From an uncultured Gammaproteobacteria bacterium (GTDB lineage: Bacteria > Patescibacteriota > Patescibacteriia > 2-01-FULL-39-33), in contig CAZHYS010000003.1 in the NCBI GenBank assembly GCA_964536975.1, positions 15,419 through 79,418 of the forward strand: a stretch of DNA of 64,000 bases. The letters run 5' to 3'. This document shows, piece after piece, positions 1 to 64,000 of the stretch. A program made the translations under genes and the position numbers. The notes beneath the pieces are model-generated. The model was not told the DNA's origin and did no database searches. It was given only the letters and a program-made list of their open reading frames with translations. The number at the start of each line of letters is the position of its first letter. The stretch's first letter is position 1.

Positions 1-659
1 AACAATCCGGCGTTGATTTTTTTACTTCCGGCAATCATGCCTGGAAGAAGAACGGAGCCGACGAAATTTTGAATAATCCCAAAGAGCAGATCATCAGACC
101 CGCCAATTATTTGGCCAAAAAGTCCGGCCTTGGCTATCGGGAGGTGGATTTGACAAACAAGAAATCTCTGGCCAAAAAAATTGGCCAAAATAAGCTGATT
201 GTGGTAAACTTTTTAGGAAGAGTATTCATAGAGGATAAGTTGTCATGTCCTTTTAAGGCTTTTGAGAAAATCATAAAAGCCAATAAAAATGCCGTTTTTA
301 TCGTAGATTTTCATGCTGAAGCTACTTCGGAAAAGGTTGCTTTCGGCCGTTATTTTGACGGCCGGGCGGTAGCGGTTATGGGCACCCATACCCACATTCC
401 GACTGCCGATGAGACTGTTTTTCCCGGCGGGACGGCCTATGTCACTGATGTGGGCATGGTTGGTTATTATGATTCTGTCATTGGCGCCAACAAACAGCAA
501 ATCATAGGGATGTTTTTGGACAAGAAAGTCGGCGGCAGCCACAAGCATGATCTGCCCGAGACTGGTCAGTGCCAATTTAATGCTATTTATTTGGAAATAG
601 ACGAAAAGAAAAAAACAGCCAGAAAAATAAAAAGATTGGATTCAATTATTAAAATCTAA
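1..659 (+). CDS. ymdB: YmdB-like metallophosphoesterase (2',3'-cyclic-nucleotide phosphodiesterase family), 5'-truncated by window edge
   Basis: The frame is open from position 3 (QSGVDFFTSGNHAWKK...). Motifs GNHAW and DFHAEATSEK are typical of the YmdB/TIGR00282 family. Confidence 0.6.
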   Translation, partial: QSGVDFFTSGNHAWKKNGADEILNNPKEQIIRPANYLAKKSGLGYREVDLTNKKSLAKKIGQNKLIVVNFLGRVFIEDKLSCPFKAFEKIIKANKNAVFIVDFHAEATSEKVAFGRYFDGRAVAVMGTHTHIPTADETVFPGGTAYVTDVGMVGYYDSVIGANKQQIIGMFLDKKVGGSHKHDLPETGQCQFNAIYLEIDEKKKTARKIKRLDSIIKI

Positions 660-676
660 TTCATAACGAAAAGCTT

Positions 677-892
677 ATGGGTTTTTGGAACATGTTTGGC
701 GGAAAAGAAAGCGAAGCTGGCTCAACGCCGGTCGCTCCGGAAGAGACTTCAGCAGCCGAAACTTCCATGGACGAGGCGGAATCCACTGACGCCGCTCCGG
801 AGCAAGAGGTTGAGTCCGCGGATTCTTCTACCGGGGATACAACCGAAGAAGCCGCCACCTCAAGTGAAGGAGAAGTAGAAGGCCAAGAGTAA
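677..892 (+). CDS. small highly acidic hypothetical protein (71 aa, E/S/T/A-rich)
   Basis: ORF located between ymdB and hup. It is low complexity and I see no recognisable domain. Confidence 0.3.
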   Translation: MGFWNMFGGKESEAGSTPVAPEETSAAETSMDEAESTDAAPEQEVESADSSTGDTTEEAATSSEGEVEGQE

Positions 893-932
893 TAAATTGG
901 CTAAATAATAATAAAAGAAAGGAGGCAGCCAA

Positions 933-1280
933 ATGAACAAATCGGAATTATCGGAAAAAATATCCGAGCGACCCGGCGGTCTCAATAAGGCCCAGGTTGA
1001 ATCTGTCATTGACGGTTTCATTGATATCACCACCAGTGAATTGAAAAAAGGCGGCGAAGTCGCTTTGACCGGTTTTGGCACTTTTTCGGCTAGGAAACGG
1101 AAGGGGCGGGAAGGCATAAATCCCAGAAATCCCCAGGAAAAAATCACTATTCCGGCCGTCGTGGTTGCCAAATTTAAAGCCGGAAAACACTTGAAGGATG
1201 CTTTAAAAGGCGACCTGGATCGACCGGAGGCAATCTCCGAGCCCGAACCGGCAGCCGTTGAGCCATCACCTGAAGCATAA
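933..1280 (+). CDS. hup: HU/IHF family nucleoid DNA-binding protein with Pro/Glu-rich C-terminal tail
   Basis: The sequence MNKSELSEKISE...GFGTFSARKRKGREGINPRNPQEKITIPA matches the HU fold signature. An aaaggagg RBS lies 8 nt upstream. Confidence 0.85.
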   Translation: MNKSELSEKISERPGGLNKAQVESVIDGFIDITTSELKKGGEVALTGFGTFSARKRKGREGINPRNPQEKITIPAVVVAKFKAGKHLKDALKGDLDRPEAISEPEPAAVEPSPEA

Positions 1281-1299
1281 AGATTTTTGTCTGAAAAAA

Positions 1300-1350
1300 A
1301 TCACCCCTCTTTAAGCGAGTTAATCGCGTTTAAAGAGGGGTGATTTATTT
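1300..1350. terminator. intrinsic terminator hairpin after hup
   Basis: The inverted repeat atcacccctctttaa...ttaaagaggggtgat is followed by a T-run. Confidence 0.55.
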
Positions 1351-1352
1351 TA

Positions 1353-1425
1353 TGCGCCCACCAGGGCTCGAACCTGGGACCGTTTGCTTAAGAGGCAACT
1401 GCTCTACCAACTGAGCTATGGGCGC
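1353..1425 (-). tRNA. tRNA-Lys (anticodon CTT)
   Basis: The reverse complement folds as a cloverleaf: GCGCCCA acceptor, AGTTGGTAGAGC D-arm, anticodon loop cTCTTaa, TTCGAGC T-loop. A CCA tail is not encoded. Confidence 0.8.
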
Positions 1426-1452
1426 GCGTTTTATGAAATTATCGGTGTGTGT

Positions 1453-1484
1453 CTATTAGGACTCGAACCTATAGCCTTCTGGTT
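1453..1484 (-). repeat. orphan duplicate of the T-arm/anticodon-stem portion of tRNA-Arg(TCG)
   Basis: The 27-nt stretch ggactcgaacctatagccttctggt is identical to 1508-1534 inside the intact tRNA. The copy lacks acceptor ends. Confidence 0.6.
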
Positions 1485-1495
1485 TTCCGTAAAAA

Positions 1496-1569
1496 TGCGC
1501 CCGACAGGACTCGAACCTATAGCCTTCTGGTCCGAAGCCAGACGCTCTATCCAATTGAGCTACGGGCGC
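1496..1569 (-). tRNA. tRNA-Arg (anticodon TCG)
   Basis: The reverse complement reads GCGCCCG-TA-GCTCAATTGGATAGAGC-G-TCTGG-cTTCGga-CCAGA...TTCGAGT...CGGGCGC-A. Confidence 0.8.
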
Positions 1570-1624
1570 ATATTATTTTATTTAAAACAGCCATGGCTAA
1601 ATTTATCGCAACATTTTCCAACTC

Positions 1625-1690
1625 GTCTGCTCGTCTCGCGTCGGCGCGAGCCGAGGCGGAAGCTATGGGCACGCTTGATTATCTAACTCG
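1625..1690. repeat. hairpin (ctcgcgtcggcgcgag) + 'ccgaggcggaagcta' + copy of tRNA-Lys 5' end (agctatgggc)
   Basis: The same architecture recurs at 9183-9452 and 23752-23800, each time with the local tRNA's 5' end. Confidence 0.55.
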
Positions 1691-1726
1691 TTCATTTTAG
1701 CATATTAGGAGAAAAAAATCAATCCG

Positions 1727-1759
1727 CCCAAGGCGGATTGATTTTTTGATCAGAAGAGA
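1727..1759. terminator. bidirectional intrinsic terminator (downstream of pilT)
   Basis: The palindrome aatcaatccgcccaaggcggattgatt has T-runs on both strands. Confidence 0.6.
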
Positions 1760-1762
1760 TGA

Positions 1763-2794
1763 CTACCCTCTGATCTCGTAAGTATTCAAATCGTAAGTTT
1801 CTTTGCTGATAATATCTTTTTTGTAAAGATCTTCCAATGATTTATCCATCGTGACCATGCCTTCCCTGGCGCTGGTTTGGATAGTGGTCTTGATTTGAGC
1901 GATCTTATTTTCCCTAATCAGGTTGGAAATAGCTGGGGTATTAATAAGTATTTCTCTGGCTGCCGCCCGCCCGCCGCCATTTTTTGGCACCAATCTTTGC
2001 GAGACTATTGCCTTCAAAGTAATAGAAATCTGCATCCGGATTTGATTTTGCTGATGCGGCGGAAAAATATCAATAATACGATCAATGGTTTGAGCGGCGC
2101 TATAGGTGTGGAGTGTTGCAAACACCAAATGGCCGGTTTCCGCCAAGGTAATGGTGGTGGCAATGGTCTCCAAATTTCTCATTTCGCCGACCATAATGAC
2201 ATTTGGATCTTGCCGCAAGACATGGATAAGGCCGTTTTGAAATGATAACATGTCTTCCCCCAACTGTCTTTGGCGAATAATGCTTTTAATCGGTTTGAAA
2301 ACAAATTCAATCGGATCTTCCAGGGTGATGATATTGGTATTGCGATTTTGATTGATATAATTTATCATTGCCGCTAAAGAAGTGGATTTGCCGCAGCCGG
2401 TCGGACCAGTAACCAAGATCAGTCCTCGATCAAGATTGCATATATCATAAAGCGTTTGGGGCATTTCTATTTCTTCCATCGTCGGAATTTCCGAGGGAAT
2501 AGTTCTGGCTGACAGGCCGATATTACCTTTTTCCCAATGGATATTGACACGGAAACGCGACTCGTCGGATGTTTGGTAGGCAAAGTCCAGTTCTTTTTCA
2601 ATGGAAAACTTTTTGAATTGATTGCTGTCAATCATTGTGGAAACCAGAGACTCAATTTCTTTACCGTTAAGCGCTTTTTTGCCAATCGGTCTAAGCTCGC
2701 CGTCAATTCTGACAAACGGAGGCAAATCGGCGATCAGATGGAAATCCGAAGCGTTTTCTTTGACCGCTCCTTGAAGCAGGCTGTTTATATCCAT
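1763..2794 (-). CDS. pilT: type IV pilus retraction ATPase PilT (twitching motility)
   Basis: Walker A motif GPTGCGKST is present. The sequence matches the PilT/PilU family across its 343 aa. Confidence 0.85.
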   Translation of the reverse strand: MDINSLLQGAVKENASDFHLIADLPPFVRIDGELRPIGKKALNGKEIESLVSTMIDSNQFKKFSIEKELDFAYQTSDESRFRVNIHWEKGNIGLSARTIPSEIPTMEEIEMPQTLYDICNLDRGLILVTGPTGCGKSTSLAAMINYINQNRNTNIITLEDPIEFVFKPIKSIIRQRQLGEDMLSFQNGLIHVLRQDPNVIMVGEMRNLETIATTITLAETGHLVFATLHTYSAAQTIDRIIDIFPPHQQNQIRMQISITLKAIVSQRLVPKNGGGRAAAREILINTPAISNLIRENKIAQIKTTIQTSAREGMVTMDKSLEDLYKKDIISKETYDLNTYEIRG

Positions 2795-2816
2795 GGTGGT
2801 ATGTTAATTTATTTAA

Positions 2817-3515
2817 TTAATTCCACTTTTTCTTTTTGAGCGCTTTCTTGGCCGCTTCTATCTGCGCCTCTTGCTTGCTGGAGCCGCTGCCATCAGCGAT
2901 CATTTCTTTGTCCAAGAAAACACCGACACGGAAAGTCTTATTGTGGTCGGGACCGGCGGATTCCAGTACTTTGTAGCTAGGCGTGATACCGGAAATTTCC
3001 TGGGCTTTTTCTTGGAATCGACTTTTTGGGTCAATATACAGCTTATTTTCTATGATTTCTTCCAGTCCGGTCAGGATGTTTTTTTCAATGAATTTTTTGG
3101 CTTCTTTAATGCCTTGATCGATATAAATAGCACCAATGACCGCCTCCATAGCATTAGCCAAGATGTATTGTCTAGCTTTGGAGTTTGAATCCTTGCTTTC
3201 CCCCCGGCTCATTCTGATGAATTGCTCCAGCTCCATTTTTTTGGCGATCTGTGCCAGATTGACGCCATTGACCAGGCTGGCGCGCCAATTGGTCAATTCG
3301 CCTTCGGGATTGGGGTATTTTTGGTATAAATGTTCGGTGACCACTAGTTCCAAAACGGCATCGCCGAGAAACTCTAATCTTTCGTTATGATCAAGTTTGA
3401 ATTCCGGATGCTCATTGAGATAGGAACGGTGGGTAATAGCCTCGGTCAGAATGTTTTTATCTTTGAAACGGACATTAATTGTTTTTTCCAGTTTGCTAAT
3501 GTCTTTCATTGCCAT
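2817..3515 (-). CDS. rnc: ribonuclease III
   Basis: The catalytic signature ERLEFLGDAVL and a C-terminal dsRBD are present. The ORF track extends the N-terminus to 3647, but that extension overlaps nusB. The ATG at 3515 (MAMKDISK) lies 7 nt after the nusB stop. Confidence 0.8.
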   Translation of the reverse strand: MAMKDISKLEKTINVRFKDKNILTEAITHRSYLNEHPEFKLDHNERLEFLGDAVLELVVTEHLYQKYPNPEGELTNWRASLVNGVNLAQIAKKMELEQFIRMSRGESKDSNSKARQYILANAMEAVIGAIYIDQGIKEAKKFIEKNILTGLEEIIENKLYIDPKSRFQEKAQEISGITPSYKVLESAGPDHNKTFRVGVFLDKEMIADGSGSSKQEAQIEAAKKALKKKKWN

Positions 3516-3522
3516 TGGTTGG

Positions 3523-3990
3523 TTAATTTTGTGTTTCCGGTTTGGCGGCCGGTTTGGGATTTTTTTTGTCAATTTCTTTTTCACCCATATTTTTGTAAAC
3601 CGCGCCCAAAACTCCATTGACGAACTTGCCTGACGACTCGCCGCCAAAGGTCTTAGCCAGCTCTATGGCCTCATTGATGGCGACCTTGGCCGGAATATTG
3701 TCGTCAAATTTCAGCTCATAAATTCCAAGCCGCAAGACATTGCGGTCAACGATAGTAATCTGATTAAGCGGCCACTCCGGGGCGAATTTGGCGATTAGTC
3801 CGTCAATGCTTGTTTTGTATTCTATCACCCCTTGGGTCAGGTGCTTGATAAATCCGCCGTCGTCAAATTCCGGAGCGAAAGCTTTTTTGTTTTCCTCCAA
3901 GAGAGAATCAAGGTTTTGTTTTTGGCCATTGAAGTCCCATTGGTATAAGACTTGGACGGCGATGGTGCGAGCTAAATGTCGGTTAGACAT
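3523..3990 (-). CDS. nusB: transcription antitermination factor NusB
   Basis: NusB family similarity ([17 protein letters not shown]...). Confidence 0.85.
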
Positions 3991-4056
3991 CGGAAAATTT
4001 GATTAATTTTGATCCAAGCAAATTTAAGGCAAAATTATAATAATCCGGAAATGTGT

Positions 4057-4326
4057 TTATTTTTTTGATTCCTTCCCTTCTTTTTGAATCTCTTTTTCCT
4101 TGGCTTTGGCCTTGCGGTCTTGTTCTTTTTGCTTCAAAGTTTTTTTCTTGGTCTTAATTGCCAAAACTGCCTTGCCTTTATAGGTGCCGCAAAAAGCGCA
4201 GGCATGATGAGGTTGTTTTGGTTTGCCGCACTTGGGGCAGGTGTGTAGAGAAGTTTTTTTCAAGGCAAAATGCGATGCTCTTCGTCTTTTGGAACTCTTT
4301 GTTCTTTTCTGGCTGGGTAAACCCAT
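4057..4326 (-). CDS. rpmF: 50S ribosomal protein L32 with Lys-rich C-terminal extension
   Basis: The core MGLPSQKRTKSSKRRRASH...CPKCG...CAFCG contains the L32 zinc ribbon. Confidence 0.8.
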   Translation of the reverse strand: MGLPSQKRTKSSKRRRASHFALKKTSLHTCPKCGKPKQPHHACAFCGTYKGKAVLAIKTKKKTLKQKEQDRKAKAKEKEIQKEGKESKK

Positions 4327-4498
4327 AGTTTTAAAAAAATAATTTGTTAATTATCCCGCGTTATTCGTCTGGCTATTTGGGGCAAGGCGAGCCGCGGGCT
4401 CTTTTGTTTACAAGCTAATTATAACAGAAAGAAATATTTTTTTCAAGAAAAGGCCGGCTCCCGATTGGAGTCGACCCTTAGTCTGGCTATGGCCTTTC

Positions 4499-4954
4499 TT
4501 AGGCCTCTGATTCAATTGCAGCGGGATTAACGCGAGACCACTGTTCTCCTTCGCCAAGATAGCCCATCGCTGCAAGGGATGTTTGGAAGTCGTAACAATT
4601 CAGACAGTGAACGGAGCAGGTGGCTCCATCCTCGTTCATTGTTGTAACAGACCCCTCCGTGCAGGTTGCAGCTGTTTTCAATAGGACGGCGAAGTCGCCC
4701 GGCAAAATCACCTTGCCGCACTTGGCGCATTTGATCGCCCCCTTCGTTAAACAGTCTGGACAGAATTTTGGTCTCACAAACCATGGCGGGTGAATTTCCG
4801 TCCTTTTGCCGAACACCACAATGACTTGGCGGACTTTTCGGCATTTGTGTCCGCAGCCGGCGGTCACTTCCCGGCACAGGAAAAACATCAGGCCAAATGG
4901 CGCCGCGATGATAACCAGAACCAGTAATATAAAACCCCAGTCGTTCGGCTGCAT
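4499..4954 (-). CDS. hypothetical membrane-anchored Cys-rich (multi CxxC) protein
   Basis: It has an N-terminal TM helix and five CxxC-like pairs. An aaggagg RBS lies 8 nt upstream. GC is above that of its neighbours. Confidence 0.5.
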   Translation of the reverse strand: MQPNDWGFILLVLVIIAAPFGLMFFLCREVTAGCGHKCRKVRQVIVVFGKRTEIHPPWFVRPKFCPDCLTKGAIKCAKCGKVILPGDFAVLLKTAATCTEGSVTTMNEDGATCSVHCLNCYDFQTSLAAMGYLGEGEQWSRVNPAAIESEA

Positions 4955-5029
4955 TTTCGTTCCTCCTTAATGCGTTGCAGTCATGTTTCAGTTCCCGACA
5001 ATCTATTATATCTCAAATATCGCAGTTTG

Positions 5030-6067
5030 TCAACCCTTTAAAGTCGCGAGGAATGTTTGCAATTCTAGCGGCAGGTTGCTTGCAAAATGATATTGTTTTC
5101 CATCTGGTCCAGCAAAAGACAGCTCGCCCGCGTGGAGGAAAATTCTACCCGGGTCGGATTTTATTTTTTGTTTTCTGGCTTTGTATAATTTGTCGCCGAC
5201 TATCGGGTGACCGTAAGCCAGAAGATGGACGCGGATTTGGTGGGTACGGCCGGTGAGAATCTGGACTTCCAGCAGAGTATAATTTTTGTATCTTTTCACC
5301 ACCTTAAAAATAGTAAGCGCTTTTTTGCCTTCGTCCGCCTCGTTATCTTCACTGTTCGGCCGCGCGGCAAACAGCCCTTGTTTGGTGGAAGATCGGCTGA
5401 TGGGGAAATTTATTTCTGCGCTGTCGGCCGCGATTTCTCCGATGACTAAGGCAGAATATTTTTTGACAATAGTATGGTTTTTGAATTGCTGTTTGAAGTA
5501 ATCAAAAGCATCCTGCGTCCGCGGAACAATCATTAATCCGGAGACTTCCTTGTCCAAGCGGTGGACAATGCTGGCGCGCGCCGGATCTTCGCCGATTTTT
5601 TTCAACTCCGGATATTTGTCTGTCAGTAAATCCACCAACGTGTCGGTTTCTTCCTTGTCGGTCGGGTGAACCAGAATTCCCGCCGGTTTTTCAATAATAA
5701 GGAAGTCGGGGTTGTCGCTTATCACGGTTACTTTTTTGAATGGTTTGCCGGACTTTGAGGCGGGCGCGAGGGAAATCTTTTTTCCAGTAATCGGTAACTT
5801 GTGATCAGTAATCAGTAATTGAGTTTTTTTACTTGGAGTTTTCGCTTTTAGTTTTTCGTTTTTCGTTTTTCGCTTGATGTGGTCGCCCTCTTTAAGAAAA
5901 CAATGGACACTGGTCGGTTTATTATTGACTGAAATTTCTTTATTTAAAATTATTTTTTTGATTTGGGAGCGGGAAATGCCGGGAAGTTTTTCGGACAAAA
6001 AAACATCTAGCCGTTTTTTGGCATCCTGACTAGTTGCGGTAAAGGTGATATCATTGTTTGAAGGCAT
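5030..6067 (-). CDS. RluA-family 23S rRNA pseudouridine synthase (S4 domain + catalytic domain) with low-complexity in-frame insert
   Basis: It has an S4 N-terminus (RLDVFLSEKLPGISRSQIKKII) and the HRLDKEVSG catalytic motif. The insert at about 5790-5880 is built from word repeats gtaatcagtaat and cgtttttcgttttt. Confidence 0.8.
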   Translation of the reverse strand: MPSNNDITFTATSQDAKKRLDVFLSEKLPGISRSQIKKIILNKEISVNNKPTSVHCFLKEGDHIKRKTKNEKLKAKTPSKKTQLLITDHKLPITGKKISLAPASKSGKPFKKVTVISDNPDFLIIEKPAGILVHPTDKEETDTLVDLLTDKYPELKKIGEDPARASIVHRLDKEVSGLMIVPRTQDAFDYFKQQFKNHTIVKKYSALVIGEIAADSAEINFPISRSSTKQGLFAARPNSEDNEADEGKKALTIFKVVKRYKNYTLLEVQILTGRTHQIRVHLLAYGHPIVGDKLYKARKQKIKSDPGRIFLHAGELSFAGPDGKQYHFASNLPLELQTFLATLKG

Positions 6068-6135
6068 GAATTATTTTTTGGTATTTTTAAAATTAGTTTT
6101 ATTCTTGGAATCACTATTTCGCATTTTTTTCAAAA

Positions 6136-7662
6136 TTAATTTTGACTGTGCAGAAGACGCTTTCGTTCCTCTTCGTAGAAGGCAATATCCGGGTGCATGT
6201 TTTTCAATTCTTTCGCCGGCAATTCATTTAATTCCTTTATCCTTTCGGCCAGATATTTTTCATTATTTTTTTCCGGGTTTTCCAATACTTCGCCCAGTAG
6301 CGCATTGAGAATCAGTCCTATTTGCGGTCCGGGTGAGATACTCAATATTTCCATCACCTTGCTACCGTCGGTTTTGAGCATCTTGGGGCTGATGGGATCA
6401 AGCTGGACTTCTTTGAGCCGGCGTTCCAATTCCACCAGCTTCCACGGTTTGGCTTTTGGCCGGCCCATGCCCAGTCGGTCGCAAATGCGCAGATTGATAA
6501 AATCCTCAACATTGTCTTTGCCCAGTCGGTTGAGTAGTCGTCGCACTCCTGCGTCGCTGACGATATCCAACGCGTAATAAAACATATGATAGCGGACCAA
6601 GTGGACGACGCTCTTGATAATGTCGTTGGAATAATTAAGCCGCTTTAGGATTTGCTTTGTTTGGTGGGCGCCCTCTTGGTCGTGATTATAAAAGGTGGCG
6701 TCGCCGTCCTTGATTTGTTTGGTTCTTGGCTTGCCGACATCATGAAACAAAGCGGCCAATCTTATCTCCAATTTGTAATTTCTTTCTGCCGCCGCGCCGA
6801 GCGATCGGACATTATGATCAAATACTTCGTAAATGTGAGCTTTATTTTGTTTGACACCAACTCCATTTTCCAGCTCTGGTATCAATTCTTTGAGCAGGCC
6901 GATTTTTTGCATCAGGCGGATGCCGGCCTCGGCCCGCTCCGACATAATGATTTTGGTCAGCTCTTCATTGACCCGTTCAGCCGGCAGAGTGGCGATTTTT
7001 TTTGCTTTTTTACTGATGGTGGCCAAGGTTTCCTTCTCAATATCAAAGTCCAGTTGGCAGGCGAAACGCACCGCCCGCAGCATTCTGGTATAATCTTCCT
7101 GGAATCTTTTTTCCGGCTTGCCGATGGCGCGGATTATTTTTTTGTCCAAATCTTTGAGTCCGTCAAACTCATCAATTAGTTTTTTGTTTTTAATGTCCCA
7201 GGCCAAAGCGTTGACGGTAAAGTCGCGGCGGGAGAGATCTTTTTCAATCGGCAGATTTTTATCGCTCTGGATTTCAAAGTCTTGATAACCGCCAGACATG
7301 CCGGCTTTTTCCGTCCGCGGCAAAGCAATTTCAATCGGGTTGGCGCCGGTTATTTTGCTTGCTTTTGCCGATGAGACCTTCGCTTTCGCGGGGATGAATT
7401 TGAAGACGCCAAAACTTTTGCCGACAAGGTTGACTTCACCTAGATCTGACAAGAATTTTTCCAAGTCCTTAGCGTCCACTTTGCCGACGACAAAATCAAA
7501 GTCTTTCGTGTCACGGCCGATGATGATGTCGCGAGTCGCGCCGCCGACCAAATAAATTTCCGCTGCCGGAAAGGATTTGAGCAATTTTTTGACAAAACCG
7601 AAATCTTTCTGCTTCAACGCAGACTCTTGCCAAACGGTTAATTTTTTTTCAATATTTTCCAT
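6136..7662 (-). CDS. cca: CCA-adding tRNA nucleotidyltransferase with HD domain
   Basis: It has a PolyA-pol head (LVGGATRDIIIGRDTKDFDFVV) and an HD motif (LAALFHDVGKP). Confidence 0.8.
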   Translation of the reverse strand: MENIEKKLTVWQESALKQKDFGFVKKLLKSFPAAEIYLVGGATRDIIIGRDTKDFDFVVGKVDAKDLEKFLSDLGEVNLVGKSFGVFKFIPAKAKVSSAKASKITGANPIEIALPRTEKAGMSGGYQDFEIQSDKNLPIEKDLSRRDFTVNALAWDIKNKKLIDEFDGLKDLDKKIIRAIGKPEKRFQEDYTRMLRAVRFACQLDFDIEKETLATISKKAKKIATLPAERVNEELTKIIMSERAEAGIRLMQKIGLLKELIPELENGVGVKQNKAHIYEVFDHNVRSLGAAAERNYKLEIRLAALFHDVGKPRTKQIKDGDATFYNHDQEGAHQTKQILKRLNYSNDIIKSVVHLVRYHMFYYALDIVSDAGVRRLLNRLGKDNVEDFINLRICDRLGMGRPKAKPWKLVELERRLKEVQLDPISPKMLKTDGSKVMEILSISPGPQIGLILNALLGEVLENPEKNNEKYLAERIKELNELPAKELKNMHPDIAFYEEERKRLLHSQN

Positions 7663-7727
7663 GAAATTTATGGCTATCTATGCTATTATAACCTTAAGAA
7701 ATATAAAAATGGTTAATTTATATTGAC

Positions 7728-7833
7728 GCCCCCCCTCCTTGTTTGAAGGAGGGGGAAGGGGGGAGGTTTTAAAGTATTAAAATTAGGTTTATTCTAACCC
7801 TCTCCTATCCTCCCCCTTCAGACAAGGGGGAGG
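7728..7833. repeat. two copies of the CCCCTCC...GGAGGGG hairpin repeat
   Basis: Copy 1 is ccccctccttgtttgaaggagggggaaggggggagg. Copy 2 is cctcccccttcagacaagggggagg. Confidence 0.7.
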
Positions 7834-7919
7834 AAAATAAGGTGAAAAGAATCAATGATTATTATAAGTATTATTGTATCATAAGTTTATTATTTTAGCT
7901 TAAATTAAGCGTAAAGTCA

Positions 7920-8678
7920 ATGATCAAGCTAAGCATCATCATCCCGGCGCTCAACGAAGAACGGTTTTTGCCGTTTCTTCTTACCTCCATCAAGAATCAG
8001 AATTTTGCCGAGGCCGAGGTCATTATTGCTGACGCCGGTTCTACCGACCGGACACTGGAGATTGCCGACAAATTCCAGGCCAGGGTGGTGTCTGGCGGTA
8101 TGCCGGCGGTGGGTCGCAATCACGGCGCCGCGGTCGCCGCGGGAGGGTGGCTGTTGTTTTTGGATTCGGATGTTATTTTGCCCAAGAGCTTTTTGGCGGA
8201 TATTTTGACCAGAGCGGAGGAAAAACAGATTGATGTCGCTTCTTGCGCCGTGGTGCCTCTTAGCGACAAAAATATTGATCTCATTCTTCATGATGTGGTC
8301 AATGCCTATATGTCGCTGACCCAATATTTTTACCCTCACGCGCCGGGTTTTTGCATTTTGATCAAAAAATCGTTGCACCAAAAAATCGGCGGCTTTGACG
8401 AACAGCTCAAATTGGCCGAAGACCATAATTATGTCAAACGGGCGAAAGAGGAGGGTAAATTCCGCATTCTGCAAAAACCGAAAATATTCGTTTCCGTTCG
8501 CCGACTGGAAGCCGACGGCCGGCTCAATATTTCCACCAAGTATCTTTTGTGTGAAGCGTACCGTCTGCTTCTGGGCGAGATTGACACGGATATTTTCAAA
8601 TACAAGTTTGGGCATTATAATGAAAAAGAAAAAGAGAGATTTATTGATCGGATAAAAAATAAATTACACTTGAAATAA
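7920..8678 (+). CDS. family 2 glycosyltransferase
   Basis: The N-terminus (MIKLSIIIPALNEERFLP...) and DxD-region motifs are typical of GT2. Confidence 0.8.
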   Translation: MIKLSIIIPALNEERFLPFLLTSIKNQNFAEAEVIIADAGSTDRTLEIADKFQARVVSGGMPAVGRNHGAAVAAGGWLLFLDSDVILPKSFLADILTRAEEKQIDVASCAVVPLSDKNIDLILHDVVNAYMSLTQYFYPHAPGFCILIKKSLHQKIGGFDEQLKLAEDHNYVKRAKEEGKFRILQKPKIFVSVRRLEADGRLNISTKYLLCEAYRLLLGEIDTDIFKYKFGHYNEKEKERFIDRIKNKLHLK

Positions 8679-8680
8679 AA

Positions 8681-8706
8681 ACATCCGCCTCGGGCGGATG
8701 TTTTCT
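8681..8706 (+). terminator. intrinsic terminator after the GT2 gene
   Basis: The hairpin acatccgcctcgggcggatgt is followed by tttct. Confidence 0.55.
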
Positions 8707-8712
8707 ACTGTA

Positions 8713-9057
8713 ATCAATAAGGGTGGTCGCTAGTGGAGTCGCTTGCCTCGCCGAAGCTTTGCGAAGGCGGGAACCACTATTCCTGGACAGCGCTGGATGC
8801 TTACTATGGTCGCATCCATCGACGCTCTCCCGAGAATTCGGGATCGCTTCTGTCCGTCTCGTCAGCTATGGCTGACTTCGACCCTTCCCGATTCATCGGG
8901 ACGCTCTTTCTTTCCGTGACGCTAAGCGCGGCATTAATGGAATTGTTATGAAAGTGTGGTCGCTAGTGGAGTCGAACCACTGACCTTCCCGATTCATCGG
9001 GACGCTCTTTCTTTCCGTGACGCTAAGCGCGGCATTAATGGAATTGTTATGAAAGTG
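8713..9057. repeat. tandem and dispersed duplications of the tRNA-Val 3' end (100-bp unit x2 plus a diverged third copy)
   Basis: The 28-nt tRNA 3' end tggtcgctagtggagtcgaaccactgac occurs at 8958-8985 and in the real gene at 9058-9085. The unit 8885-8985 is repeated at 8986-9085. A partial copy lies at 8723-8741, next to a tcgccgaagctttgcgaaggcgg hairpin. Confidence 0.7.
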
Positions 9058-9131
9058 TGGTCGCTAGTGGAGTCGAACCACTGACCTCATCCACGTCAAG
9101 GATGCGCTCTAACCAACTGAGCTAAGCGACC
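9058..9131 (-). tRNA. tRNA-Val (anticodon GAC)
   Basis: The reverse complement reads GGTCGCT-TA-GCTCAGTTGGTTAGAGC-G-CATCC-tTGACgt-GGATG...GGTTCGACTCC...AGCGACC-A. Confidence 0.8.
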
Positions 9132-9182
9132 GTAATACTTATTTTAATAAAATTCTCAAAATAATTTGAAAATAGTGGTCAT

Positions 9183-9452
9183 TCTTTAAATATGCTTGTC
9201 TCGCCGTAGCCTTGGCGAAGGCGGAAGCTAAGCGACCAAATATCTAATTCCGGTAAGTTTTTAAAATTATTTAAAGACGTTGTCTACTCTTTAAATATGC
9301 TTGTCTCGCCGTAGCCTTGGCGAAGGCGGAAACTAAGCGACCAAATATCTAATTCCGGTAAGTTTTTAAAATTATTTAAAGACGTTGTCTACTCTTTAAA
9401 TATGCTTGTCTCGCCGTAGCCTTGGCGAAGGCGGAAACTAAGCGACCGTAAT
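9183..9452. repeat. about 2.6 copies of a 105-bp tandem repeat; each unit = hairpin tctcgccgtagccttggcgaaggcgga + agctaagcgacc (tRNA-Val 5' end)
   Basis: The units start at 9183, 9288 and 9393 and are near-identical. A single a/g difference separates copy 1 from copy 2. Confidence 0.75.
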
Positions 9453-9499
9453 CAAGAGTATCTTAGTAAAAAAATTGCCAATTGTCAAAGATTTTGCAG

Positions 9500-9572
9500 T
9501 AGGCCAGGGTGGATTTGAACCACCGACATCTACGTTATAAGCGTAGCGCTCTAACCCCTGAGCTACTGGCCC
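9500..9572 (-). tRNA. tRNA-Ile-like (anticodon TAT)
   Basis: The reverse complement reads GGGCCAG-TA-GCTCAGGGGTTAGAGC-G-CTACG-cTTATaa-CGTAG...GGTTCAAATCC. The 5-bp anticodon stem CTACG/CGTAG is perfect, so the anticodon reads UAU. Confidence 0.65.
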
Positions 9573-9624
9573 ATATTAATTATATTCTAAACATTTGTAA
9601 CTAATTTTATCACAACACCTTCTA

Positions 9625-9732
9625 GCCCCGCCTGCCCGCCTCGCGTCGGCGCGAGCCGAGGCGGAAAATACTATTCATTATTTTTTTGTCTTTAAACCCC
9701 TCCCTACCCTCCCCTTCGGATAATGGGAGGGA
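9625..9732. repeat. hairpin ctcgcgtcggcgcgag + ccgaggcggaa motif, followed by a CCTCC hairpin repeat (ccctccccttcggataatgggaggg)
   Basis: Both parts are members of the two repeat families seen throughout the window. Confidence 0.6.
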
Positions 9733-9800
9733 AAAAAGAAATATCACCTCTCTAAATATACTTCATTGTCGTTATTTTTTCAAGCTCTTTCAGTGAGTTT

Positions 9801-10946
9801 TTAAATCTTTTTCAGGAAATTATTGATCTCTTCAACAATTTCTCGCTCCGCCTCCACGAGCGATTTTCCAAACAGAGAAAATTTTGCCAAGTCAGCGTTG
9901 CCTTCAGAATTAAATCTTTTCGCCATCTCCCGTGAGTCAATGCTTTTGACGGAATAAAGCAAGCAGTCAATGCTTGTTTTGTTCAAGTCGCTATTTTCAT
10001 AGATGAGAGCGATAATTTCCGTTTTGGGCATGGTGGCAATAAGTTCCTCCACAACATCGGCAACCTCTTCCGGCGTGGTGGAAGTCTCCAAGAAATCTTG
10101 GCGGGAAATAGTGGACCAGACGACACGGCCATTGTCTTCGCTGTTGAGTCGCGAGAGTATCCGCCCCCACAATTTCAGGGTGGACAAAAATCGAGTTTGG
10201 TATAAATTTTGGATGATTTGCTCGCGCCGAGCTCCGCTAGCGATAAGTAATCCGGCCAGATTGAGAGTTCGCGGGGTTACTTCGGCGGTTTTAAAGTTTT
10301 TAGTCGCGCTGATTACGCCTGCTAGCAGGCTGGTGGCGATATTTTCATCAATCAGGCGTTCGTCCATATCCTTCACCAGCTGATAGACGATTTCCGAAGT
10401 TGAGGCGGCGGATAGATCGGTTAGGTTGATATCGCCATAATGCTCGTTTTTGTTGGAGTGATCCAAATTGATTTTTGGCGTGGCAAAAAAGAAATCGGAA
10501 TTTTTTTTGTATACGTCGCCAAGCGATTCCAGGTCAGGCGTATTGAGTAGAAAAATCAGATCGTATTTGAAGTCGGCGGCGGCAGTAGTGACATTTTGAT
10601 CTTGGAGTTTTCCTTCTTCTGGCGTAATATAAAAATTCAGTCGCCCATCCTCGCGGTCGTAATAAAATTCACCGACTTTTATCTGAGCCGTATCCACGCT
10701 AACAACGAATTTTTGGAGATTTTTGAGTTGGTTTTTGATTTTGTCCAGCGGTAGGAACGATAGGCTCGGTTTCGGCCGAAAATCCTGGCAGACAACGTCA
10801 ACGTTTTTTCCCATTTTTTCCAGTGCTTGCGCCAACGCCAAGCCGGCGGCGATGGCGTCGCCAGTCCATTCTTGCCGGAAAGCGACCATGATCGCTCGGC
10901 TTCTTTTGATTAGCTCCAATGTTTGCTGGGTTGGATTCAAGGCCAT
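9801..10946 (-). CDS. DHH/DHHA1-family phosphoesterase-like protein (NrnA-like; catalytic motifs look partly degenerate)
   Basis: The N-terminus AIMVAFRQEWTGDAIAAGLALAQALEKMGKNVDVV aligns to the DHH domain. It reads LDHS instead of DHH, and the GGGH-like motif is weak. Confidence 0.55.
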   Translation of the reverse strand: MALNPTQQTLELIKRSRAIMVAFRQEWTGDAIAAGLALAQALEKMGKNVDVVCQDFRPKPSLSFLPLDKIKNQLKNLQKFVVSVDTAQIKVGEFYYDREDGRLNFYITPEEGKLQDQNVTTAAADFKYDLIFLLNTPDLESLGDVYKKNSDFFFATPKINLDHSNKNEHYGDINLTDLSAASTSEIVYQLVKDMDERLIDENIATSLLAGVISATKNFKTAEVTPRTLNLAGLLIASGARREQIIQNLYQTRFLSTLKLWGRILSRLNSEDNGRVVWSTISRQDFLETSTTPEEVADVVEELIATMPKTEIIALIYENSDLNKTSIDCLLYSVKSIDSREMAKRFNSEGNADLAKFSLFGKSLVEAEREIVEEINNFLKKI

Positions 10947-11009
10947 AATAAAAAGGTAATTAAGTGATTTTAGCGAAAATCATCATGACTGTCAACCATT
11001 GTTTCCAAT

Positions 11010-11038
11010 TTGAAAAAAAACAGAAAATCGGGTAGAAT
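11010..11038 (+). promoter_or_regulatory. sigma70-like promoter for valS (ttgaaa-17-tagaat)
   Basis: The -35 ttgaaa is at 11010-11015 and the -10 tagaat at 11033-11038, with a 17-nt spacer. The valS ATG is 24 nt downstream. Confidence 0.5.
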
Positions 11039-11062
11039 ACAGTTATTCTAACTATATAAATT

Positions 11063-13750
11063 ATGTCCAAAATAGAACTGCCAAAATCGTATGACGCGTC
11101 GCTGGTAGAAGACGCGATTTACAAGTCCTGGGAGGAGTCGGGCTTTTTTAATCCTGACAATCTACCTGGTCGGCGGAAAGAAAAATTCGTCATCTCTATG
11201 CCGCCGCCCAATGTCACCGGCATTCTTCATCTTGGCCACGCTTTGGAAAATTCTTTGATGGATGTGGCGGTTCGCTATCAGCGGATGAAGGGCAAGAAAG
11301 CCTTGTTAGTGCCGGGCACCGATCATGCCGCTATCGCTACCCAAGCCCGGGTGGAAGATATGTTGAAAAAAGAGGGCATCAAAAATCCTCGGCAAGAGCT
11401 CGGCCGGGAAAAATTATTGGCAAAAATTCGCGAGTACGCCGAAAGTTCTAAGAAAACAATTTTATCGCAAATAAAGAAAATGGGCACCAGCTGTGACTGG
11501 TCGCGTTTGGCCTACACTTTTGATGAGCAAAGATCAAAAGCGGTTAATACCTTATTTGAAAAGATGTATAAGGATGGTTTGGTTTATCGCGGTTATCGGG
11601 TGATTAATTGGTCGGTCAAAGGGCAATCAACCTGTTCAGATGATGAGCTGGTGTATATTGATCAAAAAACCAAAGTTTGGACATTTAAATACGCCAAAGA
11701 TTTTCCCATTCCGATTGCCACTACTCGGCCGGAAACCAAGCTAGGCGACACGGCAGTGGCCGTCCATCCCGACGACGAACGCTACCAAAAATATATCGGC
11801 CAAAAATTTACCGTGGATGTCGGCGCCAGAAATCCGCTGACAATTACGATTATTGCTGACAAGAATGTTGATCCGGCTTACGGTACTGGCGCGGTTGGCG
11901 TTACTCCGGCGCATAGCCAGATTGACTATGAAATGTATCAGGCCAACAAAGATATTGGCATTATTCAGGTAATTGGCTCCGATGGGCGGATGACTCCGGC
12001 GGCGGGAGCGGCTTACGCCGGTTTGACTATTGGTGAAGCGCGGGAGAAATTTGTCGCTTGGCTCAAAGAAAATGATTTATTTATCAAAGAAGAAGAAATT
12101 ACCAACAGCGTCGGCACTTCTGATCGTTTTGGCGACGTGGTGGAATCACTGCCGATGGAACAGTGGTTTATTGATGTCAACAAAGAAATTCCCGGCCGTG
12201 GTAAAAGTTTGAAAGATTTGATGCGCGAGGCAATAACTACTGGTCACAACGGCGACAAAAATAAAATTATTAATATTACACCGGAAAGATTTAAGAAAGT
12301 TTATTTGCAAAGAATTGATAATCTATATGATTGGAATATATCCCGGCAGATTTGGTGGGGACATCGGATTCCAGTGTGGTACGAGAAAAATTCAAATGTC
12401 AAAAGTCAAAATTCAAAAGCCGACAAAGAAGATATTTATATCGGCGAAAATCCGCCGACAGAAGGAGAGTGGATTCAAGATGAAGATACTCTGGATACCT
12501 GGTTCTCTTCCGGTTCCTGGACTTTTTCCACGCTTGGTTGGCCCCAAAGAACCAAGGATCTCAAAGAATTTCACCCAACGACTTGGATGCAAATGGGTTA
12601 TGAGATTATATTTTTGTGGCTGGTTAGAATGATTTTACTTTCCACCTACGCGCTGGATGATATTCCTTTTCAAGATGTTTATATCCATGGCATCCTGCGT
12701 GACAAAAACGGCAAAAAGTTTTCCAAGTCGGCCGGCAATGGCCTGGACCCCTTGGAAATTATCGGTCAATATGGCACCGATGCTTTGCGACTGTCTCTTA
12801 TCAAGGGTATTACTCCGGGGAACGACGCCAGGTTTTATGAAGAAAAGGTGGCGGGCGCCCGGAATTTTGTCAATAAATTATGGAATATTGCCAGATATAT
12901 CTTACAGACTGTTGATGATGTAAAAATTATCAAAAAAGAACCCAAAACCAGAACACTTGCTGATGAGTGGATTTTACGCGACTTGTCTTCCGCTATTACC
13001 GCCGCCACGCAAGCGCTGGACGATTATTCTTTTTCATCAGCCGCGGAGAAGCTCCACGAATTTACCTGGAATGATTTTGCCGATTGGTATCTGGAGATCG
13101 CCAAGATTGAAGGCGGCAAAGATGAGATTCTGCTCTATGTCCTGCGGAACTTATTGAAATTGTGGCATCCATTTTGTCCTTTTGTCACGGAAGAAATTTG
13201 GAAAAACCTTCATGACAAAGATTTGTTAATAGTAGAAAAATGGCCGACTGTTTGGATTGATTCGGGTAAAAAGAGCCAAAAAATCAATGAAGACATAGAA
13301 TGTTTTATCGGCGTAGTCAAGGCCATTCGCAATTTGCGCAGCGAATCCAACATTGAACCGGCAAAATTAGCCGCGGTGAAAATAATCGCCAAGGAGAAAA
13401 AGGACTTGCTGGCCAGTCAGCAGGAAATAATTAAAAAATTATCTCGCTGTGAAAGTATAGAGATAATAGACGATGCCCAGCCGATCAAAGACAGCGCCGT
13501 CGCGGTTGTCGGCGGGGTTGAGGTTCATCTTATTCTGGCGGGACTTATAGATATTGCCGCGGAGAGACAAAGGCTGGAAAAAGAAATCGTTCAAGCGGAG
13601 AACTATATCAAAAATATAAATCTCAAATTGTCCAACAAGCAGTTCATTGACAACGCGCCCAAGGATGTGGTAGAAAAGGAGCAGGAGAAACTGGCCGAGC
13701 AACAGAGCCGGCTGGAAAAACTGAAAACTCAACTGGAAAAACTTGCTTGA
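11063..13750 (+). CDS. valS: valyl-tRNA synthetase
   Basis: It has HIGH-region PPNVTGILHLGHA and KMSKS-region KFSKSAGNG. The 895-aa length and C-terminal coiled-coil are typical of ValRS. Confidence 0.85.
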   Translation: MSKIELPKSYDASLVEDAIYKSWEESGFFNPDNLPGRRKEKFVISMPPPNVTGILHLGHALENSLMDVAVRYQRMKGKKALLVPGTDHAAIATQARVEDMLKKEGIKNPRQELGREKLLAKIREYAESSKKTILSQIKKMGTSCDWSRLAYTFDEQRSKAVNTLFEKMYKDGLVYRGYRVINWSVKGQSTCSDDELVYIDQKTKVWTFKYAKDFPIPIATTRPETKLGDTAVAVHPDDERYQKYIGQKFTVDVGARNPLTITIIADKNVDPAYGTGAVGVTPAHSQIDYEMYQANKDIGIIQVIGSDGRMTPAAGAAYAGLTIGEAREKFVAWLKENDLFIKEEEITNSVGTSDRFGDVVESLPMEQWFIDVNKEIPGRGKSLKDLMREAITTGHNGDKNKIINITPERFKKVYLQRIDNLYDWNISRQIWWGHRIPVWYEKNSNVKSQNSKADKEDIYIGENPPTEGEWIQDEDTLDTWFSSGSWTFSTLGWPQRTKDLKEFHPTTWMQMGYEIIFLWLVRMILLSTYALDDIPFQDVYIHGILRDKNGKKFSKSAGNGLDPLEIIGQYGTDALRLSLIKGITPGNDARFYEEKVAGARNFVNKLWNIARYILQTVDDVKIIKKEPKTRTLADEWILRDLSSAITAATQALDDYSFSSAAEKLHEFTWNDFADWYLEIAKIEGGKDEILLYVLRNLLKLWHPFCPFVTEEIWKNLHDKDLLIVEKWPTVWIDSGKKSQKINEDIECFIGVVKAIRNLRSESNIEPAKLAAVKIIAKEKKDLLASQQEIIKKLSRCESIEIIDDAQPIKDSAVAVVGGVEVHLILAGLIDIAAERQRLEKEIVQAENYIKNINLKLSNKQFIDNAPKDVVEKEQEKLAEQQSRLEKLKTQLEKLA

Positions 13751-13775
13751 TGGTTGGTTTTTCAAGGAGGTGAAG

Positions 13776-14027
13776 ATGAAATTGCACGCGTTAACTATTT
13801 TTGTCGTTGTTGTTTACAACATCGCGGCGGTTGTTATTGGATGCGTTTTGGCGCTCAATTCGCAGATGGCCGCGTATGTTATTTGGGGGGCCATTGTGGT
13901 CTTTTTTGCCAATATGGCAATTAATATCATCTGCGCGCTTATCATCCCGGCCAGCTGGGTGGCTAAGTATTCTGGCGTGGCCAAAGCCCACGAAATGGCT
14001 CGTCGCGAAGAGACTATTGGCGATTGA
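13776..14027 (+). CDS. small 2-TM hypothetical membrane protein
   Basis: An aggagg RBS lies directly upstream of the ATG at 13776. The protein is hydrophobic. The ORF track starts at 13743, overlapping the valS stop. Confidence 0.45.
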   Translation: MKLHALTIFVVVVYNIAAVVIGCVLALNSQMAAYVIWGAIVVFFANMAINIICALIIPASWVAKYSGVAKAHEMARREETIGD

Positions 14028-14053
14028 CCAGCGCAAAATCGGATTTCCCGCCG

Positions 14054-14087
14054 GGGAGGCGCGCGCAGGCCTCCCCTTATTTTTTTC
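14054..14087 (+). terminator. intrinsic terminator
   Basis: The hairpin ggggaggcgcgcgcaggcctcccc is followed by ttattttttt. Confidence 0.6.
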
Positions 14088-14111
14088 AATCAAATCTGTT
14101 AAAATATAATT

Positions 14112-15332
14112 ATGGCAAAAATAATAACCGACGAACCAAAAATAGAAGAGCTTTTGACGCGGGGAGTGGAGAATGTCTATCCTGACAAGGCGTCACTCAA
14201 AAAACTGCTTGCTTCTGGCCGGCAGATTACTTTGTATTGCGGCTACGATCCCACCGCGCCGACCCTTCATATCGGCCATGGCATTACTGTCCGCAAGTTG
14301 GCCAAATTTCAACAGTTGGGACACAAGGTGATTTTTTTGTTCGGCGATTTTACCGCCCAAATCGGCGACCCGACTGATAAGCTGGCGGCGAGAAAGCCGC
14401 TTACTCACGCCCAGGTTTTGAGCAATCTGAAAAATTGGAAAAAACAGATTAAAAACATTATCAATTTGCGACAGACGGAATTTAAGTTTAATTCCCGCTG
14501 GCTCGGCCGGTTGAAGTTTGCCGATTTAGTCAGGCTTTCCTCGCATTTTACCGCCCAGCAGATGCTGGCGCGGGGGATGTTCAAGGAGCGGATGAGCCAG
14601 GGCAAAGATCTCTATCTCAATGAATTCTTGTATCCGATGATGCAGGCATACGATAGCGTGGCGATGGATGTGGATTTGGAAATCGGCGGCAACGATCAGA
14701 TGTTTAATATGCTGGCCGGCCGGGATTTGATGAAGAAAATGAAAAACAAAGAAAAATTCGTCTTAACAACCAAACTACTTGAAGATCCGACCGGCAAGAA
14801 AATGGGCAAGTCCGAAGGCAATATGATTACCTTGGAGGATGCGCCGGCCGATATGTACGGCAAGGTGATGAGCTGGCCAGATGAAATGATTTTGCCGGCT
14901 TTGGAAATTCTGACCGATATATCAATGGAAGAAATCAAAGCGATTGGCAAAGAAATTTCTGCTGGCGCCAATCCTCGTGACGCCAAGATGAAGCTGGCTT
15001 ATGAAGTGGTCCGAATTTATCTGGGAGAAAAGTCCGCTCAGTTTGGCGCCGAGAATTTCAAGCGTGTTTTCCAAGAAGGCGACAAGCCCAAAGACATTCC
15101 GACCGTGTGCATAGAAGACAAGGATGGCAAGATTGGCGTTTTGGATTTATTTGTCAAAGCTGGGCTTGCCAAAAGCAACAGCGAGGTTCGTCGCCTAATA
15201 AAAGAAGGCGCCATCAGAATAAATGACGACAAAGTGACTAGTGATGAATTGGAGCTAGACATCTCATCGGATGAGCTCCTATTGCAACGCGGCAAAAAAC
15301 AATTTGTAAAAGCGATCAAAAAATCAAAATAG
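14112..15332 (+). CDS. tyrS: tyrosyl-tRNA synthetase (with C-terminal S4 domain)
   Basis: It has the HIGH motif (PTAPTLHIGHG) and the KMSKS motif (KMGKSEGN), and an S4 domain at the C-terminus. A tataat box ends 1 nt before the ATG, so the transcript may be leaderless. Confidence 0.8.
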   Translation: MAKIITDEPKIEELLTRGVENVYPDKASLKKLLASGRQITLYCGYDPTAPTLHIGHGITVRKLAKFQQLGHKVIFLFGDFTAQIGDPTDKLAARKPLTHAQVLSNLKNWKKQIKNIINLRQTEFKFNSRWLGRLKFADLVRLSSHFTAQQMLARGMFKERMSQGKDLYLNEFLYPMMQAYDSVAMDVDLEIGGNDQMFNMLAGRDLMKKMKNKEKFVLTTKLLEDPTGKKMGKSEGNMITLEDAPADMYGKVMSWPDEMILPALEILTDISMEEIKAIGKEISAGANPRDAKMKLAYEVVRIYLGEKSAQFGAENFKRVFQEGDKPKDIPTVCIEDKDGKIGVLDLFVKAGLAKSNSEVRRLIKEGAIRINDDKVTSDELELDISSDELLLQRGKKQFVKAIKKSK

Positions 15333-15339
15333 TTATTGT

Positions 15340-15428
15340 AGAGACGCATCCCGAGTACTCGGGATGCGTCTCTCATGTGAGTAAACCAAAATACTCTGCC
15401 TCAATAATCGTGGCAGAGTATTTTGAGA
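15340..15428. terminator. two hairpins between convergent tyrS and sdpI-like genes
   Basis: Hairpin 1 is agagacgcatcccgagtactcgggatgcgtctct. Hairpin 2 is aaaatactctgcc...ggcagagtatttt, with a T-run on the minus strand. Confidence 0.5.
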
Positions 15429-15442
15429 TTGTTGATTCTTAT

Positions 15443-16111
15443 TTATTTTTCTATTTTTCGTTCTTGCCTGAATAGCCAATAAGAATAACCAAAGCTGCCG
15501 GCCACAACTACTACGATTCCCAAGATAAAAATCGGAATTGCCAGAGATTCGGGGAGGTGAGGGATAATCATCATTATAATTCCTAAAGTTACAAACAACC
15601 AGCCGCCGACGCGATGAGTTTTGTTCCAGACGTTTTCCGACGACATCGTCCAAGGAGTTCTAATGCCCACAAACCAATTGTATTTTATTTTGCCCAGATA
15701 ATTACCAATGATAATAAATAGCGCGCCGACGCCCAGTGAAGTGGTGACGCCGATATTGATCGGGTAGCCGATATTGAACAGGCCGGTCGCCAAATAAATC
15801 AAAGCCATAAATAAAACAATCAGACTTTTGAATAAGTGGTAAGTTTTGGCGAATTCCTGGTAACGTTCTTTCTTGGGATCAAAATAGGGAAGAACCAGGA
15901 ACATGATATATATTGCCGCTATCAAAAAGGGGAAGAAAAAGGCGCCAAAGGATTTGTCTCCCCAATTGTCCGGTTGGCCCTGGAAGTTCCAGTGGATGGC
16001 GATCCGATCGGGAAAACGGGGGAAAAAGTAAAAGCTGGCGACAACACAGACGATAACCGCGAGTATCGGCAGCAGTTCAGTCTTTAATGTTGGTTTGAGC
16101 GGTGAAGACAT
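15443..16111 (-). CDS. SdpI/YhfL-family (DUF1648) membrane immunity-like protein
   Basis: It has 5-6 TM helices and the architecture of the SdpI family. It lies immediately downstream of an ArsR-like gene, as in B. subtilis sdpRI. Confidence 0.6.
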   Translation of the reverse strand: MSSPLKPTLKTELLPILAVIVCVVASFYFFPRFPDRIAIHWNFQGQPDNWGDKSFGAFFFPFLIAAIYIMFLVLPYFDPKKERYQEFAKTYHLFKSLIVLFMALIYLATGLFNIGYPINIGVTTSLGVGALFIIIGNYLGKIKYNWFVGIRTPWTMSSENVWNKTHRVGGWLFVTLGIIMMIIPHLPESLAIPIFILGIVVVVAGSFGYSYWLFRQERKIEK

Positions 16112-16143
16112 ATGTTTAAATGTTAAGCGATTAATTACGCCGC

Positions 16144-16410
16144 TTATTTGGTTTTCAAAAATTTGACGATTTTTTCGGCCACATCCTGGATAACGCTAAG
16201 ATTGAGGGAATACAGAATTTGCTGACCATCGCGGCGGCCGCTGATGAGGTCGGCTTTTTTAAGGATGTCCAAATGATGAGATAATGTCGCCATGGTGATA
16301 TCCAAGTTTTTTCCGATCTCTGAAACTGACATTTCCCGTTTTTTCAAGAGATCAATGATTTTTTGCCGGTTTGGCTCGGATAAGGCGGCAAAAGTTTTGG
16401 CCAGCAGCAT
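16144..16410 (-). CDS. ArsR/SmtB-family transcriptional regulator (SdpR-like)
   Basis: It has a winged HTH (LSEPNRQKIIDLL...MSVSEIGKNLDITMATLSHHLDILKKADLI). Confidence 0.75.
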   Translation of the reverse strand: MLLAKTFAALSEPNRQKIIDLLKKREMSVSEIGKNLDITMATLSHHLDILKKADLISGRRDGQQILYSLNLSVIQDVAEKIVKFLKTK

Positions 16411-16443
16411 AGGATAGATATTTAGATGTATATCTAAATATTA

Positions 16444-16472
16444 ACAAAACAAAAACCCCCTGTCAAGAGGGG
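16444..16472 (-). terminator. intrinsic terminator after the 544-aa membrane protein gene
   Basis: The hairpin ccccctgtcaagaggggg is followed by a T-run on the minus strand. Confidence 0.5.
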
Positions 16473-16487
16473 GCTTGGCTCCATTGG

Positions 16488-18122
16488 CTATTCGGCGATT
16501 TCTTCCTTTTTCTCATTGATAAACGAGACGGTTTTTTCCAAAAACTCCACCAGCATTTTGAACGGCGTTTCAATGATAAAATCCAGGATATACAAGAAGA
16601 TGTTGATTTTGGAAAAATTGGTGGAGAAAAATCGGCCGACGCGGATAATCGGCAGAGAAACAATGTCCACAAGCAAATTAATAAGATTATCTTTGCGCGG
16701 AACGACGGAAAGCTGTTTGGCGAGAGAGCGCAGTCGAAAACCGAAAAAACTGACGACAGTAAGAAAGAATACGAATAGTATCCCGCTCAAGATGTTGAAA
16801 TTCAGTCTTTGCAAGACAGCGACGACAATTCCAAAGGACACGCCAAACATTATTAAATAGATAAAATTAAACACAAAATATCCGGCCGACCCCTTGTCCA
16901 TTAGCTTTTTCGGTTTGAATATCAGATTTCTATCCTGATTATAGATGATCTTTTTTATTTCAGTAATAATAATATTGGTGTTTTTCACGCCAGGAATACG
17001 GATAGCCATGGCGATGATTGACATTAAAATCGGATGAAAAGAGATATTTATTATAAGCGCTTGCCAATTGATATGTTTGGCAATAAGAACATCATAAGGC
17101 AACTCCAGAATAAAAGCCAGGATTGTCTTGGTGAAAAAAATATAAATTATCACTCGGATGATCGTGCCCAATAGTTTGCTTTTTATCCGCGCCTGATCGG
17201 ATCTTACAATTTCTTTGATTTTTTCCTCCAGCTCATCAGAATTGGCAATAAGGGAATTGATGTTTTTTGGATTTTTATCAACAAGTTCTTTGATAATAGT
17301 GAAAAAAACCGCTTGTGTTTTGGCCGCTCGGCTCAATTGGAACGCGAAAGGATGCGACAAATTTTTATTGATTCGGCCATAAATCGTGGCAATATCTCGA
17401 CAGAATTCTTTTATCTCTACTTCTGTCGCCTGCCGCCAATTTGGCAGGTATAATTTTAGCAGGGCGTATCTTAGCGCCGGCAAATCGGCTTTATTGAGGT
17501 TTTTGAGAGTGGCGATGTAGAGTTGGAGATTTTTTTCCTTCTCGTCGATTTTGGTATTGGCAAAATGAAGATTCTCTACCAAATGAGAATACATCAGGTT
17601 GGCCGCCGCCTCGTCCTTGCGGCTTTGGACCGGTGATAGGAATTCATTGATTTCGCAGGAGGCAATGCCTACTGTCCAGGCAATCGCTTTCTTGGCCTGG
17701 GGCAACTCCTCTTTGGCAATATAATTGACGATGAGCAGATATTTTTCTATCACTCTGGCCAATTCGTCAATAACCGTCTCCGGCAGTTGGTCATTGGGCA
17801 GATATTTGGCGCGGATAAATTCGTAGACGAGGGTCTGGCTGATTTTTTGCGCCTGGCCTTCCTGCAGGAATAAAATCTGCCGCCGTAGGATTCGCTCAAT
17901 CGCGTTGCGGCGGACCAAGTGTTCTTCGTTGTAGTCAATGGCATTGCGGAATTTTTCATAAAAAAAACCGAGCTTGGAGACCAATTGGCTCAGTTTTATT
18001 TTTTCAACATTGTCGGGAATCGGTTGTTCATGGCTGTGAAGGTAGGTGTCTATCAGCCATTTGATTTCATTGCTTATTTCCATAGATAACTCCATTATAG
18101 CCTTTTTGGTCGGCTTTTTCAA
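16488..18122 (-). CDS. hypothetical protein: about 330-aa cytoplasmic N-domain + C-terminal multi-TM domain
   Basis: The ORF is long and uninterrupted and the C-terminal half is hydrophobic. I cannot assign a domain. Confidence 0.5.
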   Translation of the reverse strand: MKKPTKKAIMELSMEISNEIKWLIDTYLHSHEQPIPDNVEKIKLSQLVSKLGFFYEKFRNAIDYNEEHLVRRNAIERILRRQILFLQEGQAQKISQTLVYEFIRAKYLPNDQLPETVIDELARVIEKYLLIVNYIAKEELPQAKKAIAWTVGIASCEINEFLSPVQSRKDEAAANLMYSHLVENLHFANTKIDEKEKNLQLYIATLKNLNKADLPALRYALLKLYLPNWRQATEVEIKEFCRDIATIYGRINKNLSHPFAFQLSRAAKTQAVFFTIIKELVDKNPKNINSLIANSDELEEKIKEIVRSDQARIKSKLLGTIIRVIIYIFFTKTILAFILELPYDVLIAKHINWQALIINISFHPILMSIIAMAIRIPGVKNTNIIITEIKKIIYNQDRNLIFKPKKLMDKGSAGYFVFNFIYLIMFGVSFGIVVAVLQRLNFNILSGILFVFFLTVVSFFGFRLRSLAKQLSVVPRKDNLINLLVDIVSLPIIRVGRFFSTNFSKINIFLYILDFIIETPFKMLVEFLEKTVSFINEKKEEIAE

Positions 18123-18216
18123 TGGCTGGTTGTCATTAGTATTTTTGCCAGATGATTTAAAAAGAAAAAATCCGTTCCGAAACCCCTCGGAACGGATGAC
18201 GTGACATATAAGGCGG

Positions 18217-18420
18217 TTATGTCCGCCTCGTTTGTCTTTCTTGAAGGTATAAATCCCAACTGGTTTGCGCTTCAGAGATATTATTGGCTCCTATCGCCTT
18301 ATTGTGAAATTCCCAGTTCGAGTGCGTCAGGGCCATGCCTCGTAAGAACTCCAAGGCATTGTCTTCCCTCAACCTTTCCGGAGTGTTTGGCGGGCGTAGA
18401 TATGCCGGCGTTATGCTCAT
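18217..18420 (-). CDS. small hypothetical protein (67 aa)
   Basis: A strong taaggaggtg RBS lies 5 nt before the ATG. A hairpin plus T-run terminator follows at 18168-18200. GC is higher than in the flanks. Confidence 0.45.
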   Translation of the reverse strand: MSITPAYLRPPNTPERLREDNALEFLRGMALTHSNWEFHNKAIGANNISEAQTSWDLYLQERQTRRT

Positions 18421-18583
18421 AAGCCACCTCCTTAGTCATATTTGTACCGTACTGCGCCTCCTTTTACTTAAAGATATTATAAAATTTTCATCGTCTTTTG
18501 CAAACAGTTTTTGTCAATAGTCGGCCAAGACTTTCGTCGGATGTGCTATAATGATAAAGTCAGTTGGCAAAAAGCCGAAAAAT

Positions 18584-20068
18584 ATGAAAAATAGTAAAAA
18601 AGTCATTATTATTGGCGCCGGTCCGGGCGGCCTGACCAGCGGCATGATTTTGTCCCATCGGGGACTTGATGTATCTATTTTTGAGAAAAATGATTATTTG
18701 GGCGGTCGCAATGGAGCTATTTCTGAACAGGGATTTGTCTTTGATATTGGGCCGACTTTTTTGATGATGAAATATATTTTGGATGAGATGTTTGAGCTGT
18801 CCGGCCGACGAAGTGGCGACTATCTGGATTTTTACGAGCTTGATCCGATGTATCACCTCAAATTTTCCGATTTTGAATTACCGGTCAGCGCCAACCCTGA
18901 CAAGATGAGGCAAGCAATCAAAAAATATTTTCCCGGCGAGGAAGCCGGCTTAGATAAATTTATTGCCAAAGAAAAAAAACGCTTTGAAAAAGTCGTTGCT
19001 TGTTTTGAAAAAGATTATTCTGATTTTTATCACATGGTCGCGCCGCCGCTTCTGCCGGCCATTCCCCATTTATCTCTCGGCCGGTCGCTGTATCGGGAAT
19101 TAGGATCATATTTTCATAGCGATAAGCTGAAAATCGCTTTTACTTTCCAGGCCAAATACCTTGGCATGAGTCCGTGGCAATGCCCGGCGGCCTTTATGAT
19201 TATTCCTTACATTGAGCATCGATTCGGCATCTATCATGTTAAGGGCGGCCTTAGTAAGATTTCCGAGGCGATGGCCAAGGTGATCAGAGAAGACGGCGGC
19301 AAGATAAATTTGTCTTCACCGGTAAAAAGAGTGATAACAGAAAAGAAAAAAGCAGTCGGAGTAGAACTTGCCGATGGCAGCCGGATTTTTGGCGATTATA
19401 TTATTATCAATGCTGACTTTTCTCAAGCGATGACGACTCTGTTTGAGCCGGGCTTTCTCAAAAAATATGCTCCGGCAAAGATTATGAAAAAGAGATATTC
19501 TTGTTCCACCTTCATGCTCTATCTCGGCCTGGACAAGATTTATGACGAGCCGCATCATAAAATTATCATTGCTGACGACTACAAGAACAACATTGACAAG
19601 ATCTCAAAGCATCAGCCACTGAAAGATGATTTTTCCATTTATGTCAGGAATGCCAGTATTACTGATCCGACTTTGGCCCCGGCCGGCAAATCGGCAGTTT
19701 ATGTTTTGGTGCCGGTAGCCAACAATAAGAGCGGAATTGATTGGAATACCGAAAAAGAATATTTTCGGGACAAGGTGATGGAGATAATCAAGCGCCGCAC
19801 TTCCATGAGTGATATTGAAAGCCACGTTGAGCTTGAAAAAATAATAACACCTCTTGACTGGGCCGAAGAAAGAGATGTTTATTTGGGCGCCACTTTTAAT
19901 TTATCTCACAACCTATCTCAAATGCTTTATTTTCGCCCGCATAACAAGTTTGAAGAGGCGGGCAACTGTTTTTTGGTGGGTGGTGGCACTCATCCGGGCA
20001 GCGGCTTGCCGACGATTTATGAGTCCGGAAGGATCACGGCCGATTTGATAAGTAAATTAACCAAATAA
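18584..20068 (+). CDS. phytoene desaturase (CrtI)-family FAD-dependent oxidoreductase
   Basis: It has the dinucleotide-binding motif VIIIGAGPGGLTSGMILSHRGLDVSIFEKNDYLGGR. The ORF-track start at 18551 overlaps an extended -10 (tgctataat at 18543-18551), so I use the ATG at 18584. Confidence 0.7.
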   Translation: MKNSKKVIIIGAGPGGLTSGMILSHRGLDVSIFEKNDYLGGRNGAISEQGFVFDIGPTFLMMKYILDEMFELSGRRSGDYLDFYELDPMYHLKFSDFELPVSANPDKMRQAIKKYFPGEEAGLDKFIAKEKKRFEKVVACFEKDYSDFYHMVAPPLLPAIPHLSLGRSLYRELGSYFHSDKLKIAFTFQAKYLGMSPWQCPAAFMIIPYIEHRFGIYHVKGGLSKISEAMAKVIREDGGKINLSSPVKRVITEKKKAVGVELADGSRIFGDYIIINADFSQAMTTLFEPGFLKKYAPAKIMKKRYSCSTFMLYLGLDKIYDEPHHKIIIADDYKNNIDKISKHQPLKDDFSIYVRNASITDPTLAPAGKSAVYVLVPVANNKSGIDWNTEKEYFRDKVMEIIKRRTSMSDIESHVELEKIITPLDWAEERDVYLGATFNLSHNLSQMLYFRPHNKFEEAGNCFLVGGGTHPGSGLPTIYESGRITADLISKLTK

Positions 20069-20094
20069 AAAAACTAATTAATAAATCAAAAACC

Positions 20095-20886
20095 ATGAAA
20101 AAAATTATTTTTGGCGGAGGGTTGGCGGCGTTTGTTGGCATAGTTGTTTTCGCCGGCGCTGTTTCGGCGGCGGACAATGGCCAAAAGAGCCAAAACCAGA
20201 ATCAAAATCAAATTGAAGCCAGACAGGATTGCGAAGGCGGCGATTCAAATTCAGATTGCGTAGGAAGCGACGAACCGATTCTGATAACAGCGCAAGAGCA
20301 GGAAAGAGAAAGGGAGAGGATTAATAATACGGCAGGCTCATCTACTGCTACTACTACACCCGGACTGATAAGGGCGAGAAACATTCAGGAGCTTCAAGAA
20401 GCCATTAGGACGGCCAGGGAGGAATTCAAAGAAGAGTTGGACGCCCTGAAAGATCAGCGGAAAAAGGAAGTCCTGGAAAAACAAAATGCCGTTCGCGAAG
20501 CGGTTCATGCTCTGTTGGCTTCTGAGGATTTGACTGGCGGTATCGGCGAGCAGGTCTCGGCGATCGCGCGGGAGTTTAATAATTCCGTGGAAAAAACCAT
20601 TGCCAATGAGGAACGGATAAACAATCGCAACCGCGTGGCCAGATTTTTCTTGGGCGGCGACAAGGAAGCGGCTCGGGAAATGCAGCAGGAAGTCAATCAA
20701 AACATGGAAAGACTGAATAATTTGCAAGAATTGTATGATAATTGCAATTGCGATGAAGCGGTAAAAAATCTAATCCAAGAGCAGATCCAAAATATTGAAC
20801 AAGAGCAGGAAAGATTGCAGCAAGTGGTTGAAAATCAATCAGCTAAGGGAGTCTGGGGCTGGATAAAAGGATTATTTGGCCGATAG
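20095..20886 (+). CDS. secreted Q/N/E-rich coiled-coil hypothetical protein
   Basis: It has a signal peptide (MKKIIFGGGLAAFVGIVVFAGAVSAA) and a low-complexity coiled-coil region. Confidence 0.55.
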   Translation: MKKIIFGGGLAAFVGIVVFAGAVSAADNGQKSQNQNQNQIEARQDCEGGDSNSDCVGSDEPILITAQEQERERERINNTAGSSTATTTPGLIRARNIQELQEAIRTAREEFKEELDALKDQRKKEVLEKQNAVREAVHALLASEDLTGGIGEQVSAIAREFNNSVEKTIANEERINNRNRVARFFLGGDKEAAREMQQEVNQNMERLNNLQELYDNCNCDEAVKNLIQEQIQNIEQEQERLQQVVENQSAKGVWGWIKGLFGR

Positions 20887-20913
20887 ACACGGATTATTGT
20901 TACTTTTTTTATT

Positions 20914-20943
20914 AAAACCGCCCGAGCATTCAGGCGGTTTTTT
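20914..20943 (+). terminator. intrinsic terminator
   Basis: The hairpin aaaaccgcccgagcattcaggcggtttttt. Confidence 0.6.
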
Positions 20944-21082
20944 GTCTCTTGATTTTTTATGCCAGAAGGTGTAAAACTGAAAGCAGTAAATGGGTCATTC
21001 ACAATTTGGAAGAAGTTGGGAGAGAGGCGGGAATATCTGTTCCCGCGAAACGCCATGAGAGAGGAAAAAAAGGAGATAAGTC

Positions 21083-22510
21083 ATGTCAGGACAAACGGGA
21101 ACAGAGTTGACGGAAGTTGTCGGGCAAGGAGTAGGTGGTGTGTTGGGAGGGTTTTTGGCCGTTGTTTTAGGCCGGAGAGACGGCGGATCAAATGGCGACG
21201 GGCACATCAACCCTGAGACTTTTTTGACCGCCGGCCAAGAGTCGGGATTCAGGATTGATATGGCCGGCATGCTCGGTGGTGTCCTCGATGCCCAATTAGC
21301 CAATGTCGTATCCATGGAGGCGGCATGCCAAAAGATGAGAGAGCGGATCGAGGCGAGCCGGGTATTGGTTGCTGGACTAACCGTTGGTGTTGAGCCGGCG
21401 GTCAAACCGCCCGAGCCGGAGGAGGACGGCCGGAGTCCGACCAAAAAAGAAGAGGAAAAAGCGGCTGGCACCGAAACGGAACAGTCGGATGAGGCTATTG
21501 CCAAAATGTCGGCGCCGGAACACATCGTCTCAGTTTTGAAGCCCATTAAGGGCAGGGCGGTTGTTGAAGTCGCTCATATTAAGACCGAAGGAGTCAAACG
21601 CGGTGTATCGGCGATGAGCATTAACTCTGCCTTACATTGCCTTCAGCAGGCGGATGCCATTGAAAGAGTTGGCCGTGGCACGATCCGCAAGGCAGCGGGC
21701 TGGAAAGATTATTTGGTTAAGTTTCTTTCCAGACACAAGAAAAATGGCAAACCCAGGGATGGCGCGATTCCGGTCAAATGTTGCCAAAGTGCGCGAACCG
21801 ACGCCCCACAAAAACAGACAAAGTCTGTACCGAAACCCCCGGGTGTTTCTCGCCGTCGTTCCGGCCCAACCTTATTTGGCCTAACCAAGGACATTTTGGC
21901 CGCAGAGTATCCGGAAGGGCTGACTTATCAGGAGATTGCCGAGCGGCTCTGCGCCTCTGCCGATTTTCCCAACAAAGACAATGACAGCGTCGTCAATCAG
22001 TTGATGACGATGGCTTGTCAACATAAGGAGGATTTTGTCAGAAGCAAAGAACGGCCTGTTCGGTTGACATTGGTTGTGTCGGGAGTGTCGGAAGAAGCGT
22101 TACCGTCGGCCGAAGACGATATTTTTGGCAGTGGGCGGATTCAAGCGTCGCCGGCGCCTGAAAAAAAGTCGGCAAAAGATCGCCTGCAGGAGCGCTTGCG
22201 CGGAAGGAAAAATGTCGGCCATGCATTTGAGCCGGATGCTCCTTCGCTTAATCGCCCCAAAGATGAAGCTGGGCGAGCTGCCTGGATGAAAGCGATTGAA
22301 CAGGTGGTCAATCATACGGAACACTCCCAAATGTCGCGCGACGACATTGCCGCCGTGTTTATGGGGAATAAAAGCCGATTCTTCTGCGTAAACGCGGAAT
22401 TGGATCCGAGCCAGATCAGAGATATCGTCTCAACGACGATAAATGATATGATTCGGACCAAAAAACTGCGGACCTGTTCCCCCGGCATCGTGACGACAGG
22501 AACTTTCTGA
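21083..22510 (+). CDS. hypothetical protein (475 aa), compositionally atypical (higher GC); possible winged-helix/HARE-HTH-like segment
   Basis: An aaggag RBS lies 7 nt upstream and a terminator follows at 22530-22566. The segment GLTKDILAAEYPEGLTYQEIAERL looks HTH-like. No catalytic motif is recognised. Confidence 0.5.
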   Translation: MSGQTGTELTEVVGQGVGGVLGGFLAVVLGRRDGGSNGDGHINPETFLTAGQESGFRIDMAGMLGGVLDAQLANVVSMEAACQKMRERIEASRVLVAGLTVGVEPAVKPPEPEEDGRSPTKKEEEKAAGTETEQSDEAIAKMSAPEHIVSVLKPIKGRAVVEVAHIKTEGVKRGVSAMSINSALHCLQQADAIERVGRGTIRKAAGWKDYLVKFLSRHKKNGKPRDGAIPVKCCQSARTDAPQKQTKSVPKPPGVSRRRSGPTLFGLTKDILAAEYPEGLTYQEIAERLCASADFPNKDNDSVVNQLMTMACQHKEDFVRSKERPVRLTLVVSGVSEEALPSAEDDIFGSGRIQASPAPEKKSAKDRLQERLRGRKNVGHAFEPDAPSLNRPKDEAGRAAWMKAIEQVVNHTEHSQMSRDDIAAVFMGNKSRFFCVNAELDPSQIRDIVSTTINDMIRTKKLRTCSPGIVTTGTF

Positions 22511-22529
22511 CAGTTGGATATCACCAAGT

Positions 22530-22566
22530 CCGCGTAGCAGGCAAAGTGCTTGCTACGCGGTTTTTT
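22530..22566 (+). terminator. intrinsic terminator
   Basis: The hairpin ccgcgtagcaggcaaagtgcttgctacgcgg is followed by tttttt. Confidence 0.65.
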
Positions 22567-22817
22567 GTTGGGTTATTTTTGTAATAAACTCCGCTCATAG
22601 AGATAGGAATGGCGGGGCTGATCTGGACGCGGATCGGCCCTTTTGTTTTTTGTAAAACCATCCTCCAATTATGTGGTTTCATCCCACAACAAATTTAATA
22701 CACTTTTTTAAAAATAGGGCCAGAAGTTTTTTAATAAATTCAAGTCATTGGATATTGTTTTAAAATTAAAAATTAAAAATTGGAAATTACAAAACAGCCC
22801 AAACGGGCTGTTTTGTC

Positions 22818-23075
22818 TGTGGGTGGCTACTGGGATAATCTTCGCGAATCGCCAACAGAAACTTGGCGATTTGCTCCGCCCTGGGTGGCGGCCAATCCTG
22901 CTCGCTTCGCCGAATCTAGGCGAGCGCCAGCCCTGCCTGCCGGCAGGCAGCTCGGATCGGCCTGAAGTTTCGCTTTGGCGCTCGCCTTCCGTCTCGCTTC
23001 TCGCTCAACTTGCCACCCGTTCAACTCCCGACCCAAATTAAAAAGATGGACAAAATAATGTCCATCTTTTTAATT
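22818..23075. repeat. GC-rich about 240-bp segment bounded by a direct repeat of the tRNA-His 3' end, with an inverted partial copy and central palindrome
   Basis: The string gggtggctactggga at 22822-22836 matches 23078-23092 in the tRNA. The stretch 23010-23040 is an imperfect inverted copy (...caactcccgacccaaatt). The palindrome aaaagatggacaaaataatgtccatctttt lies at 23041-23071. Confidence 0.6.
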
Positions 23076-23149
23076 TGGGTGGCTACTGGGAGTTGAACCC
23101 AGACTAACGGGACCACAACCCGCTGTTCTACCGCTAAACTATAGCCACC
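23076..23149 (-). tRNA. tRNA-His (anticodon GTG, encoded G-1)
   Basis: The reverse complement reads G-GTGGCTA...GCGGG-tTGTGgt-CCCGT...GGTTCAACTCC...TAGCCAC-C. Confidence 0.75.
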
Positions 23150-23273
23150 ATATAATAACACTTAACAATTAACATTTAACTGATGCGCTATTCTTGGCAA
23201 TTAATCATTAGCAATTTACAGTATAACTTCAGACCGGTTAAAGGTTAACTGTCAATTGTTAACTATTAACTTA

Positions 23274-23345
23274 TGCCCCCAGTAGGAATCGAACCTACAT
23301 CACAGGTTCCGGAAACCTGCGTTCTATCCATTGAACTATGAGGAC
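23274..23345 (-). tRNA. tRNA-Arg (anticodon CCG)
   Basis: The reverse complement reads GTCCTCA-TA-GTTCAATGGATAGAAC-G-CAGGT-tTCCGga-ACCTG...GGTTCGATTCC. The acceptor stem has two G-U pairs. Confidence 0.7.
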
Positions 23346-23368
23346 GATTGCCTGACGGGATCGGGCGG

Positions 23369-23442
23369 CGTCCGCGGCAGGATTCGAACCTGCGACCTAC
23401 AGCTTAGAAGGCTGTTGCTCTATCCAGCTGAGCTACGCGGAC
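23369..23442 (-). tRNA. tRNA-Arg (anticodon TCT)
   Basis: The reverse complement reads GTCCGCG-TA-GCTCAGCTGGATAGAGC-A-ACAGC-cTTCTaa-GCTGT...GGTTCGAATCC...CGCGGAC-G. Confidence 0.8.
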
Positions 23443-23509
23443 ATGATCAACTTACTATTATTATTAATTTGTAAGTTTTGCCAGTATTATATATGCTTTA
23501 GCACCGTTG

Positions 23510-23800
23510 CATTTTCCTCCCCCTTTACAAGGGGGAGGTAGGAGGGGGTAAATTAATTATGATATTTACCTCAATTACCCCTCCCTAACCCGTTCCTGGG
23601 CAGAGCTAATCGCTCCCAATGGTCGCGATTATCTACGCTCGCTTCGCATCGCTTCTGCCCGTCCTTCGGACCCCTTATAAATGGGAGGGAAAGAATAATC
23701 GTAAACAATGCTAACAATTTTTATAATTAAATTTTTAAAATTTTATTTCTTTACTCGTCTCGCCGTAGCCTTGGCGAAGGCGGAAGCTACGCGGACATAA
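23510..23800. repeat. CCTCC hairpin repeats (23516-23549, 23671-23690) and hairpin + cgaaggcggaagcta + tRNA-Arg(TCT) 5'-end copy (23752-23795)
   Basis: The string ctcgtctcgccgtagccttggcgaaggcggaagctacgcggac matches the tRNA 5' end (g)agctacgcggac at 23432-23442. Confidence 0.65.
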
Positions 23801-23994
23801 TGATTCTCTTAGAAAAAATAACTGTAAATAACTGTCAAAACCAAAAAGAATTCTATAGGGCATAAATCATGATAACAGTTTTTTGGGCAAAAGTCAATTG
23901 ATTTTTTTCGGATTATCTGGTAAAATTTGTTTGTTCAAAAGAGGGGGCATAATGTTGGCAGAAACACCCTCCAAATATAAATTAACTCCCAAAT

Positions 23995-24498
23995 ATGATA
24001 GAAGCCATCAAAAAAAGGCGGTCAGTAAGGAAATATCTCAATCAGGATATTTCCGAAGACCAACTGAAGGAGATTTTGACTGCGGCGATGTATGCGCCGT
24101 CGGCCAATGCTATTTATCCTTGGGATTTGATCGTAGTTCGGCGGAGCGAGACTAAGGAACTTTTGTCCAAGACGACCCCTTGGTCGGCCCATGCCAAGGA
24201 CGCAGCCGTGGTAATTGTCGTCGTCGGCAACGAAGAAGAAAGCCCCGACTGGGTGGAGGATTGCGCCATTGTCGCCGAACATATCTGGCTGGCGGCGGCT
24301 GAGCAAAATCTGTCCAGTTGCTGGATTCAGATCCGCGGCAATGATAATGCCGAAAAGGATGTCAAAGAGCTTCTCAATATTCCCCAGAAATATCGGGTTT
24401 TATGCCTGATGCCGATTGGCGCGCCGACTCAAGAGCCGGAAGAGCATGGTGAAACGGATTTTAATAAGAGTCGGGTAAAAAATGAGAAATACAAGTAA
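23995..24498 (+). CDS. nitroreductase-family protein
   Basis: It has KRRSVRKY...AAMYAPSANA motifs typical of the NADH-oxidase/nitroreductase fold. Confidence 0.75.
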   Translation: MIEAIKKRRSVRKYLNQDISEDQLKEILTAAMYAPSANAIYPWDLIVVRRSETKELLSKTTPWSAHAKDAAVVIVVVGNEEESPDWVEDCAIVAEHIWLAAAEQNLSSCWIQIRGNDNAEKDVKELLNIPQKYRVLCLMPIGAPTQEPEEHGETDFNKSRVKNEKYK

Positions 24499-24514
24499 AA
24501 TCATCAGTAAAAAA

Positions 24515-24538
24515 AGGAGCCAAAACGGCTCTTTTTTT
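24515..24538 (+). terminator. intrinsic terminator
   Basis: The hairpin aggagccaaaacggctcc is followed by a T-run. Confidence 0.55.
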
Positions 24539-24645
24539 GTCTCTTGACAAAGATTTGTAAATATGATATAATTATATATAGTACGTAATATTAAATAGCA
24601 GGGTGCTGTGGTGCGACAGCGGCAAACAATAAGGAGGATTTGCCG

Positions 24646-25095
24646 ATGTATGAAAGGAAGGATAAGTTAGTCCGGCAGGCGCGTGATTTGTTGGCTAAGG
24701 CGGGCTATAAGATTTCTGCCCGCCGAATAAACCGTGCCTTCACTTTTTCAAGCAAGTCGAGTGATCAATCCGGCAGTCACGCATTGTGGGGCGCGCTTCA
24801 AAATGCCAACCCCACAATTCTGGCGCGAAAGCTGGAGGCACGAGGGGTGGTCTTTCGTGGCAAGGTAGCGGTCGGCCGAAGGCATGACAGCAACAATCCC
24901 ACCCGCGCCTGGCGAGGAGGAAAAAGAGGGACAAAGGGAGTCAAATTATCCCCGCCAAAGAAAGAGCCAACCGTGCCGACTGTCGAGATGTCCGTCGAAA
25001 TTGAGGATGGGAATATCTGTCCCAACCCAAACTGCGGATATCACGACCCCAGCCCCGAAGCGACCAGGTGTCCCAGTTGCGGGACACTCTACTAA
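24646..25095 (+). CDS. hypothetical basic protein with C-terminal C4 zinc ribbon (CPNPNC...CPSCG); higher GC
   Basis: An aggagg RBS lies before the ATG at 24646. Its composition is atypical. Confidence 0.45.
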   Translation: MYERKDKLVRQARDLLAKAGYKISARRINRAFTFSSKSSDQSGSHALWGALQNANPTILARKLEARGVVFRGKVAVGRRHDSNNPTRAWRGGKRGTKGVKLSPPKKEPTVPTVEMSVEIEDGNICPNPNCGYHDPSPEATRCPSCGTLY

Positions 25096-25211
25096 ACTCC
25101 GCTTCATCACGCGGCCTAACTGATCAAACGCGATCGACCGGGCCGCTTATTTTTTTGTCTAAAAATTTTATTTTAGTTATAATTAACACAAGCGAAATCA
25201 ATCAAAATTTT

Positions 25212-25436
25212 ATGTGGAGCGGCAAAATCAAAAAAAATCCGCCGGTCTATACCGACAACCCGGTCAAGAAAACCATGTTGCAAAAAGTGATGCGGCCAAA
25301 GGATTGGGTGATGCTGGGGATACTTCTTGTTGTGTCGGCGGTATGCTGGACTTGGGTCTGGCGGGCCTATCAAGAGCCATTTGTCTATGATGATTTCTTC
25401 ATCTCTTCGGATATTTCCGCGGAGGCCGGCGCGTAA
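25212..25436 (+). CDS. small hypothetical 1-TM protein
   Basis: An internal ATG of ORF 25068-25436 is followed by a TM segment (MLGILLVVSAVCWTWVW). The support is weak. Confidence 0.25.
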   Translation: MWSGKIKKNPPVYTDNPVKKTMLQKVMRPKDWVMLGILLVVSAVCWTWVWRAYQEPFVYDDFFISSDISAEAGA

Positions 25437-25446
25437 TTTCATCGGT

Positions 25447-25475
25447 TGACAAAAGGCAAAAAATGTAATAAGATA
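25447..25475 (+). promoter_or_regulatory. sigma70-like promoter for rpsO (ttgaca-17-taagat) followed by a structured leader
   Basis: ttgaca and taagat are separated by a 17-nt spacer. The downstream leader contains tggcggcttgattccgccgg, a possible S15 autoregulatory structure. Confidence 0.5.
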
Positions 25476-25560
25476 GACCCATAACAATTAATGGCGATTT
25501 TCTTGGTTTTGGCGGCTTGATTCCGCCGGTTACTCGGAAAATCGTGACAAGGGGTTACCC

Positions 25561-25920
25561 ATGATTGACAAAAAAAAGAAGCAGCAAATCATCAAAAAGT
25601 TTGCTATTCACGACAACGACACCGGCTCTTCCGAAGTGCAAATAGCGCTACTCACGGAAGAAATCAAGAATCTGACCGAGCATTTGAAAAATCACAAGAA
25701 AGATTTTTCCTCCCGCCGGGGGTTGTTGCGCAAAGTTTCCGAACGGCGCAAGTTGTTGCGTTATTTGGAAAAAGAGAATTTAGAAAGCTTTGAGGAGTTG
25801 GTCAAAAAGCTCAAACTCAAAATTGCCAGACGCACTGACGAGATGGCGGAGATTATAGAAGAAGAGCTGGCTGAAGAAAAAAACATTGACGCGGAAGAAG
25901 ATGGCGGGGAGGAGAATTAA
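25561..25920 (+). CDS. rpsO: 30S ribosomal protein S15 with acidic C-terminal extension
   Basis: The core GSSEVQIALLTEEIKNLTEHLKNHKKDFSSRRGLLRKVSERRKLLRYL is the S15 signature. Confidence 0.85.
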   Translation: MIDKKKKQQIIKKFAIHDNDTGSSEVQIALLTEEIKNLTEHLKNHKKDFSSRRGLLRKVSERRKLLRYLEKENLESFEELVKKLKLKIARRTDEMAEIIEEELAEEKNIDAEEDGGEEN

Positions 25921-26080
25921 TATTCTCCTCTTTGCTGTTTTAAAATAATAAAAACAATTAATTAACGCGAATCGATCAAGGCGATTATTTATTTGAAAGC
26001 AAGCGGATTGTTTGGACAAGGACCAAAGATTCCGATTGTCTTCAAATAAATGCCCGATCGATTCCAGAAAGGAATTTTTT

Positions 26081-28351
26081 ATGTCTAATGTGCAGAAGTT
26101 TGAAATGGATTGGGCTGGCCGCAAGTTGTCCGTAGAATTCGGACGCTTGGCCGACCAGGCTAACGCCGCTTGTCTTGTTTCTTATGGCGAGACAGTCGTT
26201 TTGGCGACAGCCGTGATGGGCAAAGAGCCGAGAGAGGGCGTTGACTTTCTCCCCTTCCAGGTGGAGATGGCGGAGAAGATGTATGCCGCCGGCAAAATCA
26301 AAGGTTCGCGATTTGTAAAACGCGAGGGCAAGCCGACCGACAACGCCATTTTGGACGCGCGGATGATTGATCGTGGCTTACGTCCATTATTCAATCAGAA
26401 AATTAGAAATGAAATCCAGGTCGTCGTCACCACCTTGTCTTATGATGATGAAAATCCGGCGGATGTTCTGGCGATTACCGCCGCCGCCATTGCCTTGCAC
26501 GCGTCCGACATTCCTTGGAATGGTCCGTTGGCCGGTTTGGCCATTGGCCGGATCGCCGGACAATTTGTCATTAATCCGACTGTTGCTCAGATAGAACAAT
26601 CGGATTTAAAACTGGTCGTTTCCGTGGTTGGTGATCGGATTGTGATGATTGACGCTGATTTTCAACAGGCGACCGAAGAGGATGCCGCCGCCGCGTTTGA
26701 GTTGGCAATCAAAGAAGCTCGTCCGGTGTTGGAATTCATTGAAAAAATTCGCGAGACAGTCGGCAAAGCCAAGCAAGATGAAAACAAGCTGATTGAGGCG
26801 GCGCAAGCGGCCGGCGAAGTTTCCTTGGCGGAAAAGGAAGCGGCTTTTGATGAAGCCAAGAAATTTTTCGCGCCGCAACTGGAAAAGTATCTGTTCAATC
26901 GGCCGCGCGGCACTAAGAGGGAACGCAAAGAAGTGGCCAAAGTATTGCTTGATGAGTTTGTTGAAAAAATAAAACAAGACGGCCGGCATGAAGAAATAAT
27001 CAATTATGTCAAAGATAATTTTGAAGCTTATCTGGAAGAAGAAGTCAGCCGGGCGATTTTGGAACGCGATTTGCGCGTGGACGGCCGCCGTTTGGATCAG
27101 ATCCGGCCGCTCTCTTGCCAAGTCGGCATCTTGCCGCGCACCCATGGCACCGGGTTGTTCAGCCGCGGTGAGACGCAAGTATTGTCAGTCGTGACCTTGG
27201 GCGCTCCCGGCGACGCGCAGATCCTTGATGAAATGACCGAAGACGATACCAAAAAGCATTATCTTCATTTTTACAATTGTCCGCCTTATTCTTTCGGCGA
27301 GGCGGGTCGGTTTGGCAGCCCTGGTCGGCGGGAAATCGGCCACGGCGCGCTCGCGGAAAAAGCGCTTTTGCCAGTGTTGCCGTCAAAAGAAGAATTCCCT
27401 TATACTATCATGGTCGTGTCTGAAGTGATGGGCTCCAACGGCTCTTCTTCCATGGCTTCTACCTGCGGCTCCACTTTATCACTGATGGATGCGGGCGTGC
27501 CAATCAAGAGTCCGGTGGCCGGTATTGCTATGGGTCTAGTTTCTCGCGGCGACAAATACAAGATTTTGACTGATTTGCAGGATTTGGAAGACGGTGAAGG
27601 CGGCATGGATTTCAAGGTGGCCGGCACCAAGGATGGCATTACCGCCATTCAGATGGACACCAAGACCAGTGGCTTAAACTTGGATATTTGCCGCCAGACT
27701 TTGGCGCAAGCTAAGAAAGCGCGCTTGGAGATATTGGATGAAATAATCAAGACGATTTCCTCACCGCGGCCAGATTTATCGCAGTATGCCCCGCGCATTG
27801 AAACTATGCGAATCAATCCTGACAAAATCAGGGATGTCATTGGCAGCGGCGGCAAGATTATCAATGAGATTATTGCTGTCTGCGATGTCCAGATTGATAT
27901 TGAAGACGACGGTTTGGTCACTATTACCAGCAACAATCCTGAAGGCATGAAGAAGGCGATTAAATGGGTTGAAGATTTGACCAAAGAAATACAAGTCGGC
28001 GAAGTTTACACCGGCAAAGTGGTACGATTGATGGATTTTGGCGCTTTTGTGGAAATTTTGCCCGGCCGGGACGGTATGGTTCATATTTCCGAGTTTGCCA
28101 ATCATCGCGTGGACAAGATTTCCGACGTTGCCAATATCGGCGACACTCTGACTGTTAAAGTGATTGAAATAGACGGCCAGGGACGAGTAAATTTGTCCGT
28201 CAAGCAAGCCGACCCGAATTATGATCCGGCCAGCGATCCCAAAAATGGCGCCGGCCATAGTAATGGCGGCTATCGCGGCAATAATGATCGCCGCAACGGC
28301 GGCCGCGGCTTTTCCGATCGGCCGCGGAAAAAATTCGGCTTCCGCCGGTAG
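26081..28351 (+). CDS. pnp: polynucleotide phosphorylase (PNPase) with RGG-rich C-terminal tail
   Basis: It has two RNase PH domains plus KH and S1 domains. The start MSNVQKF is preferred over the upstream in-frame ATG at 26012. Confidence 0.85.
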   Translation: MSNVQKFEMDWAGRKLSVEFGRLADQANAACLVSYGETVVLATAVMGKEPREGVDFLPFQVEMAEKMYAAGKIKGSRFVKREGKPTDNAILDARMIDRGLRPLFNQKIRNEIQVVVTTLSYDDENPADVLAITAAAIALHASDIPWNGPLAGLAIGRIAGQFVINPTVAQIEQSDLKLVVSVVGDRIVMIDADFQQATEEDAAAAFELAIKEARPVLEFIEKIRETVGKAKQDENKLIEAAQAAGEVSLAEKEAAFDEAKKFFAPQLEKYLFNRPRGTKRERKEVAKVLLDEFVEKIKQDGRHEEIINYVKDNFEAYLEEEVSRAILERDLRVDGRRLDQIRPLSCQVGILPRTHGTGLFSRGETQVLSVVTLGAPGDAQILDEMTEDDTKKHYLHFYNCPPYSFGEAGRFGSPGRREIGHGALAEKALLPVLPSKEEFPYTIMVVSEVMGSNGSSSMASTCGSTLSLMDAGVPIKSPVAGIAMGLVSRGDKYKILTDLQDLEDGEGGMDFKVAGTKDGITAIQMDTKTSGLNLDICRQTLAQAKKARLEILDEIIKTISSPRPDLSQYAPRIETMRINPDKIRDVIGSGGKIINEIIAVCDVQIDIEDDGLVTITSNNPEGMKKAIKWVEDLTKEIQVGEVYTGKVVRLMDFGAFVEILPGRDGMVHISEFANHRVDKISDVANIGDTLTVKVIEIDGQGRVNLSVKQADPNYDPASDPKNGAGHSNGGYRGNNDRRNGGRGFSDRPRKKFGFRR

Positions 28352-28388
28352 TCAAAGAATCACCTTATTGATATAGATTGCGTTTTTA

Positions 28389-29732
28389 ATGATATCTTTT
28401 AATCTCAAAAACAATTCCCTCCGTGGCAAAACCGCCCTTTTGCTTTTGGCGGGGATTGTTTTTTTGTCATTTTTTTCTTTTTCCGTTTACAATCAATATT
28501 TTGCCGATACCATTAGCCGCTATGTTCCGGCCGAAGCGGCGTTTTATGTCCGCTTTAGCCTGCCGAAGATAAAGAGCCGGGCAGAACTGTCCGATTTGGC
28601 ATCGCGGACAGTCACTGAAGTCTTATCGCCGCAATTGACGGAAGATTATTTTGATATCTCGCCGGTCAAGAGAGAGTTAGCAATAGTCGGCGCGGTCGCA
28701 AATGGCGAAATTCATCCGGCGGTTATCATTCGGACTGATCGGCCGGGCAAGACAGAGGAGTTTTTCAAAGAGCGCGGGATTTCTTATAAATTTTTGGCTG
28801 GAAATTATCTGGTCGCCGCCAATCGGCCGGAAACATTGGATTTTTTTTCATCTGACCGGACAGATATCTCAGGATTAATCAAGAGCAAGTTTTCCCGTCG
28901 ATCGTCCGTCAATGTTTTTATTTCTTCTTCTGCCGGAAGCGAACTAATTAAGGACAGTTTTTCTTGGAACATATTTTTGGCTGGTTTGGATTTGTCCAGC
29001 GATATTTTTGCTAATGCTCGGGTAAAAGGCGGCCGGCTGGAAGCGACAATTATTGGCAAAGAAAGCGGTCGCGCTGACATTCCCGACAAAATTGGCGATT
29101 TTGATTTTGTTTTGTCCACGGGGGATTTTTCCGCTTTGGCCGACAAATTCTCCGCCCAATTATCATCTGTTTCTTCTGCCGCCGAAAACAATTGGGCGTG
29201 GTGGCGGGAGCGTTATTTCGGCGAAGCTGGCAAAGATGTTTTTGGCCGGCAGCTGGTTTTTGCCGCCGCTGGTACTGGCCGCGGTTCCGGTTGGCCGGTC
29301 AGTGATTTTGATTTTTGTCTTAACGTCTATTTTCCCGACGAGGCGGCGCTGGCAGCCAATTTGCCTATTTGGGAAGAGACGATCAAAAAAATCATCGCTG
29401 AGCGGTTTTTTTCCCGGCAGTCGGTTTGGCTGGATGACGGCACCAGAGTAGTGGAGTATAGGCCGCTTTATTCCCGGCTGGATTATGGCCAGGATGGAGA
29501 TCTCAAAATCATTTCCGCTACCTCTACCAGTGAAGAAATTAGTATTTTTTATGCTTCCGCCGGTCCGGTTTTACGCATTTCCAACAACAAATCTCTGTCC
29601 TGCGATAATTTAGGAGGCGATGGCGATTATATAAAATGGAACACGTCTTTGGCGCCGTTTTATCAGCCGTTTGATTTTCTCAATGCTTTTAAGCAGATAG
29701 AGGCATCAGGGGACAAAGTGATTTTTAGATAA
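28389..29732 (+). CDS. hypothetical N-terminally membrane-anchored protein (447 aa)
   Basis: The ORF is long and has an N-terminal TM helix. I recognise no domain. Confidence 0.5.
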   Translation: MISFNLKNNSLRGKTALLLLAGIVFLSFFSFSVYNQYFADTISRYVPAEAAFYVRFSLPKIKSRAELSDLASRTVTEVLSPQLTEDYFDISPVKRELAIVGAVANGEIHPAVIIRTDRPGKTEEFFKERGISYKFLAGNYLVAANRPETLDFFSSDRTDISGLIKSKFSRRSSVNVFISSSAGSELIKDSFSWNIFLAGLDLSSDIFANARVKGGRLEATIIGKESGRADIPDKIGDFDFVLSTGDFSALADKFSAQLSSVSSAAENNWAWWRERYFGEAGKDVFGRQLVFAAAGTGRGSGWPVSDFDFCLNVYFPDEAALAANLPIWEETIKKIIAERFFSRQSVWLDDGTRVVEYRPLYSRLDYGQDGDLKIISATSTSEEISIFYASAGPVLRISNNKSLSCDNLGGDGDYIKWNTSLAPFYQPFDFLNAFKQIEASGDKVIFR

Positions 29733-29873
29733 TTCTGCTAAATTTAGCGAAAAAATATTTTTTAATCAACATTGTGAATAATATGTTGATAACTTGACAA
29801 GAACAGTTTTTTATTTTGGTGGATAAGTTTGGAATAACTTTATTTTTTGTTTAAAATTAGCCGTTATTTCATA

Positions 29874-29902
29874 TTGACCAGGTATTTGGAAAATGCTATA
29901 AT
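29874..29902 (+). promoter_or_regulatory. strong sigma70-like promoter (ttgacc-17-tataat with TG extended -10)
   Basis: ttgacc is at 29874-29879, then the 17-nt spacer aggtatttggaaaatgc, then tataat at 29897-29902. It points toward the GC-rich structured region and the dksA-like gene. Confidence 0.55.
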
Positions 29903-29999
29903 TAACATAGAAACGATAAAAACGCACCTTTAATCATCTGAAAAGTTGTCCTAAATGACCGTTTAAGACAGTTTTTCGCTTTTTACTATTCGCTTTATT

Positions 30000-30230
30000 C
30001 CCGGCGGGCGTGACTGCTTGCCGCCATTCCGAGGTTTGTCTCGGCCCAAAAAGAGAGCCTACAGCCGGCGCACAGTAGAAGGCAATAGTACCTTAGAATC
30101 TCTCCCGGTCAGAGAGATGCTTTCACTGGCGCGAGGTTGCGCGGATTTTTGCTTGCCGTTTTGGCGTTCAAAACGGCAGACAAACCGGTCTCGAGGCCTG
30201 TAGGCTCAAGAAGCCCACAATATTAATATA
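30000..30230 (+). ncRNA. candidate structured ncRNA or long structured leader (GC-rich, multiple hairpins)
   Basis: It contains hairpins ccgag-gtttgt-ctcgg, tctctc-ccggtca-gagaga, cgcg-aggttg-cgcg and ccgtttt-ggcgttc-aaaacgg. There are long-range complements gagcctacag/ctgtaggctc and ggtttgtct/agacaaacc. GC is far above the AT-rich flanks. It lies downstream of the promoter at 29874-29902. I could not match it to a known RNA class. Confidence 0.35.
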
Positions 30231-30378
30231 CAAATATAAATATGGGGTGTACGCTTGAGCCTCTTTTGTTTTCTCAAAAAATTTGTTATATTTAACTAAA
30301 CATAAATTTGCTTCATATAAGGAGGGCTCATTGCTGCGGCTTATAAAGGCCGCAGTCAAATTAATTTCTAACCATTTT

Positions 30379-30759
30379 ATGGACGAGAAAATTCTCCAAG
30401 AGCTGAAAAATCAGCTTGAAGAAAAAAAAGAAAGAATAATCGCCAACTTAGAAAGCATCGGCAATCGAGTGAAGGGCGATGACAACGATGAGATAAATTA
30501 CAACGCCGAGTTTCCCGATTACGGCGATTCCAGCGAGGACAGCGCGGTGGAAGTGGCTGATTATACCAAAAATTTGTCTTTTGAACGGGGGCTAGAAGGC
30601 GAATTGCGCGACGTGGAAGCGGCGCTCAAAAAAATAGCAGAAGGGGGATATGGTATTTGCAAGCACTGCGGCAAGCAGATAGAGCTGGAGCGATTGAAGA
30701 TCCGCCCCGAATCATCTTCTTGCGTCGCCTGCAAACAAGCGCTCAAGAATGGGGAATGA
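30379..30759 (+). CDS. DksA/TraR-family C4-type zinc-finger protein
   Basis: It has CKHCGKQIELERLKIRPESSSCVACK (CxxC-17-CxxC) and an N-terminal coiled coil. The ORF track starts earlier at 30283. Confidence 0.65.
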   Translation: MDEKILQELKNQLEEKKERIIANLESIGNRVKGDDNDEINYNAEFPDYGDSSEDSAVEVADYTKNLSFERGLEGELRDVEAALKKIAEGGYGICKHCGKQIELERLKIRPESSSCVACKQALKNGE

Positions 30760-30763
30760 AATT

Positions 30764-30797
30764 CCCTCCCCTTTACAAGGGGAGGGAAGGGAGGGGT
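30764..30797. repeat. CCTCC hairpin repeat copy
   Basis: The sequence is ccctcccctttacaaggggagggaagggagggg. Confidence 0.7.
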
Positions 30798-30845
30798 AAA
30801 ATAATGGAATAATATTTTCTTTTTTCAAGTGACAAAAAAGGATTT

Positions 30846-31331
30846 ATGAAGTTAATATATTTAAAAATTAATTCACTTAATGGTATAAAATTATTTTTCC
30901 TAAATCTGATTACTATTTTTTTATTTATCATTGACCGTTTGGCCAAAAAAATATTCTTCGCTAATCGCGAAGAGTATTTTATTTTCGGCGATTTTTTGCG
31001 GCTCAAGCTGGCGCTTAACTCCGGCATCGCTTTTGGCATCAGGTTGGATGCCATTGTCATCGCGATTTTTTATGTTGTTATTTTCTTGGTTTTGGTTTGG
31101 TTTTTGGCGGATGCCGTCAAAGAGCGACGGTATTTTGTGGTTTTTTGTCTTGGCCTCGTCATTGCCGGCGCTTTTTCCAACTTGCTTGATAGGTTATATG
31201 TCGGCCAAGTGATTGATTATATTGACGTCAAATATTTCAGTGTCTTCAACTTGGCGGACGCGATGATTGTTGGGGGAGTGATGGGGATTTTTGGGAAGGG
31301 TATTAATTTTAAGATTTTTAGTAAAAAGTAA
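30846..31331 (+). CDS. lspA: lipoprotein signal peptidase II
   Basis: It has four TM helices and the conserved FNLADAMI/VGG region. Confidence 0.75.
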   Translation: MKLIYLKINSLNGIKLFFLNLITIFLFIIDRLAKKIFFANREEYFIFGDFLRLKLALNSGIAFGIRLDAIVIAIFYVVIFLVLVWFLADAVKERRYFVVFCLGLVIAGAFSNLLDRLYVGQVIDYIDVKYFSVFNLADAMIVGGVMGIFGKGINFKIFSKK

Positions 31332-31484
31332 TACTATTTTAATAACCTAAAGTGGGATGTCGTGTTTACTTATTAAATATGGTATAATAAAGACAATCGA
31401 GATAAATAGCATATAAATACATTAAAAGTGACAAGTTAAAATACATCATGGTAGAAAAGTAAGAATGATACTAAAACCTTTAAA

Positions 31485-32015
31485 ATGGATTGTATGAGTT
31501 CGATTTGTATTAGTTTGATTATAAGTACCTTATTAACTTGGGGGGTTGGATTATCAATTCCATTAATTCTCCGTTTTTTAGTTTTTAAAAAACCAGTCGG
31601 TAAGATAACCGCTGTCGGCATAGTTTTTCTTAATTGGTTTTTTGATTTATGTTTTTTTATTGCGATTGGCAGTGAAAGTAAGACACACGGAGCTTTATTT
31701 CTTGTAGCCCTTGTTTCTTATGGAATACTTCGCGGTAAAGATGGCGTGAATAAGGTATTAAAGAAAAAAGATAACGAAGAATCTAAACCCCAACCTTTTT
31801 TAGAAAATGTAAAACCGATTGGTTCTCCAGAAGAATACGAGGATAGCATTTACAAGAGTTTAAGGAGCTTGAAAGAAGGGCATAATAATAATGATCTTGA
31901 AAAAATGATAATTAAGAAAATAAAAAGGGATAGTATCGCCAATAATAACTCCTATTATTCGGAAGATTGGCAAATTCATTACGCTAAAGAAAGAATTATG
32001 GATAAATTAAAATAA
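31485..32015 (+). CDS. hypothetical membrane protein (AT-rich island)
   Basis: It has 3-4 TM helices. GC is much lower than in the surroundings. Confidence 0.45.
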   Translation: MDCMSSICISLIISTLLTWGVGLSIPLILRFLVFKKPVGKITAVGIVFLNWFFDLCFFIAIGSESKTHGALFLVALVSYGILRGKDGVNKVLKKKDNEESKPQPFLENVKPIGSPEEYEDSIYKSLRSLKEGHNNNDLEKMIIKKIKRDSIANNNSYYSEDWQIHYAKERIMDKLK

Positions 32016-32033
32016 TATAAATAATAACTTTTT

Positions 32034-33116
32034 ATGAAAAAATTATTTATTATCCCACTACTATTATTGGCCTTTAGCTTTAATGAGGCGAAAGCATTTG
32101 GTTCTTTTAAATTGATTGATTTTAAATTAGAAAAAACAGGAATGGTGGGGGTTCCTTTTAGTGAATATATAAATTATATTTATAGTGGTGACTATTATTC
32201 CAAAATTTCAGTCATCGGTGCAAAGATACCAAATGGTTTAACTCTCGGATCAATTAATTATGGAACAAATGGAGTGGATTCGGTTAAATTAAGTATAACA
32301 CCTAAAGAATCTGGAGTGTATCCTTTAACATTAATTTTAACTGATAATAATGGCGCTGTATTAAGCCAACCGTTTAATTTTACTGTTAGTGATAACTCTT
32401 ATAGTATAATTACAACCGCTTTGCCAAGCGCTATGACTGGAAAACAATATGATGGGGTTATTAAATTAAAATATTTTGGTTTAGATAATCCAGTAACTGT
32501 TATGTTAGATGGTGATGGATTGTCTAAATTATGTCTGTATCCTAGAACAACGGTGATTTCTACAGATTACTCGTCTGGTTTTCCAGAAGAGACCATAGAG
32601 GTGTCTTTTTCTGGTTTGCCATGTTCGGCAGGACAATATACGGTAACACTTTATGTTGGAGAGGAAAAAGCTAAAAAGTACACTCTTTATATAGAAAAAA
32701 ACCCCAGCATTGCAACGGGGGAGTCAGAAGAGTCTGCTACGGCCGGTGTAGACAGCACGGAGGTATCATTAAATGTTCGAGAAAGATTGATAAAAACAAA
32801 GGACAATCCAGCCGTATATTTATTAGAGAATGGAGCTAGGAGATTATTTGTTAATTTTGATACTTACTACAGTTGGTATGGAAATGATTTTTCTTCCGTT
32901 GAAGAAATAAGTCAAGATGAATTCGACGATTTATCTTTAGGTAAAAATGTGGTAGTAAAATCTAATAGCTATATTAAATTTGAAAACGGCAATTCGATAT
33001 ACCGTATTCAAGATGATGTAAATATTTGCAAAACTATTGAAACTCCGAATAATTTTTACTTAATACAGACAGCATTTGAAATGGATTACACTAGAACAGG
33101 AGACTGCTTAGAGTAA
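32034..33116 (+). CDS. hypothetical secreted protein (AT-rich island)
   Basis: It has a signal peptide (MKKLFIIPLLLLAFSFNEAKA) and is beta-rich. I recognise no domain. Confidence 0.5.
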   Translation: MKKLFIIPLLLLAFSFNEAKAFGSFKLIDFKLEKTGMVGVPFSEYINYIYSGDYYSKISVIGAKIPNGLTLGSINYGTNGVDSVKLSITPKESGVYPLTLILTDNNGAVLSQPFNFTVSDNSYSIITTALPSAMTGKQYDGVIKLKYFGLDNPVTVMLDGDGLSKLCLYPRTTVISTDYSSGFPEETIEVSFSGLPCSAGQYTVTLYVGEEKAKKYTLYIEKNPSIATGESEESATAGVDSTEVSLNVRERLIKTKDNPAVYLLENGARRLFVNFDTYYSWYGNDFSSVEEISQDEFDDLSLGKNVVVKSNSYIKFENGNSIYRIQDDVNICKTIETPNNFYLIQTAFEMDYTRTGDCLE

Positions 33117-33399
33117 GCCATATAAATAAGCCAGTATTAAATTCAGTCGCCAGTTTTTTATAAAGAATATTTATTTTATTTAATCATTCGTCTTTGTTGT
33201 CTTAAAATAGAATTAATACTTAACTAGACTAAAGATATTTAGATTTTATAAAAAAAGGAAATTGGTCGTCTATCTTAATAAAACAAGATTCCATAATAAC
33301 AATATAACCCCAAGCATTTGGGGTTATATTGTGTTAAAATTACCATAAGCTATTAGTTATTAGCAATTATCTATACGCCATAAGCCATAAGTTATTTCC

Positions 33400-34926
33400 A
33401 TGTCCTCCAAAATTTTTTCCGCGGCCATCATCGGTCTTGATTGCGAAGTGGTGGAAGTGGAAGCGGACAATTCGCCGCACGGCCAGCCCGGCATCCATAT
33501 CGTCGGTCTGCCGGACAAGGCAGTTGATGAGTCCAAGAGCCGGGTGTATAGCGCGGTTAGGAATTCCGGCTTGGAATTTCCGCGCGGCAATGTCACTGTC
33601 AATCTGGCGCCGGCCGATCTCAAAAAGGTCGGCACTTATTATGACTTGCCTATAGCCGTAGCTTGCCTTGAGCAAAGCAGTGAGGTTGACTTGACCGGCT
33701 GGCGGGAAAACAGCCTGTTTGTCGGCGAGTTGGCGCTGGGCGGCGACTTGCGGCCAATTGCCGGTGTTTTATCAATCGCTCTGATGTGCCGCCGCCGCGG
33801 AATCAAGAATATTTTTTTGCCGCGCGGCAATGCCGCCGAGGCGGGACTTGTCAAGGAGATAAATATCTACCCCTTGGACAACTTGCGGCAGCTATATCAG
33901 CATTTCAAAAGTATTGAGCCAATCGGCGAGTTTGTCGCCGGCGATTACTTTTCTGCCGCTGCCGATTTTTGCCCGGATTTTGACATGTCTTCCATCAAGG
34001 GACAAGAGCAGGCCAAGCGCGCTTTGGAAATCGCCGCCGCCGGCAGCCACAACATTCTGATGTCTGGCCCGCCCGGCTCGGGCAAAACCATGCTCGCCAA
34101 AGCAATGTCTTCAATTTTGCCGCGAATGACGATGGAAGAAAGCCTGGAAGTGACTAAGATTCACAGCGCCGCCGGCGTTTTGGCCAAAGATCAGCCGCTT
34201 ATCACCGATCGCCCGTTCCGTTCGCCTCATCACACCGCTTCGGCCATTGCCTTGGTCGGCGGCGGTTCGTGGCCGCGGCCGGGCGAAATCTCTTTGGCGC
34301 ATCGCGGCGTTCTGTTTCTGGATGAATTTTTGGAATTTCCGAAAACCGTTTTGGAAAACTTGCGTCAGCCGTTGGAAGACGGCATTGTGACTGTCTCGCG
34401 CGTTGCCGGCACGATCAGGTTTCCGGCTAAGTTTGTTCTGGTGGCGGCAATGAACCCGTGCCCTTGCGGTTATCTGTCCGATCCGGACAAGGAGTGTATT
34501 TGCAGTCAAAGCCAGGTAGTCAGTTATCAAAAAAAAGCATCCGGTCCGTTGCTTGATCGGATTGATATTCATATTGAAGTGCCGCGGCAGAGCTTTGACA
34601 AATTGGAGGCGACTGAAATCGGCGAATCATCGGCTGTCATCAGGGAGCGGGTGCAAAAGGCGAGAGATCGGCAGCTGTGGCGATTTGCCGAAGACAATAT
34701 TATTAACAATTCGGAAATGGGCAGCCGGCAGATTGAGAAGTATTGCCAACTGGACAATGATAGCCGCCAATTATTGCGGCAGGCCGTGGACAAGTTTCAT
34801 TTGTCGGCCAGGTCATTTCATCGGATTTTGAAATTGGCGCGGACCATTGCCGATTTGGCCGAGAGCGAAAAGATAATGACCGAACACTTGGCGGAGAGCT
34901 TGCAGTATCGGCCGAGAGTGGAGTAG
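33400..34926 (+). CDS. comM: YifB/ComM-family Mg-chelatase-like AAA+ ATPase
   Basis: It has a Lon-like N-domain and the Walker A motif GPPGSGKT, and the C-terminus matches the ComM family. Confidence 0.85.
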   Translation: MSSKIFSAAIIGLDCEVVEVEADNSPHGQPGIHIVGLPDKAVDESKSRVYSAVRNSGLEFPRGNVTVNLAPADLKKVGTYYDLPIAVACLEQSSEVDLTGWRENSLFVGELALGGDLRPIAGVLSIALMCRRRGIKNIFLPRGNAAEAGLVKEINIYPLDNLRQLYQHFKSIEPIGEFVAGDYFSAAADFCPDFDMSSIKGQEQAKRALEIAAAGSHNILMSGPPGSGKTMLAKAMSSILPRMTMEESLEVTKIHSAAGVLAKDQPLITDRPFRSPHHTASAIALVGGGSWPRPGEISLAHRGVLFLDEFLEFPKTVLENLRQPLEDGIVTVSRVAGTIRFPAKFVLVAAMNPCPCGYLSDPDKECICSQSQVVSYQKKASGPLLDRIDIHIEVPRQSFDKLEATEIGESSAVIRERVQKARDRQLWRFAEDNIINNSEMGSRQIEKYCQLDNDSRQLLRQAVDKFHLSARSFHRILKLARTIADLAESEKIMTEHLAESLQYRPRVE

Positions 34927-35225
34927 GATGGCTAGTTTATAAAGTTAGAAAGTTTTTAAAGTTTATAAAGTAAATATATTTTGTAATCAGTAATAGTAAT
35001 TCTATAAAAACACCCATTCTGAGCACTCGGGATGGGTGTTTATTAGTGTTCTATGTTTCGTGATTTATGTTTCGTGATTTCCCGAGTCGCGAGTTACGAG
35101 TTCCGTTACCGATTACCGATTACTGATTACCATCTTACAGATGGTTCGGCTTCGCTCACCACAAGCTTTATAGACTTTATGACTTTCGACTTTCGACTAT
35201 CTAATATAATTCAACGGATTGACGC
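34927..35225. repeat. word-like short tandem repeats (tttataaagt, cgtgattt, acgagt, taccgattac, gactttcgac) plus a terminator hairpin
   Basis: Repetitive 8-12-mers recur here. Hairpin cacccattctgagcactcgggatgggtg at 35017-35044. Confidence 0.6.
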
Positions 35226-36510
35226 GGCTGCCATTGATGCGGACTTCAAAGTGCAGGTGCGGGCCGGTTGATCGGCCGGTCGTACCCTCGGCCATAATCA
35301 CCTGGCCGCGGCTGACCTTGTCGCCGACCTTGACATAAATCTGGCTGGCGTGTCCATACAATGTCGTGGTGCCGCCGCCATGGTCAATTGTCACATTATA
35401 GCCATAGCCGGTCCTAAGATATTGGACGCGGGTGACAATACCATCTTCGGCGGCGTAAATCGGCTTGCCTTGGCCGCAAGCGATGTCCAAACCGGTGTGC
35501 AGCCAGCCGCGGTAGTATTGGGTGATGCGACGGCAAGAGCTCGGCCATTGCAGTTTGCTGCTGGAAACAGCTGCCGGAGCAGTATTGGTCGGCGCGCTGG
35601 CAACCGCCGGAGTGCTGTAAGTTCTCGGTTTGGCAGTATAGACGACGCGGCCTCCGGGCACCATAAGAATGTCCCCGACTACCAAAAGTTCGTCATCAAT
35701 ATTATTAAAATCCTTAATGGCGTCGGCAGTAGCCTCGTATTTTTGAGCAATAGCTTTGATGGTATCGCCTTTTTTGACTGTATGAATGACACCGGAGGTC
35801 GGCGGGATGATGAGTTTTTGTCCGGGTTTAATGTAAGAAGTGGACGACAAATTATTGGCCCACAAAATAGTATTGACAGAGATATTAAAACTGGTGGCAA
35901 TAGCTCCAATGGAGTCACCTTCTTTGACAATATATTCTTGAATGCTGGTTTTGGTGATTTTTGCCGCTTCAGTGCTGGCTAAATCCGGCTTGACCAAGGT
36001 ACTGCCGCCTTCGGTCATAGCCAATTCCGAGCCGTACTGACCCTGATAAATGTCGTCCTCATTCATCTGTGATTGCGACAATAGATCGCGCGAAAGATAT
36101 GAACTTTTTTCCAAATAGCTGTTGCCGGTGATTTCTTCTGACGCCATTGTTGAGTCTTCAATTATTTCCAGATTCTCCACGCCGACAAGATCATAGATTA
36201 GAGCGCCTTGGCCGTAATCCTCCTCGTTATTGCCATAAGCAAAGATATTGGAAGTGACGACAAACAGTGAAATAACGATGACAACGACATGGACAATGTA
36301 TCTATTGGAGAACAACAAAATGACTTTTTCCATTTGGCCGGAAGTCTTTTTGGCGATTTTGTTTTTTGTCAGCAGATAACGGCCGAAAAAGGGAATTATT
36401 ATCAGTCGGAAAAAGATTTTTGCGACAGACAAAAATGGGCCTTTAAACAGCTTTAAAAGGCGCCAAATCATTTTTGCCAAAAATTCCAAACCAGTGATGG
36501 TCAGCGTCAA
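35197..36510 (-). CDS. M23-family metallopeptidase with two LysM domains and N-terminal membrane anchor
   Basis: The LysM domains (VKEGDSIGAIATSFNISVNTI; VKKGDTIKAIAQKYEATADAI) and the M23 motifs HTGLDIA...HLHFE are present. Confidence 0.8.
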   Translation of the reverse strand: MTLTITGLEFLAKMIWRLLKLFKGPFLSVAKIFFRLIIIPFFGRYLLTKNKIAKKTSGQMEKVILLFSNRYIVHVVVIVISLFVVTSNIFAYGNNEEDYGQGALIYDLVGVENLEIIEDSTMASEEITGNSYLEKSSYLSRDLLSQSQMNEDDIYQGQYGSELAMTEGGSTLVKPDLASTEAAKITKTSIQEYIVKEGDSIGAIATSFNISVNTILWANNLSSTSYIKPGQKLIIPPTSGVIHTVKKGDTIKAIAQKYEATADAIKDFNNIDDELLVVGDILMVPGGRVVYTAKPRTYSTPAVASAPTNTAPAAVSSSKLQWPSSCRRITQYYRGWLHTGLDIACGQGKPIYAAEDGIVTRVQYLRTGYGYNVTIDHGGGTTTLYGHASQIYVKVGDKVSRGQVIMAEGTTGRSTGPHLHFEVRINGSRVNPLNYIR

Positions 36511-36643
36511 AAACCGAATCGCGATTTTTCTAATAGATGATTTAATAATGGTGGTTTAAGTATTGAAACCTTGATTTTGATTATAAAATTATGAGGTTTT
36601 TTTGTCAATTGGTTTAAATGGCTTTTTGTGTTAAATTATTAAT

Positions 36644-37549
36644 ATGGATCAAGAAAAAATCAGCCAAAATATTATTCAGATAGTCTGCTATTTTGACCTG
36701 TTTGACTATCCTTTGACAGCAATAGAGATTCATAAGTGGCTGCCGGTCAAGGCGGGTTTGGCCGAGGTGGTCGCGGCTTTGAATTCATCCTGGTTTAATG
36801 GCAAAATTGATTGCCGCGACGGCCTGTATTTTCTTTTCGGTCGCCATGATTTGCCGGCCTTGCGCGGTCGCCGCTATCTCTTGGCTGAACGGAAATTCCG
36901 TCGGGCGATTTTTTTGGCAAAAATTTTTTCCCATTTTCCTTATATACGCGCGATCGCGATTTCCGGATCGCTTGCCTATTCCAATGCCCGGCCGGAGAGC
37001 GATATTGATTTATTCATCGTCGCCGCCAAGGGTCGGGCTTGGACGACGCGGTTTTTTGTCAATTCTTTTTTGTCTGTCTTCAATCTGCGGCCGCGTGGCG
37101 ACAATCGCCGCGACAAGATCTGCGCCAGTTTTTTTGTCGCCGCCGACGGGTTGGATTTGAGTTTTATCCGGCATTACCGCGAGGATATTCATTTTGCCTA
37201 TTGGCTGTCGCAGTTTGTTTTTTTGTTTGGCGATGAGGCCGGATTTTTTGCCGCCAATAGCTGGCTGGCCGATTGTTTGCCGAATTTTTATCCTTTCTCT
37301 CTTTCCGCCCGCCGCCGGCTTTCCGGTCGCGCTCTTAGTTGGGACTGGCTAGCCGCCTGGCTGCCAGAAAATTTTTTTCGCAAAATCCAATTGATTATTT
37401 TGCCTCGCCGATATTTGGCGCTCGCCGCCGCCGGCCAAGATGTGGTTTTGTCGGACCAAATGATCAAGATTCACACCGGCGCCAAGGGCCGGCAGGTGGC
37501 AGAAAGGTTAGCGCAAAAAATTGAATCAATTATAAAATCAAATGGATAA
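36644..37549 (+). CDS. nucleotidyltransferase-domain protein
   Basis: It has the minimal NTase motif GSLAYSNARPESDIDLFIV. Confidence 0.55.
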   Translation: MDQEKISQNIIQIVCYFDLFDYPLTAIEIHKWLPVKAGLAEVVAALNSSWFNGKIDCRDGLYFLFGRHDLPALRGRRYLLAERKFRRAIFLAKIFSHFPYIRAIAISGSLAYSNARPESDIDLFIVAAKGRAWTTRFFVNSFLSVFNLRPRGDNRRDKICASFFVAADGLDLSFIRHYREDIHFAYWLSQFVFLFGDEAGFFAANSWLADCLPNFYPFSLSARRRLSGRALSWDWLAAWLPENFFRKIQLIILPRRYLALAAAGQDVVLSDQMIKIHTGAKGRQVAERLAQKIESIIKSNG

Positions 37550-38924
37550 TCTTCGCAAAATAATTGACGGTCTGGTTTATCTTTTCGTCTTTTTACTGCC
37601 TTGGCAAACCGTTTGGATTGTGGAGGAAAGATTTTTGGGCGGCGCCAAGTGGCAGGCCGGCACAGTCGCTATTTACGGCACGGAGATCTTGTTGTGGCTG
37701 ATCATTATTTTGTCGTTGGTCGTTTGGGCTAAAGAAAAAAACAACAAAATGTCTTTTGATTCTTTCCGATCATCTATTACCAATCACTATTTGCCCGTCA
37801 CTGGTTACTCGTTGCTAATTTCTATTTTCCTTCTCTGCTCCCTCCTCTCAATTTTTTGGTCCGGCGATAAGCAGTTGGCGCTCTATTGGTGGATCAAGCT
37901 GGCTGAAGGCATCGTGCTATTTTTTGTTGTTTCATTCGGACGTCTCCGCGTCAGAAAAATCTGTTGGCCGCTCGCTCTATCTGGCGCTGTCCAAGGCGTT
38001 TTGGCGATTTGGCAATTTTTGGTCCAGGAAGTAGCGCCTAATAAGTGGCTCGGCTTGGCCGCGCATTTGCCCGCTGAATTGGGAACGGCCGTTGTGGCCA
38101 CATCGGACGGCCGCTGGCTTCGGGCTTATGGCGCTTTTTCTCATCCGAATATTTTGGGTGGATTTTTGGCAATTAGTTTTTTTGCCACCCTTTTTTTGTA
38201 TCTGAACTATCGTCCCGGCGGCCGGAAAATTATATTAGCGTCGTCTTTATTGGCTATCTCCGGCGGATTATTTTTCAGTTTTTCCCGCAGCGCGTGGCTA
38301 GCGGCAGTGACGGCTTATGGCGTATGGCCTATGGCGTATGGCCTATGGCGTATGGCCTATGGCGTATGGCCTATAGCAAATAGCAAATGGCAAATGGCCG
38401 GCAACAAAAAATTTTTGGAAATTATCAAACCGACATTGTATCTGCTTTTTGTTTTTTTGGTTTTATTCTCTATTTATCGCCCGCTGGTAGCGGCGCGCGT
38501 CGTTTCCAGTGACCGATTGGAGATAAAATCCGTTCAAGAGCGGCTAGACTCTGTTGCTAACGCCGAGCAAATGGTTAAAAGTCATTGGCTTGCCGGAGTT
38601 GGCATCGGTAATTATACTTTTTCGCTTCATCAAAAGAATCCCGGCTTGCCCGCCTTTGCCTATCTGCCGGCGCACAATCTGTATCTTTTGATCGCGGTCG
38701 AGCTGGGCCTGGTCGGCAGCTTGATTTTTCTGGCGATAATCGCATCTTTTTTTCTGTCCGCTTGGCGCCGATCACCCCGGGAGTTTTGGCCGGCAATCTT
38801 TCTGGCGATAATTTTGATCTTGGGCTGTTTTGACCATTACTTTTGGACCAGCTATTCCGGGCTCATGCTATGGTGGCTGACAGCGGCGCTAATTGTAAAA
38901 AAAGAGCCAGATAGCGGCTCTTGA
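37542..38924 (+). CDS. O-antigen ligase/polymerase (Wzy_C)-family membrane protein with an in-frame tandem-repeat insert
   Basis: It is polytopic and has a Wzy_C-like loop. A 14-bp tandem repeat sits at 38306-38396. Confidence 0.55.
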   Translation: MDNLRKIIDGLVYLFVFLLPWQTVWIVEERFLGGAKWQAGTVAIYGTEILLWLIIILSLVVWAKEKNNKMSFDSFRSSITNHYLPVTGYSLLISIFLLCSLLSIFWSGDKQLALYWWIKLAEGIVLFFVVSFGRLRVRKICWPLALSGAVQGVLAIWQFLVQEVAPNKWLGLAAHLPAELGTAVVATSDGRWLRAYGAFSHPNILGGFLAISFFATLFLYLNYRPGGRKIILASSLLAISGGLFFSFSRSAWLAAVTAYGVWPMAYGLWRMAYGVWPIANSKWQMAGNKKFLEIIKPTLYLLFVFLVLFSIYRPLVAARVVSSDRLEIKSVQERLDSVANAEQMVKSHWLAGVGIGNYTFSLHQKNPGLPAFAYLPAHNLYLLIAVELGLVGSLIFLAIIASFFLSAWRRSPREFWPAIFLAIILILGCFDHYFWTSYSGLMLWWLTAALIVKKEPDSGS

Positions 38925-38965
38925 CAGTCGCCCCTCCCTTGGGATAAAATGAGATTGGAAAACAT

Positions 38966-38992
38966 TTAGCACTCTAAATTATAGAGTGCTAA
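38966..38992 (+). promoter_or_regulatory. CIRCE operator (HrcA binding site) upstream of groES
   Basis: The sequence ttagcactc-taaattata-gagtgctaa is a perfect match to the CIRCE consensus TTAGCACTC-N9-GAGTGCTAA. Confidence 0.85.
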
Positions 38993-39028
38993 ATTATCTC
39001 AATTTAATAATAATTTCAGCTAAAATCT

Positions 39029-39304
39029 ATGACTATCAAACCGATTGGCGACCGCATTTTGGTCAAGCCGGTGACAGAAGAAGAAGTCACCAAATCCGGA
39101 ATTGTTTTGCCTGATAGTATTGATAAGGAAAAGAAAGCCGAAGGCGAAATCATCGCGCTCGGCGGCGGCGAGAAAGTCGCGCCGCTGGGATTATCCGTTG
39201 GTCAGAAAGTCCTTTTCGGCAAATACGCCGGCGAGGAAGTGAAAGTCGGCGATGACGAGTACAAGATTCTGAATCATGACGACATTTTGGCAGTCGTTGA
39301 ATAA
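39029..39304 (+). CDS. groES: co-chaperonin GroES
   Basis: The sequence IKPIGDRILVKP...GEIIALGGG matches GroES. Confidence 0.9.
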   Translation: MTIKPIGDRILVKPVTEEEVTKSGIVLPDSIDKEKKAEGEIIALGGGEKVAPLGLSVGQKVLFGKYAGEEVKVGDDEYKILNHDDILAVVE

Positions 39305-39441
39305 ATAATTAAATCGCAAATTAAATATCTTCTCTTTGTCTGAAGGAGACACCTCCATTCCCCCCCCCTCCTTGTCTGAAGGATGGGGGCGGGGGGAGGT
39401 AAAATCAATAATTACAATTAAAATTAAAAATTATAAATTAA

Positions 39442-41085
<1,644 letters not shown>

Positions 41086-41139
41086 GTATTAGTCCAAAGT
41101 TTATAAAGTTATAAAGTTCATAAAGTCAGGATTTGGAGG

Positions 41140-41480
41140 TGTAGGGGCGGGCAGCAGTTCCCCCTCCTTGTTTGAAGGAGGGGGTAGGGGGAGGTAGGGA
41201 AGGGATATTTTCCGACAACTCCTCCGCCCGAATCCGTAGAAGACGGGGCATGCCCCGTCTTTTTTGGTGTTATTATTGTTTTACCGCGGCGGACTTGGCA
41301 ATCCTATTTCCATACTGTCATCCCGACTAAGTCCGCCACGGCGGACGCATAGAGGGATCCCTCGGCTGCGCATTTCAATCGGGATCGCCATGGTTGTCCG
41401 TCCCAAAGACTCACAATAGCAGTATTTGCCGATTCCACGGATTATAATGTTTATCTGCCGTCGCGGATTCGTAGATTTGT
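41140..41480. repeat. composite repeat: about 110-bp CCTCC-hairpin element (also at 62570-62745), gacggggcatgccccgtc palindrome (also at 56955), and gtcatcccga...gggatccctcg / tccgccacggcggac elements (also at 63240-63600)
   Basis: The stretch 41146-41262 aligns with 62586-62700. The shared core is gttccccctcct..aggagggggtagggggaggt.gggaagggatattt.ccgacaa...cgtaga.gacg. Confidence 0.7.
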
Positions 41481-41574
41481 AATTAATTCGTAGATTTGTG
41501 GGGGATCAATGTTCCATTTTTTGTAATTTCATGCTATAATATTCTAAACTTCGCTAAAAAATAATCCTTAGCGT

Positions 41575-44001
41575 ATGACCAAGAGGTTGCCACTTTTTAT
41601 CCTGCCGATTTTGATGTTGGGAGGATTTTTTGTTTGCGCGGATTTCGCTCGCGCCGCTGATTATGATATTACCGGTACGGAAGTTTGGGAGGGCGGGCAG
41701 ACCATCGTCGTTGACCAGCTTCTAAGCGTCAATGTGACCGGCAAGTTGACTATCAAGCCGGGGACACTGATCAAGATGGGTGAGGGCGCGGCGATTATTG
41801 TTCGCGGCGAATTGATTATTGAAGGCGCGGCCGACAATCCGGTGGTAATCACTTCGCTCAAAGACGATAGTATCGGCGGTGACACCAATGGCGACGGCAG
41901 TGCCACTGTGGCAGCACCCGGCGATTGGTGGACTGTCGCCATCGCCTATCCGACGTCCAAATTTTTTGCTGATTACACGGTCATTCGGTACGGCGGCGGA
42001 CTAAACGGAACCATTGACAGTGTGATCATGTCCATGTCGGCCCAAGAAGTGAAGATAGACCACAGCACTATCGTTGACAACGCCGGCACCATCAGCAATC
42101 GCGTGGATAATTTTCATCTCAATAATTCCAATGTTTACGCTTTTTACGCCGACGAAGGCGAAATGAGCGGCATCAACAACACCGGCGAAGCGGCGATTGA
42201 TTTGACAAATAATTATTGGGGACATCCGGACGGCCCGACGACCGTGGCGGATTATATAAACGGCGACATCAAGGGGACGCTTGTAATGGGCGAGGCAAAT
42301 TATGAGCCGTACAACAGCGAAAAAATAATTTATTCCCGCCGGATTGATCCGGTCATTGTCATTCCGGGAATTTTGGGAAGCTGGAAAGTGAATGGCGAGT
42401 GGCGGTTGGACCCTATCTTGGGTACCTACAACAATCTGATGGAGGCGTTTATCTCCGCCGGCTACTATGAGCCGACTTGGGCAAATTGGCTCTTGGGTCG
42501 CAAGCCGACCCTATTTGCTTTTCCGTATGACTGGCGGCAGGACAACGCTATCACCGCGGATATGCTCAAGGAAAAAATTCAGGAGGTGAAGGAGAAATCC
42601 GGCCGCGACAAAGTGGATATTGTCGCGCATTCAATGGGCGGACTGGTGGCGCGGGCGTACATACAGAGCGACGATTATCAAAACGATGTGGATCAGGTGA
42701 TTTTTCTCGGCACGCCACATTTGGGGTCGGTGGATAGTTACAATAGAAGAGAAGGTGCTTATTTTGGAAATAAACCAATAGATTTTTTATTTAAAACAGT
42801 TTTTCAATTAGAGGCCAATGCCAACGGCTATTTGAGCTTGGTTGACTATATTAGAAATGAAGTGCCGACGGTCGGCCAATTATTGCCGATCTATGATTAT
42901 CTGAAAGACAAAACCGCCGGCGTTTGGCAACTCCGAAGCTATCCGACCAATTATCCACGAAATGAATTTTTGGAAGGCCTCAACTCCGCCGACAGGTTGT
43001 CGCGTTTGACCCAGCGGACAAATGTCACCAATATCATTGGTAATATAAGTGAAGGCACCTTGCGCTATATCCGAGTCGTTCCCGACCCAAATACCAAGGA
43101 CAAACTGTGGCAATACGGCTATCCGGAAAATCTGCGGGACAATGAAAATTCTTTTGAGTCGGCAGACGGCGACGGCACTGTCTCTGCCAACAGTTCTAAT
43201 GCGATTTCCGACGCGCGCATGATTGAGCTGTCCGGCGATCATCTGGCGCTCCCCACTCTCGCCCAGCAGGATGTGATTGAAGCTTTGACTGGCCGGCGGC
43301 CGACCGCGTATCTTGATAACGCGCAAGCTTACAATGCCCGCCGTTGGACTATTTTGCGGGTGTATTCGCCGGTGGATTTCGTGGTTATTGATCCGCTTGG
43401 CCGCCGCGTGGGCAAGGATTTTGCCAATAGCACGACGACCAATGAGATTGCCGGCGCGTTTTATACCGGCTTTGACAGCGAAGTGGAATTTGTCGCCATT
43501 CCCGATCCCGTGGACGGCGAGTATCGGGTGGAGCTTCAGGGTGTTGATGGCGGTGGCGAATACAAGCTGGCAGTGAGCTTTGTTGACGAAGATAATGCGT
43601 CTCTTAACAGCGAAGCGGAAGTGAAGTCGTTTATCGCCGCCGGCGCCGTTGATAGCTTCACGGTTGATTATAGCGCGTCTTCTACCGCCGAGCCGTCTTT
43701 TGAGTCGGAAGTTGATTTTGCCAAGTTGATAGATATTACCAATGCTCTATACGAGCAAAAGGAGATAGCCAAAAAAGAAATTTACAAGATCTTGATCAAT
43801 GATTTCCGCCAGCTGGAGAAAAACTACAATCAAATGGATGGCAAGCACAAGCTCAAAGATAAAATCTTGGAAAAATATATCATCGTCCGCTTGGAAATTA
43901 TCAAGAAAAGCCTGGAGCTGTATCAGCGCCATAAATGGATTTCTACTACCGCCAAAAATGTGCTCGTTTCAAATATAAATTTGTTAATTAATAAATTTTA
44001 A
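41575..44001 (+). CDS. secreted alpha/beta-hydrolase (lipase/PGAP1/LCAT-like GxSxG: VAHSMGGLVARAY) with N-terminal beta-helix-like domain
   Basis: It has a signal peptide, an N-terminal repeat-rich domain, a Ser hydrolase motif and a C-terminal coiled coil. Confidence 0.6.
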   Translation: MTKRLPLFILPILMLGGFFVCADFARAADYDITGTEVWEGGQTIVVDQLLSVNVTGKLTIKPGTLIKMGEGAAIIVRGELIIEGAADNPVVITSLKDDSIGGDTNGDGSATVAAPGDWWTVAIAYPTSKFFADYTVIRYGGGLNGTIDSVIMSMSAQEVKIDHSTIVDNAGTISNRVDNFHLNNSNVYAFYADEGEMSGINNTGEAAIDLTNNYWGHPDGPTTVADYINGDIKGTLVMGEANYEPYNSEKIIYSRRIDPVIVIPGILGSWKVNGEWRLDPILGTYNNLMEAFISAGYYEPTWANWLLGRKPTLFAFPYDWRQDNAITADMLKEKIQEVKEKSGRDKVDIVAHSMGGLVARAYIQSDDYQNDVDQVIFLGTPHLGSVDSYNRREGAYFGNKPIDFLFKTVFQLEANANGYLSLVDYIRNEVPTVGQLLPIYDYLKDKTAGVWQLRSYPTNYPRNEFLEGLNSADRLSRLTQRTNVTNIIGNISEGTLRYIRVVPDPNTKDKLWQYGYPENLRDNENSFESADGDGTVSANSSNAISDARMIELSGDHLALPTLAQQDVIEALTGRRPTAYLDNAQAYNARRWTILRVYSPVDFVVIDPLGRRVGKDFANSTTTNEIAGAFYTGFDSEVEFVAIPDPVDGEYRVELQGVDGGGEYKLAVSFVDEDNASLNSEAEVKSFIAAGAVDSFTVDYSASSTAEPSFESEVDFAKLIDITNALYEQKEIAKKEIYKILINDFRQLEKNYNQMDGKHKLKDKILEKYIIVRLEIIKKSLELYQRHKWISTTAKNVLVSNINLLINKF

Positions 44002-44006
44002 AATTT

Positions 44007-44402
44007 ATGAAAATAAATTGGTCAAAAATTTTAATTTCATATTTTTCGGTGTTAATTTTGGTAGTTTTCTTAAGCTCAGTCGCTGCCATCGTTTTTGCGG
44101 GTAATTTGTATCAGTCTATATTCAGTCCCGTTTATAACTCTGGTTTATTAACCTTAGGAGGAGAAGGTTTGGATACCTTTTTAGGTGGCTTTTTGTTGTC
44201 ATATGCTTTATTATTGCCTTTACTATCATTCCTTATCATTTCCAGTAAAAAATGGATTTGTTGGCTTATTTTTATAATTCCATTCTTATTTTTCTTTTTA
44301 ACTGATAGCAAATGGTTTTCATGCTTCATCATCCTCACTATCCTCGGCGGCCTCATCGGCTGGCTGATTAAGTTGGTTTACACAAAGATCAAAAAACAGT
44401 AA
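44007..44402 (+). CDS. hypothetical 4-TM membrane protein
   Basis: It is hydrophobic and lies 5 nt after the preceding gene. Confidence 0.45.
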   Translation: MKINWSKILISYFSVLILVVFLSSVAAIVFAGNLYQSIFSPVYNSGLLTLGGEGLDTFLGGFLLSYALLLPLLSFLIISSKKWICWLIFIIPFLFFFLTDSKWFSCFIILTILGGLIGWLIKLVYTKIKKQ

Positions 44403-44404
44403 AA

Positions 44405-44790
44405 CCATTTTCCCTCCCCTTTATAAGGGGAGGGCAGGGAGGGGTATTATCACCCTGTCCGCCTTTATATTACGAACGAGGGAGCCTTTATAATTCTTCC
44501 CCCTCCTTACGAAGGAGGGGGTAGGGGGAGGTCAGATTAATTTATCCCCCCAATTTTTCCTCCCCTTACCAAGGGGAGGAGCCTGCCCTGAGCGAAGCCG
44601 AATGGGTATCTCCCCCCCCCTTGTTCTAAAGAAGGCATCTCTGTTCTTCCCCCTCCTTACGAAGGAGGGGGTAGGGGGAGGTCAGATTAATTTATTTCCA
44701 CCGCCCCCGCCAAAACCGATTACAATTTTGGCGACCCCTCCTTCGGACAAGGAGGGGTAATAAAAATACGAGGGGAGGGTTTTTTATGTG
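44405..44790. repeat. cluster of at least 5 CCTCC hairpin repeats incl. an exact 54-bp duplication (44504-44545 = 44644-44697)
   Basis: Member sequences are ccctcccctttataaggggaggg, ccccctccttacgaaggagggggtagggggagg (twice), cctccccttaccaaggggagg and cccctccttcggacaaggagggg. The shared motif cctgccctgagcgaagccgaatgg is also at 52150 and 57590. Confidence 0.8.
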
Positions 44791-44805
44791 TAATAGATGT
44801 GATTG

Positions 44806-44841
44806 ATCTCCGGAGATGTCTCCATAGATATCTCCGGAGAT
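44806..44841. repeat. left boundary palindrome atctccggagat-gtctccatagat-atctccggagat
   Basis: It contains two perfect 12-bp palindromes. The right-hand counterpart is at 50951-50974. Confidence 0.7.
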
Positions 44842-44910
44842 TTTTAGTTTGACTTTTGGAGCCGAAAGTGGGAAAATTATGGTATTAATTTAATTCTTGT
44901 TTCCAAAATT

Positions 44911-46944
44911 ATGGCAAAAATCTTAGAAATCATCAAAGACTCAAGTTATAATCTTTCAATTTTTGATCAGAAACTGATTGACGAGCTGGAAGGTAAAGTC
45001 ACCACAAAAGACGGCAAATCTTATGTTGTTTGCGCTATCCGAGATAAAGAAATAATTTTGAAGCCGGAGGAGGTTGTCCGCCAGCTCTATGCGATGAAAC
45101 TGCTTGAAGATTACGGCTATCCAAAACAAAGAATCAAATTTGAACACGCAATCCATTTTGGCCGTGAGGTAAAATCTGCCGACATTGTTATTTTTGACAA
45201 AGACCGCCCGACTGTTGAATACATCATTGTTGAAATTAAAAAACCAAAACTCCAAGACGGAAAAAACCAGCTCCGCTCCTACACCAACGCCACTGGTGCG
45301 CCGATTGCCGTTTGGACCAATGGTGGACAAATTTCGCATTACAACCGCAAAGACCCAAATTACTTTGAAGACATTACCGATATTCCAAAAGCCGACCAAA
45401 CGCTTGAAGATATTTTGAAAGAAAGATTTACTCTTAAAGACTTAATCATCAAAGACAAAATCCCGAACGAGGGGAAATCGCTCAAAACCATTATTCAGGA
45501 AATGGAAGATGAAGTTTTGGCAAATGCGGGCGTAGATGTCTTTGAAGAAGTTTTTAAACTTATTTTCACCAAACTGTACGATGAATTACAGAGCAAAAAA
45601 GACAAAATGCGTCTGGAAATTTATCTTGAGGATAAATTAAGCAAAGAAGATCGCGGAGATTATGACAAAGTAAAAGAAATTTTGGCAAAAATTGACGATT
45701 CCAGTTTCAGAGTTTTGGAATTTAGAAACACAGGTCAATCCGAGAGCGAACTAAAAAATAAAATTCAAAAACTTTTTGACGAAGCCAAAGCCAAATGGCC
45801 GGGCGTTTTTGACGAAGCAAGCCAAATTCAGCTTTCGCCCTCTCATCTTTCCGTCAGCGTTTCCAGTTTGCAGGATATAAAACTTTTCAATTCCAATCTG
45901 CAAATCATAGACGAAGCCTTTGAATACTTGGTCAATAAATCATCAAAAGGCGAAAAAGGCCAATACTTCACGCCTCGTCATGTGATTGATATGTGCGTCA
46001 AAATGCTCAATCCGAAAGCTGGCGAATACATGGTAGATACTGCCGCCGGTTCTTGCGGATTTACCGTTCATACGATTTTTCAAATCACCGGACATTTATT
46101 CCAAAACACCGACATTTCCGAGGAAGAAAAAGAAAATGTGCTTAAAGTATTCGGTATTGATTTTGATGAAAAAGTCGTGCGCGTTGCTCGCACTTTAAAC
46201 TTGATCGCCGGAGACGGAAATACCAACGTTTTACATCTCAACAATCTTGATTATGAACGCTGGAATGAATCAATCCAAAATCGCGACTGGCTGGAAGTGT
46301 ACGGAGCGGGATTAAAACGCCTCGAAGCTCTACAAAAAGATAAAAGTTCCTACAAAGAATTTAATTTTGATATTCTCATGGCAAATCCGCCATTTGCCGG
46401 AGACATCAAAGAATCGCGCATAATCCACAAATACGATCTTGGCTACAACGAAAAAAACAAACCAAAATCAAAAGTTGGGCGCGATATTTTGTTTATCGAA
46501 AGAAACTTAAACTTTTTGAAGCCGGGCGGAAGAATGGCGATTGTTTTACCACAAGGCCGTTTTAATAATACTTCTGACAAGGCAATTCGCGAGTATATCG
46601 CCGAAAAAGGCAGAATCCTTGCCGTAGTCGGGCTTCATGTAAACACTTTTAAACCGCACACGGGAACAAAAACCAGCGTGCTTTTTGTGCAGAAATGGGA
46701 CGACAAGCTTTGCCCGAAAGTGGAGGATTATCCGATTTTCTTTGCCGTTTCCGAAAAATCCGGCAAGGACAATTCCGGCGAGTATGTTTTCGTCAAAAAC
46801 GGCAACAATCAGCCGAAACTAGATAAAAATGGGCACTTGATAATCAATCATGACTTGCACAATCACGACGGCGAATTGCCCGACGGCGTAGCGGAAAAGT
46901 TTATTGAATGGGCGAAGTCGGAAAAATTAAGTTTTTGGAAATAA
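44911..46944 (+). CDS. restriction-modification fusion protein: N-terminal PD-(D/E)xK (HsdR_N-like) domain + gamma-class N6-adenine methyltransferase (BcgI-like Type IIB / Type I HsdM-like)
   Basis: It has the nuclease-like motif ADIVIFD...EYIIVEIKKP. The MTase motif I is VDTAAGSCGF and motif IV is NPPF (LMANPPFAG). No HsdR is nearby. Confidence 0.7.
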   Translation: MAKILEIIKDSSYNLSIFDQKLIDELEGKVTTKDGKSYVVCAIRDKEIILKPEEVVRQLYAMKLLEDYGYPKQRIKFEHAIHFGREVKSADIVIFDKDRPTVEYIIVEIKKPKLQDGKNQLRSYTNATGAPIAVWTNGGQISHYNRKDPNYFEDITDIPKADQTLEDILKERFTLKDLIIKDKIPNEGKSLKTIIQEMEDEVLANAGVDVFEEVFKLIFTKLYDELQSKKDKMRLEIYLEDKLSKEDRGDYDKVKEILAKIDDSSFRVLEFRNTGQSESELKNKIQKLFDEAKAKWPGVFDEASQIQLSPSHLSVSVSSLQDIKLFNSNLQIIDEAFEYLVNKSSKGEKGQYFTPRHVIDMCVKMLNPKAGEYMVDTAAGSCGFTVHTIFQITGHLFQNTDISEEEKENVLKVFGIDFDEKVVRVARTLNLIAGDGNTNVLHLNNLDYERWNESIQNRDWLEVYGAGLKRLEALQKDKSSYKEFNFDILMANPPFAGDIKESRIIHKYDLGYNEKNKPKSKVGRDILFIERNLNFLKPGGRMAIVLPQGRFNNTSDKAIREYIAEKGRILAVVGLHVNTFKPHTGTKTSVLFVQKWDDKLCPKVEDYPIFFAVSEKSGKDNSGEYVFVKNGNNQPKLDKNGHLIINHDLHNHDGELPDGVAEKFIEWAKSEKLSFWK

Positions 46945-46970
46945 ATTATAATTTTAAATTACACAATCTT

Positions 46971-48053
46971 ATGAAGAAAAAAAATATTGAAGAATTAAAT
47001 AATGAATTTTTTGAAAAAGAAGATTCTGACGATGAATCTTTAAAACTTAAAGGGCCAATTATTAGTTATGGGGCGGACTACACTCTCGATTCAATTCGAC
47101 AGTACGTAAATGAGAGTAAGCAAATTATTGTACAGCCAAGCTTCCAAAGAAAATTTGTTTGGGATATAAAAAAGGCCAGCAAATTAATAGAATCTTTCAT
47201 TCTTGGTTATCCCGTGCCGAACATTTTGCTTGGGAGAGATCCTGATACTGAGGTCATGGAAGTAATAGATGGCCAGCAGAGAATTTTATCTATATGCGAC
47301 TTCTTTAAGGGCAGATTTAGAGACGAAAAAGTTTTTAAGTTAGCTGGCGATATTGACCAAAAATTTTTAAACAAAACCTTTGACGACCTAGATGAAGCTA
47401 TTCAAAAGAAATTAAGAAACGCGGTTTTGAAGGCTGTGGTCTTTGTCTATCCAAAAGATGACCCAAATATAAAATTTACAGCATTTCAACGTATTAACAC
47501 GGGGAGCGTTGTTTTAAACCAGCAAGAAATCAGAAACTGCATTTATGGGGGATCGTTAAATGATTTACTATTTAAAATAAATGAATACAACGAAGAATGG
47601 AGAGAACTCCTTGCTAAAAAACCGGATAAAAGAATGAAGGATGTAGAAACAATCTTGAGATTTTTTGCCGCTTACTTTAAAGGAAAAGATTATGAAAAGC
47701 CAATCACTAAATTTCTTAACGAATTTATGAATAAGAATAAAAATCTTTCTGAAGAAAAAGGAGCCGAATGGCAAGAATTATTTAACCAAACACTATCTAT
47801 CATTGTAAAAAATATTGGTAGCTCATTTCCCCGCACATCAAAATCAAAAACATTTAATAGAGCAGTTTTTGAATCTGTTATGACCGCCATAGCAGAACTG
47901 AAGAAAGAAAATAGGCTAAAAGTCAAATATTTAAAACGAAACTATACCAAACTAGTAGAAGATCCTAATTATCTTGATTCGGTAACTTCACAAACTTCCG
48001 ACAAGAAAAACTATAAAAACAGGATTGAAATAGCAATTAAAATGCTCTCGTGA
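46971..48053 (+). CDS. DUF262 (ParB/Srx-like NTPase/nuclease superfamily) domain protein
   Basis: The DGQQR motif (VIDGQQRILSI) is present. The ORF track starts at 46908, overlapping the RM gene stop. I use the ATG at 46971. Confidence 0.65.
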   Translation: MKKKNIEELNNEFFEKEDSDDESLKLKGPIISYGADYTLDSIRQYVNESKQIIVQPSFQRKFVWDIKKASKLIESFILGYPVPNILLGRDPDTEVMEVIDGQQRILSICDFFKGRFRDEKVFKLAGDIDQKFLNKTFDDLDEAIQKKLRNAVLKAVVFVYPKDDPNIKFTAFQRINTGSVVLNQQEIRNCIYGGSLNDLLFKINEYNEEWRELLAKKPDKRMKDVETILRFFAAYFKGKDYEKPITKFLNEFMNKNKNLSEEKGAEWQELFNQTLSIIVKNIGSSFPRTSKSKTFNRAVFESVMTAIAELKKENRLKVKYLKRNYTKLVEDPNYLDSVTSQTSDKKNYKNRIEIAIKMLS

Positions 48054-48063
48054 TTTTATATGT

Positions 48064-48624
48064 ATGAACGTTATTTTGGAAAGAAAAAAATATGTTGTTC
48101 GATTACTCGAGAATATAGAGAATTATCCTTCTACCAATCAATTCAAGCAAGAAATGATGACCTTTTCGTATGTTATAGTTTGTGGCGCTATTGAATTTAT
48201 GACAGAAACCATAATACAAGATTGGTTGAGTAAAACAATCAAACATCATAAAAGCTCATCCTACTATCGGGGGAGAAAATATGTTCAATATTTTTTAGAC
48301 ATTCAATCTCAAGCGCGAGAAAAAAATATTGACGATTTTCATAGTACAAACTTAGATAGCATTAGAAATCTTATTAAAGAGATGGCGGGAGAAACAGCGC
48401 GGAATAAATTTAATAACTTGTTTCAAAGTGCTCAAAACACTTTGGCATTGCAGCCGGATTTAAACGAGAGACTTAAACGAATTACCGATACTCGTCATTA
48501 TTTAGCCCACGGACAAAAAGTCCCAAATGATATACAACCCAATGTCCGGGAATTAAGAGAAGATTTTCTTTTTATATACAAGCATATTATAAATAATATC
48601 AAAAAATGTTTACCAAAAGTATAA
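48064..48624 (+). CDS. hypothetical protein, putative HEPN-like (Rx4H motif RHYLAH near C-terminus)
   Basis: It is alpha-helical with a C-terminal R-x4-H motif. It sits between the MTase and S subunit, like the abortive-infection and PrrC-like passengers of Type I loci. Confidence 0.35.
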   Translation: MNVILERKKYVVRLLENIENYPSTNQFKQEMMTFSYVIVCGAIEFMTETIIQDWLSKTIKHHKSSSYYRGRKYVQYFLDIQSQAREKNIDDFHSTNLDSIRNLIKEMAGETARNKFNNLFQSAQNTLALQPDLNERLKRITDTRHYLAHGQKVPNDIQPNVRELREDFLFIYKHIINNIKKCLPKV

Positions 48625-48631
48625 AATAACT

Positions 48632-50050
48632 ATGCAATATTCAGTTGTAAAATTCAAAGGAGTTTTAGTCGATAATGACATATTCAGATTCGATGCTGAT
48701 TATTTTTATCCAAAATCATACAACCTTTATAAAACGATAATAAATAAAAATTTTGCAAGAGTGAAAGAAAGTTTTAATGTTACAAAATTAGCTGGTTTTG
48801 AATACACCAAATATTTTACTGATCCAAATATCAATTCAGACGATTTCTATATTGTTTTAACCAGTAAGAATATTCAAAACGAAGAATTGGTCTTAAATGA
48901 ATATCTTAAAATTGACAAAAAAGTTGCTGACGAATTTTTGAAGCGTTCTAACCTTAAAAAAGGAGATGTTGTTTTGTCATATACTGGGGAATATAGAAGA
49001 GCATTAGTTCTAGAAGAGAACGATTTTCAACTTGGACCAAATATCTGCCTCATTCGTAGCAAAAATAAAAATATCGATTCTTATTATTTATCTACTTTTT
49101 TAAATTCTAACGCTGGTCAGCTTTTACTTGATCGTGAAAAAACACTTTCTGCACAACCTACTGTCGCGATGTCAAGAATAAGAGAAATACCAATTCCGGT
49201 GTTAGATATAGATTTTCAAAATCGAATTGGTGAAATTATTACATCATCAAAAACAAAAAGAAAATCTGCAAACAATCTCTATTTCCAAGCCGAACAATTA
49301 CTCCTTTCCGACTTGGGGCTTTTGGACTGGAAGCCAAAGCACGAACTGGCTTTTGTCAAAAACTTTTCCGCAACACAAGAATCCGAGCGTTTTGACGCAG
49401 AGTATTTTCAACCAAAATACGAGGAAATCGTTGATGCAGTGAAAAAATACAAAGGTGGATTTGATGAATTGGGCAATTTGGTAAAAATCAAAGACAAGAA
49501 TTTTACGCCCAAAGACAACGAGCAATACAAATACATTGAGCTTGCCAACATTTCATCAAACGGCGAAATAAATGGCTACATTGAAAATTTTGGCAATGAA
49601 CTGCCGTCAAGAGCGCGTCGTAAAGTACAAAAAGGCGATCTGATTGTTTCGTCCATTGAAGGATCACTTGAAAGTATTGCTTTAATAACGGAAGACTGGA
49701 AAAACGCTTTATGCTCCACCGGATTTTTTGCTGTCAATTCAGATAAAATTAATTCCGAAACCTTGCTTATTATATTAAAAACAAAAATCGGGCAATTGCA
49801 ACTAAAGAAAGGTTGCAAAGGAACAATTTTAACCGCTATCGGCAAAGAGGAATTGTCCAAAATAGTTTTGCCAAAAATTGATTCAAAAACGCAACAAGAA
49901 ATCAAAAAGAAAATAACTGAGATGTACGAAACGAAAAAATTATCTAAATCATTACTTGAAATTGCCAAGCGAGGCGTGGAAATGGGAATAGAAAAAGACG
50001 AGCAAGAAGCAGAAAAATGGATCAATAAAGAGGTTAAAAAAATTAATTAA
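48632..50050 (+). CDS. hsdS: restriction-modification specificity (S) subunit with two TRDs
   Basis: It has the HsdS/BcgIB-like duplicated target-recognition architecture and conserved spacer helices. Confidence 0.75.
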   Translation: MQYSVVKFKGVLVDNDIFRFDADYFYPKSYNLYKTIINKNFARVKESFNVTKLAGFEYTKYFTDPNINSDDFYIVLTSKNIQNEELVLNEYLKIDKKVADEFLKRSNLKKGDVVLSYTGEYRRALVLEENDFQLGPNICLIRSKNKNIDSYYLSTFLNSNAGQLLLDREKTLSAQPTVAMSRIREIPIPVLDIDFQNRIGEIITSSKTKRKSANNLYFQAEQLLLSDLGLLDWKPKHELAFVKNFSATQESERFDAEYFQPKYEEIVDAVKKYKGGFDELGNLVKIKDKNFTPKDNEQYKYIELANISSNGEINGYIENFGNELPSRARRKVQKGDLIVSSIEGSLESIALITEDWKNALCSTGFFAVNSDKINSETLLIILKTKIGQLQLKKGCKGTILTAIGKEELSKIVLPKIDSKTQQEIKKKITEMYETKKLSKSLLEIAKRGVEMGIEKDEQEAEKWINKEVKKIN

Positions 50051-50053
50051 CAT

Positions 50054-50950
50054 ATGTCCACCTACTACAACCCAAACAGAGACGCCTCTTGGAACTATGG
50101 CGGAAATAATTGGAAATTAAGCCGGTCAAAGATTGATTTGTTTTTGGAATGTCCAAGATGTTTTTATTTGGATAATAAACTCGGCACAAAGCGAGTGCCC
50201 GGATTCCCTTTTTCTATAAATAGCGCGGTGGATTATCTTTTAAAGCAGGAGTTTGATTCCTATCGTGTTAAAAACGAACAACATCCACTTCAAAAAGAAT
50301 ATGGTATAGATGCTCGGCCAATGTCGCACGCCGAGCTGGATGAATGGCGGCGGAATTTTGGCGGCGTCAGATATCTGCACGAACCGACCGGACTGTTGGT
50401 GACCGGCGCGATTGATGATTTGTGGGTGACTATCCCTCCCACCTCCCCTAGCCCCTCCTCGGGCAGGAGGGGAAAGTTAGAATATTCGGCAAACCCCTCT
50501 GTGTCTCCCCTTGGAAAGGGGAGAAAGTCAGAAGATTTGGCAAACCTCTCCGCGTCTCTCCTTGGAAAGGGGGGAAAGTTTGAGCCGGAATGTATTGTGG
50601 TTGATTATAAAGCTACAGCCAAAGATGAGGCCGTAAAGGAATTAGATAAAGAGTGGCAAGATGGCTACAAACGGCAAATGGAGGTGTACCAGTGGCTACT
50701 GCGGAAAAATGGTTTGAAAGTCTCTGATGTTGGTTATTTTGTTTATTGCACCGGCAAAATGGATCGCCAGGCTTTTGACAAGAAGATTGAATTTGATGTT
50801 AATTTAATTGAACATAGAGGTGATGATTCTTGGGTAGAGAAAACTCTTTTTGACATCAAGAAGTGTCTGGACGGCGACGTCATCCCGAAGTCTGGCAAAA
50901 GTTGTGATTGGTGCGCTTATTTCGCGGCCAGAAAAAAATCAGAAAAATAA
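50054..50950 (+). CDS. Cas4-like / RecB-family PD-(D/E)xK nuclease with 4-Cys cluster, carrying an in-frame insertion of CCTCC hairpin repeats
   Basis: The N-terminal CPRCFY and C-terminal CDWCAY form a CxxC pair. The core reads IVVDYK and the QxxxY-like motif is MEVYQWLL. The inserted repeats lie at 50440-50590 inside the frame. Confidence 0.55.
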   Translation: MSTYYNPNRDASWNYGGNNWKLSRSKIDLFLECPRCFYLDNKLGTKRVPGFPFSINSAVDYLLKQEFDSYRVKNEQHPLQKEYGIDARPMSHAELDEWRRNFGGVRYLHEPTGLLVTGAIDDLWVTIPPTSPSPSSGRRGKLEYSANPSVSPLGKGRKSEDLANLSASLLGKGGKFEPECIVVDYKATAKDEAVKELDKEWQDGYKRQMEVYQWLLRKNGLKVSDVGYFVYCTGKMDRQAFDKKIEFDVNLIEHRGDDSWVEKTLFDIKKCLDGDVIPKSGKSCDWCAYFAARKKSEK

Positions 50951-50974
50951 ATCTCCGGAGACATCTCCGGAGAT
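50951..50974. repeat. right boundary palindrome atctccggagac-atctccggagat
   Basis: It matches the left boundary at 44806-44841. Confidence 0.7.
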
Positions 50975-51058
50975 CGCCAGTTGATTTTTGGTGAATAATG
51001 TGAAAAGATTATAATTGGTAAGAATACAATTAATATATTGGTCGGTGATATTTTAATT

Positions 51059-51559
51059 ATGCATGACAAAGAAAAAAATTACGCTTTTATTGATAGCCAA
51101 AATCTGAACCTGGGAATTCAGAGCTTGGGGTGGAAGTTGGATTACAAAAGATTTAGGATTTATTTGCGGGAGAAGTATGGCGTTGAAGTTGCCTATTTGT
51201 TTATTGGCTATATACCAGGAAATCAGGATTTATATTCATCGCTTCAATCTTGCGGGTATGTTTTGGTTTTCAAGCCGACCATTCCCGATCAGAATGGAAA
51301 TATAAAAGGAAATGTTGATGCCGACTTGGTTTTGCAGGCGTTATTGGATTATGAAAAATATGACAAGGCAGTTATCATCACAAGCGATGGAGATTTTTAT
51401 TCTTTGGTTAAATACTTATATCGGCAGGGCAAATTAAAATTTGTCATGAGCCCATATATCAAAACTTGTTCCATATTGCTCAAGAAAACAGCACAAGAAA
51501 GAATTATTTTTATGGATAATCTAGAGAAAAAACTTAGTTATAATAAAAAACACCGCTAA
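51059..51559 (+). CDS. NYN/LabA-like PIN-fold domain protein (putative RNase)
   Basis: It has YAFIDSQNL, DADLV and ITSDGDF motifs typical of NYN domains. Confidence 0.6.
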   Translation: MHDKEKNYAFIDSQNLNLGIQSLGWKLDYKRFRIYLREKYGVEVAYLFIGYIPGNQDLYSSLQSCGYVLVFKPTIPDQNGNIKGNVDADLVLQALLDYEKYDKAVIITSDGDFYSLVKYLYRQGKLKFVMSPYIKTCSILLKKTAQERIIFMDNLEKKLSYNKKHR

Positions 51560-51670
51560 GGGATGAGGCCCGTAGAGGTATTTTTTATGTGTATTCTGAT
51601 TGTATTATAAAGCGTTTTATAAACTTTGTCAATAGCGGTAAATATTATTAAAATTAAACAATCAAATTCC

Positions 51671-51889
51671 ATGCGAAAATTGGAAAAACAAAACATCCGC
51701 AAGCTCGGCAAGACCGGCCGCGGCGCCAGCATCACCATCACCCTGCCGATTGAAATCATTCGTGATTTAAAATGGCGCGACGGCCAAAATGTTGTGGTCA
51801 CTCGGCGCGGTCAAGGAATCGCGATCAGCGACTGGCCGGCCTCCGCTAAAGCTTCGGCGAGCCGAGGGAAACCGCAAAATAAAAAATAA
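51671..51889 (+). CDS. small AbrB/MazE/SpoVT-like DNA-binding protein
   Basis: The sequence GKTGRGASITITLPIEIIRDLKWRDGQNVVV resembles the swapped-hairpin barrel. Confidence 0.4.
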   Translation: MRKLEKQNIRKLGKTGRGASITITLPIEIIRDLKWRDGQNVVVTRRGQGIAISDWPASAKASASRGKPQNKK

Positions 51890-51962
51890 TATTTTGTAAA
51901 TATAAGAAGTTATTGCATGCCCTTATTCGCGCGAATAGGAGAATAAGAAATATTTATATTTA

Positions 51963-52322
51963 GACCTCCCCTACCTCCTTCTCGTATTTTTATTACCCCT
52001 CATTGTTTGAAGGAGGGGTCGTCAAAATTGTAATCAGTTTGATTTTTCCTCCCCCTTGTTTGAAGGGGGAGGACAGGAGGGGGTGAAAAAATATTAATTA
52101 GACCTCCCCTTACCCCCTCCTTCAGACAAGGAGGGGGAAAAGATGCCAGCTCGGCTTCGCTCAGGGCAGGCTCCCTCCTCCATCCGCCAAAGGCGGACAA
52201 ATGGACAAGGAGGGGGAATAAATCCTGTATCTTTCCCTACCCCCCCCTCACCCCTAATTTTTAGCCCCTAACCCCTAATCGTTAAACGCTAACAGCTAAT
52301 CGCTAATTGCTAATCCCTGTCC
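51963..52322. repeat. cluster of CCTCC hairpin repeats + ctaatcgctaattgcta word repeats (left flank of helicase gene)
   Basis: There are at least 4 hairpin copies, and ccctaacccctaatcgttaaacgctaacagctaatcgctaattgctaatcc runs up to the ATG. Confidence 0.75.
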
Positions 52323-52324
52323 AA

Positions 52325-53992
52325 ATGACCCAAAACGAAGCGTTGGAAATTTTGAAGCTCGGCCACAATGTTTATCTCACCGGTTCGGCCGGCAGTGGCA
52401 AGACATATTTGCTCAACAAGTATGTCGGTTTTTTGAAATCCGCCGGCGCGTCAATCGGCATCACCGCTTCCACCGGCATTGCCGCCAGCCACATCGGCGG
52501 CGTCACCATTCATTCCTGGGCCGGCATCGGCATCAAGGATCGGTTGTCAAAAGGCGATCTCTCCGACTTGCGGCGCAACAACCGAGTGCATCATCGGCTG
52601 GCCAAGGCTGCGGTTCTTATTATTGACGAAATATCAATGCTGGATGCCAAGCGGCTGGATTTGGCGGATATAGTTTGCCGCCGGCTGCGTGAAGACGACC
52701 GGCCGTTCGGCGGCTTGCAAGTGGTGTTGTGCGGCGATTTTTTCCAGCTCCCGCCGGTGAACCGCGGCCCGGGAAAAACCGATTTCGCCCCCGCCTCGGC
52801 GGCTTGGCAAGAATTGGATTTGAAAGTCTGCTATCTGACCGAACAGCATCGCCAGACCGATGACGGCTTTTTGAAAGTTCTAAACGACATCCGCTCCGGC
52901 CTCGCCAATGACGAGACCAAAAAGATTTTAGCCAGCCGGCAGGATCGCGAACCGGCTGGCGATGTTTTTGCCACCAAGCTTTATTCGCACAATTTCAATG
53001 TTGACGCGGTTAATGATTTTCATCTGGCGCAAATAGACGAAGAATCAAGAGTGTATCCGATGTCCGGCTACGGCTCTCATCGGCTGATCGCCGATTTGAA
53101 AAAGAGCTGTCTGGCCAAGGAAGACTTGGAGCTCAAAGAGGGCGCCGCCGTGATGTTTGTCAAAAATAATTTTGAAGAGGGCTACACCAACGGCACGCTC
53201 GGAACGGTGGTCGGCTTTGACGAAGGGAGCGGTTATCCGGTAGTGCGGATAAAATCCGGCCGGAAAATAATCGCCTCGCCGGTTTCTTGGGCGTATGAAT
53301 TGGACGGCGAGGTGATAGCGGTCATCCGCCAGGTTCCCCTGCGATTGGCTTGGGCGATTACCATTCATAAGAGCCAAGGCATGAGCTTGGACGCGGCGGA
53401 AATTGATTTGAGCCGATCATTTGAACGGGGGATGGGCTATGTCGCCCTCTCGCGCGTGCGGTCGCTCTCCGGCATCAAGCTGCTCGGCCTCAATGATTTG
53501 GCGATCAGGGTAAACGAAGAAATACTTCGGCTGGATCAGGATTTGATGGCGCAATCGGAAACGCTCGCGGCCCAGATGCGTGCGGCTGATGGGGCGGAAA
53601 TCGGGGCGAGGCAGGCCGCTTTTTTGCGCGCCATTTCCTCGGCCGATGGGGAGAACAAAGGGGAGAGCAAAAAGGCTTCGCCCAAAAAAGCCAAAGGCGA
53701 AACATACCAAGAGACGAAAAAATTGGTGTTGCAAAAAATGTCCCTTGCCGATATGGCCGCCGCTCGCGGCCTGGTTGAGGGGACGATCATCAGCCATTTG
53801 GAAAAATTGTCGGCCGGCGACAAGCAGCTGGACTTAGATTATTTGCGGCCGGACAGTGATCGATTGGAAACGATCGGGGCGGCGTTTAAAAGGACTGGCG
53901 ACATCGCCCTGGCGCCGGTCCGCGATCTGCTTGGCGAGGATTTTTCTTTTGAGGAATTGCGTTTGGCCAGATTGGTTTTGCGCTTGCTTTAG
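52325..53992 (+). CDS. PIF1/RecD-family (AAA_30) ATP-dependent DNA helicase
   Basis: It has the Walker A motif GSAGSGKT, motif II LIIDEISM, and a C-terminal Pif1 2B/HTH-like region. Confidence 0.75.
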   Translation: MTQNEALEILKLGHNVYLTGSAGSGKTYLLNKYVGFLKSAGASIGITASTGIAASHIGGVTIHSWAGIGIKDRLSKGDLSDLRRNNRVHHRLAKAAVLIIDEISMLDAKRLDLADIVCRRLREDDRPFGGLQVVLCGDFFQLPPVNRGPGKTDFAPASAAWQELDLKVCYLTEQHRQTDDGFLKVLNDIRSGLANDETKKILASRQDREPAGDVFATKLYSHNFNVDAVNDFHLAQIDEESRVYPMSGYGSHRLIADLKKSCLAKEDLELKEGAAVMFVKNNFEEGYTNGTLGTVVGFDEGSGYPVVRIKSGRKIIASPVSWAYELDGEVIAVIRQVPLRLAWAITIHKSQGMSLDAAEIDLSRSFERGMGYVALSRVRSLSGIKLLGLNDLAIRVNEEILRLDQDLMAQSETLAAQMRAADGAEIGARQAAFLRAISSADGENKGESKKASPKKAKGETYQETKKLVLQKMSLADMAAARGLVEGTIISHLEKLSAGDKQLDLDYLRPDSDRLETIGAAFKRTGDIALAPVRDLLGEDFSFEELRLARLVLRLL

Positions 53993-54077
53993 CCGCTTGC
54001 GGCCGCTTGCCTGTTCGCCTGGCGAAACTAAATCATTGTTGTGGTATAATATAAGAATAAATTTGGTTAATTTTTTA

Positions 54078-54232
54078 ACCTCCCCCTACCCTCTCCTTTC
54101 CGCCCAAGGCGGACCGGCTACCCAGGAGGGGGAAGAAATATGGAATTTTTCCCTAATCGCTAATTGCTATCCTAAACGCTAATCGCCAACTCCTAACTCC
54201 TAATTCCTAACTCCTAATTTTTAACCCTAACC
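54078..54232. repeat. CCTCC hairpin + ctaatcgctaattgcta word repeats (right flank of helicase gene)
   Basis: The right flank has cctccccctaccc...tccgcccaaggcggac...ggagggggaag and then ccctaatcgctaattgctatcctaaacgctaatcgcc. Confidence 0.75.
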
Positions 54233-54234
54233 CC

Positions 54235-55164
54235 ATGCTACTCAAAATCAAAGAAGCGCTGTTCCGTCCGCTGGGCGGATTCGTGCCCGCGCCAATCAAG
54301 AATTTTTTCGCCCGGATCAGCCGGTCATTGTGGAAATTGGCGGTGGTCATAATTATCTTGGCTTCCGTTATTATTGTTTATAATGAGGCAATCTATCGGC
54401 TGGCGGATGACGACAGCGACTATTCGGATGAGGCGGTGAGCGAAGAAGAAACCGAAGCTGACGATTGCAATGTCATGGCTATAGAGCTTCATGGGTCGTT
54501 GCTTGACTATATTCCGCCGGAAAGCTTTGATACCGAGGGAAATCTTTTGTTTGATGAGACGGCTTCGGAAAATATTCTTGCCGCTATCAATTCCGCGCGT
54601 GACGACGAGAATATCAAAGCGGTTTTATTGGAAGTTGATTCTTACGGCGGTTCGCCTGTCGCCGGCGAAGAGGTGGCCAACGCTTTGAAAGGGTTGGACA
54701 AGCCGACTGTCGCCATGATTCGCAGTGGCGGGGCCTCGGGCGCCTATTGGGCGGCAACCGGCGCCGACAAGATATTCGCCTCGGCCAATTCCGATGTCGG
54801 CAGTATCGGCGTGACCATGTCTTATGTCAGCGAGGCCGACGAGGAGCTGGACGGAGGCTTGGTTTACAATCAATTGAGCGCCGGCAAATTCAAGGACTCC
54901 GGCGACCCGAACAAGTCGCTCTCCGCCGAGGAGAAAAAAATATTCATGCGGGATGTTAATATTATTCATGAAAATTTCATCGCCGCTGTCGTTGCCAATC
55001 GGAATCTGGATGCCGCCAAGGTGCGGGCGCTGGCCGACGGCTCCACCATGCTCGGGCAGATGGCGCTGGAGAATGGCTTGATTGACGCCATCGGCAGTTA
55101 TGACGAGGCAAAGGAGCATCTCAAAGAAATCATCGGCGAGGAAGCGATTCTCTGCTGGTATTAA
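54235..55164 (+). CDS. sppA: signal peptide peptidase SppA (S49 family, 36K type)
   Basis: It has an N-terminal TM helix and the motif LLEVDSYGGSP...SGGASGAYW...GSIGV. Confidence 0.8.
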   Translation: MLLKIKEALFRPLGGFVPAPIKNFFARISRSLWKLAVVIIILASVIIVYNEAIYRLADDDSDYSDEAVSEEETEADDCNVMAIELHGSLLDYIPPESFDTEGNLLFDETASENILAAINSARDDENIKAVLLEVDSYGGSPVAGEEVANALKGLDKPTVAMIRSGGASGAYWAATGADKIFASANSDVGSIGVTMSYVSEADEELDGGLVYNQLSAGKFKDSGDPNKSLSAEEKKIFMRDVNIIHENFIAAVVANRNLDAAKVRALADGSTMLGQMALENGLIDAIGSYDEAKEHLKEIIGEEAILCWY

Positions 55165-55181
55165 AATAATTTTTAAAAGCA

Positions 55182-55925
55182 ATGCCCATCCTGCTGACTA
55201 AAATAAAAAATCAGATAATTTGTGAATTTTTGCCGCCGGCCAAATCGTCAAATCAGGTGGTGATTTTTTGTTTTGGCATGCCTAGTTATCCTGGCCGGCG
55301 CAGCGAGCTAATGGAATTTTTTTCCAAACGAGGCTATTGGGTTTTTATTCCCCGCTATCGTGGCAGTTGGGAAAGCACGGGTAAATTTTTGGCCAAGTCG
55401 CCGCATCTTGATGTCATAGACATTATCAATCAATTGCCGAAAGGATTTAAAGATTTGTGGAGTGGCGAGAAAAAGAAAATTTTTTCGCCCCAAGTTTTTC
55501 TGATCGGCTCCAGTTTTGGCGGTCCGGCCGCGCTTTTGGCTTCGGCCGACAAGCGAGTCAAAAAAGTAGTTGCCCTAGCGCCGGTGGTGGATTGGCTGAC
55601 GGAAGGTCCGGCTGAACCGCTTGACCATTTAGCTCGGTTTGTTAAAAATGCCTTTACTGGCGCGTATCGTTCGGACGACGATATCTGGAAAAAATTGCGA
55701 GGTGGCAAATTTTATAGTCCGTCATTTTCAGCATCAAAACTCGTCGCCGATAAAATCATGATTTTTCACGCTCGGGATGATGAAGTGGTACCGTTTGGAC
55801 CGACCGCTGAACTGGCGCGAAAAATCGGCGCCAAGTTCGTCCCGCTTGAATCAGGCGGACACGGCTTAGCCAGGCGCATAATGGAGCCGTTTTTTTGGCG
55901 GAAGATCAATAAATTTTTAAAATAA
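55182..55925 (+). CDS. alpha/beta hydrolase (dienelactone hydrolase/prolyl oligopeptidase-like)
   Basis: It has GxSxG (LIGSSFGGPAA) and an Asp/His tail. Confidence 0.65.
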   Translation: MPILLTKIKNQIICEFLPPAKSSNQVVIFCFGMPSYPGRRSELMEFFSKRGYWVFIPRYRGSWESTGKFLAKSPHLDVIDIINQLPKGFKDLWSGEKKKIFSPQVFLIGSSFGGPAALLASADKRVKKVVALAPVVDWLTEGPAEPLDHLARFVKNAFTGAYRSDDDIWKKLRGGKFYSPSFSASKLVADKIMIFHARDDEVVPFGPTAELARKIGAKFVPLESGGHGLARRIMEPFFWRKINKFLK

Positions 55926-55941
55926 ATTTGTGAGAGAAAAA

Positions 55942-56859
55942 ATGTCTTCAATTGAAGAAGAAAATTATGATGTAATGAAAATCACCATGGAGATGATTGG
56001 TAGTGTTTTGGAGTCCTCTGGAATTAGCACGGAAAAAGTTTCTTTTAAAAAAATTTCCAGAGAACAGAACAGCTCGACCAATACTTATATGATTGAGGCC
56101 GGTGGCGAGAGACATGTTTTAAAAATTTTTTCCAATGACGAATTATTCATCTCCAGCCGATTATTTTCATCACTGGCCGAAGAGGGCGGGATATCGGTGC
56201 CCGTTTTATTGAACTCATCGGACGAATGTTCCGACCTGGCGGCAAGCCATTGGATATTATGGGAGTGGTCGGTCGGTCAGCCGATTAATGAAATCAAAGA
56301 TTCGGATAAAAAAACCGCCGCCGCTGTTGAAGCCGGCCGGGTGCTTCGCAAGATGCACGATATTGATGTTAGCGGCGCGAAAGAATCAAATCCAACAGTT
56401 GAATTCTATCGTAAAAAAATAGATAACTTGCCGACAAACGATGTTTTTTCTGATGAGGAAAGAAAAAAGATAGTGAAACTTACTTTAGAAAGCGATGAGA
56501 TATCGTCTTTACAAAGATCGAAATTGATTCATGGAGATATAGCGGGAGATAACATTATTTTTGATGAAGCGACCGGTAAAGCAACTTTTATTGATCCGGG
56601 AGAAATAACCGCCGGAGATCCAATGATGGATTTGGCCGGTTCTCAGCGTCCTCGGCTGAGCCGCGAATTCCGAGAAGGAATTATGGCCGGCTATACAGCA
56701 GAAAAGCCATTGTCCCGGGAAGAGGAGAGTCGTTTTTTGAGATGGCTGCTTTTGAAAAATTTTATTTTCGTCTGTCGGCCTGGCGCAAGGGACAATAAGG
56801 AAGTAGAAAAAACTGTTGCGGATGTCCGTTCATTAATAGAGCAGATTGAAAATTTATAA
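55942..56859 (+). CDS. aminoglycoside/choline-kinase-like phosphotransferase (APH family)
   Basis: It has the Brenner motif LIHGDIAGDNIIFD and the motif FIDPGE. Confidence 0.65.
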   Translation: MSSIEEENYDVMKITMEMIGSVLESSGISTEKVSFKKISREQNSSTNTYMIEAGGERHVLKIFSNDELFISSRLFSSLAEEGGISVPVLLNSSDECSDLAASHWILWEWSVGQPINEIKDSDKKTAAAVEAGRVLRKMHDIDVSGAKESNPTVEFYRKKIDNLPTNDVFSDEERKKIVKLTLESDEISSLQRSKLIHGDIAGDNIIFDEATGKATFIDPGEITAGDPMMDLAGSQRPRLSREFREGIMAGYTAEKPLSREEESRFLRWLLLKNFIFVCRPGARDNKEVEKTVADVRSLIEQIENL

Positions 56860-56924
56860 AAAATCTCGCTAATTAAGTCGCAAAATAAAAAAACTGCCTT
56901 GCCGTGATACCCTGTTTATGTTAT

Positions 56925-57130
56925 GCAATCCCTCGAGTCGCGAGTTCCTTAGAGACGGGGCATGCCCCGTCTCTACAATTATTACCGATTACCGTCTCAC
57001 AGATAGTTCGGCTTTGCTCACCGTTAGCTTTATGGACTTTGCGAGCTTTATAGACTTTATGACTTCATAATTACTGATTACTGATTACCGATTTTCGACT
57101 TTATAGACTTTCGACTTTATGGACTTTACA
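56925..57130. repeat. composite repeat (gagtcgcgagtt, gacggggcatgccccgtc palindrome, taccgattac / gactttatagacttt word repeats)
   Basis: It shares segments with 35050-35215, 41230-41262 and 63560-63600. Confidence 0.65.
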
Positions 57131-57155
57131 GACTTCCGCATGTTATAATACCCTC

Positions 57156-57578
57156 ATGGAAAGCTATAAATCAGCCAAAATCTGGGAGCCGATTGATTTC
57201 ACGGTTTACTTTAAATTTGTCAGATGGTATGTCCTGCTCCTGCTTATTTTGGAAATCGGCTTAAGAATCTTTGTCGGCAATTATCCCAACAGCATTTTTT
57301 TTGAACAAATTGAACTGGTCGCCTGGGCGGTCAGGATTTTGGTTTTTGGCTTTATGGGATTTAAGGTCGTCAAACATTTTGGCCATAGCGCGGCTGTGGC
57401 CGCGATGGCCGGATTCTTGGCCGGCTTCAGTTCAGGGCTGGTCGTCTCGCTTTATCGTTTTTTTGACGGCATCACTGTCTGGAAATTTTTCAACATCATC
57501 ACGGAGACGATCCTGGTCGGCGCTGTCGGCGCGCTCGTGTGTGTGTTGATGATTTTTGTTTTGAGTTTTAAAAAATAA
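57156..57578 (+). CDS. hypothetical 4-TM membrane protein
   Basis: It is hydrophobic. I recognise no domain. Confidence 0.45.
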   Translation: MESYKSAKIWEPIDFTVYFKFVRWYVLLLLILEIGLRIFVGNYPNSIFFEQIELVAWAVRILVFGFMGFKVVKHFGHSAAVAAMAGFLAGFSSGLVVSLYRFFDGITVWKFFNIITETILVGAVGALVCVLMIFVLSFKK

Positions 57579-57582
57579 TAAC

Positions 57583-57690
57583 CACTCCCTATCCCGTTCG
57601 GCTTCGCTCAGGGCAGTCTCCTCCCCTTAGTAAAGGGAGGGGAGAACGGCCCCCAAATAAGGGATGGCAGGAGGGGTAAGGGAGGTTTTT
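57583..57690. repeat. CCTCC hairpin repeat copy with shared cggcttcgctcagggcag motif
   Basis: The sequence is ccctatcccgttcggcttcgctcagggcagtctcctccccttagtaaagggagggg. Confidence 0.7.
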
Positions 57691-57748
57691 TAAAAAAAAT
57701 AGTAGAAGTATTTTTCAAAAAATAATAATTCAAAAATAATTCAAATCT

Positions 57749-58072
57749 ATGTCAGAAACAAAAAAGGTCTCGGCCGAAGAAAAAGTCTGGGGAGCGATCG
57801 CTTATATTTGGATTTTGAGCTTGGTCGCTTTGGCGGCGCGCAAGAATAATGATTTTGTCCGCTTCCACGCCAATCAGGGACTTCTTCTTTTTGTCGCCTC
57901 AATTATTTTCTGGTTCATCCCGATTTTGGGCTGGTTGCTCAACTTGCTCATCGGCGTGATGGCCATTGTCGGCATTGTCAAAGCGCTTCAGGGCAAAAAG
58001 TGGGAATTGCCGGTCGCGGCCGATTTGGCCGATAAATTCGGCAATTGGCTGGTCAAGACTGTCAAATTGTAA
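57749..58072 (+). CDS. DUF4870-family small membrane protein
   Basis: The motif HANQGL sits between TM helices. Confidence 0.5.
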   Translation: MSETKKVSAEEKVWGAIAYIWILSLVALAARKNNDFVRFHANQGLLLFVASIIFWFIPILGWLLNLLIGVMAIVGIVKALQGKKWELPVAADLADKFGNWLVKTVKL

Positions 58073-58093
58073 TTAAAACCATAAATTAATTTC

Positions 58094-59596
58094 ATGAAAA
58101 AGACCAAGATCGTCGCGACGATTGGCCCGGTTTCGGAAACCAAGACGATGATGGAAAAAATGATCAAAGCAGGGATGAATGTCGCCCGGCTTAATTTTTC
58201 CCATGGCACTTACAAGCACCATCAGATGCTCATCAACAATCTTCGCGCCGTCGCCAAAAGATGCAACGATAATATCGCGATCATCCAGGATTTGCAGGGC
58301 CCGCGCATCCGTATCGGCAGTGTCGCCGAGGAGGGAATCAAAGTTGATGAAGGCGAGGAAATTTCATTGGTGCCGGAAAATTATGTCGTGCCGATAAAAG
58401 CGTTGAGCTTGTACATCCCGATTCAGTATCCCGATCTTTATAAAGAAGTCAAAGTCGGTCACCCCATTCTCATTGACGACGCGACGATTGAACTGGAGGT
58501 CGTCAAAATAAAAAATCGCGCCATCAATTGCCGGGTGGTGACCGGCGGCGTCATCAAGACGCACAAGGGCATGAATTTTCCCAAATCCACGATCAAATGT
58601 CCCCCGATTACCGCCAAGGATTGGCAGGATGTGGAGTTCGGCATCAAGAACAAAGTGGATTTCATCGCTTTGTCTTTTGTCAAAGATGCGGCCGACATCG
58701 TCAAACTGCGGAAAAAGATTTTTCTTTTGGAAAAAAAATATTGGAAAGGCGGCAACGGCTACGGTTTCAAATTGGAAAAGCCGACTGCCAAAGGCAAGGT
58801 CGGCGGCGTGCATACGCGGATAATCGCCAAGATAGAACGGCGGGAAGCGATCAAAAACATGGACTCTATTTTGGAAGCAGCTGACGGCATTATGGTCGCC
58901 CGCGGCGATTTGGGCATTGAAGTGCCGTTTGAAAATCTGCCGCTGATTCAGAAGAGCGTCATTGATAAGTGCCGCAAGGCCGGCAAACAGGTGATTGTCG
59001 CTACCCAGATGCTTGATTCTATGATCAGAAATCCGCTTCCTACTCGCGCTGAAGTGTCTGATGTCGCCAACGCGATTTTGGACGGCACGGATGCGATCAT
59101 GCTCTCTGGCGAGACGGCCAGCGGCAAATATCCGCTCAAGGCTGTGCAGGCAATGACTCGGATTGCCGGCGAAGTGGAGAGCCGGCTGATCGCCGAGCAG
59201 GAAGTCAAAGAAGGCGAGTTCAAAAATCTCAATTCCATCACTCAAATAATGAGCTTTGTCGCTCAAGACTTGGCCGAAGACGTCGCTCATGCCAAATTGA
59301 TTGTCTGCGCGACCACCTCCGGCTTTACCGCCCGAAACATTTCCCGTTTTCGCTCCGAGGTGCCGATAGTGGCTATCGCGCCGGCTCAGACGACGGTCAA
59401 TCAGTTGAGTTTGAGCTGGGGAGTCAAGGCGTATCTGGTGCCGTTTACCGCGTCATTCAATTCATTGCTGACAAAAATAAAAAAACTTCTTTTGAACAAG
59501 AAATTGGTGGAAAATGGCGAGACGATTATCGTTGTCGCCGGCCATCCATTCGGTTTCAAAGGCCAGACGAATTTGATAAAAGTGGAGGAGGTCTGA
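58094..59596 (+). CDS. pyk: pyruvate kinase
   Basis: It has MKKTKIVATIGP, the motifs NFSHG and MVARGDLG, and a C-terminal allosteric domain. An about 30-aa Lys/Gly-rich insert lies near 58720-58810. Confidence 0.9.
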   Translation: MKKTKIVATIGPVSETKTMMEKMIKAGMNVARLNFSHGTYKHHQMLINNLRAVAKRCNDNIAIIQDLQGPRIRIGSVAEEGIKVDEGEEISLVPENYVVPIKALSLYIPIQYPDLYKEVKVGHPILIDDATIELEVVKIKNRAINCRVVTGGVIKTHKGMNFPKSTIKCPPITAKDWQDVEFGIKNKVDFIALSFVKDAADIVKLRKKIFLLEKKYWKGGNGYGFKLEKPTAKGKVGGVHTRIIAKIERREAIKNMDSILEAADGIMVARGDLGIEVPFENLPLIQKSVIDKCRKAGKQVIVATQMLDSMIRNPLPTRAEVSDVANAILDGTDAIMLSGETASGKYPLKAVQAMTRIAGEVESRLIAEQEVKEGEFKNLNSITQIMSFVAQDLAEDVAHAKLIVCATTSGFTARNISRFRSEVPIVAIAPAQTTVNQLSLSWGVKAYLVPFTASFNSLLTKIKKLLLNKKLVENGETIIVVAGHPFGFKGQTNLIKVEEV

Positions 59597-59661
59597 AAAT
59601 AGCTAATCAGCTGTTTAGCTTATTAGCTTGTTAGTTGCTTAGCTTTTTAGATTAATTAAAA

Positions 59662-60018
59662 ATGATAAACAGTTACAAAGATTTGATAGTTTGGCAAAAA
59701 GCCATGGATTTGGTTGTTGCTATTTATAGTTTAACTGAAAAATTTCCTTCTTCGGAGGCTTATAATCTAACTTCTCAAATTAGACGTTCGGCCGTATCAA
59801 TTCCTTCAAATATAGCAGAGGGCAGAAGAAGGTCTGGAGTTAATGAATTTCGCCATTTTTTATTTATTGCTTACGCTTCCGGAGCGGAATTGGAAACACA
59901 GATTGAGATAGCCAGGCGGCTGTCTTTTGGAAAAAACCTTGATTTTAATAAAGTCGATGAATTATTAAATGAAGTAATGAAAATGCTCAATAAAATAATT
60001 GGCACTCTTCAATCCTAA
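59662..60018 (+). CDS. four-helix-bundle protein (TIGR02436; '23S rRNA intervening-sequence protein' family)
   Basis: The sequence DLIVWQKAMDLVVAIYSLTEKFP...QIRRSAVSIPSNIAEG is characteristic. The gene is flanked by agctaatcagct direct repeats. Confidence 0.75.
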   Translation: MINSYKDLIVWQKAMDLVVAIYSLTEKFPSSEAYNLTSQIRRSAVSIPSNIAEGRRRSGVNEFRHFLFIAYASGAELETQIEIARRLSFGKNLDFNKVDELLNEVMKMLNKIIGTLQS

Positions 60019-60045
60019 TCAGCTAAAAAGCTAATCAGCTAAAAT

Positions 60046-62421
60046 ATGTCTAAAAATATTCTTTGGTTCAAAGAAGTCGGCATCAAGGATGTCGGCAAGG
60101 TCGGCGGTAAAAACGCTTCTTTGGGTGAAATGTATCGTAAACTTACGCCCAAAGGTGTCGCCATTCCCAATGGTTTTGCTATCACTGCCGGCGCCTACAA
60201 TCATTTTTTGGATCGGGCCAAAATTCGCCGCCCGATTTTTGCTTTGCTCAAAGGTATTAGCAAAGATAATTTGAGCGATCGCGGCCGCAAAATTCGGGAA
60301 ATTATTTTGAGCTCGCGTCTGCCAGCGGATTTGGAAGAAGAAATCGCCGCCGCTTATGGCCGCCTTTCGGCCGGCTATAAAATGTCCGCCGCCGATGTCG
60401 CGGTCCGTTCGTCGGCGACAGCCGAAGATTTGCCGAACGCTTCCTTTGCCGGCCAGCAAGAATCATATCTTAATATCGTCGGTGAAAAAAATCTATTGGA
60501 AGCGGTCAAAAAATGTTTTGCTTCGCTATTTACTGATCGGGCGATTTCCTATCGGATGGATCAAGGATTCAATCATAAAAAAGTTTATCTCTCGGTTTGC
60601 GTCCAGAAGATGATCCGTTCGGACTTGGCGACTTCCGGCGTGATGTTTACCATTGACACCGAGAGCGGCAATAGCAATGTCATCCTCATTAATGCCGCCT
60701 ACGGCCTGGGCGAGTATGTCGTCAAAGGCGTGGTCAATCCCGATGAGTATTATGTTTTCAAAGGAACTCTGGCCAAAGGATATCAGCCGATTATTTCCCA
60801 TCAGGCTGGCGACAAAGCAAAGAAGCTGGTTTACAACTCTGGCGATGGCGAACCGACCAAATCTTTGCCGGTGCCGAAAAATTTGCGGCGCCGTTATGCT
60901 TTGTCTGACAAAGAAATACTCCAGCTTGCCAAGTGGGGGATGGTGATTGAAAAACATTATGGCCGGCCGATGGATATTGAATGGGCCAAAGATGGTCGAA
61001 CAAAAAAATTGTTCATCGTCCAGGCGCGGCCGGAAACAGTCGGCTCGCAAAAGGATCCCAACACCCTGGAAGAGTACAAACTGGATTTATCGGGCAAGGT
61101 GTTGTTTACCGGCGACAGTGTCGGCATGCGAATCGGACAAGGCAAGGTGCGGGTAATAAAAAATGTCAATCAGCTTCATACTTTCAAAGATGGCGAAGTG
61201 CTGGTCGCGCCAATGACTGATCCGGACTGGGAGCCGGTGATGAAAAAAGCGGCGGCGATTGTCACTGATAGCGGTGGTAGGACGTGCCACGCGGCCATAG
61301 TGTCGCGCGAGCTGGGCGTGCCGTGTGTGGTCGGCACCGGCCGGGCGAGCAAGGAAATCAGAAACGGCAAAGAGATTACCGTCTCTTGCGCCGAGGGTGA
61401 AATCGGCAAAGTGTATTCCGGCTTGCTCAAATACAGTGTCAAAAGAACCAACTTGAAAAAGCTGCCTCGCCCCAAAACCAAGATCATGATGAATGTCGGC
61501 AATCCGTACGCCGCGCTGTCTTTCACTTTTATTCCCAACGACGGCGTCGGCCTGGCGCGGGAAGAATTCATCATTACCAATTACATCAAGGTCCATCCGC
61601 TGGCGCTGTTGAATTTTTCCAAAATCAAAACCGCCAAAACAAAAAAGATTATTGAAGCGCTCACTGTCAATCATCCTAAGAAGTCCGATTTTTTCGTGGA
61701 TAAGCTGGCCGAAGGCGTGGGCATGATTGCCGCCGCTTTTTATCCCAAGGATGTCATTATCCGTTTGTCCGATTTCAAATCCAACGAGTATGCCAATCTG
61801 GTCGGCGGCGATGAATTTGAGCCGCAAGAGCCGAACCCGATGATCGGCTGGCGCGGCGCTTCGCGCTACTATGCCGACAAATACAAGGCCGCGTTTGTCT
61901 TGGAGTGCCAGGCGCTCAAAAAAGCTCGTGAGGAATTCGGCCTCAAGAATATCAAGATAATGATCCCATTCTGTCGGACCGTGGAAGAAGGGAAAAAAGT
62001 GATAAAAATAATGGCGGAGAACGGACTTAGGCAAGGCAAGGAGGGACTGGAAGTCTATGTGATGTGCGAAATTCCGTCCAACGTGATTTTGGCTGAAGAA
62101 TTTTCGGATATTTTTGACGGCTTCTCCATCGGCTCAAATGATTTGACGCAGTTGACACTCGGCGTAGACAGGGATTCGGAATTGGTCGCTCATATTTATA
62201 ATGAAAAAAATCAAGCGGTCAAAAATTTGATTTCTCAAGTGATTAGAGTCGCCAAAAAACGCAAACGGAAAATCGGTATTTGCGGCCAGGCGCCGTCGGA
62301 TTTTCCGGACTTTGCTCAATTTTTGGTGCGGGAAGGGATAGATAGCATGTCGCTCGTGCCGGACACAGTCGTCAAAACGACCCTCGCTGTTCTGGCGCAA
62401 GAGAAGAAGGTGAGAAGATAA
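60046..62421 (+). CDS. ppsA: phosphoenolpyruvate synthase (pyruvate, water dikinase)
   Basis: It has the N-terminal ATP-grasp, the central phospho-His domain (TDSGGRTCHAAIVSRELGVPCVVG) and a C-terminal PEP-utilising TIM barrel. Confidence 0.9.
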   Translation: MSKNILWFKEVGIKDVGKVGGKNASLGEMYRKLTPKGVAIPNGFAITAGAYNHFLDRAKIRRPIFALLKGISKDNLSDRGRKIREIILSSRLPADLEEEIAAAYGRLSAGYKMSAADVAVRSSATAEDLPNASFAGQQESYLNIVGEKNLLEAVKKCFASLFTDRAISYRMDQGFNHKKVYLSVCVQKMIRSDLATSGVMFTIDTESGNSNVILINAAYGLGEYVVKGVVNPDEYYVFKGTLAKGYQPIISHQAGDKAKKLVYNSGDGEPTKSLPVPKNLRRRYALSDKEILQLAKWGMVIEKHYGRPMDIEWAKDGRTKKLFIVQARPETVGSQKDPNTLEEYKLDLSGKVLFTGDSVGMRIGQGKVRVIKNVNQLHTFKDGEVLVAPMTDPDWEPVMKKAAAIVTDSGGRTCHAAIVSRELGVPCVVGTGRASKEIRNGKEITVSCAEGEIGKVYSGLLKYSVKRTNLKKLPRPKTKIMMNVGNPYAALSFTFIPNDGVGLAREEFIITNYIKVHPLALLNFSKIKTAKTKKIIEALTVNHPKKSDFFVDKLAEGVGMIAAAFYPKDVIIRLSDFKSNEYANLVGGDEFEPQEPNPMIGWRGASRYYADKYKAAFVLECQALKKAREEFGLKNIKIMIPFCRTVEEGKKVIKIMAENGLRQGKEGLEVYVMCEIPSNVILAEEFSDIFDGFSIGSNDLTQLTLGVDRDSELVAHIYNEKNQAVKNLISQVIRVAKKRKRKIGICGQAPSDFPDFAQFLVREGIDSMSLVPDTVVKTTLAVLAQEKKVRR

Positions 62422-62424
62422 AAT

Positions 62425-62830
62425 TAGTTTATAAAGTCTATAAAGTTCATAAAGTTTGTAAAGTCAGGAACTAGGAGTTAGGAATTAGCGTTTAGCGATT
62501 AGGGGAAAATGCAATAATTATAAAGTCAAAAGCCTATAAAGTTCGTAAAGCTTGTGGTGAGCGAAGTCGAACCATCGGATGTAGTGGCGGGTAGCGGTTC
62601 CCCCTCCTGGTCAGGAGGAGGGGGATAGGGGGAGGTTGGGAAGGGATATTTCCGACAATGCCCCCGCTCGATTCGTAGAGACGCGATTCATCGCGTCTAT
62701 AGTAGAGATGTTCCGATCCCGAGGACTCGGAAGGGGCGCCTCTTTTTGTTTATGGTTGGGGATTTCTTAGGGATGGGGCTCTTGTCTCGCCGTAGCTTAT
62801 GCGAAGGCGGATGCCCCCGTCTGGTTTGAC
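62425..62830. repeat. word repeats (ataaagt), second copy of the about 110-bp CCTCC-hairpin element, gacgcgattcatcgcgtc palindrome, and tctcgccgtagcttatgcgaaggcgga hairpin variant
   Basis: The stretch 62586-62700 aligns with 41146-41262. Confidence 0.7.
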
Positions 62831-62984
62831 TTTTGATTGTTTTCGCGTTATGATTATATTTACGAAAAAAAGAGGAGGATGAGAATTGGAGGATAATAAG
62901 TCTCCGCCCAATCCAATAAAAGAGTCGAGTAGATTTATTTAGTTTTGGGGTATAAGGCAATGAGAAGTGAGAAAGGATGACACG

Positions 62985-63197
62985 ATGGGATTTACGGTCA
63001 CAGTTCTCGGAGAAGAAACGGAGGAACGATTTGAAGGATTTGCCAACCGGAAGGAGGCCGGAGAATTCGCGGGTCCGCATATTGAAATGGGACATCGTTT
63101 CAAAGTCAGGAGAGCTTCGAGAACAAAGAGTCCTTTCGGAAAACACGGGCGACGAACCAGAGTTTGTCATCGTCGTCCCGTGACGAATTGTAAGTAG
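62985..63197 (+). CDS. small basic hypothetical protein (70 aa)
   Basis: An aaagga RBS lies 8 nt upstream of the ATG and a strong terminator follows at 63203-63238. Confidence 0.4.
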   Translation: MGFTVTVLGEETEERFEGFANRKEAGEFAGPHIEMGHRFKVRRASRTKSPFGKHGRRTRVCHRRPVTNCK

Positions 63198-63202
63198 TTT
63201 TT

Positions 63203-63238
63203 CCCGCCCGGGTAAGGTGTCCGGGCGGGTCTTTTTTT
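63203..63238 (+). terminator. intrinsic terminator
   Basis: The hairpin cccgcccgggtaaggtgtccgggcggg is followed by tcttttttt. Confidence 0.65.
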
Positions 63239-63239
63239 A

Positions 63240-63600
63240 CTTTGTCATCCCGAGCAGGGCCGAGGGATCCCTCCACTCCGCCTCCGGCTCCGGTCGGGAT
63301 GACATAATTTTTGATTGCCTCGCCACGGTTCCACCAGAGGCGGACAAGCGGTCGCCCGAGGCTTTCGCCGTGGCGGACATGGCAATTCCATTTTCATCTT
63401 GTCATTGCGAGCGACCGTGAGGGAGTGTGGCAATCCCACATTGATTAATGGTGACTTTTTTAAAACATGGGATCGTCACGTCCGCCACAGCGGACTCGCG
63501 ATGACACAGTATTCCGAGTATCTCAACACAGACGCGATAAATCGCGTCTCTACGGATTTCTATTCCGAGTTACGAGTCGCGAGTTACGAGCCCCAAATAG
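63240..63600. repeat. composite repeat: gtcatcccgag...cgagggatccctc, tccgccacgg...ccgtggcgga, gtcattgcgagcgaccgtgagggag, gacgcgataaatcgcgtc, gagttacgagtcgcgagttacgag
   Basis: It shares modules with 41270-41480 and 56925-57130. Confidence 0.65.
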
Positions 63601-63638
63601 ATTTTGACTTTCCTTTCTCATCCGCCTATCATAAAAGT

Positions 63639-64000
63639 ATGAATTTCTTGCATACATTTGACCCGCAGCCGATTTTTTTGTCGCTCGGACCAATTGCCAT
63701 CCGCTGGTACGGCGTGTTTATCGTGGCAGGGATTCTGGCTGGGCTGATGTTCGCCTTGTGTTTGGCTCGCCGCCGGCAAATCCCTTCTGACGATGTCTAT
63801 GACTTGGCGCTCGGTCTCATTATCTCCGGCATTATCGGCGCACGGCTGTATGAAGTATTATTTATTGAGCCGCTTTACTATTGGCACAATCCGCTCTCGG
63901 TTTTAAAAATCTGGCAAGGCGGTTTGGCGATTCACGGCGCGCTTGCTGGCGGAATTATTTTTTTGTTTTTCTTTTGTCGCCGGAAGAAGATCTCTTTTTG
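63639..64000 (+). CDS. lgt: prolipoprotein diacylglyceryl transferase, 3'-truncated by window edge
   Basis: It has the Lgt N-terminal signature MNFLHTFDPQPIFLSLGPIAIRWYGVFIVAGIL. The frame is open to the end of the window. Confidence 0.75.
   Translation, partial: MNFLHTFDPQPIFLSLGPIAIRWYGVFIVAGILAGLMFALCLARRRQIPSDDVYDLALGLIISGIIGARLYEVLFIEPLYYWHNPLSVLKIWQGGLAIHGALAGGIIFLFFFCRRKKISF

What the first reader, a model, noticed from the sequence alone, without database searches (positions are those of the whole stretch)
1440..1700. tRNA-Lys/Arg cluster with an internal tRNA fragment duplication and a hairpin-plus-tRNA-5'-end element
A 27-nt internal piece of tRNA-Arg(TCG), covering the T-arm and part of the anticodon stem, is duplicated 50 bp upstream of the intact gene. 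About 60 bp beyond the cluster, a 6-bp-stem hairpin (ctcgcgtcggcgcgag) is followed by ccgaggcggaagcta and a copy of the tRNA-Lys 5' end (agctatgggc). The same hairpin + 'cgaaggcggaagcta' + local tRNA 5' end architecture recurs at the tRNA-Val locus (9183-9452) and the tRNA-Arg(TCT) locus (23752-23800). This looks like a dedicated tRNA-associated element rather than chance.
Basis: seen in the sequence. Interest (0 to 1): 0.55.

Follow-up and report, generated by a model that had tools for sequence, protein, structure and literature searches.

The report
Mobile hairpin repeat splitting tRNA-gene copies
A 32-base GC-rich hairpin repeat found in many bacterial phyla sits, in this small Patescibacteria genome, directly against the first 12 bases of duplicated tRNA gene starts, so the "tRNA-associated element" is a selfish-looking palindromic repeat that has remodelled the regions upstream of tRNA genes rather than a dedicated tRNA device.

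Summary
All four tRNA transcription units in the window have a copy of one hairpin family upstream of their first tRNA. In five of those six copies, the hairpin abuts nt 1-12 of the tRNA that lies downstream.

The hairpin is not specific to tRNAs. It has a CTCGCC-GWAGC-N2-5-GCGAAGGCGG core, and its closing base pair covaries. It occurs in more than 120 genomes from Acidobacteriota, Patescibacteria, Verrucomicrobiota, Planctomycetota, Proteobacteria and others. Most copies are far from any tRNA, and some form head-to-head dimers like REPINs.

Two syntenic relatives have clean tRNA loci, and one relative lineage has an uninterrupted 31-nt tRNA-Arg 5' fragment with no hairpin. A Saccharibacteria contig shows the hairpin inside a partial tRNA-Met copy with both tRNA flanks preserved. 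A more distant relative has the same "tRNA nt 1-12 + hairpin" junction at tRNA-Lys.

Best reading: this is a REP-like mobile palindrome. It inserts at the D-arm (nt 12/13) and the T-loop of redundant tRNA gene copies, and local tandem amplification follows.

The enzyme and the order of events remain inferred. An alternative not excluded is that hairpin-bounded mini-cassettes carrying an intact tRNA replace the resident gene.

The parts
1353..1425 (-). tRNA-Lys(CTT), intact
   Evidence: ARAGORN; Rfam 68.9 bits
1458..1483 (-). 26-nt partial copy of tRNA-Arg(TCG) nt 40-65 in the Arg-Lys spacer, with no hairpin next to it
   Evidence: Exact repeat of 1506-1531. The spacer is 17 nt in relative L146 and 69 nt here.
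1495..1570 (-). tRNA-Arg(TCG), intact
1571..1621 (-). Leader segment between the hairpin and tRNA-Arg. Its first part (TTGGAAAATG..GATAAATTTAGCC) aligns with the rest of the 5' tRNA-Arg fragment plus spacer of relatives. It is about 73% identical to the segment upstream of tRNA-Ile.
   Evidence: alignments; weak promoter-like site at 1599-1572
1622..1660 (+). Hairpin type B. The core is T-CTCGCG..GGCGG-A at 1634-1660, with a 5' tail/extension at 1622-1633.
   Evidence: same sequence in strain L123
1661..1672 (-). 5' fragment (nt 1-12) of tRNA-Arg(TCG), here mutated to GTGCCCATAGCT
   Evidence: L123 has GCGCCCGTAGCT; L122 and L146 have an uninterrupted 31-nt fragment at this place
1694..1722 (-). 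Promoter-like site upstream of the fragment (TTGATT-17-TAAAAT, with TG)
   Evidence: consensus scan only
8724..8779 (-). 3' pseudo-copy of tRNA-Val interrupted in the T-loop. tRNA nt ~57-74 lie at 8724-8741, hairpin type C at 8742-8771 (+ sense), and tRNA nt 49-55 at 8772-8779.
   Evidence: ggagtcg|CTTGCCTCGCCGAAGCTTTGCGAAGGCGGG|aaccact, versus the native GGAGTCGAACCACT
8883..9084 (-). Perfect 101-nt tandem duplication (x2) carrying the 3' part of tRNA-Val plus a degenerate pseudo-tRNA
   Evidence: the repeat finder family D11, 100% identity; sub-threshold tRNA hit at 8957-9030, 18 bits
9057..9131 (-). tRNA-Val(GAC), intact
   Evidence: identical to the tRNA-Val of relative L146
9150..9464 (-). 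Three tandem 105-nt units. Each holds a promoter-like AT-rich segment, tRNA-Val nt 1-12 and a type A hairpin. Hairpins lie at 9194-9225, 9299-9330 and 9404-9435 (+ sense). Fragments lie at 9226-9237, 9331-9342 and 9436-9447. The outermost fragment also has the tRNA's own 5-nt upstream flank at 9448-9452.
   Evidence: family D3; promoter-like sites at 9170-9141, 9295-9266 and 9400-9371
9460..9488 (-). Best promoter-like site of the locus (TTGACA-17-TAAGAT). It sits upstream of the outermost fragment, not of the intact tRNA-Val.
9499..9572 (-). tRNA-Ile(TAT), intact
9573..9665 (+). Module upstream of tRNA-Ile. It comprises a leader segment at 9573-9628 that is homologous to the one upstream of tRNA-Arg(TCG), plus hairpin type B' at 9629-9665. 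No tRNA fragment is attached.
   Evidence: also present in the 99% strain L148; absent in L146, L163 and L164
22820..22834 (-). 3' fragment of tRNA-His (acceptor 3' strand plus T-stem 3' strand) next to a second terminator. About 200 nt of GC-rich repeats separate it from the intact gene.
23077..23442 (-). tRNA-Arg(TCT) at 23367-23442, tRNA-Arg(CCG) at 23274-23345 and tRNA-His at 23077-23148, read here as one transcription unit because of their close spacing and shared strand
23754..23784 (+). Hairpin type A, 317 nt upstream of tRNA-Arg(TCT). Other hairpin repeats lie in between.
   Evidence: short-read contigs of identical strains break inside it
23785..23798 (-). 5' fragment of tRNA-Arg(TCT), nt -2 to 12
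   Evidence: promoter-like site at 23828-23800 directly upstream
62781..62811 (+). Hairpin type D, not next to a tRNA
63314..63344 (+). Diverged hairpin type E, not next to a tRNA

Best explanation
The hairpin is a copy of a short (about 32 nt), GC-rich, imperfect-palindrome repeat of the REP/miniature-transposon kind. It has a conserved unpaired 5' tail (GCYTG) and a 6-bp stem with a bulged T. It also has a GWA/GAA internal loop and a short GC-closed apical loop. The family is spread over many bacterial phyla.

In this Patescibacteria lineage it has inserted into tRNA-gene sequence at two recurrent places: the D-stem/D-loop border (after nt 12 or 13) and the T-loop (nt 55-57). An insertion into the only functional copy would destroy the tRNA. 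So insertions are seen only in redundant partial or duplicated copies that lie in the leader or trailer of the intact gene.

The 'tRNA 5' end' beside the hairpin is therefore the promoter-proximal stump (nt 1-12, with its own upstream flank and the best promoter-like site) of such a copy. The sequence on the other side of the hairpin is the decayed remainder.

The unit of promoter-like segment, nt 1-12 and hairpin was later amplified in tandem at tRNA-Val (three 105-nt units). The hairpin-plus-leader segment was homogenised between the tRNA-Arg and tRNA-Ile leaders, probably by ectopic recombination anchored in the hairpin and the similar tRNA 5' ends.

Shown: the family and its structure; its presence or absence among relatives; one insertion with both tRNA flanks preserved; and the same junction at five different tRNAs.

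Inferred: that the hairpin moves as single-stranded DNA through a trans-acting HUH/Y1-type or similar enzyme; the order duplication, then insertion, then decay; and recombination between leaders.
For: Family and spread:
- The core is found in more than 120 loci of diverse phyla with unrelated flanks.
- 9 copies occur in this 64-kb window against 0.6 expected.
- Assemblies of identical strains break inside the hairpin.
- Head-to-head dimers occur in Acidobacteriota.

Structure:
- The closing pair -1:+1 covaries (CG 45, UA 29, GC 19, AU 4, GU/UG 7, 16 of 120 unpaired). 0 of 500 shuffles reach the observed covariation score.
- Sliding the 3' partners by 1-3 columns leaves 26-50% of cells paired, against 94.5% for the structure itself. 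An alternative pairing register shows no covariation.

Insertion:
- In L006 (Saccharibacteria), a 31-nt 5' copy of tRNA-Met lies 22 nt upstream of the gene and is split after nt 13 by the hairpin, with both flanks preserved.
- At window 8742-8771 the hairpin splits the T-loop of a tRNA-Val 3' copy.
- Hairpins are also nested in the loop of other hairpins.

Presence and absence in relatives:
- L146 and L164 have clean Ile-Val loci.
- L122 and L146 have an uninterrupted 31-nt tRNA-Arg fragment, and L121 has a decayed one. The window's leader aligns to these on both sides of the hairpin.

Recurrent junction after nt 12:
- It occurs at Val, Arg(TCT) and Arg(TCG) in the window and at Lys in L163. 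It occurs after nt 13 at Met in L006.

Promoter-like sites:
- The best ones lie upstream of the outermost fragments.

Decay:
- GTGCCCATAGCT in the window versus GCGCCCGTAGCT in a 99% strain, and AGTT versus AGCT among the Val units.

Association with tRNAs across genomes:
- 15 of 172 hairpins lie within 150 nt of a tRNA signature, against 30 of 1240 control positions.
Against: - No transposase or other mobilising enzyme was identified. The window's ORFs were not scanned exhaustively for one.
- No target consensus or target-site duplication emerges from about 140 copies.
- The hairpin's orientation does not follow GC skew in other genomes (26 versus 16, p = 0.16).
- At tRNA-Val the hairpin-free relative has no partial copy at all. 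So 'duplication first, insertion second' is documented only for tRNA-Arg and, by its preserved flanks, for tRNA-Met.
- After the hairpin, similarity to tRNA nt 13 onward is weak at Val and absent at Arg(TCT).
- The near-identity of a 30-nt sequence across phyla is unusual for REPs, which are normally specific to a lineage.
- The intact tRNAs carry their own promoter-like or terminator-like sequences. These differ from those beside the outer fragments. Simple tandem duplication does not predict this.
Confidence: 0.5

Rival explanations
1. Miniature tRNA-replacement cassettes. A hairpin-bounded segment carries an intact copy of the tRNA with its own promoter-like and terminator-like sequences. 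It integrates into the resident tRNA gene at the D-arm and/or T-loop by a site-specific or structure-specific recombinase acting in trans. The resident gene's 5' stump (with the old promoter) and 3' stump (with the old terminator) are pushed outward, while tRNA function is kept. This is the logic of tRNA-targeting integrative elements, shrunk to a few hundred bases.
For: - At tRNA-Val, the outermost 5' stump has the best promoter-like site, and the outermost 3' stump lies directly next to the terminator shared with the neighbouring gene. The intact gene sits between two hairpins of the same orientation.
- The tRNA-His 3' stump sits by a second terminator that differs from the one after the intact gene.
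- In L163, tRNA-Arg is flanked by about 25-nt inverted repeats carrying hairpin-arm motifs. Outside these repeats lie nt 1-26 and nt 50-73 of the same tRNA.
- In L163, tRNA-Ile is followed by a ~165-nt hairpin-rich insert and then a ~24-nt direct repeat of its own 3' end starting in the T-loop.
- Direct repeats of 12-17 nt (tRNA -5 to +12) flank the inserted material at Val and Arg(TCT).
Against: - No recombinase was found.
- The incoming cassette would need the matching tRNA for each target.
- L122 and L146 have a 5' fragment without any hairpin.
- In L006 the hairpin lies inside the fragment, not at its edge.
- The tRNA-Ile copy has no tRNA stump.
- Most family members elsewhere have nothing to do with tRNAs.
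Confidence: 0.2
2. The unit is functional in tRNA expression. A leader element made of the tRNA's first 12 nt plus a structured hairpin could act as a terminator or insulator between two promoters. It could be a processing signal or decoy for RNase P. If transcribed from the + strand, it could be an antisense RNA against the tRNA 5' end.
For: - All four tRNA transcription units of the window have a hairpin upstream of the first tRNA in the same orientation. Three of the four lie about 55-65 nt upstream.
- Each unit has a promoter-like site.
- The junction is conserved between genera.
- The hairpin is under structural selection.
- In the Arg(TCT) copy, the antisense fragment can pair with the hairpin's 5' half.
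Against: - The unit is absent from orthologous loci of syntenic relatives that have identical tRNAs.
- The fragments accumulate mutations.
- The copy at tRNA-Ile lacks the fragment.
- The same hairpin is mostly found away from tRNAs in other phyla.
- No T-run follows the hairpin on the tRNA strand, and the terminator scan calls none of the hairpins.
- Folding energies of the window copies are not better than those of shuffles.
Confidence: 0.12
3. The tRNA fragments are attL/attR scars of ordinary, larger integrative elements (prophages or islands) that used tRNA genes as attachment sites and later decayed. The hairpins would be unrelated passengers or arm-type binding sites.
For: Direct repeats of tRNA ends flanking foreign DNA while the tRNA stays intact are the hallmark of integrase att sites. 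3' fragments starting in the T-loop or anticodon stem occur at Arg(TCG), Val, His and L163 Ile. tRNA gene fragments produced by integrated elements are documented in prokaryotes (PMC9897764, abstract).
Against: - The inserted DNA is only 90-700 nt and carries no integrase remnant.
- Nearly every tRNA locus of a 64-kb stretch of a small genome would have to be scarred.
- To my knowledge, duplications of the 5' end with a break after nt 12 are not a described integrase sublocation.
- The hairpin sits exactly at the break in five independent cases.
Confidence: 0.08

Closest known systems
REP elements / REPINs mobilised by RAYT (Y1 HUH) transposases
   Same: Both are 20-40-nt GC-rich imperfect palindromes with a bulge and a conserved unpaired 5' tag. 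Both are dispersed, mostly in intergenic DNA. Both occur as singletons, head-to-head dimers and clusters. REPs are occasionally found inside genes or inside other palindromes (PMC3733652). This family likewise has no visible target duplication.
   Different: The tag is GCYTG, not GTAG or CGTC; the GTAG/GAAG here lies inside the hairpin. No RAYT gene was seen. The same sequence is shared by distant phyla, whereas REP families are usually lineage-specific. The recurrent insertion into tRNA D-arm and T-loop sequence is not a described REP property, as far as I know.
IS200/IS605-type single-strand transposition and its miniature derivatives
   Same: Both have a hairpin-defined end, lack target duplication, and have a strictly oriented junction next to a short target motif. 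Here, on the tRNA strand, the element follows AGCT in five tRNA cases and in nested copies.
   Different: There is one hairpin, not two different subterminal ones. AGCT is not a general flank of the family. No orientation bias with replication was found outside the window.
tRNA-gene-targeting integrative elements (integrase att sites in anticodon loop, T-loop or 3' end)
   Same: Both leave direct repeats of a tRNA segment flanking inserted DNA, with an intact tRNA preserved and displaced stumps left beside the old regulatory signals.
   Different: The inserts are tiny and non-coding. The 5' end is duplicated as often as the 3' end. The break lies after nt 12 in the D-arm.
Rickettsia palindromic elements and yeast mitochondrial GC clusters
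   Same: These are GC-rich palindromes that invade AT-rich compact genomes, including positions inside genes for proteins or RNAs, and can nest within each other (from general knowledge; RPEs are also mentioned in PMC3733652).
   Different: The sequences are unrelated, and RPEs are longer (about 100-150 nt). Neither is known for a junction at a fixed tRNA position.
Archaeal non-canonical tRNA introns / intron transposition
   Same: Both are short structured insertions at D-arm and T-loop positions of tRNA genes that share sequence between different tRNAs (from general knowledge).
   Different: Here the interrupted copies are truncated and non-functional. The splicing endonuclease that removes those archaeal introns is, as far as I know, not found in bacteria. 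The intact tRNAs carry no insertion.

Membership tests
REP / REPIN | Short (20-40 nt) imperfect palindrome able to fold as a hairpin | tested here: met
   32-nt unit. The closing pair covaries with four Watson-Crick types, and 0 of 500 shuffles reach the observed score.
REP / REPIN | Many dispersed copies per genome, mostly extragenic | tested here: inconclusive
   9 copies in 64 kb against 0.6 expected, and contigs of identical strains break in it. The rest of the genome could not be read.
REP / REPIN | Conserved GTAG (or CGTC) tag at one end outside the stem | tested here: not met
   The conserved unpaired 5' tail is GCYTG. G(T/A)AG lies in the internal loop.
REP / REPIN | Head-to-head inverted dimers | tested here: met
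   Adjacent inverted pairs occur in L046, L054, L058, L092, L098 and L103. None occurs in the window.
REP / REPIN | Cognate RAYT gene flanked by the repeats | not tested
   Only 9 ORFs of the window were scanned with Pfam and none is a transposase. A look at ORFs between inverted copies in L119 and L031 gave nothing usable.
[quoted passage not shown] | 70-300 bp, with terminal inverted repeats and a fixed-length target-site duplication | tested here: not met
   The unit is 32 nt. The flanks show no duplication or complementarity beyond the -1:+1 pair.
IS200/IS605-derived palindrome-associated elements | Insertion 3' of a fixed tetra- or pentanucleotide, and strand bias with replication | tested here: inconclusive
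   AGCT precedes the element on the tRNA strand in the tRNA and nested cases but not generally. All 9 window copies are on the G-rich strand. In other genomes the split is 26 to 16, not significant.
Integrase att site in a tRNA gene | Direct repeat of a tRNA segment bounding an element that encodes an integrase | tested here: not met
   The repeats are present. The bounded DNA is 90-700 nt of hairpins and AT-rich spacer without an ORF.
Known RNA family (Rfam 15) | Match to a curated covariance model | tested here: not met
   Only tRNAs pass at gathering score. No relevant match up to E = 10 or E = 5 over the loci.
CRISPR array | Regularly spaced identical repeats separated by unique spacers of similar length | tested here: not met
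   The three Val copies are spaced by 105 nt, but the 'spacers' are copies of each other (87% and 74% identical units).

The most novel reading that the evidence does not exclude
A cross-phylum hairpin marks the ends of miniature, non-coding cassettes. Each cassette carries an intact tRNA gene with its own promoter or terminator and homes into the resident copy of the same tRNA gene at the D-arm and T-loop. The result is tRNA gene replacement without loss of function, driven by an as yet unknown structure-specific enzyme that recognises tRNA-gene DNA, or the hairpin's GWA/GAA-loop fold, in many phyla.
Probability: 0.15. Interest if true: 0.8.

Novelty: new variant of a known kind. Interest (0 to 1): 0.5.

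Why it matters
If this is right, a single 32-nt palindrome family with a defined fold is shared by very distant bacteria. In Patescibacteria it repeatedly breaks and rebuilds the starts and ends of tRNA genes.

That has three consequences.
- It would explain why assemblies of these genomes fragment at tRNA loci.
- It would explain why tRNA pseudo-fragments confuse annotation.
- It would offer a tractable case for asking how REP-like repeats choose their targets.

The fixed break after tRNA nt 12 and in the T-loop points to recognition of folded tRNA-gene DNA. The sequence identity across phyla points to a conserved, still unidentified binding or mobilising protein.

Tried and rejected
- **Rfam.** Searches at gathering score and at permissive E-values gave only tRNAs.
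- **Literature.** Searches by sequence strings and by topic found no description of this hairpin. A Patescibacteria tRNA group I intron preprint concerns position 35/36 and is unrelated.
- **Viral contigs.** Only 5 hits, so phages are not an evident vehicle.
- **Orientation versus GC skew in other genomes.** Not significant.
- **First structure model.** A long 12-bp stem using the 5' tail, with a bulged A, was rejected. It shows no covariation, whereas the shorter register does.
- **Extended flank complementarity or target duplication.** None found.
- **9-mer matching of hairpin flanks to tRNAs.** Too noisy, since controls hit 65% of the time. It was replaced by D-arm and T-arm signatures.
- **Transposase gene between inverted copies.** A look at L119 and L031 was uninformative in GC-rich DNA.
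- **More of the source genome.** Only short contigs ending at the repeats were available.
- **CRISPR-like array, terminator on the tRNA strand, tRNA-like minihelix, split or intron-containing functional tRNA.** Considered and dropped on reading the sequence: the spacers are identical, the hairpin lacks an adjacent T-run, there is no acceptor pairing, and the interrupted copies are truncated.
- **Fragment at 1661-1672 as a tRNA-Lys copy.** Rejected in favour of tRNA-Arg because of strain L123.
Full report
**What is in the window**

The window comes from a Patescibacteria (CPR) genome. PilT, a DHH phosphoesterase and a nitroreductase encoded next to the tRNA loci have their best matches (57-100% identity) in Patescibacteria MAGs.

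Seven tRNA genes are called, all on the minus strand. By spacing and shared strand they form four apparent units:
- Arg(TCG)-Lys(CTT)
- Val(GAC)
- Ile(TAT)
- Arg(TCT)-Arg(CCG)-His

**Checking the observation**

- Type A (CTCGCCGTAGCCTTGGCGAAGGCGGAAG) occurs at 9200, 9305, 9410 and 23759.
- Type B (CTCGCGTCGGCGCGAGCCGAGGCGGAA) occurs at 1635 and 9640.
- A relaxed core finds nine copies against 0.6 expected, all on the + strand. These include one at 8747 and two near 62.8 and 63.3 kb.

Directly 3' of five of these copies lies the reverse complement of nt 1-12 of the tRNA immediately downstream on the other strand:
- GGTCGCTTAGCT or GGTCGCTTAGTT (Val, three times)
- GTCCGCGTAGCT with two further upstream bases (Arg TCT)
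- GTGCCCATAGCT (upstream of Arg TCG)

The last one looks like tRNA-Lys. But a 99%-identical strain has GCGCCCGTAGCT there, which is exactly tRNA-Arg(TCG) (L123). The rule is therefore 'the first 12 nt of the next tRNA'.

The 'internal 27-nt piece' is an exact 26-nt copy of tRNA-Arg nt 40-65. It lies 12 nt downstream of that gene on its own strand and has no hairpin beside it.

**The hairpin is a widespread repeat with a defined fold**

I scanned one genome per species for CTCGCCGWAGC-N2-5-GCGAAGGCGG.
- The loci come from Acidobacteriota (many Vicinamibacterales), several Patescibacteria lineages, Verrucomicrobiota, Planctomycetota, Cyanobacteriota, Proteobacteria and others. Their flanks are unrelated.
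- A few hits are plain coding sequence, but most share a conserved 5' tail, GCYTG.
- In Acidobacteriota many copies sit as head-to-head inverted pairs.

On an alignment of the 120 distinct copies, the bases immediately outside CTCGCC...GGCGG covary as a base pair. The counts are CG 45, UA 29, GC 19, AU 4, GU/UG 7, with 16 unpaired.
- None of 500 shuffles reaches the observed covariation.
- Sliding the partner by 1-3 columns leaves 26-50% of cells paired, against 94.5% for the structure itself.
- The first and last bases of the variable apical segment also covary.
- The longer stem I first drew, which used the 5' tail, shows no covariation.

The fold is therefore:
- N-C-(bulged T)-CGCC paired with GGCG-G-N'
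- an internal loop GWA/GAA
- GC/GC
- a 2-5-nt loop
- an unpaired conserved tail

This fixes the 3' edge of the element. It shows that in the window the tRNA piece is exactly nt 1-12.

No Rfam family matches, and I found no paper describing the sequence.

**The hairpin is not tied to tRNAs in general, but is enriched near them**

Only 9 of 124 copies in the genome scan lie within 500 nt of a tRNA. A D-arm or T-arm signature lies within 150 nt of 15 of 172 hairpins, against 30 of 1240 control positions in the same loci.

In L001, L093 and L109 the hairpin abuts the 3' end of a tRNA. A metagenome scan for hairpin + AAGCT gave 21 loci. Most are hairpins inserted into the loop (G-W^AGC) of another hairpin.

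**What relatives show**

Three syntenic relatives cover the same gene neighbourhood.

- **L146** (DHH 67% identical) has tRNA-Ile, 59 nt, then tRNA-Val, then a terminator. Its tRNA-Val is identical to the window's. There are no hairpins and no fragments.
- **L164** (59%) is equally clean.
- At the **Arg-Lys locus**, L146 and L122 have no hairpin. They do have an uninterrupted 31-nt copy of the tRNA-Arg 5' end 26 nt upstream of the gene, and L121 has a decayed version. The window's leader aligns with these on both sides of its hairpin. There, the partial copy is older, and the hairpin went into it after nt 12.
- **L163** (57%) has, upstream of tRNA-Lys, GGATGTTAGCT|TCCGCC...hairpin, then 59 nt, then the intact gene. 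This is the same junction in another genus and another tRNA.

Independently, a Saccharibacteria contig (L006) has a 31-nt 5' copy of tRNA-Met 22 nt upstream of the gene. It is split after nt 13 by the hairpin, with 13 and 18 nt of tRNA sequence preserved on the two sides. This is the clearest filled site.

In the window itself, the copy at 8742-8771 splits the T-loop of a tRNA-Val 3' pseudo-copy: GGAGTCG|hairpin|AACCACT, against the native GGAGTCGAACCACT.

**Anatomy of the loci**

- The best promoter-like sites lie upstream of the outermost fragments: TTGACA-17-TAAGAT at 9488-9460; 1722-1694; 23828-23800. Weaker ones lie in every unit just before the fragment or the intact tRNA.
- At tRNA-Val, the unit of promoter-like segment, nt 1-12 and hairpin is repeated three times with a 105-nt period. 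The outermost fragment keeps 5 nt of the tRNA's own upstream flank.
- Downstream of tRNA-Val there is a perfect 101-nt tandem duplication carrying its 3' part, followed by the hairpin-split 3' copy next to the terminator.
- tRNA-His has a 3' stump 242 nt downstream, beside a second and different terminator. GC-rich repeats fill the gap.
- The type B hairpin and the about 52 nt that follow it are shared by the tRNA-Arg(TCG) and tRNA-Ile leaders at about 73% identity. At tRNA-Ile, this block sits where relatives have the tRNA directly after their leader.
- Short-read contigs of identical strains end inside the hairpins.

**Interpretation**

I read the hairpin as a REP-like mobile palindrome. In this clade it lands in tRNA-gene sequence at the D-stem/loop border and in the T-loop. 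It survives only in redundant partial copies, because an insertion in the working copy would be lethal.

Later tandem amplification and ectopic exchange between leaders explain the 105-nt array and the shared Arg/Ile block. The exchange would be anchored by the identical hairpins and the similar tRNA starts.

The mobility mechanism is inferred by analogy to REP/RAYT and IS200/IS605 systems: a single-stranded hairpin recognised by an HUH-type enzyme. No enzyme was found. There is no family-wide target motif and no replication-strand bias outside the window.

**Rivals**

*Cassette model.* Several features fit an insertion that brings a fresh tRNA copy and pushes the old ends outward better than they fit simple duplication and decay:
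- different regulatory signals at the stumps and at the intact genes
- hairpins at both ends of the tRNA-Val block
- the L163 tRNA-Arg, flanked by inverted repeats inside a split copy of itself
- the 24-nt direct repeat after L163 tRNA-Ile

I keep this as the main rival and as the most novel reading.

*Regulatory role.* A regulatory role for the unit is made unlikely by three things: its absence from orthologous loci with identical tRNAs, mutational decay of the fragments, and the non-tRNA contexts elsewhere.

*Scars of large integrative elements.* These do not explain the tiny inserts or the D-arm break.

**Comparison with known systems**

The element works like a REP. It matches on size, fold with a bulge, an unpaired conserved tag, dimers, and nesting (PMC3733652).

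It fails the GTAG/CGTC tag test, and no RAYT is known for it. So I do not file it as a member of the described REP super-families.

The fixed junction in tRNA-gene sequence and the sequence identity across phyla are the unusual parts.

**Verdict**

This is a real, non-random feature. The tRNA-dedicated reading is only partly right. It is a new variant of a known kind (REP-like palindromic repeats) with an unexplained preference for two conserved sites of tRNA genes in Patescibacteria.

Noticed in passing
window 7729-7837, 9697-9735, 23511-23562, 30759-30810, 39362-39413, 41140-41234, 44407-44760, 51993-52141, 57620-57702, 62580-62674: A second, more abundant intergenic repeat family: hairpins of the type CCCCCTCC-loop-GGAGGGGG followed by (T)AGGGGGAGG. 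There are at least 12 copies, some tandem (a 150-nt spacing with 100% identity at 44494 and 44644). One copy lies between hairpin B' and the DHH gene, and one lies inside the Arg(TCT) leader.
   Followed up: no
window 62675-62702 and 63526-63556: Two copies of a GTAG-tagged palindrome (GTAG-AGACGCGAT-TCA/AAA-ATCGCGTCT) in opposite orientation with respect to the tag. This looks like a classical REP and lies in the same 1.2-kb repeat-rich intergenic region as hairpins D and E. It hints that a RAYT-type transposase may exist elsewhere in the genome.
   Followed up: partly
window 8843-8858 and 23648-23663: A shared 16-mer, ATCGCTTCTGYCCGTC, inside ~100-nt GC-rich multi-hairpin segments. These flank the tRNA-Val 3' pseudo-copies and lie in the tRNA-Arg(TCT) leader. 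Possibly a third repeat family linked to tRNA loci.
   Followed up: partly
window 22835-23040: A ~200-nt GC-rich block between tRNA-His and its displaced 3' stump. It contains a perfect palindrome CTGCCTGCCGGCAGGCAG, a CTCGC..GCGAG hairpin related to the family studied, and a T-arm-like piece (GTTCAACTCCC) in inverted orientation at about 23019-23035.
   Followed up: no
L163 18860-19060 (relative): tRNA-Arg(TCG) is flanked by ~25-nt imperfect inverted repeats (ACAGACTCCTGCCCGCCACTGCC / GGCGATGGCAGGCGGGTCGGATCTGT). Outside these lie nt 1-26 and nt 50-73 of the same tRNA, so an intact tRNA gene sits inside a split copy of itself.
   Followed up: partly
L163 11280-11468 (relative): tRNA-Ile is followed by a ~165-nt insert rich in GC hairpins and then a ~24-nt direct repeat of its own 3' end, starting in the T-loop (AAATCCACCCTGGCCTACAA). 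The insert includes a CCCGCC..GGCGAGAC variant of the family.
   Followed up: no
window 9499-9572: tRNA-Ile with anticodon TAT (UAU), which is uncommon in bacteria. It is conserved with the same anticodon in relatives L146, L163 and L164.
   Followed up: no
window 38298-38395: Seven head-to-tail 14-nt units (GGCCTATGGCGTAT) inside the ORF at 37542-38924. The period is not a multiple of three.
   Followed up: no
window 59662-60018: A gene for a 23S rRNA intervening-sequence protein family member (PF05635, from the gene table of the identical contig L154) next to a PEP-utilising enzyme gene, with no rRNA nearby.
   Followed up: no
window 62977-63197: Small + strand ORFs of 68 and 76 aa with a Shine-Dalgarno-like AAGGA lie between hairpins D and E. 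The 157-aa minus-strand ORF overlapping them (62697-63170) looks spurious. None of these was searched.
   Followed up: no

Follow-up and report, generated by a model that had tools for sequence, protein, structure and literature searches.

A dense family of G/C-rich repeats with the three-arm layout of intrastrand triplex motifs in a Patescibacteria genome

The window analysed here (the whole stretch of DNA, 64,000 nucleotides) carries a G/C-rich repeat which, with a probability of about 0.8 in our estimation, is a Patescibacteria-lineage family of class II intrastrand triplex motifs, of the same kind as the BoxC, PIT or TM_ECO elements of E. coli. The host is placed by its GroEL in the Patescibacteria (CPR), near Candidatus Buchananbacteria. 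Each unit, called hereafter TM (triplex-motif) unit, begins at its 5′ end with an arm of pyrimidines (Y), which a loop separates from an arm of purines (R); a linker of mostly 0 to 4 nt then leads to another purine arm (H). Y and R are Watson-Crick complementary, and H mirrors R. It is because of this G-rich tail mirroring the purine arm that the element was filed with the known intrastrand-triplex repeats (PMC4666352). The preliminary description had seen the tail, and placed it in brackets (gtagggggagg) as if it were optional; it is in fact the third arm that defines the unit.

Three-armed repeats along the window

About 22 units were found in the window, against close to none in shuffled sequences. 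They cover all 13 loci listed in the preliminary description, and the family of GC-rich hairpin repeats, scattered over intergenic DNA, that it proposed is thus confirmed, a repeat being present at every locus. The exact pattern CCCCTCC-N4-20-GGAGGGG has 8 matches, compared to 0.00 expected from 100 dinucleotide shuffles, and an unbiased search of the window returned 17 hairpins that pair perfectly over 7 bp or more and whose 5′ arm is all pyrimidine. A three-arm finder, which applies the triplex rule by asking that R be complementary to Y and that H mirror R, G facing G and A facing A or T, gave 16 clusters in the window and 1 in total across 30 dinucleotide shuffles. When triads were scored unit by unit, 12 units reached 8/8 and 6 reached 7/8, about 4 being degenerate or decayed. 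The units lie at positions 7731, 7799, 9698, 23516, 30763, 39363, 41160, 44412, 44499, 44544, 44649, 44734, 50441, 50493, about 50545, 51963, 52047, 52102, 52173, 54079, 57619 and 62599.

The copies had been presented as near-identical, which understates their diversity, as at least six arm variants are found. Written as Y / R / H, they include CCCCCTCC / GGAGGGGG / GGGGGAGG, CCTCCCCC / GGGGGAGG / GGAGGGGG, CCCTCCCC / GGGGAGGG / GGGAGGGG, TCTCCCCT / AGGGGAGA / AGAGGGGT and CCCCTCCT / AGGAGGGG / GGGGAGGT; complete examples of the first two are CCCCCTCC..GGAGGGGG-TA-GGGGGAGG and CCTCCCCC..GGGGGAGG-TA-GGAGGGGG. All 8 Watson-Crick pairs between Y and R are present in 14 of the 18 good units, and 7 of 8 in the remaining 4. 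The H base facing an adenine of R is A or T, rarely C. Units are 33 to 36 nt long, lack TIRs, and have a first loop of 3 to 11 nt, or 3 to 7 nt when TT/AA pairs are counted as stem. Three units depart from the usual loop and linker sizes: 44734 (second loop of 12 nt), 44544 (second loop of 8 nt) and 54079 (first loop of 28 nt, with a nested hairpin). The linker between R and H is TA, giving GTAG, in 7 window units, and AA, CA, CTA or CAC in others; in other genomes TT, CT or CC was encountered. The extra modules that several copies were said to share were all three recovered in the window: CGGCTTCGCTCAGGGCAG in 3 exact occurrences, TCCGCC(A/C)AAGGCGGAC at 52183 and 54099, nested within repeat loops, and GGGAAGGGATATTT(T)CCGACAA at 41197 and 62637.

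Units occur alone, in doublets, in composites and in arrays. The region 7728-7833 reads CCCCCCCTCCTTGTTTGAAGGAGGGGGAAGGGGGGAGG, a 32-nt AT-rich spacer, then CCCTCTCCTATCCTCCCCCTTCAGACAAGGGGGAGG, and forms an inverted doublet. Its left half (7731 to 7766, plus strand; CCCCCTCC / GGAGGGGG / GGGGGAGG) has 8/8 triads and a hairpin in the predicted single-stranded DNA fold, a prediction that covers Watson-Crick pairs only. The right half is a unit of the mirror type (7799 to 7834, minus strand; TCCTCCCC / GGGGAGGA / AGGAGAGG; 7/8 triads). Single units are found at 9698 to 9732 (minus strand, 7/8 triads), downstream of a minus-strand DHH gene (9801-10946; Pfam DHH), at 23516 to 23548 (plus strand; CCTCCCCC / GGGGGAGG / GGAGGGGG; 8/8 triads), and at 30763 to 30795 (plus strand; CCCTCCCC / GGGGAGGG / GGGAGGGG; 8/8 triads), 4 nt past the stop codon of a dksA-like gene, this last one being also a canonical G4 motif. 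At 54079 to 54132 (minus strand, 7/8 triads), a second hairpin (TCCGCCCAAGGCGGA) is nested in the first loop, and at 57583 to 57690 (plus strand) a degenerate TM unit with a CGGCTTCGCTCAGGGCAG leader is followed by the mirror pair GGAGGGG-TAA-GGGAGG.

Two 95-nt composite repeats, 73% identical, lie on the plus strand. The first (41140 to 41234), after groEL, has its TM core at 41160-41194 (8/8 triads), followed by a GGGAAGGGATATTTTCCGACAA module. The second (62580 to 62674), which was aligned to the groEL copy, comes after the pyruvate phosphate dikinase gene, with its core at 62599-62634 (8/8 triads). An array of five TM units with the CGGCTTCGCTCAGGGCAG module (44412, 44499, 44544 on the minus strand, 44649 and 44734) spans 44412 to 44778 on the plus strand and constitutes the left arm of a long inverted repeat, with inverted collinear matches to 51981-52199. 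The right arm is the array at 51963 to 52222, with units on both strands (51963 minus, 52047 plus, 52102 minus, and a degenerate one at 52173 plus), just upstream of a Pif1-like helicase gene (Pfam PIF1, 52307-53992). Three tandem 51-nt TM-like units, of which those at 50441 and 50493 have 8/8 triads, occupy 50426 to 50593 on the minus strand, within a PD-(D/E)XK nuclease gene.

We consider the probability that these repeats are chance low-complexity G/C runs, or the product of local duplication or faulty assembly, to be practically nil. By our own estimate a 21-base pattern is expected at a non-negligible rate in very GC-rich genomes; the window, however, has a GC content of 45%, and shuffles of it give 0 to 1 matches. 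Copies span 55 kb. The repeats are found again in assemblies of other sequencing runs, whose contigs break inside them, and this agreement between independent assemblies means that the repeats are genomic rather than an assembly artefact. Furthermore, a 31-base version of the main variant of the window was found in 31 metagenome contigs, of 33 to 69% GC. Confinement of the copies to the window, which had been put forward as a sign against the family, is not what we saw, since members occur in other genomes and in metagenome and viral contigs. The pattern CCCCTCC-N5-11-GGAGGGG-N1-5-GGGGAGG gave at least 120 matches in a set of species-representative genomes; among the matches listed are Alphaproteobacteria, Nitrospirota, Thermodesulfobacteriota, Planctomycetota, Bacteroidales, Chloroflexota, Omnitrophota and three Patescibacteria. 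Single matches in very GC-rich genomes could be due to chance, according to our estimate, but multi-copy loci and doublets cannot. The three-arm motif is also present in IMG/VR viral contigs, among the matches listed, and the sequence of the island arms has 0 matches in viral contigs.

Co-variation of the arms and kinship with known triplex motifs

The structural covariation suggested as a check by the preliminary description is present, and it concerns both pairs of arms: Y with R, and R with H, co-vary across at least 6 variants in the window and 20 elsewhere. Whole-unit alignment with MAFFT placed the Y arms in two registers, and arms were therefore extracted and aligned without their loops. 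For the Watson-Crick arms of the window, all 8 pairs change on both sides, and 97.3% of the cells are paired, a value that none of 500 shuffles equalled and that slid registers come nowhere near. Between R and H, 94.6% of the positions are compatible in the mirror register, compared to about 60% in slid or direct registers, and 0 of 2000 permutations reached the observed value. At positions other than G, 22 of 27 are matched in the mirror register, versus 1 to 3 in slid or direct registers. The arms used in the window had been chosen by a procedure that maximises triads, so that these paired percentages are inflated, an effect mitigated by the slid and permuted controls and by the use of unbiased copies. 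Moreover, copies within one genome share descent, and counts are not independent events. For these two reasons copies from other genomes, unselected by the search patterns, were also used. Among them, a perfect mirror arm accompanies 68 hairpin sides, compared to 16.9 +/- 3.4 when flanks are permuted; these 68 matches fall into 20 distinct R-to-H pairs. Cases compatible with the mirror only number 40, versus 2 with the direct orientation only. A first permutation test restricted to the window was weak (8 perfect arms for 3.5 expected, with a maximum of 9), because one variant dominates there, and the argument is carried by the per-position R-H test and by the copies from other genomes. An alternative in which H forms Watson-Crick pairs with Y was considered and rejected, as on inspection the (2,5) variants allow 5 bp only, after a 3-nt slip. 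That the three arms co-vary in many variants and in many phyla, and that A is faced by A or T, is, at the level of sequence, evolutionary evidence that a triple-strand geometry is conserved, beyond a hairpin or G-richness.

The same G-rich arms might be selected for another structure. R and H together bring four G-tracts, which would form a G-quadruplex (G4) once freed from the C-rich arm, and what is selected would then be the G4, or an equilibrium between G4 and hairpin, instead of the triplex. We find this unlikely. It is true that units of the form GGGGAGGG-NN-GGGAGGGG are canonical G4 motifs (four runs of at least three G, loops of 1 to 7 nt) with 1-2-1 loops, that a Pif1-like helicase gene adjoins two TM arrays, that related repeats of archaea pass between the triplex and G4 forms in vitro (PMC8044849), and that the E. 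coli element has been read as a G4-hairpin-duplex (Kaplan et al. 2016, cited in PMC8044849). However, four runs of at least three G are present in only 3 of the 18 good units (6 of 18 when 12 nt of flank are included), which means that the G4 motif is not a property of the family, whereas at least 7/8 triads are found in 18 of 18. A G4 needs neither a mirror relation between R and H, for which the ratio of 40 mirror-only to 2 direct-only cases argues, nor A or T opposite A, and NMR of TM_ECO favoured the triplex (PMC4666352). For the GGGGAGGG-type units, an equilibrium between G4 and triplex is possible.

The units have the features that define class II motifs under the ITxF/PIT definition, namely a Y/R stem, an antiparallel mirror H arm, short loops, and an excess over random. 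In ITxF, stems measure 6 to 15 nt with at most one mismatch, and loops 1 to 6 nt; Hoyne et al. used loops of 0 to 10 nt. The BoxC/PIT literature comprises a 1999 survey by Bachellier et al. and the 2000 article of Hoyne et al. in J Mol Biol 302:797. BoxC of E. coli was seen first, re-described as the PIT element by Hoyne, Edwards, Viari and Maher (2000), and treated as TM_ECO by Holder et al. (PMC4666352), and class II G/C-rich motifs are on record for numerous bacteria, Microcystis, Thermus and Enterobacter among them (PMC4666352). The window units share with TM_ECO/BoxC the Y-loop-R-loop-H order on a single strand, arms rich in G/C that hold one or two A.T positions, and A or T opposite A, in line with the purine-motif rule (G*G:C, A*A:T, T*A:T; PMC4666352). 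They are likewise intergenic, present in many copies per genome, set in hypervariable surroundings and, as far as the 60 window ORFs scanned with Pfam go, without an associated transposase. TM_ECO repeats are intergenic without strand bias, and their inverted pairs always join two different types (PMC4666352); the window doublet 7731/7799 also pairs two different unit types. Nevertheless, the strict TM_ECO consensus CCCTCNCCC-N3-6-GGGNGAGGG-N3-GGGNGAGGG has 0 matches in the window, which makes our repeats another sequence family within this kind, and not TM_ECO itself. The arms of TM_ECO (CCCTCNCCC / GGGNGAGGG) are of 9 nt and its second loop is TTA or CCG. Its hosts are Proteobacteria, whereas that of the window is a CPR bacterium, and 23 copies are counted per E. 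coli K-12 genome, compared to about 0.3 units per kb in the window. Finally, TM_ECO is reported to be always intergenic, and the window units are also found in arrays and in frame within a coding sequence.

How the units would behave is deduced from what is published on the E. coli family. The TM_ECO architecture forms a triplex in vitro, as judged by CD and NMR (PMC4666352), and we infer from this work that a single strand of the window units would fold likewise. The G-rich strand, when single-stranded (as lagging-strand template, in a transcription bubble or during repair), would fold back twice: Y and R would make the hairpin, and H would lie antiparallel to R in its major groove, with reverse-Hoogsteen C.G*G and T.A*A (or T.A*T) triads. 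A transient triplex of this sort on the G-rich strand may disturb replication or repair, and thereby produce local variability; TM_ECO does mark hypervariable loci, with local instability around the repeats (PMC4666352). In its duplex form the E. coli element makes no triplex, and no DMS protection was detected in vivo (Holder et al. 2015, PMC4666352), hence folding inside the cell is putative for the whole kind. By analogy, the window elements would be mainly selfish or neutral DNA, disturbing replication and making the genome more variable around them, and not promoters, terminators or ribosome-binding sites.

Other comparisons help to situate the family. ITxF-defined bacterial motifs resemble it by the search definition itself, by being far above scrambled genomes, and by a patchy copy number among close relatives. 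In the paper describing them, Patescibacteria are unmentioned and the CCCC(C)TCC / GGAGGGG(G) / GGGG(G)AGG family is unnamed, and the accessible text of its supplement is without CCCCCTCC; a literature search returned no paper linking Patescibacteria with intrastrand triplex motifs. The repeats of Methanomicrobiaceae made of a PQS and a C-rich tract (PMC8044849) are also interspersed and intergenic, with two G-rich segments and a complementary C3TC3-type arm, and show in vitro an equilibrium between hairpin, antiparallel triplex and G4 (PMC8044849). They differ by their C-rich arm being at the 3′ end (class I, the opposite order), by their archaeal hosts, and by having been found as G4 motifs (PMC8044849). 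As for H-DNA mirror repeats, R and H of the window units do form a homopurine mirror repeat, the sequence requirement of purine-motif triplexes; but H-DNA is a duplex mirror repeat under supercoiling, whereas here the Y arm on the same strand permits a fully intrastrand fold. Intrastrand triplex repeats have been known since BoxC in the 1990s, with folding demonstrated in vitro, and what the window adds is a very dense CPR family, at about 0.3 units per kb, in a reduced genome of a sort expected to purge useless repeats, together with clean filled versus empty sites relative to a sister species and an in-frame insertion in a nuclease gene.

Insertion, local instability and the defence island

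A sister species, whose GroEL is 89% identical and whose synteny is maintained from PNPase to groESL, has 0 TM units in about 20 kb. In the groES-groEL spacer, the alignment with its loci L128 and L130, which contain no TM unit anywhere, is clean except for a 61-nt insertion on the plus strand of the window (39338 to 39400), holding a degenerate TM unit (39363-39398) and a partial hairpin copy. The insertion lies between ...CTTT and AAAA..., with no duplicated flank. At the dksA-lspA spacer, divergence from the sister species is too large for the ends of the insertion to be defined. Judging from these alignments, the units are lineage-specific insertions, orthologous sites of the sister species being without them. 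They are also variable once in place: strains with a GroEL identical to that of the window differ inside the groES-groEL unit (C-run of 9 versus 4, R arm changed, H arm lacking its A), whereas the remainder of the spacer differs at just two positions between them.

The single occurrence noticed earlier inside a coding sequence is real, and corresponds to a 147-nt in-frame insert. In the PD-(D/E)XK nuclease gene (50054-50950), the three tandem 51-nt units, lying on the opposite strand, keep the reading frame and fall between the two catalytic strands AIDDLW and VVDYK. When the DNA was aligned with L126 and L127, the insert was seen to replace 21 nt of the native loop, for a net gain of 147 nt, or 49 aa. 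More than 100 homologues of the nuclease, of 248-251 aa, are without the inserted segment.

REP-like mobility has to be weighed against this behaviour. A palindrome recognised as folded single-stranded DNA could be spread by a RAYT, or by an HUH transposase of the IS200/IS605 type, encoded elsewhere, the third arm then serving as guide or recognition segment. The definition of a REP calls for a conserved GTAG next to the hairpin and for a cognate RAYT gene. The window family resembles REP, BIME and REPIN elements in being made of short palindromic intergenic repeats, often arranged as inverted doublets (of about 70-100 nt, as at 7731/7799 and at many loci elsewhere), with lineage-specific insertions and expansions, and the G-TA-G linker of 7 window copies reads GTAG. 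It differs from them by its extra mirror arm, by the lack of a conserved tetranucleotide, the linker being AA, CA, CTA or CAC elsewhere in the window and TT, CT or CC in other genomes, and by the lack of a RAYT in the window: no transposase, Y1, RAYT or integrase domain was detected among the 60 window ORFs scanned with Pfam. A model made of a hairpin and a tetranucleotide leaves unexplained an 8-nt mirror arm that co-varies with R, and we judge this origin quite unlikely. The mobile, REP/MITE-like hairpin of the preliminary description holds as far as the behaviour of inserted DNA is concerned, the 61-nt insertion being clean relative to the sister species, and fails for the conserved GTAG, for a RAYT or transposase in the window, for TIRs, and for a target-site duplication, of which no sign was visible on comparing the filled and empty groES-groEL sites.

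Clusters at island borders were rightly pointed out, as arrays do flank a low-GC island. This 7.2-kb defence island, at 44773-51980 and with type IIG-like methyltransferase, GmrSD, HEPN, NYN and PD-(D/E)XK genes, is bracketed by the two TM arrays, inverted and of about 300 bp, next to the Pif1-like helicase, a protein for which no database record was retrieved. Longer contigs of the same strain, or the island without its flanks, were sought, and only short Logan contigs ending in repeats were obtained. Given the three-way co-variation, observed in numerous phyla and in viral contigs too, one may imagine that the triplex fold is selected in vivo, and that the CPR arrays act as hot spots of structure-dependent recombination or integration. 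The island would have been captured at the centre of a palindromic array, or else the arrays would terminate a unit able to move or to invert, on which a structure-specific enzyme would act. We hold this extension of the triplex-motif assignment to be improbable.

Position relative to genes and possible RNA roles

The preliminary description placed the repeats immediately before gene starts. This does not describe the single copies, which are found just after a stop codon more often than just before a start. Their location raises the possibility of an element acting at the RNA level, in which the transcribed hairpin and its G-rich tail would serve as 3′-UTR stabiliser, processing site, attenuator or Shine-Dalgarno mimic. 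In the window, singletons beside a co-directional gene are on the sense strand of that gene, mostly 4-75 nt past the stop codon and still ahead of the real terminator, which implies that they are transcribed. In two viral contigs, 6 of 6 and 5 of 5 copies are sense-oriented just after genes. When orientations outside the window are pooled, however, sense and antisense copies number 23 and 21 for genome loci, 7 and 6 for the metagenome, and 23 and 43 for viral contigs (among the matches listed). Orientation is thus unbiased or reversed, and gives no support to a general role at the mRNA level, nor to the structured RNA motif on the coding strand that had been proposed. The sister species manages without the element at the same sites. 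The E. coli element has no promoter or terminator activity (Hoyne & Maher 2002, cited in PMC4666352), and RNA strands are reportedly unable to enter purine-motif triplexes (Semerad & Maher 1994, cited in PMC4666352). The Shine-Dalgarno-like function suggested earlier finds no copy suitably placed: in the window no H arm is at Shine-Dalgarno distance from a start codon, the one at 39392-39400 lying 48 nt before the groEL start. Taken with the two reports on E. coli and on RNA strands, these observations make an RNA-level element very unlikely. In searches with Rfam, only tRNAs were found in the whole window at gathering score, and a search by E-value over 41080-44900 gave one sub-threshold match, to SmY, by chance.

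A role of the unit as terminator was also considered, and rejected. Downstream of the composite that follows groEL, an intrinsic terminator is found at about 41240-41267, as a hairpin with a T-run, and a terminator-like hairpin follows the composite of the pyruvate phosphate dikinase gene, at about 62679-62698. As classical hairpin terminators are located downstream of both composites, the TM unit is not itself the terminator; the sister species has an ordinary terminator after groEL. On the practical side, TM units break short-read assemblies of genomes of this sort, and are liable to be mistaken for G-quadruplex motifs, terminators or small ORFs.

Inverted arrays bracketing a low-GC segment

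The left and right arrays of triplex-motif (TM) units, compared over 44456-44772 and 51981-52199 respectively, repeat each other imperfectly in inverted orientation. The inverted matches, which are collinear in order, cover 60 nt (92%), 48 nt (83%), 42 nt (83%) and 32 nt (75%). Between the two arrays lies a 7.2-kb segment of low GC content (32-40%), whose gene products are an HSDR_N/N6-methyltransferase, a GmrSD_N protein, a RiboL-PSP HEPN protein, a TaqI_C-like protein, a PD-(D/E)XK nuclease, an NYN protein and a MazE-like protein. This defence island either was inserted into a palindromic array or is a unit carrying terminal inverted repeats at its ends. Perfect palindromes, ATCTCCGGAGAT, are also repeated at 44805-44843 and 50949-50975, just 5′ of the methyltransferase gene and just 3′ of the nuclease gene; these could be operator or recognition sites inside the island.

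Units are also found within the PD-(D/E)XK nuclease gene (50426-50593), as three tandem copies of 51 nt (17 codons) that leave the reading frame intact. They are translated as PSPSSGRRGK.../SPLGKGRK.../LLGKGGK, and are placed in the hairpin joining the two catalytic strands.

On its outer side, the right array directly adjoins a Pif1-like helicase gene (52307-53992), which has telomere-like CCTAAC(C)CCTAA repeats on either side (52246-52295 and 54192-54234). Pif1 helicases are known to unwind G-rich structures, so the position of this gene next to the array could be either accidental or meaningful.

Orientation and pairing of units on other contigs

Two viral contigs, IMGVR_UViG_3300008255_004712 and IMGVR_UViG_2936130024_000001, contain 6 and 5 TM units respectively, every one of them on the coding strand and in a short gap just 3′ of a gene. 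Such a strict orientation is absent from the overall set. The metagenome contigs L147 (1184-10661) and L154 (4006-8873) carry 10 to 12 units in ∼12 kb, mostly as doublets in which a GGAGGGG/GGGGAGG unit is combined with a GGGGAGGG/GGGTGGGG unit. Inverted doublets of E. coli elements are likewise reported to combine, as a rule, two different unit types (PMC4666352), and the same is seen in L147, L154 and the inverted doublet at 7731/7799 of the window.

Other repeats and genes of the window

A second repeat family, unrelated to TM units and with the core CTCGCC-N-GGCGAAGGCGGAA, is present at 1624-1661, 8883-9084, 9150-9464, 9629-9666, 23754-23801 and 62781-62828. Tandem arrangements in this family include a 101-nt duplication and three copies of 105 nt in the tRNA-Val/tRNA-Ile interval. 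A tRNA-Ile at 9499-9572 has a TAT anticodon, which is uncommon among bacteria, where AUA is usually read by a modified CAT tRNA.

Runs of a 9-nt repeat, AAAGTTnAT, occur directly 3′ of gene ends (34949-34984, 41104-41130, 62424-62468 and 62529-62555), two of them immediately upstream of the TM-bearing 95-nt composites at 41140-41234 and 62580-62674. A 14-nt tandem repeat, GGCGTATGGCCTAT, is internal (38298-38395) to a Wzy_C (O-antigen ligase-like) ORF at 37542-38924. Finally, the genes for pyruvate kinase and pyruvate phosphate dikinase have between them an ORF (59662-60018) with a match to PF05635, the family of 23S rRNA intervening-sequence proteins.

Follow-up and report, generated by a model that had tools for sequence, protein, structure and literature searches.

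In the window (the whole 64-kb stretch of DNA that was analysed), an intact tRNA-Val(GAC) gene was located on the minus strand at 9058–9131, with its lower boundary at 9057 or 9058, by ARAGORN and by the Rfam tRNA model (68.4 bits). Its sequence is identical in relatives, such as the one carrying locus L163. The gene sits between orphan copies of its own two ends, and small non-coding folded inserts intervene. A BLAST search of the window with tRNA-Val returned nucleotides 45–75 as an exact copy at 8956–8986 (31 nt), nucleotides 57–75 at 8723–8741, and nucleotides 1–12 or 1–10 at 9226–9237, 9333–9342, and 9438–9447. A promoter of the ancestral type (TTGACA, 17 nt, TAAGAT) was found by promoter scan at 9460–9488 on the minus strand, and TTGACAATT is conserved in the spacer between tRNA-Ile and tRNA-Val at L163. 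This promoter now precedes the first orphan 5′ stub and not the intact tRNA-Val. On the other side, a bidirectional terminator hairpin at 8678–8704 (inverted repeat I11 and the sequence itself) closes both the tRNA operon and a convergent glycosyltransferase gene. The orphan 3′ end stands in front of this terminator, and the intact gene is flanked on both sides by inserted DNA. The order of promoter, orphan 5′ stub, orphan 3′ end, and terminator is the topology of an attL/attR-type partial duplication. The DNA bracketed in this way at the tRNA loci (170–350 nt) contains no credible open reading frame (ORF), and a spurious 72-aa ORF lying over the locus returned no record elsewhere on look-up.

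The 5′ flank is a tandem array at 9183–9447 with a period of 105 nt, 2.5 copies, and 99% identity, as measured by Tandem Repeats Finder (TRF). In each unit, all of which are read on the minus strand, a tRNA-derived stub is followed by a 30-nt palindrome. Unit A (9343–9452) comprises the orphan original 5′ end (ATTAC plus tRNA nucleotides 1–10), the palindromic element at 9405–9434 (repeat family D12), and an AT-rich tail. Unit B (9238–9342) is an exact copy of unit A, with 0 mismatches, a stub of nucleotides 1–10, and the palindromic element at 9300–9329. Unit C (9132–9237), which adjoins the intact gene, carries a stub of nucleotides 1–12, the palindromic element at 9195–9224, and a diverged AT-rich tail, in which a promoter-like site (TTCAAA, 18 nt, TAAAAT; 9141–9170) lies directly upstream of the intact tRNA-Val. 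A preceding sequence-only reading had described about 2.6 copies of a 105-bp unit, each with the hairpin and the first 12 nucleotides of the tRNA. The array itself was recovered, but all 12 nucleotides are present only in the tRNA-proximal unit; a C-to-T change at position 11 shortens the match to 10 in the remaining two stubs.

The 3′ flank is a second array, at 8883–9087 (TRF: period 101, 2.0 copies, 100% identity), which bears out the suggestion that a unit of about 100 bp with the tRNA-Val 3′ end is tandemly doubled. In unit 1 (8984–9084, minus strand), the final 27 nt of tRNA-Val come together with a 24-nt spacer and with 49 diverged nt from the 5′ part of a tRNA-Val-like copy, and unit 2 (8883–8983, minus strand) is identical to it, with a further 3-nt AGG completing the array. 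The repeat can thus be described as the 24-nt spacer plus a degenerate full-length tRNA-Val copy, in which the 5′ 49 nt are diverged and the 3′ 28 nt are identical to the gene; identity falls abruptly from 100% to about 65% at AGG/TCAGTGG. Together, units 1 and 2 form an uninterrupted pseudo-tRNA, which aligns with tRNA-Val at 8957–9033 and reaches 18 bits with the Rfam tRNA model at 8957–9030. This pseudo-tRNA is a by-product of the tandem duplication, and so is one of the apparent tRNA 3′ ends of the array.

The orphan original 3′ end of tRNA-Val (AGTGGTT ... CGACTCCACTAGCGACCAC) lies at 8723–8778 on the minus strand and is followed, as in relatives, by an ACCACC trailer. It is split by a 30-nt GC-rich palindromic element (8742–8771, minus strand), which comparison with the intact T-arm and pattern matching place within the T-loop, between GTGGTT and CGACTCC; a target duplication is absent. 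A third, diverged 3′ fragment had been reported beside a hairpin at 8716–8775. A third copy of the 3′ end does exist, but the hairpin is inside its T-loop and does not merely adjoin it. In this same tRNA-Val copy, the oldest of the 3′ copies, the variable loop is interrupted by a 104-nt three-way-junction element (8779–8882, minus strand). This interrupted copy has no acceptor-stem pairing (GCCGCGC versus AGCGACC), and its anticodon loop has 6 nt.

Both arrays are best explained as recent slippage duplications, in which each flank would have been amplified between short repeats to give the 101-nt array of two copies and the 105-nt array of 2.5 copies. Head-to-tail identical or nearly identical units are present on both sides (8883–9087, 2 × 101 nt plus AGG, 100%; 9183–9447, 2.5 × 105 nt, 99%), and junction microhomology, the 3-nt AGG, was seen for the 3′ array only. 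Two units plus AGG constitute the signature of a single microhomology tandem duplication, and the tandem copies do not testify to serial integration and excision. The complete identity of the 3′ array and of units A and B indicates that the arrays are recent. Slippage accounts for copy number alone and does not tell how the stubs, the pseudo-tRNA, or the inserts came about. It is very improbable that the arrays are artefacts of a metagenome-assembled genome that has only single copies, even though units of about 100 nt with 100% identity are such that short-read assemblers can miscount them. Logan assemblies of other sequencing runs reproduce 8568–8912 and end exactly k−1 bases (30 nt) into the first 101-nt unit. 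Such ends would reflect a de Bruijn branch at the unit boundary, which would not come from a single-copy unit. In addition, the 5′ array, with its diverged third unit and C/T difference, is unlike a collapsed or expanded exact repeat, and the stubs, the third 3′ copy, and the inserts are independent of copy number.

The insert pattern was found at all three tRNA operons of the window. A stub of tRNA-Arg(TCT) nucleotides 1–12 followed by the palindromic element occurs at 23754–23796 (minus strand), 345 nt upstream of the intact gene (23367–23442), and is found in 5 Logan runs; five Logan contigs begin inside its hairpin. The third stub-plus-hairpin (1629–1674, minus strand) lies about 60 nt upstream of tRNA-Arg(TCG) and consists of GCGTGCCCATAGCT, a diverged stub, with a hairpin variant, TCCGCC...GAGACGAGC. 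On the 3′ side of tRNA-His, the segment 22821–23076 (minus strand) holds an AT-rich hairpin together with a strongly folded, GC-rich insert of roughly 200 nt (fold z = −8.2); this insert starts with an inverted T-loop copy and ends with the final 15 nt of tRNA-His repeated in direct orientation, after which a terminator follows. Three stubs break exactly at tRNA position 12, beside the palindrome, and these breaks imply a site-specific step.

The 30-nt palindrome belongs to a dispersed family. Its hairpin pattern has 6 exact matches in the window, compared with 0 in 100 shuffles, and 7 copies were counted in the 64 kb, compared with none in about 60 kb of relatives. The family was also detected in at least 120 metagenome contigs with a GC content of 0.33–0.75. 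The palindrome ends are CCGCC... and ...GGCGAG-NCARG, with GTAG or GAAG in the internal loop, and the NCARG tail, which lay outside the search pattern, is conserved across these contigs. In many of them, an inverted copy directly follows the palindrome. Only 7 of about 120 contigs have it near a tRNA, and some copies are in coding sequence. Another copy in the window (62781–62810) sits in the loop of a GGGGC...GCCCC palindrome, again with no target duplication. A literature search for the hairpin sequence returned unrelated primers only. The suggestion that the repeats reflect slippage expansion of a tRNA-associated regulatory element is thus partly upheld: slippage fits, but the hairpin is a dispersed palindrome of many unrelated metagenome contigs, found in coding regions and mostly away from tRNAs.

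The three-way-junction element constitutes a second family. The 104-nt insert folds into a P0 hairpin and a three-way junction, in which P1 (GGACAG/CUGUCC) meets two arms, one containing a tandem-GA internal loop and the other bearing a GACCAU loop. A second copy in the window (23585–23676, minus strand) is located between the tRNA-Arg(TCT) stub and the intact tRNA-Arg(TCT). In a relative (locus L174), tRNA-Arg nucleotides 1–18 are followed by the junction element, nucleotides 20–29, and then the intact gene, with the interrupted copy having no 3′ half. At another locus of the same genome (L183), tRNA-Ile is followed by an insert with P1 GGGCAG/CUGCCC and then a copy of the tRNA-Ile 3′ end. 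The element sits in loops of disrupted tRNA copies, namely the variable loop for tRNA-Val here and the D-loop of the tRNA-Arg copy in the relative, and in two genera it lies upstream of tRNA-Arg(TCT), beside a nitroreductase gene. Nitroreductase-anchored loci in further relatives (L173 and L176–L182) have no tRNAs at that position.

With regard to its structure, the conserved features are an AAGCGA ... GAGCG junction, the tandem-GA arm, and P1 followed by NGGAA or CGGAC. The two window copies differ by 6 compensatory pairs. When the L174 copy is added, the three copies share 27 pairs, in which 68 of 68 cells are Watson-Crick, 15 pairs show compensatory changes, and no G-U pair occurs; this alignment was made by hand, MAFFT having misaligned L174. 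Minimum-energy folds of the Val and L174 copies give the three-way junction, whereas that of the window Arg copy differs in arm 2. On the basis of this covariation and folding, the element is a real conserved fold, known from four or five copies in two lineages. A descriptor scan of 1.27 Mb recovered only the known copies and one chance match. When the two window copies alone were used for a covariance model, about 840 kb of loci yielded no additional copy and the L174 copy was also missed, so the homology of the latter rests on manual alignment and synteny. An exact-pattern search of GTDB representative genomes, for which the pattern from two copies of one genome was too narrow, gave 33 matches, all coding or chance and none with P1 pairing. 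Scans of viral contigs (IMG/VR) with the same junction pattern and two relaxed patterns gave chance matches only.

Several known RNA classes were considered. At lenient thresholds, Rfam gave nothing credible at any of the four loci, and the 104-nt insert has no Rfam match. Hammerhead, hairpin, HDV-like, and twister ribozymes were rejected by inspection, as their core motifs are absent, and Rfam returned no match to them. Box C/D or K-turn RNA was dismissed for want of the boxes, and T-box or riboswitch gave no match. ARAGORN predicted no tmRNA, and the corresponding Rfam hit, on the opposite strand at 23661–23831, reached 19.9 bits against a threshold of 47 with low posterior probabilities.

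The locus was compared across relatives, as had been proposed. At L163, L165, and L167, a plain arrangement of tRNA-Ile, 59 nt, tRNA-Val, and terminator is found, without stub, hairpin, or pseudo-tRNA, which indicates that all of the extra DNA, including the additional tRNA ends, is a lineage-specific gain. Occupancy varies by genome, the insert being at tRNA-Val here, at tRNA-Ile in L183, and absent in L163.

The preferred explanation, to which we assign a probability of roughly 0.45, is that dispensable partial copies of tRNA genes host small structured inserts that are non-autonomous. The starting state would have been a plain tRNA-Ile/tRNA-Val operon. Partial tRNA copies would then have arisen on both sides, leaving an intact tRNA-Val between an orphan 5′ stub and an orphan 3′ end, and two families of small, structured, non-coding inserts would have settled in these dispensable pieces. 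The first would be the 30-nt GC-rich palindrome, with REP-type behaviour, which lies in the orphan T-loop, adjoins position 12 of the stubs, and is also present in the loop of another palindrome and in coding regions; the second would be the three-way-junction element of about 80–105 nt in the loop of a disrupted tRNA copy. Because neither family encodes protein, any movement must depend on an enzyme acting in trans or on recombination between the D-box and T-loop boxes common to tRNA genes. We infer the mobility of the inserts, their route of insertion, and the origin of the partial tRNA duplications. The window yielded no gene for a transposase, integrase, or reverse transcriptase by which the inserts might be moved, and no excised or autonomous form was found. 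The small number of known junction-element copies also counts against this explanation, as do the three stub breaks at exactly tRNA position 12, with the site-specific step that they imply. The far orphan tRNA pieces are 100% identical to the intact gene, whereas the near pieces are about 35% diverged or missing, a pattern that simple decay of duplicates does not explain and that att-type identity blocks fit better. All copies are also oriented as the tRNA and lie inside tRNA transcription units, which makes a transcribed functional RNA possible. A TIGR or CRISPR-like array was rejected, as the units are identical and have no spacers, and so was a casposon or transposon with a fixed target duplication, as terminal inverted repeats are absent and repeat lengths vary.

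A bolder form of this explanation, which is a possibility of rather low probability, is that the junction element of about 100 nt belongs to a previously undescribed class of miniature mobile elements colonising tRNA-gene loops in Patescibacteria, in which case the orphan tRNA ends would be by-products of insertion and not att sites. Such an element may move as folded single-stranded DNA via an HUH-type or other recombinase, or as RNA (a ribozyme or intron relic) by a reverse reaction.

The principal rival is that phages or integrative elements with tyrosine integrases entered the tRNA genes, duplicating the tRNA segment carried by attP, and were then almost wholly deleted, their att-proximal remnants being amplified by slippage. 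A complete and a partial tRNA copy flanking foreign DNA are the standard product of integration (PMC9897764), and the arrangement of the tRNA copies here matches that product. Direct tRNA-identical repeats surround DNA that is absent in relatives, where the sites are empty, and they measure 25–31 nt on the 3′ side and 10–17 nt on the 5′ side. The abrupt loss of identity at AGG/TCAGTGG also fits, and on the 3′ side the identity blocks begin within or close to the T-loop (linear nucleotides 45–50 in Val, the T-loop in Ile of L183, and the 3′ T-stem strand in His). The T-loop region is reportedly a preferred integrase sublocation, a finding said to go back to Williams in 2002. The reading of these tRNA-end copies as a classic integration footprint holds for the gain in this lineage and for the attL/attR-type topology, but not for the shared modules of 170–350 nt, and no element or phage with the 28-nt tRNA-Val end came up among INPHARED phages or in the IMG/VR pattern scans. 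No integrase gene lies in or beside the bracketed DNA, as had been noted already from sequence, and Pfam detected none in any window ORF of at least 150 aa in the 64 kb. Neither the search of INPHARED phages with the 3′ region nor the IMG/VR pattern scans gave a matching phage or viral contig. Furthermore, the remnants are all of 170–350 nt with modules common to different tRNAs and sublocations, including D-arm 5′ stubs, a sublocation seldom chosen by integrases; deletions that occurred independently would not each end with one and the same module of about 100 nt; and a single attP cannot hold cognate ends for Val, Arg, His, and Ile. On balance, integration scars are considered an unlikely source of these copies.

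It is also improbable, to a slightly greater degree, that no dedicated mobile element is involved, and that local tandem tRNA duplications together with ectopic recombination at the conserved D-box (TAGCTCAG) and T-loop (GGTTCGA) exchanged flanking modules among tRNA loci, with the structured element being a putative small RNA transcribed as part of tRNA operons and released by tRNA processing. The junctions do coincide with the two tRNA boxes of highest conservation (position 12/13 and the T-loop), each stub equals its own species' tRNA exactly (12/12 here and 18/18 in L174), all four junction-element copies share the strand of the tRNA and lie between promoter and terminator, and its position upstream of tRNA-Arg(TCT) next to the nitroreductase gene is shared by two genera. 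However, the lack of G-U pairs in 68 helix cells is odd for a selected RNA and fits a hairpin at the DNA level, occupancy differs between genomes, and the palindrome is also present in coding regions and many unrelated contigs. A split or trans-assembled system, in which the 5′ stubs (5′ acceptor strand and hairpin) pair with the orphan 3′ ends (T-arm, 3′ acceptor strand, and hairpin) as tRNA-like complexes or decoys, is highly improbable. The stub can pair perfectly with the orphan 3′ end to form an acceptor stem, both are identical to the live tRNA while neighbouring sequence is diverged, and the same hairpin module is on both pieces. Nevertheless, a 3′ partner is missing at the Arg loci, where there is a stub, a stub is missing at the His and Ile loci, where there is a 3′ piece, the hairpins are of the same sense and not complementary, and the intact tRNA-Val makes assembly unneeded.

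Partial tRNA copies are routinely read as scars of prophages or islands and are used to delimit genomic islands. In the very small Patescibacteria genome analysed here, they enclose no more than a few hundred bases of strongly folded, reusable non-coding DNA. If the inserts are self-propagating, island calling based on tRNA fragments would misfire in Patescibacteria, and streamlined genomes would be seen to tolerate, or to be unable to purge, tRNA-associated selfish DNA. Two motifs absent from Rfam are described here, the covarying three-way-junction element and the 30-nt palindrome conserved across contigs of very different composition.

Among known systems, attL/attR duplications resemble the locus in that identity blocks run from inside the gene to just past its end and the 3′ blocks start around the T-loop. 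They differ in that the bracketed DNA here is short and non-coding, with modules common to different tRNA genes, and in that some blocks are 5′ and end in the D-arm, with neither an integrase nor a parent element found. Slippage or microhomology tandem duplication is approached by the two 3′ units with their shared AGG and by the identical 5′ units A and B. REP and REPIN sequences are repetitive extragenic palindromes, and their mobilisation is attributed to RAYT tyrosine transposases (PMC3733652), which are IS200/IS605-like Y1 enzymes. As an imperfect palindrome within the range of 20–40 nt, which is GC-rich, dispersed in many copies in and between genes, able to enter loops of other palindromes, and in many metagenome contigs directly followed by an inverted copy, the 30-nt element is similar to them; it lacks the terminal GTAG or CGTC tag by which one end of such palindromes is usually marked, and the Pfam scan of the window ORFs showed no RAYT gene. 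Each classical REP family is specific to a species, whereas one palindrome sequence and its NCARG tail occur here across contigs of very different GC content. To our knowledge, REP elements have not been described as fused to tRNA position 12. Archaeal split or permuted tRNAs have complementary leader and trailer sequences and no intact gene, a combination not found at this locus. The tRNA group I introns of the same phylum are comparable in that a structured RNA-like element interrupts tRNA sequence. The group I core (RF00028) gave no match at E ≤ 5 over 7500–10500 and none at the Arg and His loci or L174, and the sole hit, at L183, had 10.4 bits (E = 2.3), where the threshold is 50. Splicing would not restore an intact tRNA here, since the Val copy is dead and the L174 copy is without its 3′ half. 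Those introns are over 200 nt long, lie in the anticodon loop at 35/36, are recognised by Rfam Intron_gpI, and split a gene that has no other functional copy, whereas the present element of 80–105 nt is found next to an intact gene, in a dead copy whose variable loop or D-loop it occupies.

Partial copies of tRNA-Val(GAC) (9058-9131, -) lie on both sides of the intact gene, downstream of tRNA-Ile(TAT) (9499-9572, -); all features of this locus are described here in the tRNA sense, which is the minus strand. TRF detected a 3′ tandem array at 8883-9087 (period 101, 2.0 copies, 100%) and a 5′ tandem array at 9183-9447 (period 105, 2.5 copies, 99%), while a BLAST search of the window with the tRNA recovered exact copies of its linear nt 45-75 at 8956-8986 and nt 57-75 at 8723-8741, as well as its nt 1-12 or 1-10, copied at 9226-9237, 9333-9342, and 9438-9447. 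Because 12 nt would match at a given position with a probability of about 6e-8 and the hairpin pattern has six matches in the window versus none in shuffles, these copies cannot be chance, and the repeated tRNA-Val ends reported by the sequence-only reading are thus upheld. Matches in independent Logan assemblies cover 8568-8912 and end exactly 30 nt inside the first 101-nt unit, probably because the k = 31 graph branches at the boundary of the unit, which would place the duplication in those samples as well.

Flanking proteins identify the host as a Patescibacteria genome. The ancestral comparison was based on three relatives (L163, L165, and L167; DHH protein 67% identical), all of which keep the gene order ValRS, DHH, tRNAs, (GrpB), GT2, CCA enzyme, and RluD. 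In their tRNA part, tRNA-Ile(TAT) is separated by a 59-nt spacer with TTGACAATT from an identical tRNA-Val, after which comes only a terminator. From this plain arrangement it follows that the window lineage gained about 310 nt upstream and about 335 nt downstream of tRNA-Val. The original gene ends are the stub that follows the conserved promoter and the 3′ piece next to the terminator; the intact gene is now flanked on both sides by inserted DNA. A GrpB gene, which sits between tRNA-Val and the glycosyltransferase gene in the three relatives, is absent from the window (8678-9057 vs. L163 6460-7260), where the tRNA-derived inserts adjoin the glycosyltransferase terminator. The tRNA-Ile anticodon is TAT (UAU) in the window and in all relatives examined (L163, L165, L167, and L183). 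The usual anticodon of such a tRNA-Ile is CAU, modified to lysidine, and the TAT form suggests that the lineage decodes AUA without TilS.

Upstream of tRNA-Val, three units (A outermost, C adjoining the intact gene) each open with GGTCGCTTAG(C/T)T, continue with TCCGCCTTCGCCAAGGCTACGGCGAGACAAGC, and end in an AT-rich tail. Units A and B do not differ in sequence, and unit C has the first 56 nt in common with them and a diverged tail. Only in unit A is the stub preceded by ATTAC, as is the real gene, and only this unit lies behind a good promoter (TTGACA, 17 nt, TAAGAT).

Directly 3′ of tRNA-Val, a 24-nt spacer leads into a 49-nt stretch (GCCGCGCTTAGCG...GGGAAGG) with about 65% identity to the 5′ two-thirds of tRNA-Val, without acceptor pairing and with an anticodon loop of 6 nt. 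This stretch is followed by the exact last 28 nt of tRNA-Val in the first 101-nt unit, and in the second it runs not into the tRNA 3′ end but into a 104-nt insert (8779-8882), beyond which come AGTGGTT, a 30-nt palindrome (8742-8771), CGACTCCACTAGCGACCA, an ACCACC trailer, and the terminator. Since the identity of the 3′ array comprises two units plus 3 nt (AGG), its sequence points to one microhomology tandem duplication, of which the uninterrupted pseudo-tRNA at 8957-9033 is a by-product. Before this event, the order would have been tRNA-Val, spacer, diverged 5′ part, and the 104-nt insert at the variable-loop position, followed by the original T-arm and acceptor 3′ strand with the palindrome in the T-loop.

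Similar arrangements occur at other tRNA genes. Nucleotides 1-12 of tRNA-Arg(TCT) and an identical palindrome are found 345 nt upstream of that gene, also in five further sequencing runs. tRNA-Arg(TCG) is preceded, 60 nt upstream, by a diverged 5′ stub, GCGTGCCCATAGCT, with a TCCGCC...GAGACGAGC hairpin variant (1629-1674, -), and an exact 26-nt copy of its nt 40-65 lies just 3′ of the gene, in the spacer before tRNA-Lys (1458-1483, -). tRNA-Ile likewise has this hairpin variant 60 nt upstream (9636-9664). The last 15 nt of tRNA-His recur as a direct copy 240 nt downstream, followed by a terminator; the approximately 200-nt GC-rich region before this copy (fold z = -8.2) starts with an inverted T-loop copy and may likewise belong to the insert family. 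On the same side of tRNA-His (22821-23076, -), a perfect 22-bp AT-rich hairpin precedes the GC-rich region, which is rich in AAGCGA/GAGCGA motifs. The 64 kb thus contain no tRNA operon, out of three, that is unaffected. A more distant relative was identified via its nitroreductase (73% identical; loci L174 and L183). Upstream of its intact tRNA-Arg(TCT) are nt 1-18 of that gene, a structured insert, nt 20-29, and a TTCTAA anticodon loop, an arrangement also present in an independent Logan contig, and 3′ of its tRNA-Ile, 58 AT-rich nt lead into an inverted T-loop copy, then a structured insert (z = -5.7), and then a direct copy of the last 19-20 nt of the gene.

The 104-nt insert at tRNA-Val and a copy at 23585-23676, between the Arg stub and tRNA-Arg(TCT), both carry CAGAAGCGAT, GAGCGT, GCGACCAT, and CCAGGAA and differ by six compensatory pairs. 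When the L174 copy was added to the alignment by hand, the three copies gave 27 pairs with Watson-Crick pairing in 68 of 68 cells and compensatory change in 15 pairs. The architecture is a three-way junction (P1, AA, a GC-closed arm with a GA/GA-type internal loop, GU, and a second arm), which the Val and L174 copies also show in their own minimum-energy folds, with the window Arg copy departing in arm 2; the L183 copy has P1 (GGGCAG/CUGCCC) and the CGGAC tail in common and a different interior. In 1.27 Mb scanned with a descriptor, only these copies and one chance match were found, Rfam gave no credible match at any threshold tried, and the libraries searched describe no counterpart of the element. 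It contains no G-U pairs, which is unusual for a selected RNA and would fit, without being decisive, a structure that needs to form in DNA. In both cases with two recognisable flanks, the element occupies a tRNA loop (variable loop in Val, D-loop in L174), with 2-3 nt missing and without target duplication. In one Logan sample (contig L001), the last base of the Val insert (window 8779) is C and not T (CCAGGAAC AGTGG), the sole difference from the window across 340 nt.

The palindrome has the consensus CCGCCTTCGC, a 3-5-nt loop, GCTWCGGCGAG, and then NCARG; the plus strand of the window gives its best fold (CUCGCC-GWA-GC-loop-GC-GAA-GGCGG, one U-G pair). Seven copies occur in the window versus none in about 60 kb of relatives, and at least 120 metagenome contigs with GC from 0.33 to 0.75 carry it. 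The NCARG tail, absent from the search pattern, is conserved among the matches listed (C in 101/118, G in 87/118), many of which have an inverted copy directly after the palindrome. Nearly the same sequence across such a range of composition is unusual for a REP-like repeat, and a larger context, GCGCGCAC-TT-hairpin-ACAAGCC-GTGCGCGC, is common to three contigs (L101, L121, and L145). In the T-loop of the orphan Val 3′ end the palindrome accounts for exactly 30 nt without duplication, and at 62781-62810 it occupies the loop of GGGGC...GCCCC. Two palindromes inside reading frames share one frame, encoding SA(F)AKASAS; one lies at the C-terminal end of a small AbrB/MazE-like ORF (window 51839-51861, +), the other within a RecG-like gene (L078, about 2579-2603). 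Of the alternative of a tRNA-associated regulatory hairpin expanded by slippage, the slippage part fits, but by its distribution the palindrome is not tRNA-specific: only 7 among the matches listed, from at least 120 contigs, have a tRNA within 600 nt, and some lie in reading frames.

Some other features of the window were also recorded. A second hairpin family consists of C-runs and G-runs (CCCTCCC...GGGAGGG, CCTCCCCCTT-GTAA-AGGGGGAGG; 7733-7831, 9700-9740, and 23520-23600) and includes a hairpin of about 100 nt between the CCA-enzyme and glycosyltransferase genes, with weak Rfam miRNA-model matches. A local match to the Rfam tmRNA model at 23661-23831 (+; 19.9 bits against a threshold of 47, E about 3e-6) lies antisense to the tRNAs and spans the AT-rich part of the Arg insert, in which AAUAAUCGUAAACAAUGCUAAC resembles the region before a tag frame; the match was judged spurious, given low posterior probabilities and no tmRNA by ARAGORN. 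A low-GC (0.32-0.40) block at 44900-51600, which encodes an N6 methylase/restriction fusion, GmrSD, a RiboL-PSP HEPN protein, a PD-(D/E)XK nuclease, and an NYN-domain protein, is probably a defence island and is followed by a Pif1-like helicase (52307-53992).

With regard to origin, the first of two explanations offered by the sequence-only reading was that the partial tRNA copies are scars left by integration at tRNA genes. This proposal holds for the layout, in that it explains the topology of the tRNA-Val locus, the empty sites in relatives, and the abrupt identity boundaries, and integration is a known source of tRNA fragments (PMC9897764). However, it fails on content: Pfam found no recombinase among window ORFs of 150 aa or more, viral-contig pattern scans and a phage database search yielded no parent element, the inserts are uniform in size (170-350 nt), and the same modules appear at Val, Arg, Ile, and perhaps His, at differing sublocations that include 5′ stubs ending in the D-arm. 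We therefore favour, at slightly less than even odds (about 0.45), structured inserts that are small and non-autonomous and come to occupy dispensable tRNA pieces; recent slippage would account for the arrays. The partial tRNA copies could have been produced by target-derived duplication during insertion, by ectopic recombination at two conserved tRNA boxes (D-box and T-loop), or by true att duplication. Two findings have no account from the insert reading, namely that all three stubs stop at tRNA position 12, adjoining the palindrome, and that the orphan pieces are 100% identical to the live tRNA next to sequence about 35% diverged; were both of equal age, 25 nt would have stayed unchanged with a probability of about 2e-5.

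The palindrome behaves in the way described for REP-type elements (PMC3733652), but it lacks their defining terminal GTAG/CGTC tag. The locus as a whole is not ordinary, and it combines variants of types already known: att-like tRNA duplications, REP-like palindromes, and slippage arrays.
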